Shown piece after piece: positions 1-64,000 of a DNA stretch of 64,000 nucleotides. Within the stretch, counting starts at the first letter, position 1; every line of letters begins with the position of its first letter. Origin of the DNA: Octopus sinensis (lineage: Eukaryota); the NCBI RefSeq assembly GCF_006345805.1, contig NC_043001.1, forward strand, positions 37,014,001 to 37,078,000, given 5' to 3'. The position numbers and the translations under genes are program-made. The notes below the pieces were generated by a model, which was not told the DNA's origin, ran no database searches, and worked only from the letters and a program-made list of their open reading frames with translations.

Positions 1-147
1 CCAATTTACGTCGATAGATTCTTATGGGCGACCATCAAAGCTGTAGCAGAGGCAGCCCAACCTGCTACTATTAAGAAATTGAGAGTTTCCATGAATAATA
101 GGGTTTTTGAAGTTATCCGTCGAAATGGCGCTCATGTGGCTAAATAA
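1..147 (+). mobile_element. C-terminal fragment of a Tc1/mariner transposase, truncated by the window edge
   Basis: Frame 1 reads PIYVDRFLWATIKAV...KLRVSMNNRVFEVIRRNGAHVAK*, resembling the Tc1 C-terminal pattern (LW..IK ... SM..R...VI...GG). Confidence 0.6.
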
Positions 148-480
148 TTCATTATGTCAATAAATGTTATAATATTATTATGGTTTTCTGTTAAATATAT
201 ACTCAATGTATGCTTGATATGCATTATTACCCTTCATTTTCTGGAGAGAAAAAATGTCCAGATGGGCTATTTTCATTCAAAAGCTATAAAGTGTAATTCA
301 CCCCAAAACTGAAGAATCTGAAATAAAAAAAGAAAGGACATTACACAGAATAATGAAAACATAAGAATAGTGTTGCCATATTGTGCAAACCAGTTGGAAA
401 AAGTTTTATCAAAATCGATTTCACTCCTAAGCTATTAGTGTGGTTCTGGTGTGTGTGTTTATATATATATATATATTGTG

Positions 481-842
481 GGGAAGGGATTGTCGATTAC
501 ATCAACTTCAGCGTTCGACTGGCTCTTATTTCATTGAACCAGAAAGAATGAAAGATAAAGTCAACTTCGGCGGAATTTGAACTCAGAACGTAAAGACGGG
601 CAAAATATCTGTTTCTTTATTATCCACAAGGAGCTAAACATAGAGGGGACAAACAAGGACAGACAAACGGATTAAGTCGATAACATCAACCCCAGTGCTC
701 AGCTGGTACTTTATTTCATCGAACCCGAAAGGATGAAAGGCTAATTCGACCTCGGCGGAATTTGAACTGAGAACTTAAAGACGGATGAAATGCCGCTATA
801 CATTTTACCTGGCATGCTAACGATTCTGCAGCTCGCCGCCTC
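481..842 (-). mobile_element. Two adjacent partial tRNA-head SINEs of family A (Deu/Nin-domain-like)
   Basis: Both contain the motif GAAAGGATGAAAGG..GACCTCGGCGGAATTTGAACT shared with the copies at 5786, 11400 and 62692. Confidence 0.8.
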
Positions 843-993
843 CAGAAGCTGTAATAATAAAGTTTGTATTTTAGACAAGTTACTTAAATCTATCAGCCCA
901 AGTCTAACAAGCTTGAAAAACTTTGGCTACCCTCAACAGAATATTAGCAAAAAGTAGTCCAGTGTCTATTCTATTTTTACATATATATTTCAG

Positions 994-1129
994 ATATCGT
1001 AAATATCTAATGAGAAATGAAAAGCTAAGACAACTCACTGAAGTTGAACTCAGGACTGTTAATCAAAAAAATCTTATGCCGCTAACCAAACAGATAAATG
1101 ATATGCCACCTTATTCATCATCTGCCTAA
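994..1129 (+). CDS. Candidate terminal exon of an unidentified upstream gene
   Basis: Pyrimidine-rich tract and CAG at 991-993, then an open frame (R)YRKYLMRNEKLRQLTEVELRTVNQKNLMPLTKQINDMPPYSSSA*, with AATAAA at 1250-1255. No recognisable homology. Confidence 0.3.
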
Positions 1130-1295
1130 ATTTGGTGGTTGTTTTTATATCCGACAATTGAATCTTCTTTAGACATATCAATATATATGATATGCTTATA
1201 TGAGAACGGGAGACTGTGAGCGAAATGGAAAATTATGAGAAAATAGTTCAATAAATACATACACACATATATATATATAAACGCTTATAATCAAC

Positions 1296-1420
<125 letters not shown>

Positions 1421-2888
1421 GTAATTTCCTATATATCAGAATGTGCAAAAAAAAGTTTCATCATGAAAAAATAACAGACAAGTAATTTATTACACATAAA
1501 ATATACCCTCAAAATAAATTTTTTAAATATTTTGTTTATTTTTCCTTAATCTCTTATTCATTAGTTGTGGATTTTTTTCTTATTTTCTTTTTGATTTACA
1601 ACCACTTTTCTTCTTTTTTTTCTTTTGTTAATATTAATGACGTGGTTTCAACTGCAAGTAAAAAGCAGACTGACTGACAAACGGATAGACAAGAGTGGGG
1701 AAATATGAAGAAGTTCCGAGAGTCATAGATCGGTATCAGGCAGTCATGATGACTGAGAAAAACTAACGAAATACCCAAGGCGAGAGAATATAGCGTATAT
1801 AGGGATTTAGTTATTAAATTCGTTGACGTATGCGTCATCCGCCACTGAAAGAAAATTTCGAGAGAAACCAAAATGGCGGATGAGAAAATCTAGATGATCT
1901 GATATGTCAAAAACCATTCCCATCCAGGCAAACTGCTATTACCAGTCGAACATTTATCTGTTTTATCACCAATAAATTTTCCCTTAACCATATTAGAATG
2001 TTGCACTCTCTTAACCCTATAGACAGAATTGGATCACGAAAACCGTCGTATAGGCGAAACTTTATGGTCGCTTAAATAAATGAGGGGATAAAGGAAGATC
2101 ATGGATTATTTGAGGAATCTATATTTCTGTTTCTCATACCTCAAAATGAATCAGTTTTCGTTCCCTTTGTTGATACAACATATATATTTTTGTTTGGATT
2201 ATATTTTAAAAGAAATTTTAATTAGACATCATGTGTGAAATTATATAATGGAATTGGAATACAATAATGTTATTAAAACCTTGAAAGCTATCGTATATAT
2301 TATACGTGGCTCCTGAAAAGTTTAGGCTGTCGAATGTGATGTTGTCATATACCAGTAGCTAGAGGTGTAGTGGGCAGCTAAGTATCGTATTTATATCAAG
2401 TGTTTCTTATATTAAATGAGCTGTCCAAAAATAAATCATCTATAAATTCCAGTCATGGCTGACTAATCGAATTTTGACCTATATCTAACCCTGCACTGTA
2501 AGCGAAAGTATTAGTTCACACTTTTCTTGATAAGTAAAATGAGATAAACTAACATTTTGTTACACGGCGACACAAAAAAAAATCTATTGCCAAAGATGAG
2601 AGCAAATTTTTAATTAGTAGATAACAATGCCAAAAACTGAATATTTAATTCAAACAGGCGGCAATAATTTAACACTTGAAAGTTATTTTTTATGTAAGCG
2701 TGTGAATGTTAATGTATGTGCCTTTTTGACCTCCTTCATATACAGAGATAGCGAGCTGGTTTCAATTCTTAGTTGTAACTCTTTCAGTGTTCTTTCGAAG
2801 TTAATTTAAAGAAATTTAAAGAACGTCACAATGCCTGTCTTCCTTCAATCACAGTCACTAGGTTTGAACCCGCAAGATCACACAGCTG

Positions 2889-2965
<77 letters not shown>

Positions 2966-2982
2966 GTATCAAAGTTGACAGG

Positions 2983-4022
2983 CTAGTCTGAGTGAAACTC
3001 AGAGTAGGGGACTGCAGCGTCGAAAATTTCTTGACCTAAGGATAGATTCGAGATCCTCTTACTGACACCCTTCACTATGTGGAAGGAGGCTGTATTGGTG
3101 CAGGACAGCCTCTCATTTGGCTTGCGGTAGGGCCTGTGTTGACCGCAGCCCAAGTCTAGAGTAACATCTAGGAAGTCTACGGTGGTGAGGTTAGTCTCCA
3201 TAGTAATCCTGAATCCCATGGAGCCTAGGGCGCTGATCAGTTCCTTTCAAGTGTGTGCCTGTTGGCTCCTCTAAAAATGGCCAGAACGTCATCTCTGTAG
3301 AGGCCGAATAGGACTAAAGAGAACTCCTTACCTAAGGGGTCTAGGATGTATAGTCCGATGAGATCACAAACGTCGGCGCTGTCGTAGGAACCCTAGGGTC
3401 GGATTGCTTGATCCACGTCGAATTTTTATTGAACAGCACCGTTCTCCTGACGTGCATGATAACGTCTATATCCCTATTGCTAATGTCCGTGAATCCCTTA
3501 GCGAAGGGAAGTGCCTTGATCAGCAGCCCTTTCGATATAGAAAGGTAAATGTCGAATTGTGTGAACCTTGCTCTGCCCTTCCTCTGGTTGGAGTTAAACC
3601 ACGAGATCATCTCTTTTATACTGCGCTATAGGGAGAGGGCGGAGGCCTCTCTATGTCGTCGTTAATCATCCTCGGTACGTTTGCTCGCCTAGCCAATCTC
3701 GCATTTGGCTGGGTTGATCAGGTAGCATTTGGGATTAGAAGCAAAGTTCGGCTTGTGGTCTTTAATTGTGATGAAGGCATTTCTCTTGGCTAAAATTTCT
3801 ATCCTATCTGCTATACGTAAGCTAATTCCTATCTGTTTGGCTTCACTATTAATGTTGTTGTATGTGTTCGGAGAAGCGCGCCTATATTTGTGTGTTATGC
3901 AATTGTCTAAAAGGCTATTGTAAGTATGTGTTTTCGGTTTTAGAGTCTGACGAGCCATCCATGGGGCTAGGCCCTTTATGGATGCGAAACCATTGGTCAC
4001 TCTATGATCGGACATAGACTTA
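2983..4022 (-). mobile_element. Decayed Penelope-like element, reverse transcriptase region
   Basis: Frameshifted pieces AFITIKDHKPNFASNPKCYLINPAKCEIG, FTQFDI..SISKGLLIKAL and VDFLDVTLDL..HRPYRKPN are typical of PLE RT. Confidence 0.8.
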
Positions 4023-4024
4023 AC

Positions 4025-4025
<1 letters not shown>

Positions 4026-4097
<72 letters not shown>

Positions 4098-4175
4098 AGT
4101 ATGTAAGTATGTATGTATGTATGTATGTATGTATGTATATAAGTATGTAAGTATGTAAGTATGCATGTATGTATG

Positions 4176-4206
<31 letters not shown>

Positions 4207-4420
4207 GTATGCATGTATGTATGTATGTATGTATGTATGTACGTATGTATGTATGTATGTAAGTATGCATGTATGTATGTATGTATGTACGTATGTATGT
4301 ACGTATGTATGTATGTATGTATGTAAGTATGCATGTATGTATGTATATGTGTATTATGTATGTATGTATGTATGTATGTATGCATGCATGTATGTATGTG
4401 TGTATGTATGTATGTATATT
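4026..4420. repeat. (TA)n followed by (TATG)n microsatellite
   Basis: Visible directly; source of the low-complexity ORFs at 4020-4604. Confidence 0.97.
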
Positions 4421-4859
4421 ACCGAATATATATGTCAGGTCGTTTACGCTAATGGCACCATGTAACCCAGTACTACCTGTCGCACGGTCGGGTCGACGGC
4501 GACTAAACCGGCTCCCCTACCAATTCCACTTGGGGAGGAGGTTGTGTATTGGACATCCTGCAGGATTAAAAACAAGACCTGTAAAAGTGCGGAAGAACTC
4601 TTAAGAGTCAACGGCCATCCAATTATTATATGTACATATTTATATAGTTGGCTGAATTGTGGATGTGTGTGCCAGGTGCGTGTTTGGTGTGGTGAACTGT
4701 GAGCAAGTGTTGGGTGTGTGTATATATAAGTTTATTTACAATTTTAATTCTTGAATTTATGTGTGCATATTGCGTGTACGAGTTTTTTTTTTTAATATTA
4801 TATATATATTTGTATTTTTACTTCTTGTATTTTATTTGATTTGTGTGTATTTGTGGATG

Positions 4860-5662
4860 TAGTTAAAGGAGTAGATGGAGCTCCTAGGTTTAATAAAGCC
4901 GTGGGGAAGGCAATCTGTCTTGGAGAAGGTAACTCCGAAGACTGGGAGAAGGACACTCTGATATAAAACCACCGGAGAGGTTAGGATAATAAAACATGCG
5001 ATCTCCATAATCACCCAGTCATCTTGCATTCGTTTGTCACTGGATATCAGATTTTGGGGGAGGAGTGGGTGCTATACATGTCGTACAAGCATGTGACATT
5101 GATATTTAAATGTACAGATATTCCAAGTTCCATGGCGATGGAATAGTGGCGACGTGTGCAGTCTTAACGAGCTGGGAGCGCATAGTCACGAATCTGCATG
5201 TGGACGGCTCAGGGCCCATCTAACGTCGCTGCATTGTTGAAAGAACAGCAGCATGCTTTGGCGATGTCGAGAGCGTCTGAGAAGCCCTTTCTAGGGTAGC
5301 ACTGCTCACCAAGAAGTTTGGGAAAGGTCTAGAAAAGGTGACCCAAACAAATGCCTGTTCTACCACCAAGCTGGTCAGCAACCTGCAGCTGGAGGCTGTT
5401 CACAACATCAGGATGAATACAAAGAGAAAACATGCAAACAAGAAATATAGATTATGGGTAGGTGTATGGAATGTCAGGACATTTCTTGATCATGAAGGGT
5501 CAAGTAACCCTGAACGGCGAACTGGCATAGTGGCCAAGGAGTTGGCTCGGTATAACATTGACATTGCTGCACTCTCTGAAACTCGGTTGAGTGATAAAGA
5601 TCAAGTGACAGAAACAGGTGCTAGATACACTTTCTTTTGAAAGGGTAAACCTACTTGTGACT
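4860..5662 (+). mobile_element. 5' part of an RTE-clade LINE (5' UTR plus start of the AP endonuclease)
   Basis: ORF 5338..5640 contains WNVRTFLD...PERRTGIVAKELARYNIDIAALSETR, the RTE APE N-terminus. Confidence 0.85.
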
Positions 5663-5785
5663 AGGATTTGGGCGGCAGGTTGACTCTTCGTAGTTTCTTT
5701 ATCCTTTTATAATCCTACTGGCTTCAGCCATTGGAATACAGTCATGAAGGGACACTATCTACAATGGTACAGTCCATTATACCTA

Positions 5786-6014
5786 TTTCTTTACTACCTA
5801 CAAGGGGCTAAACACAGAGAGGACGAACAAGGACAGATAAACGGATTAAGTCGATCATATCGACCCCAGTGCGTAACTGTTCTTATTTAATCGACCCCGT
5901 AAGGATGAAAGGCAAAGTCGACCTCGGCGGAATTTGAACTCAGAACGTAACGGCAGACGAAATACCGCTAAGCATTTCGCCCGGCGCGCTAACGTTCCTG
6001 CCAGCTCGCCGCCT
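5786..6014 (-). mobile_element. SINE family A copy with an 18-bp target-site duplication
   Basis: TACAGTCCATTATACCTA flanks both sides (5768-5785 and 6015-6032); tRNA-like head at the 6014 end. Confidence 0.9.
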
Positions 6015-6844
6015 TACAGTCCATTATACCTACGTCTAATCTTAACTGATATTTATTTTGTCAACATTGCAAAGATGAACTTCAATTTTATCAATATAGT
6101 AAGAGTGAGCCTCAATTCATTTGGAATATGAACACCGAACATAAACTAACGTTACAATGTATTTTCGTGCAACTCTGCTCCACCACTTCAACAAACCACC
6201 ACACTTTACTTTAAATTTATATATATTCTCTCCTTTTTTCATATAGCGGTTTCGCTATGCTTACGATATTTTTAATTAATTTCTTTGTCGTTTTCAGCTT
6301 CTTCTATAAAAATATCAAACGTGTGTATGAATTCGTGGTGTGTTTGTATAGGGGTTATTATATATTAATATATTCTTATTTAGCTATTTTTTTGTTTTTG
6401 TTTATTCTTTAGTACATCTATATCGAGGTGTTAGTAGAGTCTTGTTCCTTTGTTATCTTGAAATTAAGTGTCGTTGGGGGTTTTTGTATTGCCTTCTACT
6501 TGTTAATCTGATAAACATTTTTTTGTCTACGTCACATTTTCATACGAAGTTTATGGACAGCTAAATTGAATTTCACATTACGGTTTCATTTCTTTGTATG
6601 TGTACGTGTTATATATATTTGGCAGATAAACAAATGTTTCGTCTGTAATTCTCCAGTCTTTATATAAAGTGTTCCCATAGTTTTTTTTTTTTTTGTCTTT
6701 TGTTTCCTTTTTATCTGGTTTCAAAGTAGTGGCAAAATATCTTCTCACTAATTGAGCAACAATTACATTATTTCAATTGTATTATCTTGTTTCTCGCAAA
6801 TATTTTTGTCCTTTATTTGCCGCATTCGAAACCTTGTGTATCTT

Positions 6845-7290
6845 ATATTCTTTCACCAGCTTCAGTCATTAAATTGCGGCCTAGCTGGAGCGCCACGTAC
6901 AAATATTTTTAGCTGATAATATCAATCCCAGTATTTCTCTGTTTATTGAATTGCTACCTTCTGTCTTTTACTCGTTTGATGGGTTTTGTGGAACAAATCG
7001 ACCCCAGTACTTGCTTGCTTTAAGTACTGTACTTGCTTTAAGTTTGATACTTCTATCGGTCTCATTTGCAGAACCGTTAAGTTACGGAAACATAAACAAA
7101 TTAGCACCGGTTGTCAAGCAATAGTGAAACACACACACACACACACATACACACACTATGAGTCTCCACCCAATTTCCTTTTACCGAATTCCTTTGCCAG
7201 CCCGAAAATATAATAGAAAAAATTTCCCAAGGTGCCGTGCAGTGGAATAGAACCCAGAACTATATGGTTTTGAAGCAAGATTCTTCCACA
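6845..7290 (-). mobile_element. Old copy of tRNA-head SINE family B
   Basis: Diverged match to the copies at 11678 and 13278 (CCCAAGGTGCC..GCAGTGG..GAACCC head, internal CA tract). Confidence 0.7.
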
Positions 7291-7346
7291 CACAGCTATG
7301 CCTGGATAATTCCGTCGTTTCCTCTAATTTTTTGTGTCGTCTAAGC

Positions 7347-7493
7347 CAGACATGGGCAACCCTTTTCGAGAAGCAGGCCGCATTAGATATGTCCCGTCAT
7401 CAAGCGGGCTGCACTATTAAAAAACTTTCAGGATAATTCTTAGTTGGGTATACCATCATGAAAGTCCCAAGAATTGCACTTTGCCCATGCCTA
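7347..7493. mobile_element. hAT (Charlie-like) MITE
   Basis: Imperfect TIRs CAGACATGGGCAAC / TTTGCCCATGCCTA; 8-bp flanks GTCTAAGC / GTCTATTC match at 6/8 positions and resemble the nTCTAGAn target. Confidence 0.6.
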
Positions 7494-9173
7494 GTCTATT
7501 CCATAAAGGTTATATCGTTATATCTGTGATGGAGCCTTATCTTCGTTAATCAATAAATTTTGAATTGTTGTAGTTGTTATTTAATCCCAGGTCAACCCTA
7601 ATCCAGTAAGCTTATAATGAAAGTTGTTCCAGCCATGTCCTTCGTGTTAGTTATTCAACCAAGGATAACATTTAACTGGGAGGGAGAGAGTGTGTGTGTG
7701 CCAAATAAGATAACTTATTAGGGTTTCAAATAACCGTCAACGGAGTCTAAAAAGATTTTGATTTCTGTTTCGTATAGCCAAAAACTTAGAGACCTTACCC
7801 AATTCCAAGAATCTCCCAATTACTATCAGATTTAATTATACTGGTAAATTCTCCGCTGATTATGCTATATCATACTTTTCCAAGTACACTCTAGTTTTTA
7901 CCTTATTTTCTTTTATGTGTACATGACTGCGTCGTTCCTTTTCTTAAGTACACATGATGTAATCGTAGAGAGAGTTGGCTGTTAGATTTAGCAGTTCAAA
8001 TGAATGTGTAGACGTTTCACTCACCGGCAAATTTCCAACCCATTTTTTTTTTTTTTTGTATCCATTATTCTTACTTCTGTTCCTTACTCCATATGTTCCA
8101 TCAATGCGATTAAATTTCTTTTGTTGTTGGTTTAGATTCCATTATAAAGTTATTTTCATTAATTTCCCGGCGGAATATTTTATGTTTTTGATCTTTTCTT
8201 TTTCTTTTTTCTTTTTTTTTTTTCAAATACTTATTCGTTTGAAAGAAGAGCTGGCATTTTTTAAGTCTTCTTATCCAGAAGACTTTTGCCACGATCTTTA
8301 TATCTCATTTTTTTCATTTATAGTATAGCTTCAGTTTTCTCAATATCTTATTTTCCTAAAATTTCTCGTTTCTTTTTATATTTTTCATATATTTTCAAGT
8401 TAGGCTTCTCCATTTATCATCCACGGGATCACGGTAAGTCTTTCTCTTCTTGCTGTTATTTAGCTCCAAATCAGCTTTAATTGAGCCAACCGATTATCGA
8501 AAACATTTTAGCTTGACAATACTGACTCGTTTTCAGAGACAATGTATCTAGGACCAAGTTCTGTAGTGTCCTTCCTCCTCCAAAATAGTAAGATGTAGTT
8601 TTAGGAAAATTTAACTTAACTACCATCTCTTGCAGATCGAGGGACCTCATGAAAACTTTCCCAAATTTTACATTTTCGTTATTATATATTTAATATCTTT
8701 TTCGCTCTACTGTTTCCATGTAGCTAATCGAATGGTTTGCGTACATTTAATAGGACAAAATCCAGCTTCCCACTATACAGTAACAGTTACAGTGTACTTT
8801 AGCTTATTAAGCTCATTCACTTTTTTAAGATCGTCTCCATAGAAAGTATTTCTTTCAAGGCCTTGTTGTTACATATCTGTTGTGTTCTGGGATTGTTAGT
8901 TTATTCTTACCTTGAGAGTGTTTCACCTGATCGAAGGTAGAATCTTTTACTACAAGCCGTTTTTCTATTTTGTTTATTATTTCTGTTGGAATTCTTCCTT
9001 GTGGTTGCCTTAATTCATTCCCTTGTAGGGCGAACTGGCAGAATCGTTAGAGCGTCGGAAAGAAGCCTTTGCGAGTTCTTGAATGATTTATTCCGATTCC
9101 TTTACATGCAGAATTCAAATCCCGATAAGGTCAACTGCGTCTTTCTTCCAGACAAGAATGATAAAATAAAGTA

Positions 9174-10650
9174 CGAGTGTCGGCTGAAACTTTCATAAGC
9201 TGACTAAGTCATTCTCATGGAATGTAACCAAATGAGCTTTATTTTTTTCAACATCGTACCCCTTGCTGTACTTCTTCCATTGGTGTTGCAGTGCTTGGAT
9301 CCCTTTAGTGAAGAATCTTTCATCCTGTTGATCAAAAAAAGTCAATATCAAATATGACGTCATCATCTCTGTTCCCAGCCAAATATTTTTTCATGTTGGG
9401 TGACAGATAATAGTCGGATGAAACCAAGTCAGGAGAATAGGGAAAGTTCAAACCCACAGTTACGCACAGCAGCCGTTGAAACAAAGGACTTATGTGCTGG
9501 GGCATGTCCTGATAAAGCAAGACGCTTTTCGTCAGTTTTCCTGGACGCTTGGTCTTGGTAGCCTTTCGTAACTGCCTCATCAAGATGGCATTGTACTCTC
9601 CATTGATGGCATGACCCTTTTGAAGACTGTCAACAAATATATGCCACCCGCATGGGCGCCAGTTACGTGATAAGGAACACAATTGTTTGCTTAATCCTCG
9701 AGCCAGTTGGTTGTTTGAGAAAATGTCTACACATGAAGCTAATTAACAACAGAAACAGACCAACCTACTCCAACCATCATCATCATCGTTTAACGTCCGT
9801 TGTCCATGCTGGCATGGGTTGGACGGTTGCTGGCAAGCTGGGGAGCTGCACCAGCCTTCAATATGATTTGCCTTTTCCATCCCAAAAACCGACGCCATCA
9901 CCTTCCCTACAGATGAAACGACTTTGGCTTTCTTTGGAGTAGGTGAGAAGAGGTGTTTCCACTGCATGGGTTGTCTCTTTGTCTTTGGCTCGAAATGCGG
10001 AACCCAGTACACATCCTGGGTTAGGAAACAATCAAGAAAACCAGCTGCATCTACCTGAAATAATGTCAGATTTTCCTGTGATGTGATCAGCCTAGTGCGC
10101 TTTTGATCAGGTGCCACAAGATGTGACATCCACCGAGCAGAAACCTTCATCATACCAAGTCCACTGTTCAGAATATTCTCAACTCTCTCACGAGAAATGC
10201 ATATGGCATCGGCTATTTGATTTATAGTCGATTGCTTGTCATCCATCACCATGTAGGGAACATGATCAACTGCGGTGGTAGTTGCAAGACGTCTAGACCT
10301 TGTGTCATCTTCAAGACTTTCTCTTTCCCTCCTAAATTCAGCTGCCCACTTTTGTACTGTTGATAAAGCTGGAGTGCCATCCTCTAATGTATAAACTATG
10401 CTAGCATGAATATCCTTGGGAGCTAAATCTTTTTTCTGTAGGTACTTGACGATACCAAATTTTATCCACTTTCGAAAAAAAAGTTGCTACTAGTTACATT
10501 TGAAGTCTTCTATGAACAATCAGGTGTCAACTTGCCTGTAAAGAAATAAGGCAGTTATTAATAAAAAGAACTAAAATTAACGGATGCAAGGTTTCACAGC
10601 TCTAGCATCACTCCTTCTAGTCAGCCTATTAACTTTTCAGCCCAACCTCA
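9174..10650 (-). mobile_element. Defective mariner transposon with both TIRs and TA target duplication
   Basis: Imperfect ~32-bp TIRs at 9174-9205 and 10619-10650, flanked by TA; transposase motifs WVPH, KVMASVF and PYSPDLVSSDYYL in ORFs 9743..10252 and 9332..9682. Confidence 0.9.
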
Positions 10651-11102
10651 TACTAGACTAGTACTGGAGTCGTTATTATCGAATAAATCCTTCACCTCAA
10701 AATTGCTAGCCTTCTACCTTAATCAGAGACCATTACTGCTTGTTGTTACGTGTAGGGACGAAAATGTGTGAATTTTTGTTGTGGTTATCTTTGTAGGCCC
10801 TTGTATTGTTTGGGGGTTTTTTTGTTGTTTTTTTTTTTCAGGCATTTGACTGTGGCTGTGCTGAGGCACTGTCCTGAAGAGTCATATCAGAAAAATTGAC
10901 TCCAGTATTTAATAAGTATGAAAAGATCTCAGAAACAGGAAAAGAACTCACAGAGAAAATGCGCACAGTGAATGAACACACAATAACTAACCAGTGACTC
11001 GACGTAAATGTTCGCAAAGCCTAACAGAGGTAACATAGAACCAACAGCACGCAAAATCAGACGAAACGTTAAAGCACAAGGAAAAGATCGGAACTGAAAC
11101 GG

Positions 11103-11141
<39 letters not shown>

Positions 11142-11399
11142 AAAGGAAAGTTATCACAATAACCTTAAAGCAGATATAGAGAGAAAACTTAGATAAAAAT
11201 AACGAAACAGAAATAATGATTGTGCGTGTGTGTGTGTGTGTGTATGGTGTTTGTCCCTACCACCGCTTGACAACCAGTTTTAATTTGTTTACGCTCCTGT
11301 AACATAGCGGTTCAGAAAAAGAGATTGATAGAATAGGGACCATGTTTAATCTAAAGGGCTTAATCGAACAAACCAACTCCAGTACTTTAACGTATATAT

Positions 11400-11610
11400 G
11401 AGATGGCAGAAACGTTAGCGCGCCGGGCGAAATGCTTAGCGGTATTTCGTCTGTCGTTACGTTCTGAGTTCAAATTCCGCCGAGGACGACTTTGCCTTTC
11501 ATCCTTTCGGGGTCGATAAATAAAGTACCAGTTTTGCACTGGGGTCGATGTAATTGACTTAATCCCTTTGTCTGTCCTTGTTTGTCCCCTCTATGTATAG
11601 TTCCTTGTGG
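11400..11610 (+). mobile_element. SINE family A, near full length
   Basis: Head GGCAGAAACGTTAGCGCG...GAGTTCAAATTCC followed by CCTTTCATCCTTTCGGGGTCGATAAATAAAGTACCAG. Confidence 0.85.
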
Positions 11611-11620
11611 GCAGTAAAGA

Positions 11621-11677
<57 letters not shown>

Positions 11678-11679
<2 letters not shown>

Positions 11680-12072
11680 CTCTCTTACTTGTTTCAGCCA
11701 CCCGACTGCGGCCATGCTGGAGCACCGCCTTTTAGTCGATCAAATCGACCCCGGGACTTATTCTTTGTAAGCCCAGTACTTATTTTATCGGTCTCTTTTG
11801 TCGAACCGCTAAGTGACGGGGACGTAAACACACCAGCATCGGTTGTCAAGCAATGCTAGGGGGACAAACACAGACACACAAACCCGCACACACACACATA
11901 TATATATATACATATATACGACAGGCTTCTTTCAGTTTCCGTCTACCAAATCCACTCACAAGGCATTGGTCAGCCCGGGGCTATAGCAGAAGACACTTGC
12001 CCAAGATGCCACGCAGTGGGACTGAACCCGGAACCATGTGGTTGGTTAGCAAACTACTTACCACACAGCCAT
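11678..12072 (-). mobile_element. SINE family B, near full length
   Basis: Near-identical reverse complement of 13278-13712. Confidence 0.85.
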
Positions 12073-13277
12073 ATTCCTTACCGCATCAATCTATCCAAAT
12101 TCGAATGTTCCTCGATAGTTGTGGAGTTTCTTCCTTCTAAGTAAATAAGTTGAAACAAAACAAAAAAAAAAGAAATTTTTGCAACTAAGACTCGAAACTG
12201 CCTGAACAGTAAATAAGTAAATAATTTTAGAAATAAATAAATAAATAAATATCTGTAGTAATGAGAAACTATCGTTATTTGTCCAGTTCATGCAATTTTA
12301 TTTTGAAAGCTATTTTCGAAGTTTTTAATTTCTGAACTATTTATTCATTTTTCATTAATTTGTGTATTTATTTCGAAAATCTTATTGAAATGAATTTTCT
12401 GTTTTTGTTTACTTTTTTTCTTTCCCAAGAGGAAACCACGTGCATGAAGAAAGAGAAGAGTCTTAGGGTACATCTGTTGGAATTCTGTAATTCTGTAGTT
12501 CATTAATTCTTACTTTCTTTATTGCTTTCTTTCTTTCTTTCTTTCTTTCTTTCTCCATGCCGCCAATGCGATTAAAATTGGTATTTCAATAGAAACCAGA
12601 GAAGCTTGTGTGTTCTGCTAATAGAGAGCTCTGTAAGAAAGTCAAACAAATGAAACTACGTCTAACTGAAAGTATTACATTCGCTGTTGAGTAAATAGAG
12701 AGATCAAGTTAAACTAACAAATAATTTATTTAAAGAAATTTAATTGCTTTCCTTTGGTTTAAACCACGAACGCTTCGGCTCACTATTAGTACAGAATTTA
12801 GTTCAACAAGTCTTCTAGTCGCTGTTGGATACCAATTGCTTGGTTTCGTTGACGTATACTGTCCGCTCAATGCGATAGCTTTTGCGCTTGTTAAATATCT
12901 AACGTCTATGGTTAATAGTATTGATGAGATGATCAACAGAAAAACCTTGAGATGTCAGTTGGAAACCAGTTGTTTGATGTTATAAACAGTGTCAGGTCGA
13001 TATGACAGCCTTGCTGCCGCTGTTGGGTGCCAACACATCTGGTATGACTGATATTATTTCCGGTGGAAAGTCTTGTGATTTCTGCTAGATACAGGACATT
13101 TAGTAATTACCGTAACAGCATCTTATTGACAGCATAATATTAATTGTTGTATAGCGTTAATTATTTGGTATGTGGCCAAATACTACGCAATATCAACGTT
13201 GTAGAGTAGTGGTAACATTCCCAGAAAACTCAACTTTGCGAACAAGGTTCAATTTCGGTTGATACTTTCACTTTATT

Positions 13278-13712
13278 AGCGTAGGAGTGGCTGCGTAGTA
13301 AGTAGCTTGCTTACCAACCACATGATTCCGGGTTCAGTCCCACTGCGTGGCATCTTGGGCAAGTGTCTTCTACTATAGCCTCGGGCCGACCAAAGCCTTG
13401 TGAGTGGATTTGGTAGACGGAAACTGAAAGAAACCCGTCGTATATATGTATATACATACATATATATATGCATGTGTGTGTGTGTATGTTTGTGTGTCTG
13501 TGTTTGTCCCCCCAAACATCGCTTGACAACCGATGCTGGTGTGTTTACGTCTCCGCAACTTAGCGGTTCGGCAAAAGAGACCGATAGAATAAGTACTAGG
13601 CTTACAAAGAATAAGTCCTGGAGTCGATTTGCTCGACTAAAGGCGGTGCTCCAGCATGGTCACAGTCAAATGACTGAAACAAGTAAAAGAGCAAAAAGAG
13701 AGAGAGTAAAGA
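13278..13712 (+). mobile_element. SINE family B, near full length
   Basis: Box A/B-like head (GGCTGCGTAGTAAG...GGGTTCAGTCCC), internal TA/TG tract and tail ending CAGTCAAATGACTGAAACAAGTAAAAGA. Confidence 0.85.
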
Positions 13713-14258
13713 ATTCTTGAATTGAAGGCAGCAAGTTGGCAGAATCGTTAGAACATCGGACAAAATGCTGATCGGCGTTTCTTCTGGTTTTATATCTTGA
13801 ACTGAAATGCTACTGGGGTTGACTTTGCCTTTCATCCTTTCGATTGAATAAAGTACCTCGACACTATCGGTTCCCGGTGATGTTTACTTCGTGAGGGAAC
13901 TAACATAATGTGTTTAATAAGCAACGAACTTAAGGTACAATAGAGACAAGCAAACAGAAATATCTTGTCGAAATTATTTTCCTTAGAGCGTTAAACAACT
14001 TTGCAGTACTTCATTTTGTTCTTTACTTTCTAAAAGCACAGGAAGATGTGACAAACAATCATGTGTCTAGTCGATAAGATGACGTCATGTAAAAACACCC
14101 AATGTAAAGCAAAAGAAATCGTCTTTGTGTTCTCCCACGGAAATTCCCCGACAGGTATATAGCGCTTATCAAAGAAAGTCACAAGGGTCGTTCGTCGACT
14201 AGAAAACCGAGCTATGTTCAATCAATGGGATGTGCATATATATATATATCTGGAGGAA

Positions 14259-14329
14259 GAAAAGAAGAAGAAGAAGAAGAAGAAGAAGAAGAAGAAGAAG
14301 AAGAAGAAGAAGAAGAAGAGAAGAAGAAG

Positions 14330-14359
<30 letters not shown>
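14259..14359. repeat. (GAA)n microsatellite
   Basis: Visible directly. Confidence 0.95.
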
Positions 14360-14362
<3 letters not shown>

Positions 14363-15637
14363 ATGAACTATTCCTTTCTTATTACAGTTAAATAATTTCA
14401 AAGTACGTTACTGCAATCAACTTATTTCAAGATACTTTATTACATATTCAAAAAATATCATAACTAAAATACATTACAACAAGCAAACCCTTTCAAGATT
14501 ATGTATTTATTCCAAAGTACATTTTCACATTCAAATTATTTCAAATTACATCATTAAGCATTTCAAAGTACATAATTGTATAAAACAGCATAATGTTTCA
14601 CAGTACATAATTACAAACCGGTTTCACTCCCTGTAATTGATTTTCACAACAGTGCACGTGTGTAATGGATAGCTACTACTCTTCATTTAATATTTAGCGT
14701 GTCTACTGGAAGTAGATAACAAGGTAACAAGGGAGATAATATGTACGTTAGAATTCAGCAGATATGTAAATTTTGGTACTTTAACTATTCAGAAAGAAAG
14801 ATGTTGAAAACTTATGTAAATATTGATAAATAAACTTTAAAATTAGGTCAGTAATTGGTTAACAATTTTACTATAAAAAAATATATTTTTGTGGATTCTT
14901 CGTTGTTCTGTCATATTTTATGTGCATTGATATCAGGAGAAAAGTTTAAAATTTGCTTGCCGAGTTCCTGCACGTCTATCTAATTGCTCACTATGTTGAA
15001 TATTTATAGAACTCAGGTTACGAAATTGTTACCAGTTGACCGACATTCGTTTTCTAAATGAGATGCTTGTTTGACAAGTTTTCTGGTAGATATGTAGGGT
15101 TATCTTTTTTTTTTAAATTACCTATTAAAAAATGGGCAGAACTCAAAGCCTTCGGATATATTAATGCAAATTCGACAATTCGATCTGCAGCATATTTTTA
15201 ACTGTCGGGTTATATATCAGGTAATTTTGCAGTTGTTGAAAATATGAATGTGACTTGAATGTGATTTTGCTTTTAATTATTTTTCTATTTTCCTAAAATT
15301 CTCCTCATTTTTGGAGTTACGTTTTATCAGAGGTAGATTTTAATTAATTCGTAGGGTTCTGGATTGAATCGTACGGTAGAACATTCGCTTCTGATGTTAT
15401 TTTTACATCTCTTAAATAACTGATACCAATTACGTCCGTTATTTCTATTGCATTGTTAACATCTTGTTAGCATGGATAACATTTTTCAAACATAATAACT
15501 TTTATTTACTTTAGTGTTTTCTTCCGGGTATTGGCATTTGACAAAATATTGCATGTTCTATTAGCCAGACTGTATGGAGCACTCGCTCTCGTATGTTTTG
15601 ATTGTCATGAAATAGAAAGTAAATATTGTCCCGTGAT

Positions 15638-15766
<129 letters not shown>

Positions 15767-16408
15767 ACGAGACAATACTTCATCTTTGAACTTCTGAGCA
15801 TTAAGCTCTGAAATGTATGATCTCTACACTGATGACGGAATTTCGTCTCATCCTATGTTAAATGCATCCATACGGCCGAATTTTGTGATGAACAAAATCT
15901 ACCAATATCATTATGGATCACCGAGCCCCCCGAAACAGTTGTTGGACTTATAAGACCTTTCTTACACTCTTTTAATTTTCTCAGTTGTTTGTACTCTGTT
16001 GTACCTATTTATATTTATATAAATATCTATATATTTATGCATATAAATTCCTCATCTGAAAGTTTGCACCTTTTGCTTTCTCTCGTTCTGCGTGTATACA
16101 TATACACATATTTTGTATTTGATTGTTTTAATATATTTGAAGCGTCTAATTTGTCTGGAGATAATGAGGAAGGAAGGGAGAGAGAAATCAATGTTCTTAA
16201 TAGTCTGTCATATCGCGTATGATATGCACAAGCCTGGGCCAAAAGCTGGCGATGCGTGGAAGTCTCCTTTCTATATACCACTGATGTTGTCCAAAGAGCA
16301 GCTTAACAGCTGTCGCAGGAGTTATCTTAATAATGCAGAGAGGTGAGATGGATAACACAAGTCATCATGTCCGCCTTTCTAACATATATATATATATATA
16401 TATATATG

Positions 16409-16956
16409 TTCTATAACCACAAAAATTAGGGATAAAATTCGACAAGAACGAAATGAACCTAGCTGTTCTTTCTAATGCGTTGAATTCCACGAGTGGATTC
16501 CTTATGTGTTTAAATGTACACTATATATTAAGACTAATTCATAGTCTTTTGGGACTAAATTTTTACACGTTAGGCCACTAGAGGTGAAAATTTTGATTAA
16601 TTTTCCATTTCCCTTTGATATGTTTAAGTATCATAAGTTTTTTTGGGGGGGATAATTTTCGATTTTAAAAGTTGGCATTTTTATTATTGTCGGCGAAGGG
16701 CTGCGTTTGCGCAGTAGATTTTGAAAAATTAGGATATATAAACGGGAGGCATATAGTTTGATTGCCTCCTTGTGTATATATTTAACCCAAGGTATACCTG
16801 TTGAGGACGATTTCACCTCGTGAGCAAATATTATTTATTTGCTTGCTAAACTAAAATCAAAAACCAATTGGTCCAGGAAACTTGATGGTAAAATGTTTTT
16901 ATTTTTTCATTTCGTTCCTGTCGAATTTTATCCCTTTTTTTTTCGTGGTTATAGAA
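16409..16956. mobile_element. Non-autonomous TIR element (about 48-bp TIRs), superfamily unassigned
   Basis: TTCTATAACCAC...GAACGAAATGA (16409-16456) is the near-exact reverse complement of 16907-16956. Confidence 0.65.
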
Positions 16957-17019
16957 CCTAGCTGTTCTTTCTAACGTGTTGAATTCCACGAGTGGATTCC
17001 TTATGTGTTTAAATGTACA

Positions 17020-17060
17020 CTATATATACACACACATATATATATATATATATATACACA

Positions 17061-17127
<67 letters not shown>

Positions 17128-17303
17128 TATATATATATATTATATATATATATATATATACATGCATATATACACATATATACACGTATATTTATACATA
17201 TATATACATATATATGCATATATACATATATATGCATATATATACATATAGAGATACATACACATATATATACATATATATATATACATATATAAATACA
17301 TAT

Positions 17304-17358
<55 letters not shown>

Positions 17359-17623
17359 ATATATATATATATACATATATATGCATATATTTATACATAT
17401 ATATATACATACATATATATGCATATATATACATATATATATATACATATATATAATATATATACATGCATATATACACATATATACACGTATATTTATA
17501 CATATATATACATATACATATGCATATATACATATATGCATATATATACATATAGAGATACATACACATATATATACATATATATATATACATATATAAT
17601 ATACATATATATATATATAATAT

Positions 17624-17655
<32 letters not shown>

Positions 17656-17998
17656 ATATATATATATATATTATATATACATATATATGCATATATTATA
17701 CATATATATACATACATATATATGCATATATATACATATATATATATACATACATATATATATATACATATATATATACAAGTATATATACATGCACCAA
17801 ATAGCAGTTGCTAGAAAGCCTCCATGAAGTGAAACCAAGTAGCAACACCAAATGGTGGTGCCCCAGCATGGCCACAGCTCATAAGCTGAAACTAGAATCA
17901 ATCAATCAATCAATCATATATACACGTATATTTACATATATATATACACGTATATTTATATATATATACATATATATGCATATATACATGTATAATAC

Positions 17999-18097
<99 letters not shown>

Positions 18098-18102
18098 CAT
18101 AC

Positions 18103-18176
<74 letters not shown>

Positions 18177-18200
18177 TTATATATACAATATATATACGTA
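17020..18200. repeat. Large compound (TA)n/(TACA)n low-complexity array with a retroelement tail fragment at about 17795-17915
   Basis: Visible directly; source of the many IY-repeat ORFs. Confidence 0.95.
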
Positions 18201-19314
18201 TAGAAGATAAATTCTTTTTTACTTCAAAATTTTATAAAGTTTTCTTGATATTTAAAAATATTGTCATGAATCTGGATATTATATTTTTCTTTTTTTCATA
18301 CCATTTTGTTTATTATAACAGGCATATTAAGCAAAAGCTGTTAATTTAATGCTCACTTTCTAATACAAAGATAACTCAAGCAATGCAGATTGAGTAATTT
18401 CTCTTAATAATTGAGTATCACACCAGATATTTCACTGGATCAAGTTGTGCGGTTAGTATTAATAAAATAAATGTCTGTAAATTAATTCATATATTAGTGA
18501 AAAATGTTATCCAAAAGAAATTTGAATGAACGTAAGCAACGTGCACAAAGATTTTCTGGGACCTACTTCAAGTTGATAAAGCAAATATACTAGTCAGGCA
18601 CTAGAGTCAGGTGAATTGAGTAAAGTTTTGAGCCATGTACTTATGTTAGAATTTATCCGCTATATCAAGAAATTACTTATGAAGGAAAATGAAGCTCTCC
18701 CATATATATATATATATTTTTTTTTTTTTAGCAGCTATACCCCTTTTGGCGTTAAGGAGGCTGGGGATGATGTTTAAAATTTTGAGATAGTGTTCGCTAT
18801 TAAACCACGAAAATTCCTGGTGGTGTTATTCAACTTGGCGTTTGATTAAATCCACCACCTGAGGGGTATGATACATCACGGGCAGTTTGCGTCTAAGAAC
18901 TTCCACTCAAAATGTTTTTGTATACTTGAATCTACGGTAGAAGACGCTAGACCACTTACTGTGCAGTGGAATCGAACCTTGATCGCATTTTGGGGTGAAC
19001 TTCTCAGTCACTGGTTCCGAGTTTGCAGTCCTATTAGGCCAAAACTTATCCCTGCTTCTATGATAAAGCTCAGAGTAAAGGACTTACCTTTGAACGGTAC
19101 GACACTGGGTCGCACTGTTAACTCACACATTGACTGTTTCTGTTTCAAATTTTCAGGTGAGTGAACTGAATCAAGGAAGTATGAAGTACCTTGCTGAAGG
19201 ACACAACGCGTCGCCTATTTCCGGAATCGAATCCACAGGCAAATAATCGTCGGACACTACGTCACGCATGATCACGCATTCATGCTTAACATACAGCATG
19301 AGTTATCTCCCTTG

Positions 19315-19350
<36 letters not shown>

Positions 19351-19352
<2 letters not shown>

Positions 19353-19665
19353 TATTAGAAGAAATGAGGTAATCAGAAGATCGGATGGTTCATATTTACA
19401 GATATTTATTTATATATTACATTTTTTACATATATATATCATATCATTCAGATCATTAGCGCTTTCTCCCATTCTAGTGGGGTTTTCAAATCAAAATATT
19501 TTGATTTGAAAACCCCACTAGAATGGGAGAAAGCGCTAATGATATGATTATATATGTAAAAAATGTAATATATAAATAAATATCTGTAAATATGAACCAT
19601 CCGATCTTCTGATTACCTCATTTCTTCTAATATATAATACCTGTACATCATCTCCAAACCTTCCA

Positions 19666-19666
<1 letters not shown>
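19351..19666. mobile_element. About 280-bp palindromic element plus 29-bp unique tail; each arm carries a minimal hammerhead-like motif (probable Penelope LTR derivative)
   Basis: Arms 19351-19496 and 19497-19634 are near-perfect reverse complements centred on CAAAATATTTTG; flanked by (TA)n; a second copy lies at 23635-23945. Confidence 0.75.
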
Positions 19667-19734
<68 letters not shown>

Positions 19735-20359
19735 GGATAGATATATCACATGTACATACGCGCTTACGAGAGAGCCAACGCAAAACATTAAAATATACAA
19801 TAAAGTACTGGCTATCAAATTTCATGAGGTCAAATTTATTTTATCTTTTATACATAGAGCAGTTGTTTGCTCTCATTTACAGAAACGGTTAAAGCTAACG
19901 TAAGCGACTTGAAAAATGTTATTACACCTAAAAAAAAACTTTTTAAAGGGAGGTAACTCTACAAATATTTTTCGTAGTTATTGTTCTTGCTAACAATAGC
20001 ACACAAACGAGACGTTGAGGCTTAATTTTTTTCAAGTCACTAGAAGTAGGGCAGCATCTATGACCTTTTTGCTGGATTCATGAGACTTTTGGATGAGAGG
20101 TGTGCTGTTATCATCAAACGTAGAAGTCTGGTTAGAATACTTGCAACATTAGATACCTCTGAAAGCATCCAAGAGACAGAGTAGTGCTAAACTGAGCAAC
20201 AGATTATCTTTCACCATTTACATTTTTTCAGCCATTGGACTACGACTATGTTGGGACACCACCTTGACGGATTTTAATCCTGGTACTTACTCTATCGTTC
20301 GTTTTTTGCCGAACCGCTACATTACAGGGATATAAACAAACTGACACCAGTTGTCAATC

Positions 20360-20617
20360 TGTGAGTGTTCGCAGACAAAGAAACAGATACACACATTCTT
20401 TTATTCTTTTATTTGTTTCAGTCATTTGTCTGCGGCCATGCTGCAGCACCGCCTTTAGTCGAGAAAATCGACCCCAGGACTTATTCTTTGTAAGCCTAGT
20501 ACTTATTCTATCGGTCTCTTTTGCCGAACAGCTAAGTTACGGGGTCGTAAACATACCAGCATCATTTCTCGAGCGATGTTGGGTGGACAAACACAGACAC
20601 ACAAACATATTCATATG

Positions 20618-20664
<47 letters not shown>

Positions 20665-21400
20665 ATATATATTATACGACGGGCTTCATTCAGTTTCCGT
20701 CTACCAAATCTACACACAAGGCTTTGGTCGGCCCGAGGCTATAGTAGAAGACATTTGCCCAAGGGGCCACGTAATGGGACTGAACCCAGGACCATGTGGT
20801 TGGTAAGCAAGCTACTTGGAACACAGCCACTCCTGCACCTATATATATATATATCATCATCATCATCGTTTAACGTCCGATTTCCATGCTGGCATGGGTT
20901 GGACAGTTTGACTGAGGACTGGTGAGCCAGAATGCTGCACCAGGCTCAATCTGATCTGGCAAAGTTTCTACAGTTGGATGCCCTTCCTAACACCAACCAC
21001 TCCGAGAGTGTAGTGGATGCTTTTACGTTCCACCGGTACGAGGGACAGTCTGGCGGTTCTGGCAACGACCACGCTCAAAAGGCGTTTTTACGTGCTACCT
21101 GCACGGGAGCCAGTCCGGCAGCACTGACAACGACCTTGCTCGAATGTTGTTTTTCACGTGCCACCGGCACATGTGCCGGTAAGGCGACGATCACGCTCGA
21201 ATGGTGCTTTTCACGGGTCAAGTGCACGGGAGCCATCCGTGGCCCTGGTAACGATCACGCTCGGATATGCTTTTAACGTTTCACTGGCACGAGTGCCAAT
21301 CAGGCGGTACTGTCATCGGTCACGTCAGCAATTTTGATTTGTTTACACTCGCTTCAATAGGTCTTCGCAAGCAAAGTTCATTGTCCAATGAATAAGGAGT
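20360..21400 (-). mobile_element. SINE family B copy followed by a (GAT)n-tailed SINE family C copy with internal tandem units
   Basis: Family B matches 11678-12072; family C starts CATCATCATCGTTTAACGTCC as at 9775 and 28992. Confidence 0.8.
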
Positions 21401-23450
21401 ACTTGGTCACCTAGGTAACAGAAGCTGTCACCTACTTGTTGTTTTTCTGGACTGTGACAGAAGCTGTTCTCTGCACAATTTTAAAGTTTATTGCTCCTAA
21501 GCATTTACCACATACAAAAACTATCTTCCCAGTTAGCCTTTCTTTGATATTGCTGCGCCTCTTATGTGTCCATAGCTTACAGAGGGTACATCATATGGAG
21601 TTTCTCGCTACGTCTTTTCTACAGAATGAGCAAGACCATCTACCCGAAGGGATTTGTGGTTTGCCTTCCTACTTATTAAGACTTTGATTTTAGCTAGGAT
21701 GACTCTAAGGCCTTTCGATTCTAATCTTTACTTCCACACCTGAAACTTTTCCTCTAATTCTGATAGTGACTCAACAATTAGAGCAAGGTCATCAGCATAG
21801 AGGAGCTCCCAGATGCATCATGTCTTGAATTCCTGTTAATGCTTGGAGGACTATGATGAATAAGAGGGGGCTGAGGACTGATCCTTGGTGGACCCATACC
21901 CCTACACGAAATTTTGCACTGTACTCGTTGTCAACCCTCACCTTACTGACAGCATCCCAGTACATAGCTTGCACAGCTCTCACTAACCATTCATCTATCC
22001 CTAGTTTCCTCATTGACCACCAGATAAGGGATCGTGCGACCTTGTCAAAGGCATTCTCCACGTCAACGAAAGCCAGGTACAGAGGTTTATCTTTGGCTAG
22101 GTATTTCTCTTGCAGCTGTCTTACCAGAAATATAGCATCAGTGGTGCTTTTCCCTGGCACGAACCCAAACTGCATCTTATCTAAACTGACTCTCTCCCTA
22201 ATTAGTTGGGCTATGACCCTCTCCGTGACCTTCATTACCTGATCCAACAACTTGATACCTCTATAATTATTTGTATCTAAAGCGTCACCTTTACTTTTGT
22301 AGCAGTTGACTATCGTGCTGCTACACCAGTCATTGGGTATGACTCCTTCATGTATCACCAGGTTAACTATACGGATGACTATAGCTAACACAGACAGATA
22401 TTTTGAGCATCTCTGCAGTGATTCCTGATGGACCGGGGGCTTTCCCTGTCTTCATACCATTTATTGCTTTATCTACCAAGGTACTGTCAATTCGGATAGC
22501 TGGTCCCTCTGTTGGCCGACATTCGGCACACTCTCTTTAATGCAAGTGAACAATCATCCATGCGAACACATTTCTCTCCTACATTACGATTCTCTCTCAC
22601 ACAGTCTTGCAACACAAAATACCTCGAGGCTTTGGTCCTCACGGCGCAGAACATTGGCAATTTTTTTCTTATCTGATTCCCCTCCGGCTAAATAAATCTG
22701 TCTCTTAGCTTCCCTGCTACCACCATTCTTCCAGTCCTTCCAAGCCTGTTTCTTTTCCCTGTCAACAACATTGTTCCGCCACCACGTTATTTTGGGTCAA
22801 GAGGGGACTTTGCACCATTCACAGATCTGGTCAGTAGCCCTCAGTAGGTTGTCCCGTAGAAACCTCCAGTTGTCTTTTACATCATGTGAAGCTATATTCC
22901 CTTCTATTTCGTCAAAGGCTTCGAGTAATATGTCTCTAAATCTCTGTCCATTCGCAGGATCTTTAAGCTTCCAGACTCTTCTCCATGCTGGTCGTCTTCT
23001 GTGCATCCACTTAGCCCTGATCCTAAAGTTACTAACTACCAGTCTATGTTGTGGGGTACATTCTTCACCTCGGAAGGTTTTGTCATTTATAAGCAGCCAT
23101 CTTTCCCTTTTCCCGGTGAGGATGTAGTCAATTTGGTTAGTGTGTCTGCCAGAATTGTAGGTGACTGGCTGGTTTCCTGAAGTTAGTATTGCAAACCAAA
23201 TGATCATTTGCATCGCAGAACTCCAGCAGCCTGGTTCCCTCCTCATTGCGGGAAGCAAAACCATAGCCTCCATGTACGCCATAGTATCCCCCTGCATATT
23301 GTCCAACATGTCCATTGAAGTCACCAGCCACAAAGAGACGGTCCTTGTCATTCGTCAACGAGGTAGTCTGCAAAAGGGTGTCATAAAGTCAGTCTTTCTG
23401 TCCATCAGGTAGCCCCGGCTGAGGAGCAAAGGCCGGCTGCTAACCCATTA
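21400..23450 (-). mobile_element. Decayed RTE-clade LINE (endonuclease and reverse transcriptase)
   Basis: ORF 21792..22391 has YKSKGDALDTNNYRGIKLL, QFGFVPGKSTTDAIF, LAFVDVENAFDKV and HQGSVLSPLLF; ORFs 22797..23373 have GDFNGHVG and QIDYIL...QHRLVV. Confidence 0.92.
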
Positions 23451-23634
23451 TGTAGCACTAATCTAATCTTAAGTAATCTATCGCATACTCTGACTACCTC
23501 GATTACCTTATCCACCGATTTCTCCGCAAGAAGTATACCCACGCCCCGACCCCGTCAGTGTTCCCTGTCCAGAAAATCTTGTACCTGTGTTGTTTGCCTG
23601 TGAGGAACCTAGCAGATATATATATATATATATA

Positions 23635-23945
23635 TTGGAAGGTTTGGAGATGATGTACAGGTATTTTATATTAGAAGAAATTAAGTACTCAGAAATTCGA
23701 ATGGTTTTATATTTACAGATAGTTGTTTGTATATTACATGTTATTATACAGCATATAACTTAGATCATATATTAGCACTTTCTCCCATTCTAGTGGGGTT
23801 TTAGTTCGATTTGAAAACCCCACTAGAATGGGAGAACGCACTAATATATGATCTAAGTTATATGATGTATAAAAACATGTAATATAAAAATAAATATCTG
23901 TAAATATAAAACCATCCGAATTTCTGAGTACCTCATTTCTTATAT
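23635..23945. mobile_element. Second, diverged copy of the palindromic element, inverted relative to 19351-19666
   Basis: Tail TTGGAAGGTTTGGAGATGATGTACAGGTA (23635-23663) is the exact reverse complement of 19638-19666; same CTCCCATTCTAGTGGGGTTTT core; centre about 23805. Confidence 0.75.
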
Positions 23946-23959
23946 ATATATAATGGATT

Positions 23960-24720
23960 CACCCATCGGTTCCGACATATGACGATCCAGCCTACTCTTT
24001 CTTTGTCAGTCATATTGCTTATGTCGAATGTAACATTTAAGTCCCGCCAACGATTTGCAACAAAGCCCACAGATCCTGCAAGTATGAGGATTAGAGGTCA
24101 GTGCAGGTTTTATATTTGCAGCTGCTTTTCTCCTTTGCCTTGCACCACAAAGCTTGTTAATGCTGGTTGCAACAAGGCTTCTATTACCATTTTGACACAA
24201 CAGTCTCCATTTTCTTCACTCAAAGGTGTTGTGAGCTACCTTCATTGCTAAGAAGTTACCCTTCAGCTTTTACTTATATCTGAGCCATGGTCGACCAGCA
24301 TTCCTGTGCCCACTATCAAGCTAGTTGTACATGAGGACTTTGAGTATTCTTTTGTCACTCAGTCTGGCGACATGGCCAGCCCAGCACAATTGTGATTGCA
24401 TAAGGAAGCACTTGATTCCATCAATCTCACACTTGCAAAACAGCCTTTTAATGAATAACCACAGATTGTCCTCAGACAGCCTTTGTGAGAGATGTCTAGT
24501 TGGTTAATGCGTCGTCTAAAGGGATCCATGATTCCAAGCCATACAAGAGAGTAGAAAGAATGGCAGCTTTATGGACCTGTACTTTGGTGTCAAGTTTGAT
24601 GGCCCTTTCATTCCATAGGTGATGATAGAGTTGGCCAAATGCATTGGTTGCCTTTGCAAGACAGTTGATATCCTCATAAAGGGAAGCGCTCAAATTCACT
24701 TTACTACCAAGATATGTAAA
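23960..24720 (-). mobile_element. 3' fragment of an RTE (BovB-like) LINE
   Basis: KATNAFGQL...IKLDTKVQVHKAAILSTLLYGLESW and a C-terminal HTCRICGLCCKSLAGLKCYIRH finger. Confidence 0.8.
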
Positions 24721-24769
24721 TTACTTCACATAATTTAGGTTATATATATGATCGCCAGACCACCCCCTG

Positions 24770-24965
24770 CCACCTGTGCAGGTGGCACGTAAAAAGCATC
24801 CACTACACTCGCGGAGTGGTTGGCGTTAGGAAGGGCATCCAGCTGTAGAAACACTGCCAGATCAGACTGGAGCCTGGTGCAGCCCTGGCTTCCCAGACTC
24901 CGGTCGAACCGTCCAACGCGTGCTAGCGCGGAAAACGGACGTTAAACGATGATGATGATGATGAT
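24770..24965 (+). mobile_element. SINE family C, 3' part with (GAT)n tail
   Basis: GAGTGGTTGGCGTTAGGAAGGGCATCCAGCTGTAGAAAC...GGACGTTAAACGATGATGATG. Confidence 0.85.
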
Positions 24966-25439
24966 GAAGAGAAATACCTGCTAACTCAGAAGCTCATTAT
25001 ATATCCCTAGCTCCAGAATCAGCTGTGAACTTGGACCTAACGGATGACCAGTTATAGCACTTACATAATGTACATATTCATTTAGATCATCAGTGAACTA
25101 AATCCCTCATATTCTATATATATATATATATATAAATACAAAAATGGGACAAGAATGCAAAACATCCAGACAGTTAGGTGATACAAAAAAAGGGACAACA
25201 AAACATCCAGACAGGCGATAAAAAGAAAACAAGGACAGATCATACGGAGTTTTCTATCCTCAGTCGAGTTCCAGATTATCTTTGCACTATATATATATAC
25301 ACACACACAAACTACGAAAAATCTTCTTCCAAGGAGATTTTATAACTTTTGAAAAAAAGAATTTTTTTTAATCCCTTTTATGCTTAAGAACTATGTTAAG
25401 TAATTTTCACAAAGACTTTCAAATAAATAAATATATATA

Positions 25440-27235
25440 TATATATATATGAAAACACAAGTCAGGATAGAAAATGCTAAAATAATTTTATAAAGAACAC
25501 TTCAGTACCGGTTTCAGTCATTGAGACTTTTTCAACTGTAACAATTAACTAATTAAATTTAGAAAAATTAAAAGAAAAGTTTTTTTAAAAGAATATTTGT
25601 ATAGTGTTCAAATATAAGTGGCATTTTCCTTGTTTCTGCCTTTCTCTGTCTCTCGTTTACTCTTGTGGGTTATTGCGAACTCTTGGTAGGGAAGAAGAAG
25701 GAGGAGGAGGAGAGGGGAGAAGAATTTGGGAGTGCCATGATTGTAGTATTTTGAATGGTCAGTGGAGGCTAGCAGTTGCTGTTCAATACATGAAAATATT
25801 TCTATTGAATGTTTTGTTTATAGGTGTTATACTAAAAAGCATTAGTGATAAAGTTAGGAAGAAGGAAGGAGAAAGGAAGAAGAAGAAGAAGAAGGGAGAA
25901 TATGAATGAGCGAAAGTAGTGAGGTGTTGAATGACTTAAAGTTGGCACGTTATGGATTATAGCAGTGATTGGGGCTGATTTTTAATGGATTCTTAGGAAT
26001 GTAATATTTGCGTGTGTATTTGTGTTATTCTAAGGCAAAGGTGGATATGTCGTTCAGAAGGGGCCTGTATTTTATAATAAAGAGAGTTTCTTTACTAATT
26101 CGTTGGCTCCAGGTTGTATCGTCTCTGAATTGGTAGAGGGGAAAAATCCTGAAGCTTGGAGTTTTGTTGTTGGTGCACATGTCTATGTGTTGGCTAAATG
26201 CTATTTTTCTGTTTTGGGGAATTTTTATCTGGGATCTGTGCAGGGCCATTCTTTTACGTAAACTATTTTTTGTTTGGCCTATGTATTGCTCTTGACACCC
26301 AGAGCAGGTTAGTGTGTATATCAGGTTCTCCGAAGCACATGTGAAGTTGCTTTTCACTGTGAAACGTTGTCCCTGTTTGAAGGAGAACTCCGATCCCTCA
26401 ATTAGATAATCGCATATCTCACAATTGGGTCTTCCACATTTTTTTACCGTCGGCTTCTGTATTGTTGAGCATATTCGGGCTTGTGTTAGGAGACTTTTCA
26501 TAGATTTGGGCTGTCTCTTGCTTTTTATGATCGTGTGTGTTTGGAGGATTAAGTTCATTCTGTGGTCCTTTTTTTAGCAGGGGTATGTTTTGGAGGATGG
26601 TGTCGAAGGCTTCATTATTGAGAGGGTTGTGTGTGGAGATGTATGGTAAGGCTTTTTGTTGTAAATTTTTCTTTAATTTGGGATGCCTGAGTTCCTGGAT
26701 GTTGAGTTGAAGGGCACATTGAATGCATATGTCAATTAGTGAAGGTGGGTAATTCCTGGTGATGAGAGTATCTTTTAGTTCATGTAGTCATGTGTCTCTG
26801 GTGTTTGCATTAGAAACTATAGTACATATCCTTTTTGCTAGATTGAAGGGGACATTCATTCTGGTGTCTGGGGTGGCATGAATTGAATGGTAGATATTGC
26901 TTGGAATCTGTAGGCTTATAGTATATATCTGTTTCTATTATGTTATTAGATTTCTTAATGAGGATGTTGAGGAAGAGGAGTTGTTGCTGGCTATATTCCA
27001 TCATGAATTGGATGTTTACGCCCAGTCCATTTAAAATTGCTTGGAATTCTTTGAGTTTCTCTATATTTTCATGCCAAAGAATGAAACAGTCATCTAGGTA
27101 CCTCTTCCAGTTGTTTTCTATGTAGAGGGAGAAAGGGCTGCCATATCTTTCTAGAACCTTACGACACAGACTGATTTCTAGATATCCCATGACTAGGTTG
27201 GCAAAAGAGGGGGGCCATTTGCGCACCCATCGCAT
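25440..27235 (-). mobile_element. 5'-truncated Penelope-like element: RT C-half, GIY-YIG endonuclease and 3' pseudo-LTR
   Basis: ORF 26810..27235 has PSFANLVMG, WKRYLDDCF and YYKPTDSKQYL..SCHP; ORF 26025..26558 has CGRPNCEIC and NLIYTLTCSGCQEQYIGQT...RMALH (GIY-YIG). Confidence 0.92.
25503..25538 (-). ncRNA. Minimal type I hammerhead ribozyme motif with U3:A8 core, in the Penelope LTR
   Basis: Minus strand reads CAG-TTGAAAA-AGTC(TCAAT)GACT-GAAA-CCGG-TA-CTG: stem I, core, 4-bp stem II, GAAA, palindromic ACCGGT stem III and GUA cleavage triplet. Activity untested. Confidence 0.7.
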
Positions 27236-27756
27236 ATATATGAGTCAGTGGCGACTCTAGCAATCGGGCTGTTGAGCCTTAGCCCAAATATAAATTTAGT
27301 AAAGTGAGCATGTATTTGCAAGCTGATTTAATTTCTACCAACACTGACTTCAAGTAAGTAATTTCAGCCAATAACTCGGGCTCCTTTTAATGAGCCTGGT
27401 TGCAGTTCATTTATTTTTCATTCGGTGTCTGGCAGTGTCTTAGAAGTGCCCTGTGTCAAAAAATATTATTCATAGCAGACATTCTCTTAACATCGTTCAC
27501 ACGTGCCTGACTCAGGCTCAGAAGTTACAGCCAGTTTTCTTGAAACAAAAAATTTCTGTAGAGATTAGTATTTAAATTCCAATCAATGAAAAGCTTCCGT
27601 TCTACAATATTCTTAAAAGAACGAAAATTTATCCAGCAACTCGGGCTAATACGAATGAACCTAGTAGGTGTAAAAAACTAACTGACATCTCTTGTCAAGA
27701 GTACAGGCGACAATCAAATCGCTGTTTGTTGCACACTCCACTGTCATTATTTGATT

Positions 27757-28092
27757 GCTCGCATGGCTCAGTGGTTAGAGCATCGAGCTTACGATCGTGA
27801 GGTTGTGAGCTCGAATCCCGGACCGGGCTGCGTGTTGTGTTCTTGAGCAAGGCACTTTATTTCACGTTGCTCCAGTTCACTCAGCTGTAGAAATGAGTTG
27901 CGACGTCACTGGTGCCAAGCTGTATCGACCTTTGTCTTTCCCTTGGATAACACTGGTGGCGTGGAGAGGGGAGGCTGGTATGCATGGGCGACTGCTGGTC
28001 TTCCATAAACAACCTTGCCTGGACTTGTGTCTAGGAGGGTAACTTTCTAGGTGCAATCCCATGGTCATTCATGACCGAAGGGGTCTTTACCC
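27757..28092 (+). mobile_element. tRNA-derived SINE family D (partial second copy at 34408-34560)
   Basis: Head GGCTCAGTGGTTAGAGC...GCTCGAATCCCGG continues into non-tRNA body sequence that recurs at 34408. Confidence 0.8.
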
Positions 28093-28620
28093 TTTTTTTT
28101 ACTTTATTCTGTGTGCCTATGTGTAAAGATCAGTTGTGTTTCGCAGTGTTGCTTTATTTTATCCTTAACTTAGAAATGGAAAAAGACATAATGCTAGATA
28201 TAAAAAAAAATAAGTCATTTGGGGCTAGAAATAAAGCAGAAAAACGTGAAATATTTTGAGCAGACATGTATCTCATGCAAAATCTATGATGAGCCCAAGT
28301 AACACTGATGACCAGGAGTCACTTCTGATATGACCCATAATCCTCATGCAACATCTCTGCGGACATAAATAAAGTTTGTTGATTAAACACATAGGCTATT
28401 TGAGGGACTTTAATTACAATAAGGACAATTATTCAAGTTATATGTGATGTTATTTTAATCAAAGACCATATAGGTAAAATAGTCTCCAGTTCGATTTAAG
28501 TTAATAGGAACCCTCAGTACATGAGTATTCATTCGCAGATATTTTACAGGTTTCACTCTTTTACTTTGTAACACACACACACACACACATACTCCCTTTT
28601 TCTCTCAGAGCAAGTTCCAG

Positions 28621-28626
28621 TTTATT
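28621..28626 (-). terminator. Probable polyadenylation signal of PSENEN
   Basis: AATAAA on the minus strand about 100 nt after the PSENEN stop codon. Confidence 0.5.
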
Positions 28627-28727
28627 ACAGATCAGCAACCACTGTGGCCACAGAGCAAAAATGTCAGTTGGCAGTTATTGACTGACAACCATACTTCTAT
28701 ATGATTTGTTAAGTCACTTGTAGAAAG

Positions 28728-28867
28728 TTACGCTCTGCCTGTTGGAATGATGAAAGACATGTAATCGGCCACAGCTCCCCATTCAGCTCGTTTCATCTGA
28801 AAAATTATAATCCATACAATCATGATGCTGAACCAGATCAAAGACCCAATCAATGAACGAGTAACAT
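28728..28867 (-). CDS. PSENEN: Gamma-secretase subunit PEN-2, last coding exon (140 nt)
   Basis: Long pyrimidine tract and CAG acceptor; (Y)VTRSLIGSLIWFSIMIVWIIIFQMKRAEWGAVADYMSFIIPTGRA* aligns to human YVWRSAVG...WGALGDYLSFTIPLGTP. Confidence 0.96.
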
Positions 28868-28991
28868 CTGAAAAGAAAAAGAAAAAAAAAGAGAAGAAAC
28901 AAATAACTAAATTTTCCCACCTTAGTAGTTAAATTTCAATAAGCATAACTCCATTTTAATTAAGAACTTTCCTTAATAATAATAATAATAA

Positions 28992-29480
28992 TCATCATCA
29001 TCATCATCGTTTAACGTCCGCTTTCCATGCTAGCATGGGTTGGACGGTTCAACTGGGGTCTGGCAAGCTCGAAGGCTGCACCAGGCCAGTCAGATCTGGC
29101 AGTGTTTCTACAGCTGGATGCCCTTCCTAACGCCAACCACTCCGAGAGTGTAGTGGGTGATTTTATGTGCCACCGACACAGGTGCCAGGCGAGGCTGGCA
29201 GACGGCCACGCTCGGATGGTGTTTTTATGTGCCACCAACACAGGTGCCAGACGAGGCTGGCAGACAGCCACGCTCGGATGGTGTTTTCATGTGCCACCAA
29301 CACAGGTGCCAGACGAGGCTGGCGAACGGCCACGCTCGGATGGTGTTTGTTACGTGCCCTCAGCACGGAGGCCAGTCGATGCGGTACTGGCTACGGTCAC
29401 GCTCGGATGGTTTTCTTATGTGCCACCGGCACTGGTACCACAAGGATACAAATTCCATTGATGTTCATCGATTTTGATTT
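28992..29480 (-). mobile_element. SINE family C with internal 62-bp tandem repeat
   Basis: Units begin at 29167, 29229 and 29291 (GTGCCACC.ACACAGGTGCCAG..GAGGCTGG...GCTCGGATGGTG). Confidence 0.85.
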
Positions 29481-29559
29481 GGTTTGATTAATAATGAAAT
29501 TATTGTATACAGTGCTCAGGTGCACCACAACTTGTCAGACAGTGCGTACAAAGTATATG

Positions 29560-29990
29560 CAGTAATGTACAAATGTCTGGAAAGCAAACAGTGTATGAGT
29601 CAGATACATGCTTGTGTGTGCATAGAGGGGAGAAAATCAGGTGTAGTGTTGGCGAATCTCAGAAAGCATGGAAGTTTTCAAGGATGCAGTGCTCCGACAA
29701 CTAACAACTGATGCCGGCAGTTTGTTCCATGCTTCAGCAACTCTCAGCATGAAAAAATGTTTCCGAAAGTCATGGGAGCTGTGCTGTTTTCTGACTTTGT
29801 AAATATGTCCACGGGTGTTAGACGGGTGGAGTTTGAAAAGGTGCTCAGAGTTATTGTTTGTAAGATGGTTAATAATTTTACGGGTGTCTGCCAAGTCAGC
29901 TGCCAGATGTCGGAGTTTCAATGTGTCCATGCCCATTCATTTTTGCCATTTAAGAAAGTATATCCAACAGTGTAAAGAGGACAGAGAAAA
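29560..29990 (-). mobile_element. 3' fragment of a CR1/L2-type LINE
   Basis: SNTRGHIYKVRKQ..DFRKHFFMLRVAEAWNKLP matches the CR1/L2 ORF2 C-terminal pattern (TRGH..K...R..FF..RV...WN.LP). Confidence 0.75.
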
Positions 29991-31338
29991 GCTCAGTCCT
30001 AATCTTCCCCCCTCATCTACAAACATGTTCAAACATCCTTGACAGTAGGTACAAATCTAAACATACTGTATTTGATGGCTTATAAGATGCAATTTTCTTC
30101 AAAAAACTGTTTCAAAAGAAATCACCTCTGGTCCTATGTGCAGTTGGGCCTCCTTTAAGTTTTAATGCACTAAAACCATTTTTCTTGAATGGTACCATGT
30201 AAAAAGTACCTGTGCCATTACCACATACAGAGCACCACCAGTGTCACGTACAAAACCCCCATGCTGGCACCACATAAAAGGCAGCCATGCCAGTGCCATG
30301 TACAAAGCACCCATGCTGGTGCCATGTAAAAATCACCCATGCCAGTCCCACATGAAAAAGTACCTATGCTACCACCACATAAAAAGCACCCAGTATACTC
30401 TGTAAAAGGTTGGCATTAGGAAGGGCATCCACTTGTAGAAACCATACCAAAAACAGACAATTGGGACCTGGTGCAGCCCTTCAGTTTGCCATCTATCAAA
30501 CTGTCCAACCCATGCCAGCACTGGAAAAATGGATGTTAAATGATGTTGATGATGATGCCCTGCTGAAATTGGGGTGTCTAATATGCTCATGCATCTTTTA
30601 TGCCATCAAATAAAGTAAACATACAAAGATGTTTGAAACTATTGAATCTAACAGCCAGGCTTTTCATTTTGTTTCGTCAGAAGAGGAAGTGCAACACCAA
30701 TGGTGATCTAGTCTGAAATCTTGCAGCAACCACTATGGTCACAGCTAAAGGTTTCCAAAGACCAGGTGGTGGTATTAAAAACTCATGACGAATTATGTCT
30801 ACCAATCAAAAATAGAAATGATCCTTCTGGGGGGCTTCCATAGGGCTTCATCTACCAAATTTCAAACAAAAGGTTTTGAACATTCTGAGGTAATGGTAGA
30901 AGACACTGATCCAAAATTCCATGCAGTAGGATTGAAACCATGTAGTTGAAAAGCACATTTCTTAACAATACAGCCAAGGGATACATTGATCTTCCCAGAG
31001 ACTAACACAAAGAGGTACTTATCTTTATTGTATCAAATAGTATACTAAATTTTTGGCATACCTACACAAGTGTGCCCCCACACCCCACTGCCAAATTTGT
31101 AACTTTCAAAAAAATCATCACCATTTAATAGATGTTAAATGGTGATGATGATGATGATGATTTATGTTTAAAATGATAGTTGAAACTATTACTTATCACT
31201 ATTATTGTTAACATAATCACTATTCTCATTTTTTAATCATTATAAGCCCTCGTTGGTTCTGTTATTTCAAAGAAAAATACATGAAGACATATCAACTCAG
31301 TAATGAAGTGAAGAAAGCAAATCGAAATAGCTGCTTAC

Positions 31339-31443
31339 ATGTACGGATTTGTTTCTGTTGTTCAAACTCTGGCCGGCGGTAAGCTTCTCTGAAGAACCAC
31401 AGGAAGTTAATAAACCATAAGAATGGCAGTAGTGCAAAACCAC
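31339..31443 (-). CDS. PSENEN: PEN-2 middle coding exon (105 nt)
   Basis: TTTTTCAG acceptor and GTAAGC donor; (G)[34 protein letters not shown] aligns to human [22 protein letters not shown]. Confidence 0.97.
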
Positions 31444-31642
31444 CTGAAAAACAATAAACACTATAATAAAATATCACCGTCATCAAAGTGTGTATTTTCA
31501 AAATTGCTATTTCACTGCTACCACACTCCTTCATTATTTTCTGTCTAAATTCCTGTCTACACCTTTTTGTCTACAAGAATTTTTCTCCAGGGCAAAATCT
31601 AGTGAATGGCCTTCTTACAGGTTCAAAAATGTCTCAAGTATA

Positions 31643-32817
31643 AACTTAAGTTAAGTTAAGTTAATTTTTTGGCTCAAAAAGCAAGGCCATGTAGGAGGAC
31701 ATGGAGTTATGTACAGGGTGGTGTTCATACAAAGAGTTCAGGCCATTTGTGGTCAAGGGAGACTTTGAACCGAGCGGTCGTTAGCATCTTCACTATCTCG
31801 TCCGGCAGCTTATTCCACAGATCCGCAACCCGGACAGAGAAAGCCCCTCTCCTTCGATTGAGATGAAATCGTCGCAGATAGAGCTTTTCAGAGTGACCCC
31901 GCAGCCGACATTCTGGAGCAGGAGTGAAGAACAGCTCTTTCGAGAGGTTACACTTTCCACTTATGATGTTGTGAGCAAGAATGAGATCACCACAGCGGCG
32001 GCGTTTTTCTAGAGAATAAAGGTCAAGCATCTTCAGCCTTTCTTCATAAGACAAATGCTTGAGACCAAGTACCATGCGGGTTGCCAGCTTCCGGACTCTT
32101 TCGAGATGATGTATGTCTTTGAGGAGATAAGGAGAAGAGGCTTGAATCCCGTACTCCAATATGGGTCTCACCAGCGTGATATAGAGCGGTAGGAATATGG
32201 CTGCTGTGAGCATTCCGAATCAAAAACAGAACTCTGCGTGCTTTGTTGGCAGCAAGGATGCACTGGGCCGAAGGCGAAAAGGAAGAATCAACCAAGACAC
32301 CCAGATCCTTTACCTGATCCATCCTCTCCAGCAGCAGACGACCCGGCTCGAAATCAAGTTGAGTTACAGGAGAAGAGCCAGAAGGCAGACGACAGCACTT
32401 TAACACATTCAGACACAGGTCCCATTCATTAGACCATCTCCAAACTTGGTGGAGGCATCGACGAAGATCCTCTATATCACCGCGAGGAGCGACCAGTTTG
32501 ATATCATCAGCAAATAGAAGGGTGTGTTGTGTGAGGTCGTCGGGCAAGTCATTTATGAAGACTAAGAACAATAAGGGCCCAAGCACTGAACCTTGAGGTA
32601 CGCCACTGCTCGCACTGGAGACGTCGAACAGCGAACCATTAACTTGGACTTGGAAGGAGCGATCTGAGAGGAAGGCACCAACCCATCGTACAATATCCGG
32701 ATGGAAACTATATGCTTGAAGCTTGACAAGTAATAGGCGGTTGTTTACCGAGTCAAATGCTTTGGCAAAGTCCAATAAAACGATGTCAACAGCATCACCA
32801 TCATCAAGGATATGCGC
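31643..32817 (-). mobile_element. 5'-truncated CR1/L2-type LINE inside a PSENEN intron
   Basis: DFAKAFDSV, GVPQGSVLGPLLFLVFINDL, LFADD, LVRPILEYG and SYEERLKMLDLYSLEKRR; (TTAAC)n tail near 31643-31664. Confidence 0.93.
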
Positions 32818-33198
32818 TCTCTATTTACATACATGTGTCACATGAATGGATTAGTTTCCATAAACCTGGACACTATATCTTATAAAGAGACTCTTATACT
32901 TGGACACCCTTCCAGTCAAAACTTCAAAAGCTTCTGTATGATCACTTAACCTGCTAGATATAGCAACCATATTTCTCTCCCGTTTCAAAAGGAAGGAGAT
33001 ACTTGACAGTATAGACACTCACATACAAAATGACATATCAGTCACAGCTGAAACAACTTTGAGCAGACCTGACATGGGAGATTAACTCACAACAGTAATA
33101 CCTCATTATCTTCATGGTTTATTCTTTAATTGCTTATTATCTGCTAGTTACATTATCTATTTTATTCATACACCCTGTTTCTTCTCCATTAACATTAC

Positions 33199-33259
33199 CT
33201 TTGTAATATGTCCGGCATAAGTCTAACTTGACATCATCCTTCACTCTTCGGAGATCCAT
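33199..33259 (-). CDS. PSENEN: PEN-2 first coding exon (61 nt; exon starts at 33261 with 2 nt of UTR)
   Basis: TTATCTTCTAG|AC-ATG; MDLRRVKDDVKLDLCRTYYK(G) then GTAATG donor. 61+105+140=306 nt gives 101 aa, the same length as human PEN-2. Confidence 0.96.
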
Positions 33260-33600
33260 GTCTAGAAGATAATTTTAAATATATATTAATAGTTTTCAAT
33301 ACAAGCCAAAATATTCACATACATATTATATTGTAGAAGTGCTTGCAAATGGATGTGTGCATGAGTGAGTGAATGTGTGTGCATGCATGTGTATGTATGT
33401 ATGTATGTATATATGTATGTATGTATGACAAACTGATTAGCAATCTAAAAAAGCCCTTCAGTTTGTTTTTGGTTTAATAACACAGTCAGAGAATGAAAGG
33501 CAAACACCCAGATCCTTTCAAGATAAAAAAAAACGATAGGAGAAAGGTTTATTCTCAGGCCAGAAACAAGGCTCAAATGCTCACAACAAATTGGATTCTG

Positions 33601-33830
33601 CTAACCCTTTAGCAATCAGATTACATTGTCAAATGTAATGTTTATTTATTCATATTGTTTTGAACTAATCATGCCATCATCTTGAAGCTTTGAGATTCAA
33701 TGATGTGGTTGTTTATATGTAGAATGACATTGTAGCGGTGTTGAAAGGCTAGATCTGTCCAGTTTGAACACAAAACAAGTACAATAGTTGGGTTAGATGT
33801 GGTCAGTTTAAATGATAAAGCATTAAAGGC
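33601..33830. mobile_element. piggyBac-like MITE, degenerate (related partial copy at about 63890-64000)
   Basis: Starts CTAACCCTTTAGCA and ends TAAAGCATTAA, resembling TTAA-CCCTTT termini; internal sequence matches the reverse complement at the window end. Confidence 0.5.
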
Positions 33831-36800
33831 GACAGAGAGGTAGATTAAGTCTATCACCTAAAAATACAATTAGAGAGAATAGTCACATATGGATAGCCTT
33901 TGACCATAAATCAATCGGGACTGACAGGGACAGGGGTTAAGCAACATTAAACCCATAATATATAAGAGTACACCCTTAGATGGACATTTTGGGGCTACAA
34001 AGGGATACATTGATCTTCCTAGAGACTAAGACAAAAAGGTACTTATCTTTATTGTATTAAATGGTCTACTGAATTTTTGGTATACCTACACAAGTGTACT
34101 CCCACACAGCGGTGCCAACTTTGTAACTTTCAAAAAAGTAGTTTTGTTTTTTTTTTCTACTTGTTTCAATCATAAGACTGTGGCCATGCTGAGGCACCAC
34201 CTTGAAATTTTAGTCAAATGAATCGACCCCAGTATTTATTTTTTAAGCCTGGTACTTATTCTATTGGTCTCTTTTCCTGAACCGCTAGGTTACAAGAACA
34301 CAAACACACCAACACTGGTTGTCAAACAGTGATGGGGGTACAGACACACAGACAGAAAGACACACACATAGATATTCCTACATGTATGAATATATATATA
34401 TATATATGAAGGCACATGGCTCAGTGGTTAGAGCATCAAGCTTACGATCTTGAGGTTGTGAGTTCAATTCCGGATCAGGCTGCATGTTGTGTTCTTGGGC
34501 AAGACACTATTTCACATGGTTCCAGTTCACACAGCTTTAGAAATGAGTTGTTAATATCAACAAAATGAAACATGAAATTCTTGAAAAGAATTGTATGTGT
34601 GTGTGTGTGCCCACTAATTTTTTTCTTTTCTTTTCTTACATCAGATTCAAATACAGTCGTAATTTAAACAACCTGAAAGGTAGTTGTAGAAAATTTCATT
34701 AAAAACCATCCATTTATAGGAAAGTTATAAGGAAACAAAGTCGGATGGGGGACGAGGGCACATTTGTGTAGATGTGCCCATTTTTTCCCCCCATTGTTGT
34801 GGTTTTCTATTTCTATATTATTATCATGGAATGATAAAGCTGAGAATGTAAATAAAAATAATGATAAAAAATTTTCTTATCAAAATAACTGTATATCAAT
34901 CGTAACTGGTACCTGTCAAGTTGTGCACCAAAAGCATTCTTGATCGTGCAAACCTAATAATGATCAAAACGTTCAACCCATGACAAATACCGTGATTTTT
35001 ATTTGTCCAAAACTACACTGTTCATTGTATTGTTTTGAAGTCGGTAAACGTGTAATATGAGGAATAATTGGTAGTTAATTCTAGCAAATTGAAAGGCCGC
35101 GGTAGAGGCTCATTAACTCGATATTAAAAAGTTTATATTCGAGATGTTAAAAGAATCTTAAGTTTCTGAAAACAAGGCACAACTTTAGATAAGATAACAT
35201 TTTGAAAAATAAAACTTGAGTTGACATTTTCCTATTTTGTCAATAGCCTGATTTTCGTTTCTGTTTTGGTTTGTTTTGTTTTCGGTCGATAAAAAGTGAG
35301 ACCCTAATGGGAGTTGAACCTACGGTTCCATTGCTCCTGTGTAATTTCCTGTAGAGCACAAAAAAAAAAACAGTTTATACGAGTTAAGTAGGAAGTCTCT
35401 ACATGACCATTCCAGCTGCTAGAAATGGCAGCCAAATCTCTTTTAACTCACATCCTGATGTTTTAAAGGACACGCTAATTAATGGTATCCAAGATACTAC
35501 TAAGGAAACGATTAGGACTGACTTATGGCTAAGCCCTGTTTATAAAGATTAAATATATCTACTGTTCAACCTATTACTGAAAAGGAATAAAATTAAAATT
35601 CAATGAGTTTTTTTCTTAAATAAAAAAATAAACGACAGTATTATTTGAGCTTTGTTTTCATATTAGTCACAGTTAAAAATTCAAAAGGAAAAGTTCATCA
35701 TTACAAAGAAAATTAGATGTACTTTCAAACAGTAATTAATAATATACAATAAATATGTACGTACTTGGTCTTAGCAATAAAATTTAGTAGGGAGTCAGTC
35801 ACGTCACTCCCTTTAAATAAATGACACATACACTTACAACAGGAAGTAACTTTATTAGAATTGCACATAATTTTCTTCTGCACAACTTAACAAGTGAAAA
35901 AAAAAAACAAGAAAAATAAAGTGAACTATTATTGTCATAAATATTTAAATATATAAATAGGCATTTTGTACGAAGTTAATATTTATGGAAATTTCGATTT
36001 TTATACTTTATTTACTGCGGAATGCTTTGTCTCTCGAATGTACTTATCAGTAGTTTTAGTTACCTATGATAATCATGAATATCACTAATGTATGCCATAA
36101 CTATAGTTTGGCGCTCCTATTCTCCTGACTCTGTTTCTTCATATCTTTCTCAAAAATGCATAATTTTTTTTAATGAAAATTTGCAGAAATATGTTTTCGA
36201 CGGTGTTGATTAGGGATCCATTCTCACCCACTTTCGACTTTGTTTCCTCGTCACTCTCTTTAAAACACATTCTCAAATTACTTTTTTTTTTAAAGTTAAG
36301 GGAACATATGTTTTAACCATATATATCTGAAAAAATAAATAAAAAAGTGAAAATTGGTAGTTACGGAAATTAATTGATAACGAAGTCTGGGGGGAAAGAA
36401 TGGTTCGATAATGAAAATTTTCTCTTTTCCTACATTTTACTTACATAATCATTATCTACACCCTTATCTCAGCAAAAATTTTTTTTGGAAATGGGCATTT
36501 TTGGGAAGTTCCGAGGAAACAAAAGTCGCAAGAGGACACAAGTGTAGCTGTCAAATCTATTATAATCCATTTTAATTCTTGAGCTTCTTATCGTTTTTTT
36601 TTCTATGTATCTTATTCGCTGTGCTTATTTTTTTAGTAGAGAGAAATTAAGAATGGGGTTGTTTGGTGTGTGTGAAGTATGCTTGCCACTCCTGAATAAC
36701 AAATTATAACGGTATAATTATCACGTAATAGGAAAGTATCACGTAAAACAGAAAGGGAAGCAAATAACATTAAATAGTCGAGGTTTCGTATCATGGACAC

Positions 36801-37099
36801 CTTTATATAATGCCTTTATGTTGTAAATTTCGCTAAATGAAAATAAAGTCACGACATTGAAAAATGTCGTTATCGTTTCTCTTGAATTCAGGTAAGACAA
36901 CACCTGCTGGAAAGGTATAAACAGGAAAAGATCCAGAAAGACCGACGTTCTGGAAAGAAAGACTGAATATTGTGTTTAGTGTGTGGGATGGGGATTAGAC
37001 ATAACAAAAGTGATGAGAGGAAAAATGACGAGTAGAATGGGAGTGCTGGAGTGGAGCCCACCCGACTCAGAAGAGTTAGTAGTAAAGGTAGAAAAACAG

Positions 37100-38420
37100 A
37101 AAGAACGATGGTAAAAGCGCCTGTGACATAGTGATAGGAGTGTGTTTCTAAGTGACTATTCCAGTCAGTTGGATGGCTCTTTTCTAGATATGGTCAAGGA
37201 TATGTGTATGAGTGTGAGGGCAGGAATCTATTATAGGCCTAACATCAATTTTGTTGCATATTGACTGCTATTTGGGAATTGAAGTATCTTCTGCGCTGTA
37301 AAGGAGTGTCTTTTTTTTACCAAAAGAGGGCCCCCAACGGTAATGAGAAACCTAACTGTTGGGTCTCAGTTATAAAAAACACTCAAGCAGTCTTCGAAAG
37401 TTCTATTTGAGGTTTACTCATGACTGAGAGGATATGGTGTAATGATGATCTCTTGATACGACTAGCGTTTGTATTTTCTTGTTGAAAGAGACATGATTGC
37501 TGTATCCTCACTGGAGGGTTGCTTTCGAGACCTCTGTTCAAGGTGTCATTGCGAGTTTGGCGTGAAGTTTCTTGGTTGCGAGCCCGGGGTGATGTATAGA
37601 TGGAGAATGTTAGGGAGGGATGAAGTATTGTCATCTTTGCAAGAGTGAGTGTTGTAGGGTGTGCAGAGGATCATTAATGTATAGAGAGAATATAGTGGGT
37701 ATAAAATTCTCAGACACACCGAAATTGATAGGATGGGGGAGAGAACGGTCTCCATTGACACCATGCGGTGATATTAGTTTCCCATTTTGGAACAAGACCA
37801 GTAATTTCGTGGGCTGGAGTAGGTCGATTACATCGACCCAGTGCTCGACTGGTACTTATTTTATCGACCCCGAAAAAATGAAAGGCAAAGGTGACCTCGG
37901 CGGAATTTAAACTCGAAACGTAAAAACACATGCGACAGTATTGCGATATGATAGAGATGCTACTGATCCGAGAGATGAGAGACGGATAAAACACATTGAT
38001 TTAGATAAGAGATTCGCATGCCATACATCGAAAGCTTTGCTGAAGTCGAGGGTGACAAATATGCTTTAAATTGTAGTTAAGCATATCAATCTGGTCACTA
38101 TGAGAAATCTTCAGATATTGCATGCCATTGCATTCATAGAGATTTGAGGGATTTTGTTGTATTATTACCAGACCTGTGACACCGAAGATAAAATTTATTT
38201 GTGCCAATTGAAGTTACAAAATTATTCTCTTCATGTTTTTCTTAAATGCAGTAGGTGCACGTTTGGAGAAAGCAGTTCTCGATTCCTCGCAAAAACAAGA
38301 CGTTGCCACTATGTCAATCCAATTGGTATATTACCGAAAGGATTTTATTTAGCGAGATCCTATTTAGCTCTCTTCTGGCTCTTCTTAACCCTACAACGGC
38401 GAATGTTTAAAAAATTGTAC
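37100..38420 (-). mobile_element. Highly decayed LINE RT remnant (Jockey/CR1-like), interrupted by a family A SINE at about 37800-37935
   Basis: Minus strand gives FVTLDFSKAFDVWHANLLSK, then GVSENFIPTIFSLYINDP and KDDNT (degenerate GVPQGS..LF..YINDL and FADD). Confidence 0.65.
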
Positions 38421-39105
38421 ATGTATATAGCAATCACCACAAAAAAAGTGAATATTTTAAGGCACTTTTCGATATGGAGATTGTAAATTTTATTTGTACA
38501 AGAGATTATAGCTTTTGTACTTTTTAAAAGTGAAAATAAATACTTTTAAAAATTTTTATTAAAAGAAATATTCTTTTATTTATTTTTATTTTTTGCCCGT
38601 TTAGCACACACATTCATGCAACCCTTTCCCACCGTTCAAGGGTTAATGGTAGTTAAAGTTCGATAAAAATTTTTGCAGAATTATGAAAACGTTATCACAG
38701 ACCCATTATAGTACTAAAATTATTTATTGCGCCCGAATGAAGGAAAAGCAAGGCAAGGTTAACAACATCAGGATTTAATCTCAAAGTAGTAATACACCAA
38801 AGTAATTATTCTAATGAGCTTGAAGCGACTACGTTAGTAAAAGCCTCTTTTTTTAATTAACATAAAACTGTTACTAAAAGCTAGCGGATTACTTCCCTTG
38901 CTAATCAACATTAATTTACGGGTTTAGCCGATGATATTTATTTCATAAAAGTATGTTTTAGAAAATTATTCTTTATCTGATTTTAGATTTTAAATTTAAT
39001 CCCGTTTATATTAAAGTAAAAATGTTTGTTTGAGAAAAGACATAACAAAAATTGTCAAAATATTTTCCCATAATACAATTCAGCTCATCTGAAGACGTTG
39101 GGAAG

Positions 39106-39149
39106 ATGGCTGAGTATCTTGCGTCAATTTTTGGCACAGAAAAGGACAA
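39106..39149 (+). CDS. U2AF1: U2AF small subunit (U2AF35), coding exon 1 (44 nt)
   Basis: MAEYLASIFGTEKD(K), identical to the human N-terminus, followed by a GTAATT donor. Confidence 0.98.
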
Positions 39150-39837
39150 GTAATTCATTTATACAAATTTATTTTATATCTCAAATGTTTATCCTTATGT
39201 ATCTTTCTGTTATTTATACCAATTTCTATTTGTTATTGATATATATGGAAGAAGCTTTGTTCATATTTCCTTCATCGTATGCCGTGTAGTAGTTTTTACC
39301 CGCTTCCATTTATCAAATTTATTTGATTTTTCTGTCGAGAAATATTTTCACGGGAAAAAGCAATCTCTTTGTTATAAATATTGAATGAAAATGATTCCCT
39401 CTATGTTGTTTGGCATCCTTTAATCAAAAGCATTACGTTTTATTTTTTAAAATATTAGTTTTTATGTGTTAAAGGCCATTTTCATGAAAATAATCGATGA
39501 TAATTATGTGAATAAATTATGTCGGCTAATATTGACTTTCTTTTCAGTCAGTCACACAGAACATAGCGACATTCGTATAGGATTAAAGTCATAAGGAATA
39601 AAACGAAATGGCTTAATTTATGATAATTTAATTACAAGTTATTTTCAATGTTCGTCACAGTAGCTTGCTAATTTTAGAGGGAGATAGGGAAAATGATTTT
39701 GTTAGTAAACTCACAATTTATTAGTATTAGACATTTGAATTAATTGCGATTAGCTTTCAGATATGTGTGGGTGTACATATACATATATATATATATAATA
39801 TATACTTTATTTAAAAGCAGCAGAAATTTAACAAAAG

Positions 39838-39875
39838 CTGTTACTCGGAGTTTCACGTTCCTGTTCGTCGGACAG
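39838..39875 (-). ncRNA. Minimal type I hammerhead-like motif (U4C core variant) in a TA-flanked LTR remnant, antisense in U2AF1 intron 1
   Basis: Minus strand reads CTGT-CCGACGA-AC(AGGAAC)GT-GAAA-CTCCGAG-TA-ACAG, with a perfect 4-bp stem I and GUA triplet. Confidence 0.55.
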
Positions 39876-40426
39876 TTATATATATATATATATATTTGTG
39901 GGATGGCGCAGTGTAAATTTTGGATTTTTATGAGGTAATCTAGGGCATCACTTGCAAGAATAAAAAATGTTAAATGCTATGTTATTCATTCGACTGGCAG
40001 AATAGATGGTCAATATAAAGACCTTCACCCAGGAACAAAATAATAATAATAATAAATAACCAGCCTGGTGTGGAAAACGAATATGAAAAAAAAAAAAGAA
40101 ATGTGCGCTGCCGACCCGTGGAGTGGGGAAGGGACTTTCGGAAAATTCACAAGATTCAATTTTTCCGTCATAACTTCGGGTAAAATGGATATATATTCTG
40201 TTGTGTCTGGGGATATATATTGATTTTCTTTTGTTTTTTTACGGAATCCTCCATTTTTGTTTATGGAGGATCCGATTCTGAAAAAAATGTTTTCAAAATT
40301 TCAATTGCTCCTCTACTCTCGATTTTACGGCCTTGGCCTTCAAGCAGGCTATTCACATGCTAGAAATAACAGCCAAATCTCACAAAACTGCGATGACATA
40401 ATGAAAGGAATATGTAATCAATCTAT

Positions 40427-40677
40427 TCACCTTTCTGCAAAAATTTCTTTCAGAGTAATTTCCCGCAAGATAGTATGACAAAGTGAAATTAAAGTGTTCA
40501 TTTGAGAAAATATTGAAGCAGCTTGCTCCAGAGAAAATTATGGATTTTTTAAAAACAAACGGCATTATTGCCACAAGTAAAATGTGTTTGCACACACGAT
40601 ATGAATGAACACTTTAATTTCACTTTGTCATATTCCTGCGGGAAATTACTCAGAAAGAAATCGTTGCAGAAAGGTGA
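40427..40677. repeat. About 75-bp inverted repeat with a 100-nt spacer (probable MITE)
   Basis: 40427-40502 is the near reverse complement of 40604-40677. Confidence 0.8.
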
Positions 40678-41845
40678 GCCATTACCGTCAACAACATTCT
40701 TGTATAAGAATAATAAATTTGTACTCGACAGAAGTATTGAGGGAAAGACTTCCTCTCCTCCCCATTTCCTCTCAATTTCTTTTTATTTTTATGTATTTGT
40801 TTTACAATATTCCCGATGTGAAATCGTGTGTTGAAACAGATATTGTTATATTTCTGGATGGTCTTTCTCTTTTTCCAAATAAACCTACGCACTATATGCT
40901 CGTTCTTCACTTCAGATTTATTATTGTTCTTACTTTGGTGTCCATTGTCTGAAAATCTTTCGTCACACCTCCTGTGACCTCTACAGAGACTTTCCTACGT
41001 CTTGCAAGCCACTTGGTGACGTCACTAATACCAATAACACAAAAAGTACCCACTACACACTGTAAGGTGGTTGGCTTTAAGAAGAGCATTCTGACATAGA
41101 AATCAGCTTGGCATAGCCCTGTAGCTTGCTGTATTCTATGAAATCATCCACCCCTGCCAGAATGGAAAAAGGGGTGTTAAATGATGATGGTATACAATGG
41201 GTTCCTTTCAGTTTCCATCTACGAAATGCTCTTACGTGGGATATTAAATAATGATGGTGATATGCTTAATTCAATACTCTTTGTTTTCTAATCAAAACTA
41301 ACTGTTCAATAACATTAATGGCATAAACATCAGTGGGCTGGCTAGGGCCACAGGCTTAGCTCCCTCCTTCAGACCACATCCAATAATCAGTGATGGAAAT
41401 GGGTTTTTGGAACTAAGGTATGTTGAGGTTCAGGATTGAAATCATAGGCTATAAAAATTCAACTCCTGGATTTTTATTTTTTTTTTTCAATAAAGGAGTA
41501 CCATCTTTCCCTTGCATACCTCCTCATCTCTACTGTCAGTAATAATAGTAATTTTTTCTACTAAAGGCACAAGGCCTGAAATTTAGTGGGAAGGGACTAG
41601 TTGATTACATAGATCCCAGTGTCTCACTGATACTTAATTTATCAACTCTCGAAAGAATAAAAGGCAAAGCCAACCTTGGCAGAATTTGAACTCAGAACAT
41701 AGCGACATGAAATACTGCAAAGCATTTCGCCTGGTGTGCTAACAACTCTGCCAGCTCGCCTCCTTATAATAATAAAACCCTAGATTCTATTTGATTTACT
41801 AAATATCTATTGCAGACCAATATTTTCCAAACAACCTAAAATGCA

Positions 41846-41893
<48 letters not shown>

Positions 41894-42628
41894 CTGTGTA
41901 TGTATGCATTAATACAGTATTAACCAGACTCTTGGGTGTTGTTATGTCACTGGTCACAATGTGCTTTGCATTGTTTTAGCTCTCAAATGATGCCATCCTG
42001 CTGGCTAGGCAAGCTGGCCAACATTCTCCCTGATCAGAAGGCTAGTTAGTCCATCACGGTTACAGTGTACAGGAGCAGTGGTGGATTTCTGTTGTTTGCC
42101 AGTGGGGATTCAGTTATTAGATACAAATAGCTGAGCATTCCACAGACATATTCTTGCCATAATCCCCAAGTTGAATTTACATGAAACTACATGAAAAGGC
42201 TATACCTTTTTGAATTCCATGTACATTCCATCTTATTGGCTACTGTTTTATAATTAAGGATTATGTTTTTCCCTTTTTGCATTCATGAAATAAAAGCTGA
42301 CATTCTCTTTTGCCATTCTTGATACACTGGTATAAAATCTTAATAGCTTTATTCTGAAACCTTGACTCCACCTAATAACATTGTTGTACTCCAAATGACA
42401 TACCGTTTTCTTGTGGCAGAGTGCAGTTCCTATATTGTATGATTTCTTAATCATGCTATGAAACTGTTTTGCTTTTCATAGTACCAACATGTATACAATT
42501 TTAGTAAAAATATGTTAATTATAGTGAATGATTATGATTTTAATGTTCACAAAAGAAATTCTAGTAAGAAATTTCAGTGGTAATCATTTTTTATGCTAAT
42601 TTGAAAGCTGTTTCACTTTCCTTTTAAG

Positions 42629-42716
42629 GGTTAACTGTTCCTTTTACTTCAAAATTGGAGCTTGTAGGCATGGAGAAAGATGTTCTCGCCTGCACAACAA
42701 ACCCACTTTCAGTCAG
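42629..42716 (+). CDS. U2AF1: U2AF35 exon 2 (88 nt), first CCCH zinc finger
   Basis: [29 protein letters not shown] with AG and GT boundaries. Confidence 0.98.
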
Positions 42717-42840
42717 GTATGTAAATTTTTGCTATTTTCTCATTTTTTTCAACCTACCCAAGCTGTTGCACTATTTCAACATGAACATCATTTTGAAACA
42801 TTCAGTTGAATGAATTAACTCCAGTACTTTTCTTTCTTAA

Positions 42841-44120
42841 CCCTTTCGTTTCTATGTTTCTGACCAAAATACACCCCCTCATGAGTTTCAATTAAATTCT
42901 AAAATAATCATGAATTTAGACTAGTTTCATTAAACAACTGTAACTTTATTATTTGTCAACATATTAATGTGATGTTTGGAACATGATTAAAGGGTTCTTA
43001 ATCAGTTCTATTGCATAACTTTTGTCTCAAAGTGACTCTAATTACAGGTAAATCCAGGTAAACTGAGCAAAAGGTAAAAATATTAAAATTTTGTTTAAGC
43101 ATCACCATAGAAAATGAATCATCAGCTAATATTCAATTGGGTATGCAACAAAATTTTTATATAGAAGAATTGTGCACATCACTAGATCATCAGTTGAATT
43201 TAAAGCACAACAGAACAGGTGTACCATAAAGGTGAAATAAATTGAAATACTAGAATCCACCACAAGTTTGACTGAACTAAAAAAATCGGTAAAAAAATAA
43301 TGGTTATGGCATGAAGTAATAAATTCCAGACCACATCGTACCCTAGGTCATGCTGACTAACATTATTTTCCCTGTATAAAAACTAAATCCACAGCAGTAC
43401 CGACTATTTGCCTCACAAATTTTCCAAACTTTGATCCCACATTTCGTGGGCTTTCCTGGCATATACCGTTTGTTTACATTCTGCGTAACAGTTTGTTTCC
43501 GCAGTGATCACTTCAAACAAGCATACTGAAAAAAGTAAAAGTCTAATGGTTTTGCTTCCGAAGAAAGACTGGAAAAATTGCTAATAAAACATTTTTAAAG
43601 TTTTTACTTCATTCCAATGCTAATAAAACATTTAAAAGTTTTTACTTCATTCCAATGTAAAATCGTCTTTACTGTCGCTATCGCTGCTTTCAGTTTCTTC
43701 AGAATCGCTGCTTTCGGATACAGAAATATCCTATTCATTCTCATACACCACGTGTTTTTTACCTCATTCATACTTTTTCTCAATAGCTCTATATTTTCTG
43801 TTGAAAAACCTTTAAATTCGGAATCACTGCTTGATAGCATAAAACTCCTATCCATTTTCAAAGTTGGAAACAAAATTGATGCCGAAAAAATGTGGAAAAA
43901 ATCTCACAAAATTCACTGAGTTGATATCACGTCAAGCAGTGTCGGATACTATAACCCAACTATTTACAAAGTGAAATCATATTTTCACAAATGTACTAAC
44001 GAGATTTGCGCTTAAATTCACATTTAAATAACAATGGGTACTCTCGGCTGGCTATGGCGGGTTGGTCTTATGAACCAAATAAATTTTTGGCCAGCTACAG
44101 CCAGGTTAGTATCAAAAGGG
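42841..44120 (-). mobile_element. Non-autonomous piggyBac element in U2AF1 intron 2
   Basis: TTAA at 42837-42840 and 44121-44124, CCCTTT termini, and an internal transposase remnant RYMPGKPTKCGIKVW at about 43424-43468. Confidence 0.75.
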
Positions 44121-44569
44121 TTAAGCCTGATACTTATCCTATCCAGTCTCTTTTGCTGAACTGCTAAATTACGGGGACGTAAACACTCGCATATATTTGG
44201 TCGTCTTCTTTCAGTCACTCAAAGGCTTTGTTGACCCAATGCTATCATAGAAGACATTTGCCCTTTGTGTTATGCAGTGGGACTGAACTTAGAACCATGT
44301 GCTTGGGAAGCAAACTTTTTACTACACAGTCAAGCCTATACCTTTTTTTTTTTAATGTATTCAATTTTCTGTAAATTTTGTTGGTGTGTGTGAACCTTAT
44401 GTTGTGATTAACTGATTGAGTGACACTGTAAATTCTTTGTTCCACCTGACAGTTACTTTAGGCTATTCTGCAATATATTATTTTCTACTCCAGACACAAG
44501 ACTTGAAATTTGGTGGGAGGCGGGGCAGTTGATTAGTTCGACTCCAGTATGCAATTGGTATTTCATTTA

Positions 44570-44820
44570 GTTAGTTAGTTAGTTAATTTGGCTCAAAAGC
44601 AAATAGCAAGGCCATGTAGGGGGACATGGAGTTAAGTACAGGGTGGTGTTCACGTAAAGAGTTCAGGCCACTTGAGGTCCAGGGAGGCTTTGAACAAAGC
44701 GGTCGTCGGCATCTTCACCATCTCGTCTGGCAGCTTGTTCCACGGATCCGCAACCTGGACGGAGAAAGCTCCTCTCCTTCGATTGAGATGAAATCGTCGC
44801 AGGTAGAGCTTTTCGGAGTG
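44570..44820 (-). mobile_element. 3' end of the CR1/L2-type LINE family seen at 31643
   Basis: HSEKLYLRRFHLNRRRGAFSVQVADPWNKLP and a (TTAG)n tail at about 44570-44585. Confidence 0.9.
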
Positions 44821-46060
44821 ACCGAAAGGCAATGTTGACCTCGGTGGAATTTGAACTCCGAACATAAAGACAGCTCAGCATGCTAACATTTCTGCCAGCT
44901 TGCCGCCTTTATTCTGCAATATATTATCACAATTATAATCATGGTTGGCTCTCCACATGGTTCTAATTAACAGACATTAAAACATGAATGATTAATCATA
45001 ATATGATTCCATATGGAAATATTTAAAATATACTGACTGTAATTTGGCAGAAACAGTATGGTATCAGATTAGATAACTTACAGCATTTAATGCTGTTTCT
45101 CTTTCTGGATCTGAATTCTTTAGGGCTCAACTTGGCCTTTTATCTCTGAAGGATAAAATAGGCACCTGAAATACCCTGGCATCATTTTGTCTGAATATAT
45201 AATCCCTTTTCAATTATTAACTTGATGTTTATAGAAGAAGAAATAAATATTAAACATTTGAATGCTTTTAAAACTTAGATTTGCAATATTCTTTACTGTT
45301 AGGTTATCTTTCATCTTTTACTTGTTTTAGTCATTATCGAACTGGCCATGCAAGGGTGCTGCCTCAAAGAGTTTAGTCAAACAAATAAACACTAGTACTT
45401 TTTTAAAAAAATTTTATTCTTTCCTTTCCTAACTCTATCTGCTTCTTTTGCCAGTGGGTTGTAACTGGTTGTCAAGCAGTGAGAGGGACAAGCACAAAAG
45501 ATAGACATATATAAGGGCTTCCATACAGTCTTCCATCTACCATATTCAAGATATTGGTTGGACACTGGCTATAGTAGAAGACACTTGCTCAAGGTACCAA
45601 GCAATGAGACTGACCTGAACCCATGTGGTTGCACTTTTTAACCACACAGCCATGCCTGCCTGTTTTACCTCCCCATCTTACATCGTGGCTTTGTTTGTAT
45701 GTCACAAGTCATTATGAAGCAAGTATTTTTGTTGGATTCTACTTGTATTTTATCATGAAGTTGATGTAGTGCTATTTATCAACCATGAATATTTAGCAAA
45801 TGGCTATATGCCTTTACTAGAGCCATAACATTTTAATTGGCACAGTAGTTAAGTTCATGATCAAGCAGCCAGTATTGTTCACTACTTTAACCTCGTAGCT
45901 ACTCTGCTTTTTGGCTGAATATTTTCAATGTAGTTTAGATGTAGTGATAGAGAAAGCAGTACAAGAGTAATTTAAAGCATGAGCATTGTTGATGTGTTTT
46001 ATAAATGAAGAATTAGTTATAAGCATCTTAATTGTTTCTTGTTTTTCTTTCTTTATATAG

Positions 46061-46127
46061 ACAGTACTGCTACAGAATCTATACCTAAACCCTCAAAATG
46101 CTGCACTTACAGCTGATGGCTCTCATA
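46061..46127 (+). CDS. U2AF1: U2AF35 exon 3 (67 nt)
   Basis: TVLLQNLYLNPQNAALTADGSH; long pyrimidine tract with TAG, GTAAGT donor. Confidence 0.97.
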
Positions 46128-46367
46128 GTAAGTATTGGTGATAAACCTTTTGTTACATTTTATGATAGCAACACTACAATTTTCTTTAATTATAAAATAT
46201 TTCCATATACAAATAATTTCAGTTCAGAGTATTCCTTCAACTCTGTTATATAAAAGTTATATATTGAATAATGTTTATATGGATGTTATTTTAATAGTGT
46301 ATCATGTCTGTGTAAGAAATCAAAATTGCGAAACCCTCATAAAGTAATTTTTTTTTTTCTTTTGCAG

Positions 46368-46373
46368 TTCCTG
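46368..46373 (+). CDS. U2AF1: 6-nt microexon TTCCTG of U2AF35
   Basis: U-rich tract, TTTGCAG|TTCCTG|GTAAGT; phase 1/1, frame preserving. Inclusion not verifiable from DNA alone. Confidence 0.75.
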
Positions 46374-49300
46374 GTAAGTCATTCATCATCCTATCCTGGA
46401 AGCCTATGGAAGTTTGTGCCAATTAGTAAATAGCCCTTTTTTTTCTTTAATCTCATAAGCACAGTTAGTGTAAATACTATCATTTTACAGGGGCTTAGTA
46501 GACCTAATGATAGGTATATAATAATAATAGTATGTAAAATTAGGTTTCTTTCTGTCTTAAACTGAAACTACCAAATTATTTTTTTGAAATATTTGATTTG
46601 TATTTTTTTTTTTTTTTTTTCTATTTATGACTACAATTTGACTTATTTTCGTTAAAATGCAGCTTAAGTTATATGACAAATGCATTATTTTATTTTTGTA
46701 AATCTAAACGTTATCAAAATAATTGCAGAGTAATGAAAATTTGAAAAAAGTGTTTTAAATAATATTCAAAACTATTTTCTTTTGGAAATTATATTATTCT
46801 TCATAGTATATTTGATAAAAATCCTTAATTAGAAATAAAGTTTAGAATCATTTTAAAACATTTAAGAAAAATTACTTTTAACTGATGTGACAGAAATTTT
46901 AAAAGTTTAAAAAGGTTATGACTTTATTTCTAAGTTTTGGCAGATTAGCAGTTAAAGAAGTTTTGTCTTAAAAGAATAGGAAATGTGAGATCTTTTACTT
47001 TATGTGAAGTGAGGTCCCTTCCTAGTTAATTGTGTGAAATGTAATCAAAAACTTTAAGAGGATTTAAAATAGTTTAGAATTGGACACTTTCTGACGACAA
47101 GCCACTAGATGAATTATTTAATAATGCACTGCATAGTATTTTGGATAATTTGAAATATATGGCAAACCTCTTTCTGATAAACATACAATTTCAGCATTAC
47201 TGTAAAAAATAGTGGTTGCATTTGGTTTTGATCTTTCTGTAGACAAAAAATGGGATTGATCTGGTTAGTTTTGAGTCTTAGACCATAAACAGAAAATATA
47301 CTCATCTATTCGCATAAAGAGTGATTGCTTATAACTTTAGGGTATAGAAACTAGAAGGCAGTTCGACTGGTTTGTTTGATTGATGTTAATAAAGCATATG
47401 CTGATAACAGGGTTATTACTTTACTATTATGGTTATCAAAACAAAATGGTATACATTACAAAATTATCTAAAATGCTGCATAGTACATTATTAAGCATAT
47501 CAGGTCATGAACTCTTATGTAAATGAGCAGGACCAGTTTAATTGAATCCCTAATTTCCATACACTATAAATAGCTCTAAGCTCCTAATCCTCTTTGTGGA
47601 CAGATGGATACTTTCTCTGATTAAGGTTAAGAAAACTAGAAACTAGTTAGATAATCCTGCTTTTTCTTTCCACAGTGACAAGAGCCTTTGGTGTAAACCA
47701 CTGTTTACATTTTACATTGATGTTAAAATTGTATGTTTATCCAAAATAGGCATACTTTACATTTCAAATTACTGACTTGTTTCCTTTTGACATAGAAAAA
47801 TTTTCTTGTAAGCATGTTTTTTTCTTATTTTTAAAAATTTTTTATTTTATTTTTATTTCTTGCAATTATCTTACCTATTCTTAAGAGTTGCTAACAATTA
47901 CTGCTAGGTTTTTGCTTTCTTTCCTAACTAAAAGGCAAATTTCTATAAAGAAAATTTTACGTACTCCATTCAGTATATCAACCTTACCATTTGATTTTTC
48001 CATCAGGTTGAGGGTTAAAAATCAACTGGGGCTGTCATATACACAAGACCTAGTTATCAGATATTTCTTTTAAGGGATTTTAAAAAATTATGTCAGTTCA
48101 TAAAGCAAGTGCACCAGCCATTTGAGCTTTAAATTCATTGTCCCTTGGTGAAATGACAGTGCTCATGATAGCTGTTTAATTAGTGAAATGTACTTTCAAT
48201 TGATACCCAAGATTAATATTTTCTTACATAAGTATTTTTTAAATTTTATTGCGGAAAATATGAAATCAAATGAATTAATAGGCATTTTTGTTTGTTTTTG
48301 ATCGACTGCATTTAAACATTCAATTTTGGACCGGAATTAGAAACAGGTAAGTGGCAGTCTCTGATCCATTACAAGACAAATCAGATAAACATTAAAAAGA
48401 ATATATGTTTTAATGAGTTTCTTTTTTTTTTTTTTTTCCTTTCCTTTATTTTGGTTTCTCTCCAGTTTGCAATCTCCTGTATTTCATTATCTGATTAAAT
48501 TGAGCAAACTCTGCCTCTTTTTGGATTAACGTTTGATGTTAGTGAGTAATGCAAACTGGACATACTAACAATATGGCTTCAGACCCCCCATTCCCTTGAT
48601 GTTAATTGGCTGACATAACAATGCATCAATAAGTGGATGTGTGGTGAAACTTAGGTGTGTTCTAATTGGCTGATAGATTAATTTGATATTAAATATGGCA
48701 ATTAAGATACAATAAAAAGATTGTGTAACAAGTTTTTACACATTAAGTTAGCATTCTTTGTTAGTCAATAAAAATAAAATCATTCTTGCTCATCAGTTTA
48801 TAAAACTGTAAATATATTCAAACATCGTGTCACAGAAGAGAAAGCAGAACTATGCGAAATTCACACTGAACGTAATCAAGCATACAAAAAGAAAGTGCAG
48901 CCAAATGAGTTTGGTGTGACAGTAATAGAAATGGTGAGCAACTGGAGATCAAAAAGAAGACAGGCTGAAAAGTTCCTTATTACAGTTTATGAAAAAGAAG
49001 GGGAAAAAAACGGCTTTATTCGCAGTGTATGCCAAAATGGAAAGCAAACTAGAGGGGTGGATTTTAGAACTTTGTTTCAATGGCCCTATGTTACATGTGC
49101 AACTTTTGGCCCATGCACTCTGCAAATCACTAAAGAACCGGGACATTTAATGTTTCAAATGGCTGGTGCACTCACTTATGAACTAACATGATTTTTAACT
49201 CCATCTTTAAAAAAGGGTCAAAATACCACATTAAGGGAGAGTGTCCAGGAAAAATGAGGTACTCAATGTTCAAATCACTTCACTAGTTTTACAGTGTTTT

Positions 49301-50838
49301 GAACATTTAGTCAGTAATACATAAATTAATACATTAGTACACTCAGGGAATGTAAATTAAATTTTTACTGAAAATGTGTCTTTTGACAAGACATCTTGTG
49401 CTGGTTATATTTATCTACTCTTGATTATTCCAATAATTAGATGATCCACTATCTCCCTGCCAGCCAGACCAATTTGTGCTGTTTGCATGACATATTGAGA
49501 CAAAGGGGTGCCTATAATTGAAGTATGTTCTATCTTAAATCATAGAACACATGTAATATCAAACTATAAAATTCCAGTGTTGGAAGTTAAGCAGATATTT
49601 CGATTATTTATAGACTGTTTACGATTGAAATATTGAAAGATCTAAAACCTCTTTAAATGTAAACAGTACAATTTGGGTCAAATTAATTTAATATTAGTGT
49701 ATGTGTATATGAAAATCTTATTCTTTAGTTCTTCTAGCAAGAATTTGTGTAGCAAATTTGTTTAGTTGACATTTTTTTAATTGATTTTTTTTTATTCCAT
49801 AACTTTTAGCAGTTACTTAGAGTTATGTCATTTTGAAAGAAATTAATAAGAAAAATTATTTTTAGAAGTTATTTCTTTTAAAAAGTATCTGAACTGGAAT
49901 AATACTTAATTTAAAATATTGCTTTTAATTCAAATCTTTATTTTAAAAATAGCTCACCCCCTTAATATATTTTCTCTCCCTTCTGCCATCCCATAAGACA
50001 GTTCTATTTTGTCAACTTTTAATTATTTAATAATTACAAAGTTTTTGTTCTTAAACTACAATATATACTTACATGTTCCTGATTTTACAAAATGTTACTT
50101 TAAAAAAAAGTGCTAATTTTTTATTTTCTATTTTTACATCTTTATCTTTTAATTTAAATATTTCTTAGCATATTACTTAAACTATTTCTAAGCTCCTGTT
50201 TTTTTCATATACTAGTATTGTATTTACTTAAACAACTTTACACCTATTTTTCTATAGTTTCAACAAATTGTTTCCTCTTTTCCATGCTTTACATACAAAG
50301 TATCTATGCTACTTCTTTTATTATAACAATTTTCTCTTTGATTTCTTCACAATTCATCCAAGGCATTACACAGGATTGTGTTTTATGTTTTTTAATGTTG
50401 ACAATTAGTTGATTTTTTATGATGTAACTTTTGGGGGATTTTTCATTGGTTTTTATTTTTGTTTGCAATATTGTCTTCTTGCATGCTGTGTTTGTATTTA
50501 AGAGAATTTTGTGTGGGGTTATATATGATGTATATATATATGTGTGTATATATATATGTTTATACTGTGATAAATGAGAAGTGCTCAAGGTTTTACATAA
50601 TAACAAAGAAATATGAACATAGTCTGTTTTCTTTTTTTATTTAAACATCATAATCTTAAAAACAAAATGCAAGACTAAGAATTAGATATAAATTGGTCAT
50701 ATGAATAAAGGAGTTTTTTTTATATATGAAATCATAATTGCAAATGAATATATATCGTCCTTGAATTGCTGGAATATGAGTAATATTCAAGAATTTGATT
50801 TATCTTAAAGTGCAGCTAGATAGCCATGTCTCAAGAAT

Positions 50839-51250
50839 TTGTCTTATGAAGAAAGGCTGAAGACGCTCGACCTTTATTCTCTAGAAAAACGCCGCCGCCA
50901 TGGTGATCTCATTCTTGCTCACAACATCATAAGCAGAAAGTGTAACCTCTCGAAAGAGCTGTTCTTCACTCCTGCTCCAGAGCGTCGGCTGCAGGGTCAT
51001 TCCGAAAAGCTCTATCTGCAACGATTTCATTTCAATCGAAGGAGAGAGGCTTTCTCCGTCCGGGTTGCGGATCCGTGGAATAAGCTACCGGACGAGATGG
51101 TGAAGATGCCGACGACCGCTCGGTTCAAAGTCTCCCTTGACCACAAGTGGCCTGGACTCTACATGAACACCACCCTGTACATAACTCCATGTCCCCCTAC
51201 ATGGCCTTGCTTTTTGCTTTTTGAGCCAAAAAATTAACTAACTAACTAGT
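50839..51250 (+). mobile_element. 3' fragment of the same CR1/L2-type LINE family, sense to U2AF1
   Basis: SYEERLKTLDLYSLEKRRRHGDLILAHNII...WNKLPDEMVKM and a (AACT)n tail. Confidence 0.92.
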
Positions 51251-54040
51251 TCCTGAGATAGAAGAAAGTAGGTCTAACTACATTTGTAACACCTACCACT
51301 TAAGCTGACTGTTAATCATGATGCTGTGTGCTCTACACCGACTGTAGTCCTACTAAATCTTATGTCTGCAGTTTTTAAAATAAATTTTTTAACAGATTTC
51401 ACTACCTGCTTAAATGATGAATTGTTACCATACCATGCTCATAAAGCTGTCCTTTGTGTACTGGTGAACATCTTCATTAGCATTGCTGGGCCACTTCCTG
51501 CCTCATTCCCTTGCAAATTATTATTAGGAAGGAGAGTGATAGAAATTCTTAAGTACCAAACGAAATGTCTTCATGGTTTCTATATTCTAAGTTCAAATCC
51601 TATTAATTAAATGACCCGTGTCTCTCTCTTAACTAATTTGTGACCCTGTGTTAGTATAAAAAATCAGTATTAAATACTTTATTCTGGCTATATTATGTGG
51701 ATTAATTATACAATATTCTTTATTTCTAATGATATTCGCTTGTCAAAAACAATATTATATGCAAAAATTTGAAAATCATTAACCTATCACATTAAAAGAA
51801 AAACTACTTGTAGAGTATATTAATACTTTTAATTCAGCTTATTTAAGAAATCATACTACTTATTAAATTATTTAAAACGTTTTAAAATTTTTGTTTCAAA
51901 AGTTTTCTGTATATATCTCATTTAAGCACAGTATACTAACCCTTTTGAATGTTTTTCACAGTGACAAAACAATATATCAACTTGTTTGGTATTTTATTAA
52001 CCAATTTGATTATTCCAGCTAACAAAATATTGAAATCTAAGTTATCCAATTGTTAAAAATAAACTCCATAAAAATTTCTGAGCCAAAATAATTATATATT
52101 GAGTTGTCACTTTTATTGTTGTGATTTTAATTTGTTTAAATTGTATTTTGTGTTTTCTTCTGTTTATTTCAAATTGTTAGTTGATCTATCCATTTATCTT
52201 TCCACATGTTTGTGTACATTAATGGCTTCTAAATTTTGAAGCTGTGTCTTTGTGTTTTACTAGTTGTTGTGACCATTTCAACACTTTCACACAGCTTCTT
52301 TGTCTCCATGTCTTTGGATCTGTCACTTTCTATTTGTTATTCTTCATTGTTGTATTTGTCCACATAGTGTTCTTTATCATTAGCTTTATTCTTTTTATTG
52401 CTTTAGCAGTGTTCATAAGAGCCTGGCAGTCATTTCATTTGATTTGTAACTTTATATTCAGAATCATTGTTAAAGATGTTTTCTACTAAAACATTGAATT
52501 CATTACTTGAAGACCACCAATATCAGATTTGTTGCAATATCATTATTTAAGTTACAATGTGATCCTTTGGAAGGAGTACCAGCAACTGGTTTCTAATCAA
52601 ATTGAAGTTTCTAAAACACATACTTACGCACACAACACTCCTTCCTAACTTGATTGAAAATTATTTTAAATATATAACTATTATCTATAAAATGGTTTTG
52701 ACCATTTTCTTTCTTAGACAGCCAAATCTTAAGATTGCCATGCTGTTATGAAATCATATTACATATGATCCTTATATTATTTGCTTCTTGTATTTTGTTG
52801 ATTTTTATGCTTTCCTTTATTTATTTATTTATTTTTTTAAATAGTACAATTGTCCATAATACAATGTTTTCATTTTTTGTATTAAAAAAATCATCAATTT
52901 GTCATTTTTCTTTGTATGCTTAACTTGCTCAGTGATTGACAGCAAGGTAAATGTTCACTGCTCCCTAAAGCAGCTTTTCTTCTGGTATTTTATCAACTTA
53001 GCTTAGCTGTCTCCTTAACTTAAGATTTCTTCACTATTGTAATCCTTGAACACATTCATTCAAGTTAGCTCTGGGGCAACGAGAAAAATATCTTGCAGCC
53101 AGTAGCACTTATTTTAGCAGCTTGTTCTCGTCAATGGAATATTAAAATAATTAGTACAAAAATATTAAGGTAACCTTGATCAGAACTGATTCAAAAGCAA
53201 ACTCTTGTCTTTTATATATTATAATATATATATGACTATTTGACCCCTCTTGAATGCAACCATTTAAATATATATATATTACTATTTCTAATCTTCATTT
53301 ACTTTGACAAGTTTTGTCGTCGTGACAATACGAAATTGAAAACTGATTTCCATTCTCTTTTGAGAAAAATCACTTCAATATTCATGAATATATCCGCACC
53401 TCATCACTCGTTTTTTTTTTTTATTCTTAGTTATCATTTCATTCCTTTTTTTTTATCATGAAAATAGTGTGGATTTTTAAAAAGAATTATACTAAACATT
53501 TCTACCTGTTTAAAACCTCAAACTGTGTTTGGCAATGTATATAGTTGAAATGCATGTTAAGCTAAGGTATAAAAGTCTAGAAAAAATCTTTTAGTGGTTC
53601 ACTATTTTTGTTTTGTTATTACTCGACATACCTAATGAACCTCTCTTCTTGAGCACTGCAGAGGAATCTAAGTTGAATTAGTATTTTAACTGGACTTTAA
53701 GATGTTGTGATAAATACCTTACTATTTCCATTCTGTATAAATACATATTCCATTAATGCTGCACAGTGGATCTCGATAAATTTAATAATCTGTAATTCCT
53801 TAACGCTGCTTGGATCTTGAGTTATTAATTAAATTCTGTGCACTAATATGACGCTGCAAGGATTGTATAAATGAGGGGAAATCTTCACAAGTCCCAAGTT
53901 ATCCTCCTGTTACTTTAGTCACTATAAATCAACTACAAGCTTCTTGTCCCATTATTCTATCTAAATTTTAACTGCCACTATGACATTCCTTCCCTGTTGT
54001 GCCATGAAGGAATATCTTCATGTTTGTTACTTCTTTTCAG

Positions 54041-54117
54041 TGACAATGGACGATGTTGAAGCGCAACAGGATTTTGATGATTTTTTCGAGGAGGTATTTT
54101 GTGAAATAGAGGACAAG
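54041..54117 (+). CDS. U2AF1: U2AF35 exon 4a (77 nt), alternative UHM helix A
   Basis: TTCTTTTCAG acceptor, GTAACC donor; xTMDDVEAQQDFDDFFEEVFCEIEDK; phase 1/0. Confidence 0.9.
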
Positions 54118-54873
54118 GTAACCCTCCTTTCTTGCTTTCCTTTCAGCGCTAGCACAGGACAAACAAACAATTATTTTGCAATGTTTTTTTTTCTCATTGT
54201 TCTTGCTCTAAATATTTCAGTCCAGAATTTGTGTCATGGAAACAAGATATTCTTTGCAAAAATATTTAAATTAAATATATATCATTCATTTCCTTCCTTT
54301 CCTTATTGTTTCCATGTTGTAAATTTTGGGATTTCTATTACCAGAGAATGGTGATAGTTAGTACTTTTGGCTGATATAAAAAAATTTTTTCTTTTTTATT
54401 CTGTTTTCTAATTAATAACCTTTCAAATCATGCTTTACAACTTTTACAGCCAGTACATCATTTTCACCATTCTCTGGTAAAAATATTTTTCAAATAACTC
54501 ATTTTTATTTTCATTTGCAGATAAACATTGGATTATTTGATCAGTTTGAGTGGAAATGATATTTCTTATTGTAATCATTCTAAAGATTGCAATAAAGCAC
54601 TTGTTTCACATTATTTTGTAATAAAAATACTTAAACAATTCATAATACCATTTCCACTCATCTAGCCTACATTTTTCAGTCCAAACTAATGCACTTCATT
54701 TTACAGCTTTTGTTTCCTTCTTACATTATTTTTCAGTTTGTTGACTTGAAGCTGTTAAAATAGTTATTTTGTACTCTAATTCCTAGTGTAGTGCTCCTCC
54801 TAGCCTGTTGGTTATAGGTATTATAATTGTTATCCCACTATTCTATATCTGCTGGTGCTCTGTTTTCGTTTAG

Positions 54874-54947
54874 TCCAAATGGGAGAGCTTGAGATCCAAC
54901 AGCACTATGATGAATTCTTTGAAGAGGTTTATGTAGAAATGGAAAAG
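54874..54947 (+). CDS. U2AF1: U2AF35 exon 4b (74 nt), alternative UHM helix A
   Basis: TGTTTTCGTTTAG acceptor, GTAACC donor; xQMGELEIQQHYDEFFEEVYVEMEK; phase 1/0, paralogous to exon 4a. Confidence 0.9.
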
Positions 54948-57900
54948 GTAACCTTGTTTTTCTGTTGCAATATTAAGCTTTGATGTTGCTGCCACAAACA
55001 ATAATTACTAATAAATTTAAGTTTGTTTTCAAAATTAATCTAAAAAAAATACTGTTGTATTTTGTTTTTGATCTTGACTAACCTTTGATGCTGATGACTT
55101 ATACTAACAGCTTCACTAAAACTTCTTTGATATTTATTACCATTTAATTACTGTTAAACTAAGCACTAGTACACATGCTATTTAAGTTCTGATTTGTACT
55201 AATCTGTATGAATGTTTCTTTTTCTGTAGTAACTTCCATTAATATGTTAATAATTATGAAGCACATGATAGCAAATTCAAACCTTATTTTAGCCATCATA
55301 TTGTGTCCCCCTGGGCAAATATATGTGCTTCAGCTGAGTTGAAAAGCTCCATTCCTACTTTATTAGGACTGATGTTTTTGCTGTTAATAGAAACTAGTCC
55401 AACAGTGTGAAAATGTTCAAATTTGTAAATCCATGCTACAAAGAGGAAGATGGATGCTTAAAAATTTGACAATAATTATGTAAGGTTAATGTTAAAAATT
55501 AAGATTCTTTTCAAGTCTAAATAAAAATTTGGTCATAGCTTGTGTGTGCACATGTCAGTCTTCATAAATGAGCAAGTGTAAAAATAAAACATTGAGAGAG
55601 CCAGATGGGCTCCGACTCTTACCTAGCTTTGTTAATTTTTTTGGTTTATTACTGTTTGTGTATATTTTTGATTGTGTATTCTTTGAAAATTCTTTATTAA
55701 TATTTAGTGTTTATAACACTAAATTTATCTTTTTTGTCAGTATATTTTTAAAGTTTTTCATGTCCTCTCAGGACAAGGCCTATTATTTTATGAAATGGTT
55801 ACAATGTCTTTGTTCATTTCTAAATGTTAACATTCTCTCTACTGTTAGTTTATAGTTTTGTCTGCTAGTACATTGTTCCATAATGTATTGAAGACATAAG
55901 AATTCAATTATGTCAAAATGTAAAGTTATAGTCTTATATATGTGTATATTGCTCTACAATTTCTGAATAGTATTTTGGTCAAACTTTGTTTATTTGGAAA
56001 TAAGATATTAAGTTATTGATTAGTACTGCTATTTTTATGATCTAGCGATAAATAATCTGAAAATATAGACAATATTATTGGTTTTGTGGTAGTTTATAAT
56101 TTACAAATGTCTACCCTAAATGTTGACTATTACTTTGAAGTTTTATTTATCTAAAAGCAGTTTTTTAACATTCTTTTTCTTCATTACTCACAATTCTATT
56201 TAGTCAATGCTTAAGCAATATTGCTGACCTGTTCTAGCATATATGAGTACACCAATGTGTGTGTATCAGTGGATAAATACCTATTAAAATGAAAGACAAA
56301 GTTCTTATCACACAAGTTAATGGAATCAAACTGTTTGTTTAATTAGAATAGCACTTTTCTTTAAAATGATACTTTCTATTAGCTTATTTTGTATAGTTGA
56401 TGTATAATAATACAGCTTTGATTATAAATTTTGTTTTCTAACTGAAGCGCAAGGGCAATGCTTGAAAATGATGGCATTCAGATTGTGTTCTAATGCTTGA
56501 TATTTTAAGCATCAATAATTAAAATGTCATGCTTTTGATAGATTTTAATAAAGAAATAGTTCTCATTACTTTATTATAATGAATCTAATTTTTTTTATTG
56601 CTTCATTTCTGCTTGTATCGATAATGACTCTTGATATCTAACAACAAACTAAAAAAAATTAAATATACTTTTGCTGTTGGACCAGGGCTTTGCATATTCT
56701 TAACTTCTCATTTCCTGTAACTTTTGTATTTATATTTATAAATATTTTCACTTTTGTATATGTTTATTTGAATTATGAGCCATAGGAATAAATTCAGAAA
56801 TTCATCTTAAATTCATACAGAGGATGTTCTAGATAATTTTCTTATGAGAACGTCTATTTCATGACTATTATGAAAGGTGTAACTGTTGAATGTAACCAAC
56901 ATTAGCTGGACTATTCTTGCTTGTATCTGCTTGACAAATATACAATCAGTATTTTGTCATAGTTGCAAAGCTGCAATTTCATTATGAATAAGTCATGCAA
57001 TAATTTTATTTTGATATACATCTCATGGCATTCTGTTAAAGATGAGTTTAGTTCAATTACTGCCAATATATTGATTCTTTATCAAGCATGTTGCAGTAAC
57101 AGACAAGATTAGTCCTATTCTCCATGTCTTATAATTTTGAAATAATTTTCTCTTTTGCTAATTTTTGCCATTCTGTTACCTGATACGTGTCTTCTTTCTG
57201 TTTTGAAGCACTGTATTGTGTACTTGGAATCAGTTTCCATTTTCCAGTTCATAATTTCCTCAACAATGTTTTCTTAAAATATTCCTGAACATTAGTGCCA
57301 AGTTTTCCTAAACAGTTTAGACTGGGCACTTTTTGTTGTTGTTTTTTAGACATCTAAGGGAACTTAAAATGCCAATTTCCTGATGATTATACTCCAGTTT
57401 GAATCATATATAAGCATTTAAAAATTTATAGCTTATGGAATGACAAATTTTTTTACTATTTTGATTTCTAATTTAAATTTCCTACTGAGACAATTTTTAC
57501 CTAAACTTACATTTTCTGAAAGATGATCTTGCTTCAAATTGTTACTTCATAGAAGCTTATCATACTGAGGATTGTTTTCAGAGTTATATGAAGATGTCAC
57601 AAGAAAGTAAATTTGTCCTAAAATATATAGGACCTTTTGAAAATTTATTTCCAAATATATTTAGAAAGTTATTTCTAGTAGAAATCAAAAAATATTGTAG
57701 TTTTCTATCATAATGTAGCACCTCAAAGTCTCCTGCTCAAATCAAACCACTTTTGAGTGTGTTTTGGCATATATAACTACTTTGTGGTACTTGGTTACAT
57801 CTCTTTATAGTGGAAACCCTGTCCAATATCACTTTGCCCATCACTTTGTTCTGGTTGCTAAAACAAACTAAAGAATTATTTAAAAATATCATTGTCAGTC

Positions 57901-58681
57901 ATCCATGATGAAACAAATTATTTTTTTTTTCCAAATATCTTTTACAGTTATTTTAATTAGAAAAAAAAATCTTTAAAATCATGTTGAAAGTATCAGCATG
58001 CAACAAGACTAATCTAAAAAAAATTGCTTTGATGATGTACTAAATGTATTTCACCAGAACATTTTTGTTGATTGATTGAAGTCTTTGTGCCAGACTTTTG
58101 ACCACAAAGGAGTGCTTATTATGCTTCACTTATGTTCTAATTCCTGGAATATTGTCTTTTGTCAATTCAGCTACTAAATGTGCTGTTGTGATTTTATATC
58201 AAATATTCAAGTAAAATTCAAATTTTAGTGCATGAACTGATGTCAAACATAAAATGAGCAAATGTTTAAAGTTGGCTTGCTCAATCAACATGCTACATAT
58301 ACAAGATTTTAATTGGTTCGGCTAATGTTCATATATAAATTTATCAATACATATATTGGCATTTTGTTCCCTTTAGTCTATGTTCTTAACTGTTTTTATC
58401 TGTCAATATTCTAAAGTAACTGTATGCAACCAATTAAAAATATTGAAATAATCTCATGATAATAACCGTTTGAGTTAATTTCATAAAGCATTAAAACTTG
58501 TAAGAAGCAATTGTAAATTATGTCAATCTCTACATTTTGATATGTAAGAAAGTCTCAAGTTAATGACATTAAGAAGTTTGGTTTCATATAGTGTCTTTTT
58601 TTTCTTTTTGATATTTAAATTGTTGACTATAATGTAATGTCTTTTGTGTTTGTTAATGAAAATATTCCCCCTTTTTTATAG

Positions 58682-58753
58682 TATGGTGAAATAGAAGAGA
58701 TGAATGTATGCGATAACCTGGGTGATCATCTTGTTGGCAATGTATATGTTAAG
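58682..58753 (+). CDS. U2AF1: U2AF35 exon 5 (72 nt)
   Basis: [24 protein letters not shown] with TAG acceptor and GTAAGC donor. Confidence 0.98.
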
Positions 58754-59786
58754 GTAAGCTTTTTTTTTTTCCATAAGAATTTTAGTTTTGTAGGTTTAAT
58801 ATTTGCTTTGTATATCACATACTCTATATCCATTCATACAATCTAAATGTTTTATTTACATTCTAGCAAAATGTTAATTCTCTCTAGACCAGCCTTTTTA
58901 ATGGGTTTGATAAAGAGATTGCAAAGTAAGGTGTTAACTGTTCTAACCAACCATGTATGTTTTTATTTCTACCTCACTGTTTTTGCATATCTTTCTTGCA
59001 AGTTCCTATCAGTGCAAGGAGTCCTATGAAATGGAAAATGGAATATTTTGAAATAAACTACTGAGAGAGAGAGATTTAAAAATTTTTTGAAGCTTAAGGC
59101 AAATAGGGTTACTTGAAATGTGCGCATTACTATGGCAACAGTCTGGATACTTATTGATCAGGCCTCGTATTTGATTTAATATCAAGCATAAAGTTTTCTG
59201 GGGGAAATATTTCTGTATATGTTTAGTTTGCCTTATTTACTGCATCCAGTATCTGAAAGAAATTGTGTTATTATCCAGCTGTAAAAAAACCTTTCCAATA
59301 CTGACCTCCTGTGTGTGTGTGTGTGTGCGATGTAAAAAGCACTAAGTCCATTCTGCTGAGTGGTTGGTGTTAGGAAAGGGATCCCGTTGTAAAAATCCAC
59401 AAATCCAGTGCAGGCTTTAGCCTGGCTAGCTCCTAGCATGGAACATGGACGTTAAATTATGTAGCTTTGTGAATCCATTATTTTAGTTCTTCATCTAACC
59501 AATAGCTCACCTAGCATGTAAGCTGCATATCTCAGTTATTAAACCATTTTTTTTATTGATTTAATAAATAAAATTTACTTCTTAGTTTATAGCAGTTTTT
59601 AGGTTACCAAATCTAGCATAACTAAACAACTTTACAAAATTCATTTTTTTCACGCTACTGGAAAATTTTAATTAATCATGTAAATGAACAGAATTTGGAG
59701 TTATTGATCTGGTTACTTGATAATCATTTTCCCTATTTTCTGGTTATGTGAAAAATTGTAAATGTTTTAAATCTGTCTGAAAGTGT

Positions 59787-59945
59787 TCCACTACACTCAC
59801 GGAGTGGTTGGCGTTAGGAAGGGCATCCAGCTGTAGAAACACTGCCAGATCAGACTGGGCCTGATGCAGCCTTCTGGCTTCACAGACCCCAGTTGAACCG
59901 TCCAACCCATGCTAGCATGGAAAGCAGACGCTAAATGATGATGAT
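59787..59945 (+). mobile_element. SINE family C 3' part, ending about 60 nt upstream of the exon 6 acceptor
   Basis: Close match to 24790-24965, with (GAT)n tail. Confidence 0.85.
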
Positions 59946-60006
59946 TCATTAATCCAGTCACTATTTGAGAAAGTTAGTGCTATACTTCTTAATCATTTCA
60001 TTTCAG

Positions 60007-60140
60007 TTTCGTTATGAAGAAGATGCTGAAAAGGCTGTTAAAGATTTAAATAATCGTTGGTTTAATGGCCGCCCAATTCATGCAGAATTATCTCCAGTCA
60101 CTGACTTTAGGGAAGCTTGTTGCCGTCAATATGAAATGGG
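60007..60140 (+). CDS. U2AF1: U2AF35 exon 6 (134 nt), UHM RWF motif and start of zinc finger 2
   Basis: FRYEEDAEKAVKDLNNRWFNGRPIHAELSPVTDFREACCRQYEM(G). Confidence 0.98.
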
Positions 60141-60224
60141 GTAAGGTAGCTTAAATATCTTCATATTTAATATTTGTTATTTTGCTCATTAGCTGGTTTT
60201 AATCAAGTGGTTTTATTTTTTCAG

Positions 60225-60323
60225 AGAGTGCACTCGTGGAGGATTTTGCAATTTTATGCATTTGAAACCTATTTCTCGTGAACTTCGCAGAGAATTATAT
60301 GGTAGAACTCGGCGCCGGCGAAA
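60225..60323 (+). CDS. U2AF1: U2AF35 exon 7 (99 nt)
   Basis: [32 protein letters not shown]; CAG acceptor and GTAAGT donor. Confidence 0.98.
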
Positions 60324-60422
60324 GTAAGTTGAAATTTACACAGCTTTTTTTTTTTTTTTTTTGTTTAAAATGTCGGCACTTAACTTGTAAGCTAATTTTT
60401 CTTGTGTAATGTTTCCCCACAG

Positions 60423-60603
60423 GTCAAGATCCCGTTCACCTCCAACACGCCGTAGCAGGAGTCGCAGCCGAAGCCAAGAGCAACCACGTCGTGGCAATAG
60501 AAGTCGTAGCCGAGAAAGGAGACGATCCCGTTCAAGAAGTCGAGAAAGGAATCAAAGGCGATCTCGTTCTAGAGAGAGAGAAGGCCGAAGTGGACGTTTT
60601 TAA
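60423..60603 (+). CDS. U2AF1: U2AF35 exon 8, RS domain and stop
   Basis: CCCCACAG acceptor; SRSRSPPTRR...REREGRSGRF*, ending in the conserved RSGRF. Full protein is 252-255 aa depending on isoform. Confidence 0.97.
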
Positions 60604-60671
60604 CTTTATCATGCACCATAGCCATGCAACTGTAAAATGTTTTCTATTTTCATCATTTTCATTCAAAAGTC

Positions 60672-60730
60672 AATAAAATACATTCACAGAAATTAATTAA
60701 TTTTATTTTTCAAGTACACATACTAATAAA
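60672..60730. terminator. Interleaved polyadenylation signals of U2AF1 (+) and ETHE1 (-)
   Basis: AATAAA on + at 60672-60677 and 60725-60730; AATAAA on - at 60702-60707. Confidence 0.6.
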
Positions 60731-60752
60731 ATATAAATATATAATGGCTGTT

Positions 60753-60805
60753 TTAAGGCAGGTCTGGTTGAAGTCCACACAATAAGTTAGCAGGTAATGC
60801 TTTGT
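60753..60805 (-). CDS. ETHE1: Persulfide dioxygenase ETHE1, last exon (53 nt)
   Basis: TTTTTCAG acceptor; (D)KALPANLLCGLQPDLP* aligns to human DFAVPANMRCGVQ. Confidence 0.93.
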
Positions 60806-61012
60806 CTGAAAAAGAAACAAATACAGAATGGTGAAGAAAACTAAACTCAAAAAGGAATGTTGAATTAGACATTTCAGTTAAACTGCTTCTGGAGCAATAG
60901 ATTTAATTGCAATAGCTGAGTTTCTAAGATAGCACTTACAAGAGAATTTTTAGCAATTTAAGATAGATTTAGTTTTAACCTCAACAATTAGTATAATACA
61001 AATGGAGCTCAC

Positions 61013-61129
61013 CAATTTGATTTGGGTATGGTAGTTTCAGATTGGCCATAATTTCCAAAAATTCTTCCTTTGTTCGTCTTAAACGAGGGTTCAATTGTTT
61101 TTCTTCGTCAATAGTACTAACTGTATTTC
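61013..61129 (-). CDS. ETHE1: ETHE1 penultimate exon (117 nt)
   Basis: (G)[38 protein letters not shown]; TAG acceptor and GTGAGC donor. Confidence 0.96.
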
Positions 61130-61638
61130 CTAAAAAGTAATTGTAAAACTATCACAAGAGGTGCATATTTTTATCAATATTGAACGTGTATTGTTGAACA
61201 ATGCAAATTAGCTGGGAGCGGGTGCACAAGACAAAGGAATTCTGTGAAGCAGTGTACTAGAAAGATGACAAAGTGCCAAGCAATCCATATGAAAGGAACC
61301 TAAAGATGATAAAGAGCTGTTACAAATGGTAAGATGTGGTGCTAAGACCCATGCAAGCATAGGCAAACATGTAAATTAGTAATTTACAGATGGTTTTTCT
61401 TTCAAAAAGGTGAATTCCAGAGAATTTATATTTTTATCCTTACTCTTTTTAAACCCTTTTGAGAGACGGTGTTTTGGTATATGTAGCTGAAAATACCAAA
61501 ATTTTTTTCCATTGAGATCTATTGATTAGCCATTACACTTCAAAACCAACCATTCACATTTGTTGCAGCAGGTCGATGGATCAGCCTCAAAGTCTTTTCA
61601 GTTTGTATCAATCAGCCTGGGTATCCCAAGAGGGTTAA

Positions 61639-61854
61639 CCCTTTCATTACTGTATTTATTTTGAGATACTCTGTGTTTCTTTCAATTACTTATAATGAAG
61701 AATTTAGTAAAATAACTTAGTTATCATTCAGCTAGTGTTAGGAACATAAATTATGAATAAGGTTTGGTGGAACATTTTAATTCAAAGCTTATGAAACCAA
61801 GACATTTGTACAACAGAGCCAGAGGTGGTTTCAGCCAGGTTGGTATCAAAAGGG
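61639..61854. mobile_element. piggyBac MITE in an ETHE1 intron
   Basis: TTAA|CCCTTT...AAAGGG|TTAA; right end nearly identical to that of 42841-44120. Confidence 0.75.
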
Positions 61855-61887
61855 TTAATGTATCCTAAAGGCTATGATGAAACTTAC

Positions 61888-61977
61888 CTGTGTAATCATG
61901 TGCTGGATAGATTCGGTAGTGACCTGGAAGACTGAATATTTCTCGATGAACAGATTCATAAAGCGTTTCTGAACAAC
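61888..61977 (-). CDS. ETHE1: ETHE1 exon (90 nt)
   Basis: (G)[29 protein letters not shown](G) contains the YPAHDY motif; TAG acceptor and GTAAGT donor. Confidence 0.97.
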
Positions 61978-62691
61978 CTAAATGAAAAAGGGTATAAATT
62001 CATTTCTTTTAATAGCTTCTTGACATTACGGGTTCCAATTAAGAACATTTCTGTGTGTGTGTACACTTAGGAAGTTAGAGGTATATAAAAACAAGACAAA
62101 GAATGCATAAATTTTAATTGGAGTAAGAACTTAACATTACTGACTGATTAAAACAGCATTGAAAATTATTAATAGGTATCAGGATTAATTTATAGAATTG
62201 AGAATTTAGCTTAAGTGCAGATGTTGAGTTTGCTTCACAACCACATAGTTCTGGGTTTAATCAACCCTGTATACCTTAATAATAATAATCCCTTCTACTA
62301 AAGGTACAAGGCCTGAAATTTTGGGGGAGGGAGTAAGTCAATTACATCAACCCCAAAAGGATGAAAGTTTACCTCAGCGGAATTTGAACCCAGACAATGC
62401 ATATGTAGTCTATTGTGTTACACTACTCCGATATAAAGTATTGAACTTCAAAAACATTATATTCACACTTTACTGACTTTGATATTGTTTAAACGCTTGA
62501 GTTGTATATCTCTGAAAATGGTGCCTTTATAAACCATGGTTTCAATTATACTGGTGCAAAGCTCCAGTGTCTAGCATTGAAACAACAGAATAAGTGGCAC
62601 TTATTCATTTGGTTTTTTTTTTTTTTTACAATAATTTCTGGAAAATTTGGTGGTATTTAAACTCGTCACTAAAGCACCACAATATATATTT

Positions 62692-62888
62692 CTTTACTAC
62701 CCACAAGGGGACAAATGGATTAAGTCGATTATATCGACCCCAGTGCATAACTGGCACTTAATTTATCGACCCCGAAAGGATGAAAGGCAAAGTCGACCAC
62801 GGCGGAATTTGAACCCAGAACGTAACGGCAGACGAAATACAGCTACGCACTTCGCCGGCATGCTAACGTTTCTGCCAGCTCGCCGCCT
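62692..62888 (-). mobile_element. SINE family A copy with an 18-bp target-site duplication
   Basis: GCACCACAATATATATTT at 62674-62691 and 62889-62906. Confidence 0.9.
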
Positions 62889-63703
62889 GCACCACAATAT
62901 ATATTTTCTGACACTTTTTGCCTGCCATTCATTGACAGCAGAAATAATTGCTTGTAACACAGCAGGTGTAAAGCCTAAAATTTGAGAGGAAGGGTTAGGT
63001 TACTAACTAGTTGACTCCAAAAGGCGAAGTTGACCTCAGCAGGATTTGAACTCAGAATGGAAAGAGCTGGAAGAATTACCACAAGTCATTTTATTCGACA
63101 CTCTAATGATTCTGCCAGTCTGACAGGTTTAAAAGAAAGAAAATAATAATACAACAACAAACATGTAATTAACAACAAAACAATTTGTATCTTCACTTCA
63201 GTTTTTGAGGTCATCATGACATTGATAAATATTTAGGACGAAAATATGTGAAACAAACCCTTGTTAACATTTTACTAAGTGTAGAATAACTGGATCTTTT
63301 CAGTTTGAACGGCAGCTTTTTCTAGCAGTGTCATGTGAAATTGTCACCCATAATTATGACCCTAGTATCGATCTATTGCATTTCAATCTGTTTTAGGGGT
63401 GGGGGGAGGGTATCTTTTTTTTTTTCAAAAATGTAAATAAACCCAATCTGTTTCTTAAACGAGGGACATATTCATATGACACAATGTTTTCACCTCAATA
63501 GACGTCATTGATTGGTTGAAATTGAAGAAAAAAAGCAACAAATATCTTACAAACTATAGAATTTTCTCAATAAAGCCAAGAGAAAAAGATGTTTTATAAA
63601 CACATTCTACCAGTATACGAAGTTTAAAAGTGTTTAGTTAGGTGGAAATTATTTAAAAAAAAACTGCCATTCAAACTGAAAAGATCCGAATAACTCAAAT
63701 TAC

Positions 63704-63796
63704 CTTGCTGAAAATCTGTTCGTCCACAACCACGAATTAAGACAGCATCTCCAGTAAATACCATACTGTTTTCATGCCAGACAAATGAGTAACATC
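63704..63796 (-). CDS. ETHE1: ETHE1 exon (93 nt); upstream exons lie beyond the window
   Basis: (G)[30 protein letters not shown](G) contains the [16 protein letters not shown] signature; TAG acceptor and GTAATT donor. Confidence 0.97.
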
Positions 63797-64000
63797 CTAC
63801 AAAAATAGAGAAAGAAGTTAAAAAAAAAGAAAATATAAACAGAACATTTTGTAGCTGGAAGTTTAAAATTTAAAATCAAGCATTCAGTATTATGGCATTT
63901 AAACCAACCAGTTCATATCCTGTTTTTATGTTCAAACTGGCTAGATTTGACCTCACATACCAACCCTAAAATATCATTCTAAAAATTAACAGTTAGGTGT

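What the first reader, a model, noticed from the sequence alone, without database searches (positions are those of the whole stretch)
54041..54947. Tandem mutually exclusive exons swap helix A of the U2AF35 UHM domain, a different exon from the vertebrate switch
Seen: exons 4a (77 nt, TMDDVEAQQDFDDFFEEVFCEIEDK) and 4b (74 nt, QMGELEIQQHYDEFFEEVYVEMEK) are paralogous, 756 nt apart, both phase 1/0 and both followed by AAG|GTAACC. Including both gives a TAG inside 4b; skipping both gives TGA at the start of exon 5. Exactly one must therefore be used. Both are open and keep the FFEEV core while diverging elsewhere, which suggests both are under selection. Known: vertebrate U2AF1 has mutually exclusive 67-nt exon 3 variants (U2AF35a/b); acidic helix A of the UHM contributes to binding the basic ULM of U2AF65. 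Here exon 3 appears single and the duplication is one exon downstream. Inference: independent evolution of a two-isoform U2AF35 system that could tune U2AF65 binding and 3' splice-site choice, with NMD enforcing exclusivity. I am not aware of a description of it.
Basis: partly seen in the sequence, partly recalled or inferred. Interest (0 to 1): 0.85.

Follow-up and report, generated by a model that had tools for sequence, protein, structure and literature searches.

The report
Ancient alternative exon pair in octopus U2AF35
The octopus gene for the small subunit of the core splicing factor U2AF carries two tandem copies of one exon, only one of which can be used per mRNA. The pair dates to the common ancestor of molluscs and swaps the helix that holds the large subunit, in parallel with, but independently of, the known vertebrate switch one exon upstream.

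Summary
The window holds the Octopus U2AF1/U2AF35 gene (CDS 39106-60603, + strand). Exon 4a (54041-54117, 77 nt) and exon 4b (54874-54947, 74 nt) are paralogous. Using both gives a TAG in 4b; using neither gives a TGA in exon 5.

The pair is not octopus-specific. The same 77/74-nt tandem pair occurs in a chiton, two bivalves, a gastropod and two octopuses. An annelid, a brachiopod and a nemertean have a single exon 4, and the snail Biomphalaria has only the a-type.

Both copies are under strong purifying selection (dN 0.02-0.14, dS saturated). Against a distant cephalopod, each exon differs at one base, while constitutive exons are 76-88% identical.

Each exon encodes the whole acidic helix A of the UHM domain, and the a-type is consistently 1-3 charges more acidic.

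RefSeq already lists isoforms with either exon, but I found no paper describing the pair. Effects on U2AF65 binding or splice-site choice remain inference.

In passing: the brachiopod has duplicated exon 2 and the nemertean exon 3. Coral isoforms swap a block near zinc finger 2. U2AF35 therefore seems to gain such switches repeatedly.

The parts
39106..60603 (+). U2AF1/U2AF35 coding region. Exons: e1 39106-39149, e2 42629-42716, e3 46061-46127, 4a/4b, e5 58682-58753, e6 60007-60140, e7 60225-60323, e8 60423-60603.
   Evidence: tblastn with human U2AF35 and splice-site reading. The product is 99% identical to the O. sinensis RefSeq isoform.
46061..46127 (+). Exon 3. It is 67 nt, single copy, and ends in phase 1. 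It is the homologue of the exon that is duplicated in vertebrates.
46368..46373 (+). 6-nt microexon m1 (TTCCTG). It turns ...GSH|M/I into ...GSHIPV.
   Evidence: Pattern search with AG/GT flanks. It is present in RefSeq X1-X4 and in all transcript-derived octopod proteins.
48341..48346 (+). 6-nt microexon m2 (AAACAG). Together with m1 it gives IPETV.
   Evidence: RefSeq X1 and X2 carry it.
53992..54040 (+). Conserved intron block upstream of 4a. It holds predicted hairpins CAUGAAGG..CUUCAUG and UUGUUACU/AGUGACAA; the second encloses the polypyrimidine tract and 3' splice site.
   Evidence: 46 of 49 aligned bases are identical to a distant cephalopod whose introns are otherwise unalignable. RNAfold predicts the hairpins in both species. 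No covariation is possible.
54041..54117 (+). Exon 4a, 77 nt, encoding (M/V)TMDDVEAQQDFDDFFEEVFCEIEDK. This is the a-type helix A, with net charge -10.
54118..54165 (+). Conserved intron block downstream of 4a. The CCCUCC stretch is predicted to pair with exonic GAGGAGG and so sequester the 4a 5' splice site.
   Evidence: 46 of 48 bases are identical to the distant cephalopod. Fold predictions.
54118..54873 (+). Intron between 4a and 4b, 756 nt. The AG-exclusion zone before 4b is only 54 nt.
54780..54815 (+). Conserved intron block 60-95 nt upstream of 4b (CTAGTGTAGTGCTCCTC.TA.CCTGTTGGTTAT). It is a candidate branch-point or regulator-binding region.
   Evidence: It is conserved in four RNA-seq contigs of other cephalopods.
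54874..54947 (+). Exon 4b, 74 nt, encoding (I/V)QMGELEIQQHYDEFFEEVYVEMEK. This is the b-type helix A, one residue shorter, with net charge -7.
58682..58753 (+). Exon 5, 72 nt. It is read out of frame (TGA) if both copies of exon 4 are skipped.

Best explanation
Exons 4a and 4b are a genuine, functional pair of mutually exclusive exons in the Octopus U2AF35 gene.

**Origin.** They arose by tandem duplication of exon 4 before the last common ancestor of living molluscs.

**How exclusivity works.** A productive mRNA joins exon 3 (through one or two 6-nt microexons) to exactly one of the two copies and then to exon 5. Because 77 and 74 are not multiples of three, double inclusion or double skipping creates an early stop codon. 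By analogy with human U2AF1, such mRNAs would be removed by NMD, and they could also serve as a dosage or autoregulatory sink.

**What changes in the protein.** The chosen exon supplies the entire acidic helix A (alpha2) of the UHM domain. This helix:
- forms the tryptophan pocket and the Glu-Arg salt bridge;
- binds the basic tail of the U2AF65 ULM;
- packs against helix alpha6.

The FFEEV core and the salt-bridge Glu are kept in both copies. About eight flanking positions differ in a type-specific way that has been fixed for more than 500 My (D/H, F/Y, F/Y, C or T/V, I or L/M, and ED versus E). The a-type is also 1-3 charges more acidic.

**What this most likely yields.** Two U2AF heterodimers that differ in subunit affinity or stability, and possibly in 3' splice-site preference.

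**Usage.** 4b appears to be the default form in cephalopods. 4a appears to be the regulated minor form, under cis-elements in the ultraconserved exon and intron flanks.

**Shown here:** anatomy, frame logic, age, selection, helix mapping and nucleotide ultraconservation.

**Inferred:** NMD, the functional difference between the isoforms, and the regulatory elements.
For: **Anatomy and frame logic.**

**Gene identity.**

**Distribution.**
- The same 77-nt then 74-nt pair, with AG/GT sites, occurs in O. bimaculoides, the chiton Liolophura, Mercenaria (two assemblies), Pecten and Gigantopelta. The intervening introns are 564-1249 nt.
- Lingula, Lineus and Capitella have a single exon 4.

**Selection.**
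- Orthologous dN is 0.016-0.144 for 4a and 0.033-0.104 for 4b, with saturated dS. Paralogous dN is 0.21-0.29.
- Two-fold codon identity is 0.72 and 0.77, against 0.61 in constitutive exons.
- Against a distant cephalopod, 4a is 76/77 and 4b is 73/74 identical, while exons 5-7 show 44 mismatches in 305 nt (Fisher p = 1.5e-6).
- About 48 nt of intron flank is conserved on each side of 4a, and blocks upstream of 4b, in otherwise unalignable introns.

**Expression.**
- RefSeq isoforms with either exon exist in O. sinensis (X1-X4), Pecten, Mercenaria, Gigantopelta and Crassostrea; Sinanodonta has two GenBank models from one locus tag.
- The a-type is the only exon 4 in Biomphalaria, so it can support U2AF35 function on its own.

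**Structure.**
- Helix mapping.
- The helix's role at the interface: PMC5113200, PMC4536312, PMC5224494.
- Charge difference.

**Precedent.** Frame-enforced exclusivity with NMD in human U2AF1: PMC5224494, PMC6547761.
Against: - I saw no spliced 4a-containing transcript directly. Every transcript-derived octopod protein in the collection (P0004, P0122, P0124-P0126) carries 4b. Octopus 4a usage therefore rests on RefSeq (Gnomon) models.
- No binding or splicing data exist for either isoform.
- The AF2 models have low overall confidence (mean pLDDT 52-54), and I could not compute interface contacts.
- NMD sensitivity is untested.
- The predicted hairpins have weak z-scores (-2.1 and -1.1) and no covariation support.
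- No intronic element is shared across mollusc classes.
Confidence: 0.8

Rival explanations
1. The two protein isoforms are functionally equivalent. On this reading the pair is kept mainly as an AS-NMD dosage or autoregulation device: U2AF promotes double inclusion, or double skipping occurs, producing PTC-containing mRNA. This is what has been proposed for human U2AF1 exons 3a/3b.
For: - Both exon lengths have stayed off a multiple of three (77 and 74) in all six mollusc genomes examined.
- The human precedent is described in PMC6547761.
- Nucleotide-level ultraconservation of exons and flanks fits RNA-level function.
Against: - Type-specific amino-acid states (F versus Y, ED versus E, DF versus HY) are fixed across four mollusc classes while synonymous sites are saturated. 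This argues for selection on each protein version.
- The two roles are not mutually exclusive.
Confidence: 0.15
2. In Octopus only 4b is really used. On this reading 4a is a relic or a purely regulatory (decoy or poison) exon, and the RefSeq 4a isoforms are modelling artefacts.
For: All five or more transcript-derived octopod proteins carry 4b. The RNA-seq contigs that contain 4a show it unspliced.
Against: - The 4a ORF is intact and identical in O. bimaculoides.
- It is 76/77 identical in a distant cephalopod, and the one change is synonymous.
- It is 88% identical in protein to chiton 4a.
- The a-type is the sole exon in Biomphalaria.
- A decoy exon would not need to keep its codons.
Confidence: 0.05
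3. Mutual exclusivity is imposed at the splicing step by competing RNA pairings (the docking/selector type) or by steric hindrance, with frame and NMD only as a backstop.
For: - Conserved intron blocks flank 4a and precede 4b.
- A U4a-D4a duplex that would loop out 4a scores z = -2.8 and persists in the second species.
- Local hairpins cover the 4a splice sites.
Against: - The intron is 756 nt and the AG-exclusion zone before 4b is 54 nt, so there is no steric block or distant branch point.
- No selector/docking pair stands out. The other block pairs are at chance level.
- No element is shared across mollusc classes.
- The 17-bp inverted repeat in the intron is disrupted in O. bimaculoides.
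Confidence: 0.15
4. The pair is an assembly artefact or a chance resemblance.
For: None found.
Against: - The copies are only about 65% identical in nucleotides.
- Each has its own orthologue in five other mollusc genomes and in independent RNA-seq contigs.
Confidence: 0.01

Closest known systems
Vertebrate U2AF1 exons Ab/3 (U2AF35a/U2AF35b; Pacheco et al. 2004; PMC5224494; PMC6547761)
   Same: - Same gene.
- A tandem-duplicated exon pair inside the UHM.
- Exon lengths are not multiples of three, so using both or neither gives a PTC (NMD has been shown in human).
- The variation touches the alpha2/helix A and ULM/alpha6 interface.
- Conserved intronic blocks lie upstream of the exons.
   Different: - A different exon is duplicated: exon 4 (77/74 nt) rather than exon 3 (67/67 nt). 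Exon 3 is single here.
- A different lineage and an independent origin at the base of Mollusca.
- The whole helix A body is swapped, at about 10 of 24 positions plus a one-residue deletion. The vertebrate switch changes 7 residues in RNP2, a loop and the helix start.
Frame-enforced mutually exclusive exon pairs from tandem exon duplication in general (Kassiopeia/Hatje-Kollmar type; PMC5740500, PMC8373072)
   Same: Adjacent homologous exons with the same phases and canonical sites. Both are under selection, and the substitution keeps the fold.
   Different: The pair sits in a core constitutive splicing factor. Its own splicing may therefore depend on its own product. Its age (mollusc LCA) and cephalopod nucleotide ultraconservation are documented here.
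Docking-site/selector MXE clusters of arthropods (Dscam, 14-3-3zeta, srp; PMC4691838)
   Same: An invertebrate tandem exon cluster with conserved intronic elements.
   Different: No docking/selector complementarity could be demonstrated.

Membership tests
U2AF small subunit (U2AF35/U2AF1) orthologue | ZnF(CCCH)-UHM-ZnF(CCCH)-RS architecture with the RWF motif, and high identity to solved U2AF35/U2AF23 structures. | tested here: met
   The product is 99% identical to O. sinensis U2AF35 and matches Pfam PF00642 and PF00076. 4yh8_A matches at 2.8e-77 and 1jmt_A at 1.2e-47. NNRWF is present.
Mutually exclusive exon pair from tandem exon duplication | Adjacent homologous exons with the same phases and canonical splice sites. 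| tested here: met
   The exons are 77 and 74 nt, both phase 1 to 0, with AG/GT sites. They share 55% amino-acid identity.
Mutually exclusive exon pair from tandem exon duplication | Joint inclusion or joint skipping is non-productive. | tested here: met
   Using both gives a TAG in 4b; skipping both gives a TGA in exon 5. The 77/74 lengths are conserved in six mollusc genomes.
Mutually exclusive exon pair from tandem exon duplication | Mature transcripts contain exactly one of the two exons, and each is used. | tested here: inconclusive
   RefSeq isoforms exist with either exon, and none has both. Transcript-derived contigs show 4b spliced. 4a was seen only unspliced in pre-mRNA contigs. No junction counts are available.
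Mutually exclusive exon pair from tandem exon duplication | Both copies are maintained by purifying selection. | tested here: met
   dN is at most 0.144 with saturated dS for both copies. Orthologues group by type.
Vertebrate U2AF1 Ab/3 switch | Two tandem 67-nt copies of exon 3. | tested here: not met
   There is a single exon 3 in the window and in all mollusc loci examined.
Steric-hindrance MXE (short intron or distant branch point) | An intervening intron too short to splice, or a branch point of the downstream exon that lies next to the upstream 5' splice site. | tested here: not met
   The intron is 756 nt (564-1249 nt in other molluscs). The AG-exclusion zone before 4b is 54 nt.
U2/U12 spliceosome incompatibility MXE | One intron of the cluster carries U12-type (A/G)TATCCTT donor consensus. 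| tested here: not met
   Both donors are AAG|GTAACC, both acceptors are YAG, and the neighbouring donors are GTAAGT.
Docking/selector competing-RNA-structure MXE | A conserved docking site complementary to a selector next to each variable exon. | tested here: inconclusive
   Conserved blocks exist. Only a weak U4a-D4a duplex was found (z = -2.8), and nothing is shared across classes.
AS-NMD autoregulated splicing-factor gene | PTC isoforms rise when NMD is blocked and respond to the level of the factor itself. | not testable with these tools
   Only the PTC logic is shown. The human precedent is in PMC6547761.

The most novel reading that the evidence does not exclude
U2AF35 may be a recurrent target for two-isoform switches built by tandem exon duplication.

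**Independent events seen or suggested.**
- Exon 3 in vertebrates.
- Exon 3 in a nemertean.
- Exon 2 (zinc finger 1) in a brachiopod.
- Exon 4 in molluscs.
- Probably the zinc finger 2/alpha6 exon in reef corals.

Most of these fall on or near the surface that holds U2AF65 or the RNA-binding zinc fingers.

**The mollusc case.** On this reading, the a and b forms would define two U2AF heterodimer classes with different subunit affinity and different 3' splice-site preferences. That system would have been kept for more than 500 My and been lost secondarily in heterobranch snails.
Probability: 0.35. Interest if true: 0.75.

Novelty: new member of a known kind. Interest (0 to 1): 0.58.

Why it matters
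U2AF35 reads the AG at nearly every 3' splice site. What its two vertebrate isoforms do is still unclear.

An independent and much older two-isoform system offers a natural replicate experiment. It swaps the neighbouring structural element at the same U2AF65 interface, and it lies in animals where oysters and other bivalves are experimentally tractable.

The type-specific residues, fixed for half a billion years, point to the positions to mutate. The ultraconserved exon flanks give concrete cis-elements to test.

If the brachiopod, nemertean and coral cases hold up, the recurrence would suggest that metazoans are repeatedly selected to run two versions of this "constitutive" factor.

Tried and rejected
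**Homology and contig searches that gave nothing.**
- A homology search with a 74-aa query centred on 4a returned only short fragment ORFs from other phyla. It gave no cephalopod 4a transcript.
- Exact-protein look-ups failed for Crassostrea virginica X4 and Acropora palmata X1. The oyster locus and the coral exon duplication could therefore not be checked at DNA level.

**Searches for regulatory RNA elements.**
- A k-mer search for intronic elements shared by five mollusc taxa found none.
- An RNAduplex scan of all pairs of conserved blocks gave only U4a-D4a (z = -2.8) above noise.
- Folding the 4b region was no better than shuffles (z = -0.06).
- The 17-bp perfect inverted repeat in the 4a-4b intron (54338-54354 / 54464-54480) is disrupted in O. 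bimaculoides, so I did not pursue it as a selector.

**Comparisons and models with limited power.**
- O. bimaculoides is too close to the window (97-100% identity in introns) for footprinting.
- The AF2 models are of low confidence. I used them only for helix boundaries.

**Mechanisms rejected.**
- The shared GTAACC donor is an Octopus-only feature.
- Steric hindrance is rejected.
- The U12 mechanism is rejected.

Full report
**1. What is at the coordinates**

The window carries, on the + strand, the Octopus orthologue of U2AF1/U2AF35. A tblastn with human U2AF35 lays out the exons. Reading the splice sites gives eight coding exon positions:
- e1 39106-39149
- e2 42629-42716
- e3 46061-46127 (67 nt)
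- 4a 54041-54117 (77 nt)
- 4b 54874-54947 (74 nt)
- e5 58682-58753
- e6 60007-60140
- e7 60225-60323
- e8 60423-60603

- Both copies follow a YAG acceptor and are followed by AAG|GTAACC.
- They lie 756 nt apart.
- Both enter in phase 1 and leave in phase 0.
- The translations are as written.
- The 4a-only (762 nt) and 4b-only (759 nt) CDSs are open.
- The 4a+4b form hits a TAG inside 4b.
- Skipping both gives ...SHIW-stop at the start of exon 5.
- There is no third copy of exon 4 and no second exon 3 in the window.

**2. Organism and existing annotation**

The 4a isoform is 99% identical to [quoted passage not shown]. O. sinensis RefSeq lists four isoforms (X1-X4). They are the four combinations of 4a or 4b with or without a second microexon. 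I located the two 6-nt microexons in the 7.9-kb intron between exon 3 and 4a: m1 at 46368-46373 (TTCCTG) and m2 at 48341-48346 (AAACAG).

The alternative exons are therefore already captured by automatic annotation. Full-text searches found only the vertebrate exon Ab/3 pair described. Nothing covers a mollusc or exon-4 pair.

**3. Age and distribution**

Among the best 120 homologues, two sharply distinct exon-4 types appear in molluscs:
- a-type: ..DDVEAQQDFDDFFEEVF(T/C)ELEDK
- b-type: QMDELEIQQHYDEFFEEVYVEMEK, one residue shorter

Both are annotated as isoforms of one gene in Pecten, Mercenaria, Gigantopelta and Crassostrea, and as two GenBank models from one locus tag in Sinanodonta. Several ab initio models wrongly fuse a then b (Mytilus, Magallana K1QZ58, Nucella). 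Those errors at least show that the order is conserved.

I fetched the genomic loci and found the same arrangement each time: a 77-nt a-exon, then a 74-nt b-exon, both with AG/GT sites. The intervening intron was 564-1249 nt. This held in:
- O. bimaculoides
- the chiton Liolophura sinensis
- Mercenaria (two assemblies)
- Pecten maximus
- the gastropod Gigantopelta aegis

Because chitons (Aculifera) and conchiferans share the pair, the duplication predates the last common ancestor of living molluscs. The brachiopod Lingula, the nemertean Lineus and the annelid Capitella each have a single exon 4 of ancestral length. The heterobranch Biomphalaria has only an a-type exon, about 200 nt from exon 5. 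No b-type protein appeared for five heterobranch genera, so 4b was lost there.

**4. Selection**

Across Octopus, chiton, Mercenaria, Pecten and Gigantopelta:
- Mean protein identity is 87% for 4a and 88% for 4b. The two types differ from each other at about 45% of positions in every species.
- Nei-Gojobori dN between orthologues is 0.016-0.144 (4a) and 0.033-0.104 (4b), with dS saturated. dN between paralogues is 0.21-0.29.

Both copies have therefore been kept by purifying selection on the protein, without gene conversion, since the Cambrian.

Synonymous sites are also somewhat constrained. Identical two-fold codons make up 0.72 (4a) and 0.77 (4b), against 0.61 in constitutive exons. In 4b, 8 of 14 such codon columns are invariant across all five taxa, against 11 of 56 in constitutive exons. 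These pairwise counts are not phylogenetically independent.

**5. Cephalopod-level evidence for regulation**

Logan RNA-seq assemblies from four runs (SRR20545806, SRR20545807, SRR25097171, ERR4009593) contain contigs from more distant, unidentified cephalopod(s). In these contigs 4b is already spliced to exons 5-8. The intron upstream of 4b is still present in all four. In L013 the whole 4a-4b intron, exon 4a and the end of the upstream intron are also present. These look like partly processed pre-mRNAs, which suggests the introns around the alternative pair are removed last.

Compared with the window:

| Exon | Identity to window |
|---|---|
| 4a | 76/77 |
| 4b | 73/74 |
| 5 | 87.5% |
| 6 | 87.3% |
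| 7 | 81.8% |
| 8 | 75.7% |

That is 2 mismatches in 151 nt against 44 in 305 nt for exons 5-7 (Fisher p = 1.5e-6).

The introns are unalignable except for four stretches:
- about 49 nt upstream of 4a;
- 48 nt downstream of 4a (54118-54165);
- a 36-nt block at 54780-54815;
- the polypyrimidine region before 4b.

This pattern is the usual signature of regulated alternative exons.

RNAfold predicts three hairpins in both species:
- one just upstream of the 4a polypyrimidine tract;
- one enclosing the 4a 3' splice site;
- a 15-bp stem pairing exonic GAGGAGGUAUUUUGU with ACAAGGUAACCCUCC, which would hide the 4a 5' splice site.

The z-scores are modest (-2.1 and -1.1), and the sequences are too similar for covariation. 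I treat these hairpins as leads.

All full-length transcript-derived octopod proteins in the collection carry m1 plus 4b. 4b is therefore probably the default form and 4a the regulated minor form. I did not see a spliced 4a transcript myself.

**6. How exclusivity is achieved**

- Steric hindrance is excluded. The intron is 756 nt and the AG-exclusion zone before 4b is 54 nt. In other molluscs the zones are 11-81 nt.
- All sites are U2-type GT-AG.
- No docking/selector pair could be shown. Nothing is shared across mollusc classes. Among conserved blocks, only a U4a-D4a duplex that would loop out 4a is above noise (z = -2.8).

What is demonstrable is the frame rule, and 77/74 is conserved in all six genomes. 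In human U2AF1 the analogous both/neither transcripts are NMD substrates. Double inclusion there has been proposed as an autoregulatory loop (PMC5224494, PMC6547761). I infer the same here.

**7. What changes in the protein**

By sequence the protein aligns with S. pombe U2AF23 (4yh8) and with the human U2AF35 UHM (1jmt). AF2 models of the two isoforms are of low overall confidence, with pLDDT 60-83 in the UHM. They place a single long helix at residues 73-94 of the 4a form and 71-90 of the 4b form. In each case the helix lies entirely inside the alternative exon. The exon therefore encodes helix A (alpha2).

Published structures show what this helix does:
- It is acidic.
- It binds the basic ULM tail.
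- It supplies the glutamate that salt-bridges the RXF arginine next to the ULM tryptophan (PMC5113200).
- It packs against alpha6, and with alpha6 it contacts the large subunit (PMC4536312).

Both types keep FFEEV and that glutamate. They differ consistently at flanking positions:
- DF versus HY
- F versus Y
- C/T versus V
- I/L versus M
- ED versus E

Net charge is -9 or -10 for the a-type and -7 or -8 for the b-type in six molluscs. A difference in heterodimer affinity or stability is therefore plausible, but it is untested.

In vertebrates the Ab/3 variants lie in RNP2, a loop and the start of the same helix, and they affect U2AF65-dependent stability (PMC5224494). The two systems converge on one interface through different exons.

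**8. Comparison and novelty**

This is a new, independently evolved member of a known kind: a frame-enforced mutually exclusive exon pair from tandem duplication. Notably, it sits in the same gene as the vertebrate example but one exon downstream. It is visible in RefSeq isoform models, but I found no description in the searchable literature. It is not categorically new.

**9. Wider pattern noticed**

- Lingula has two tandem 88-nt copies of exon 2, 122 nt apart, differing by R to K in zinc finger 1.
- Lineus has two tandem 67-nt copies of exon 3 separated by only 39 nt. Its RefSeq X1 and X2 differ only there (N50Q, I53M).
- Isoform pairs from the corals Orbicella and Acropora differ by a substitution block in the zinc finger 2/alpha6 exon. 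I could not confirm this at DNA level.

Together with vertebrates and molluscs, this suggests four or five independent births of such switches in U2AF35.

Noticed in passing
window 46368-46373 and 48341-48346: Two 6-nt microexons (TTCCTG, AAACAG) lie between exon 3 and 4a. They add PV or PETV at the start of the helix A region. RefSeq O. sinensis X1-X4 are all four combinations of m2 presence or absence with 4a or 4b. All transcript-derived octopod proteins include m1. Oysters and a hemichordate insert 'SK' at the same junction, so a microexon here may be old.
   Followed up: partly
L003 (Lingula anatina) 3006-3092 and 3216-3302: Tandem duplicated exon 2 with canonical sites. Each copy is 88 nt, and the intron between them is 122 nt. 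The copies differ by CRHG versus CKHG in zinc finger 1. This is a likely independent mutually exclusive pair in U2AF35.
   Followed up: partly
L004 (Lineus longissimus) 3773-3839 and 3879-3945: Tandem duplicated 67-nt exon 3, the same exon as the vertebrate switch. The copies are separated by only 39 nt, which is too short to splice out. RefSeq X1 and X2 differ only at N50Q and I53M.
   Followed up: partly
P0061/P0062 (Orbicella faveolata), P0073/P0081 (Acropora palmata): Coral isoform pairs of equal length differ by a substitution block: [21 protein letters not shown] versus [21 protein letters not shown]. The block lies in the zinc finger 2/alpha6 exon, which suggests another duplicated exon pair. 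The genomic look-up failed.
   Followed up: partly
L006/L007 (Biomphalaria glabrata), exon 4 at L006 12184-12255 and exon 5 at 12457: Only an a-type exon 4 is present, about 200 nt from exon 5. No b-type protein was seen for five heterobranch genera. This looks like secondary loss of 4b.
   Followed up: partly
L012-L015 (Logan RNA-seq contigs SRR20545806/7, SRR25097171, ERR4009593): Partly spliced U2AF35 pre-mRNAs. The introns around 4a and before 4b are retained while 4b is already joined to exons 5-8. This suggests the alternative region is spliced last. The species of these runs is not identified.
   Followed up: partly
window 54338-54354 / 54464-54480, also 54222-54245 / 54306-54329 and 54547-54572 / 54635-54660: Three local inverted repeats lie inside the 4a-4b intron; one is 17 bp and perfect. 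The 17-bp repeat is disrupted in O. bimaculoides. The region is unalignable in the distant cephalopod, so these are probably repeat or transposon remnants rather than regulators.
   Followed up: partly
window about 60765-64000, minus strand; L001 24264-27107; L012 1090-2073: A convergent neighbouring gene with a metallo-beta-lactamase fold (PF00753) lies downstream. RNA-seq contigs join it to the U2AF35 mRNA, which implies overlapping 3' ends.
   Followed up: no
P0005, P0007 (Mytilus), P0011 (Magallana K1QZ58), P0036 (Nucella): Public protein models contain both the a-type and the b-type helix in series. These are ab initio mis-models of the exclusive pair and should not be taken as real isoforms.
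   Followed up: no
L002 and L004, upstream flank: A PEN-2 (PF10251) gene lies head-to-head upstream of U2AF35 in both the chiton and the nemertean. This is a small piece of conserved synteny.
   Followed up: no
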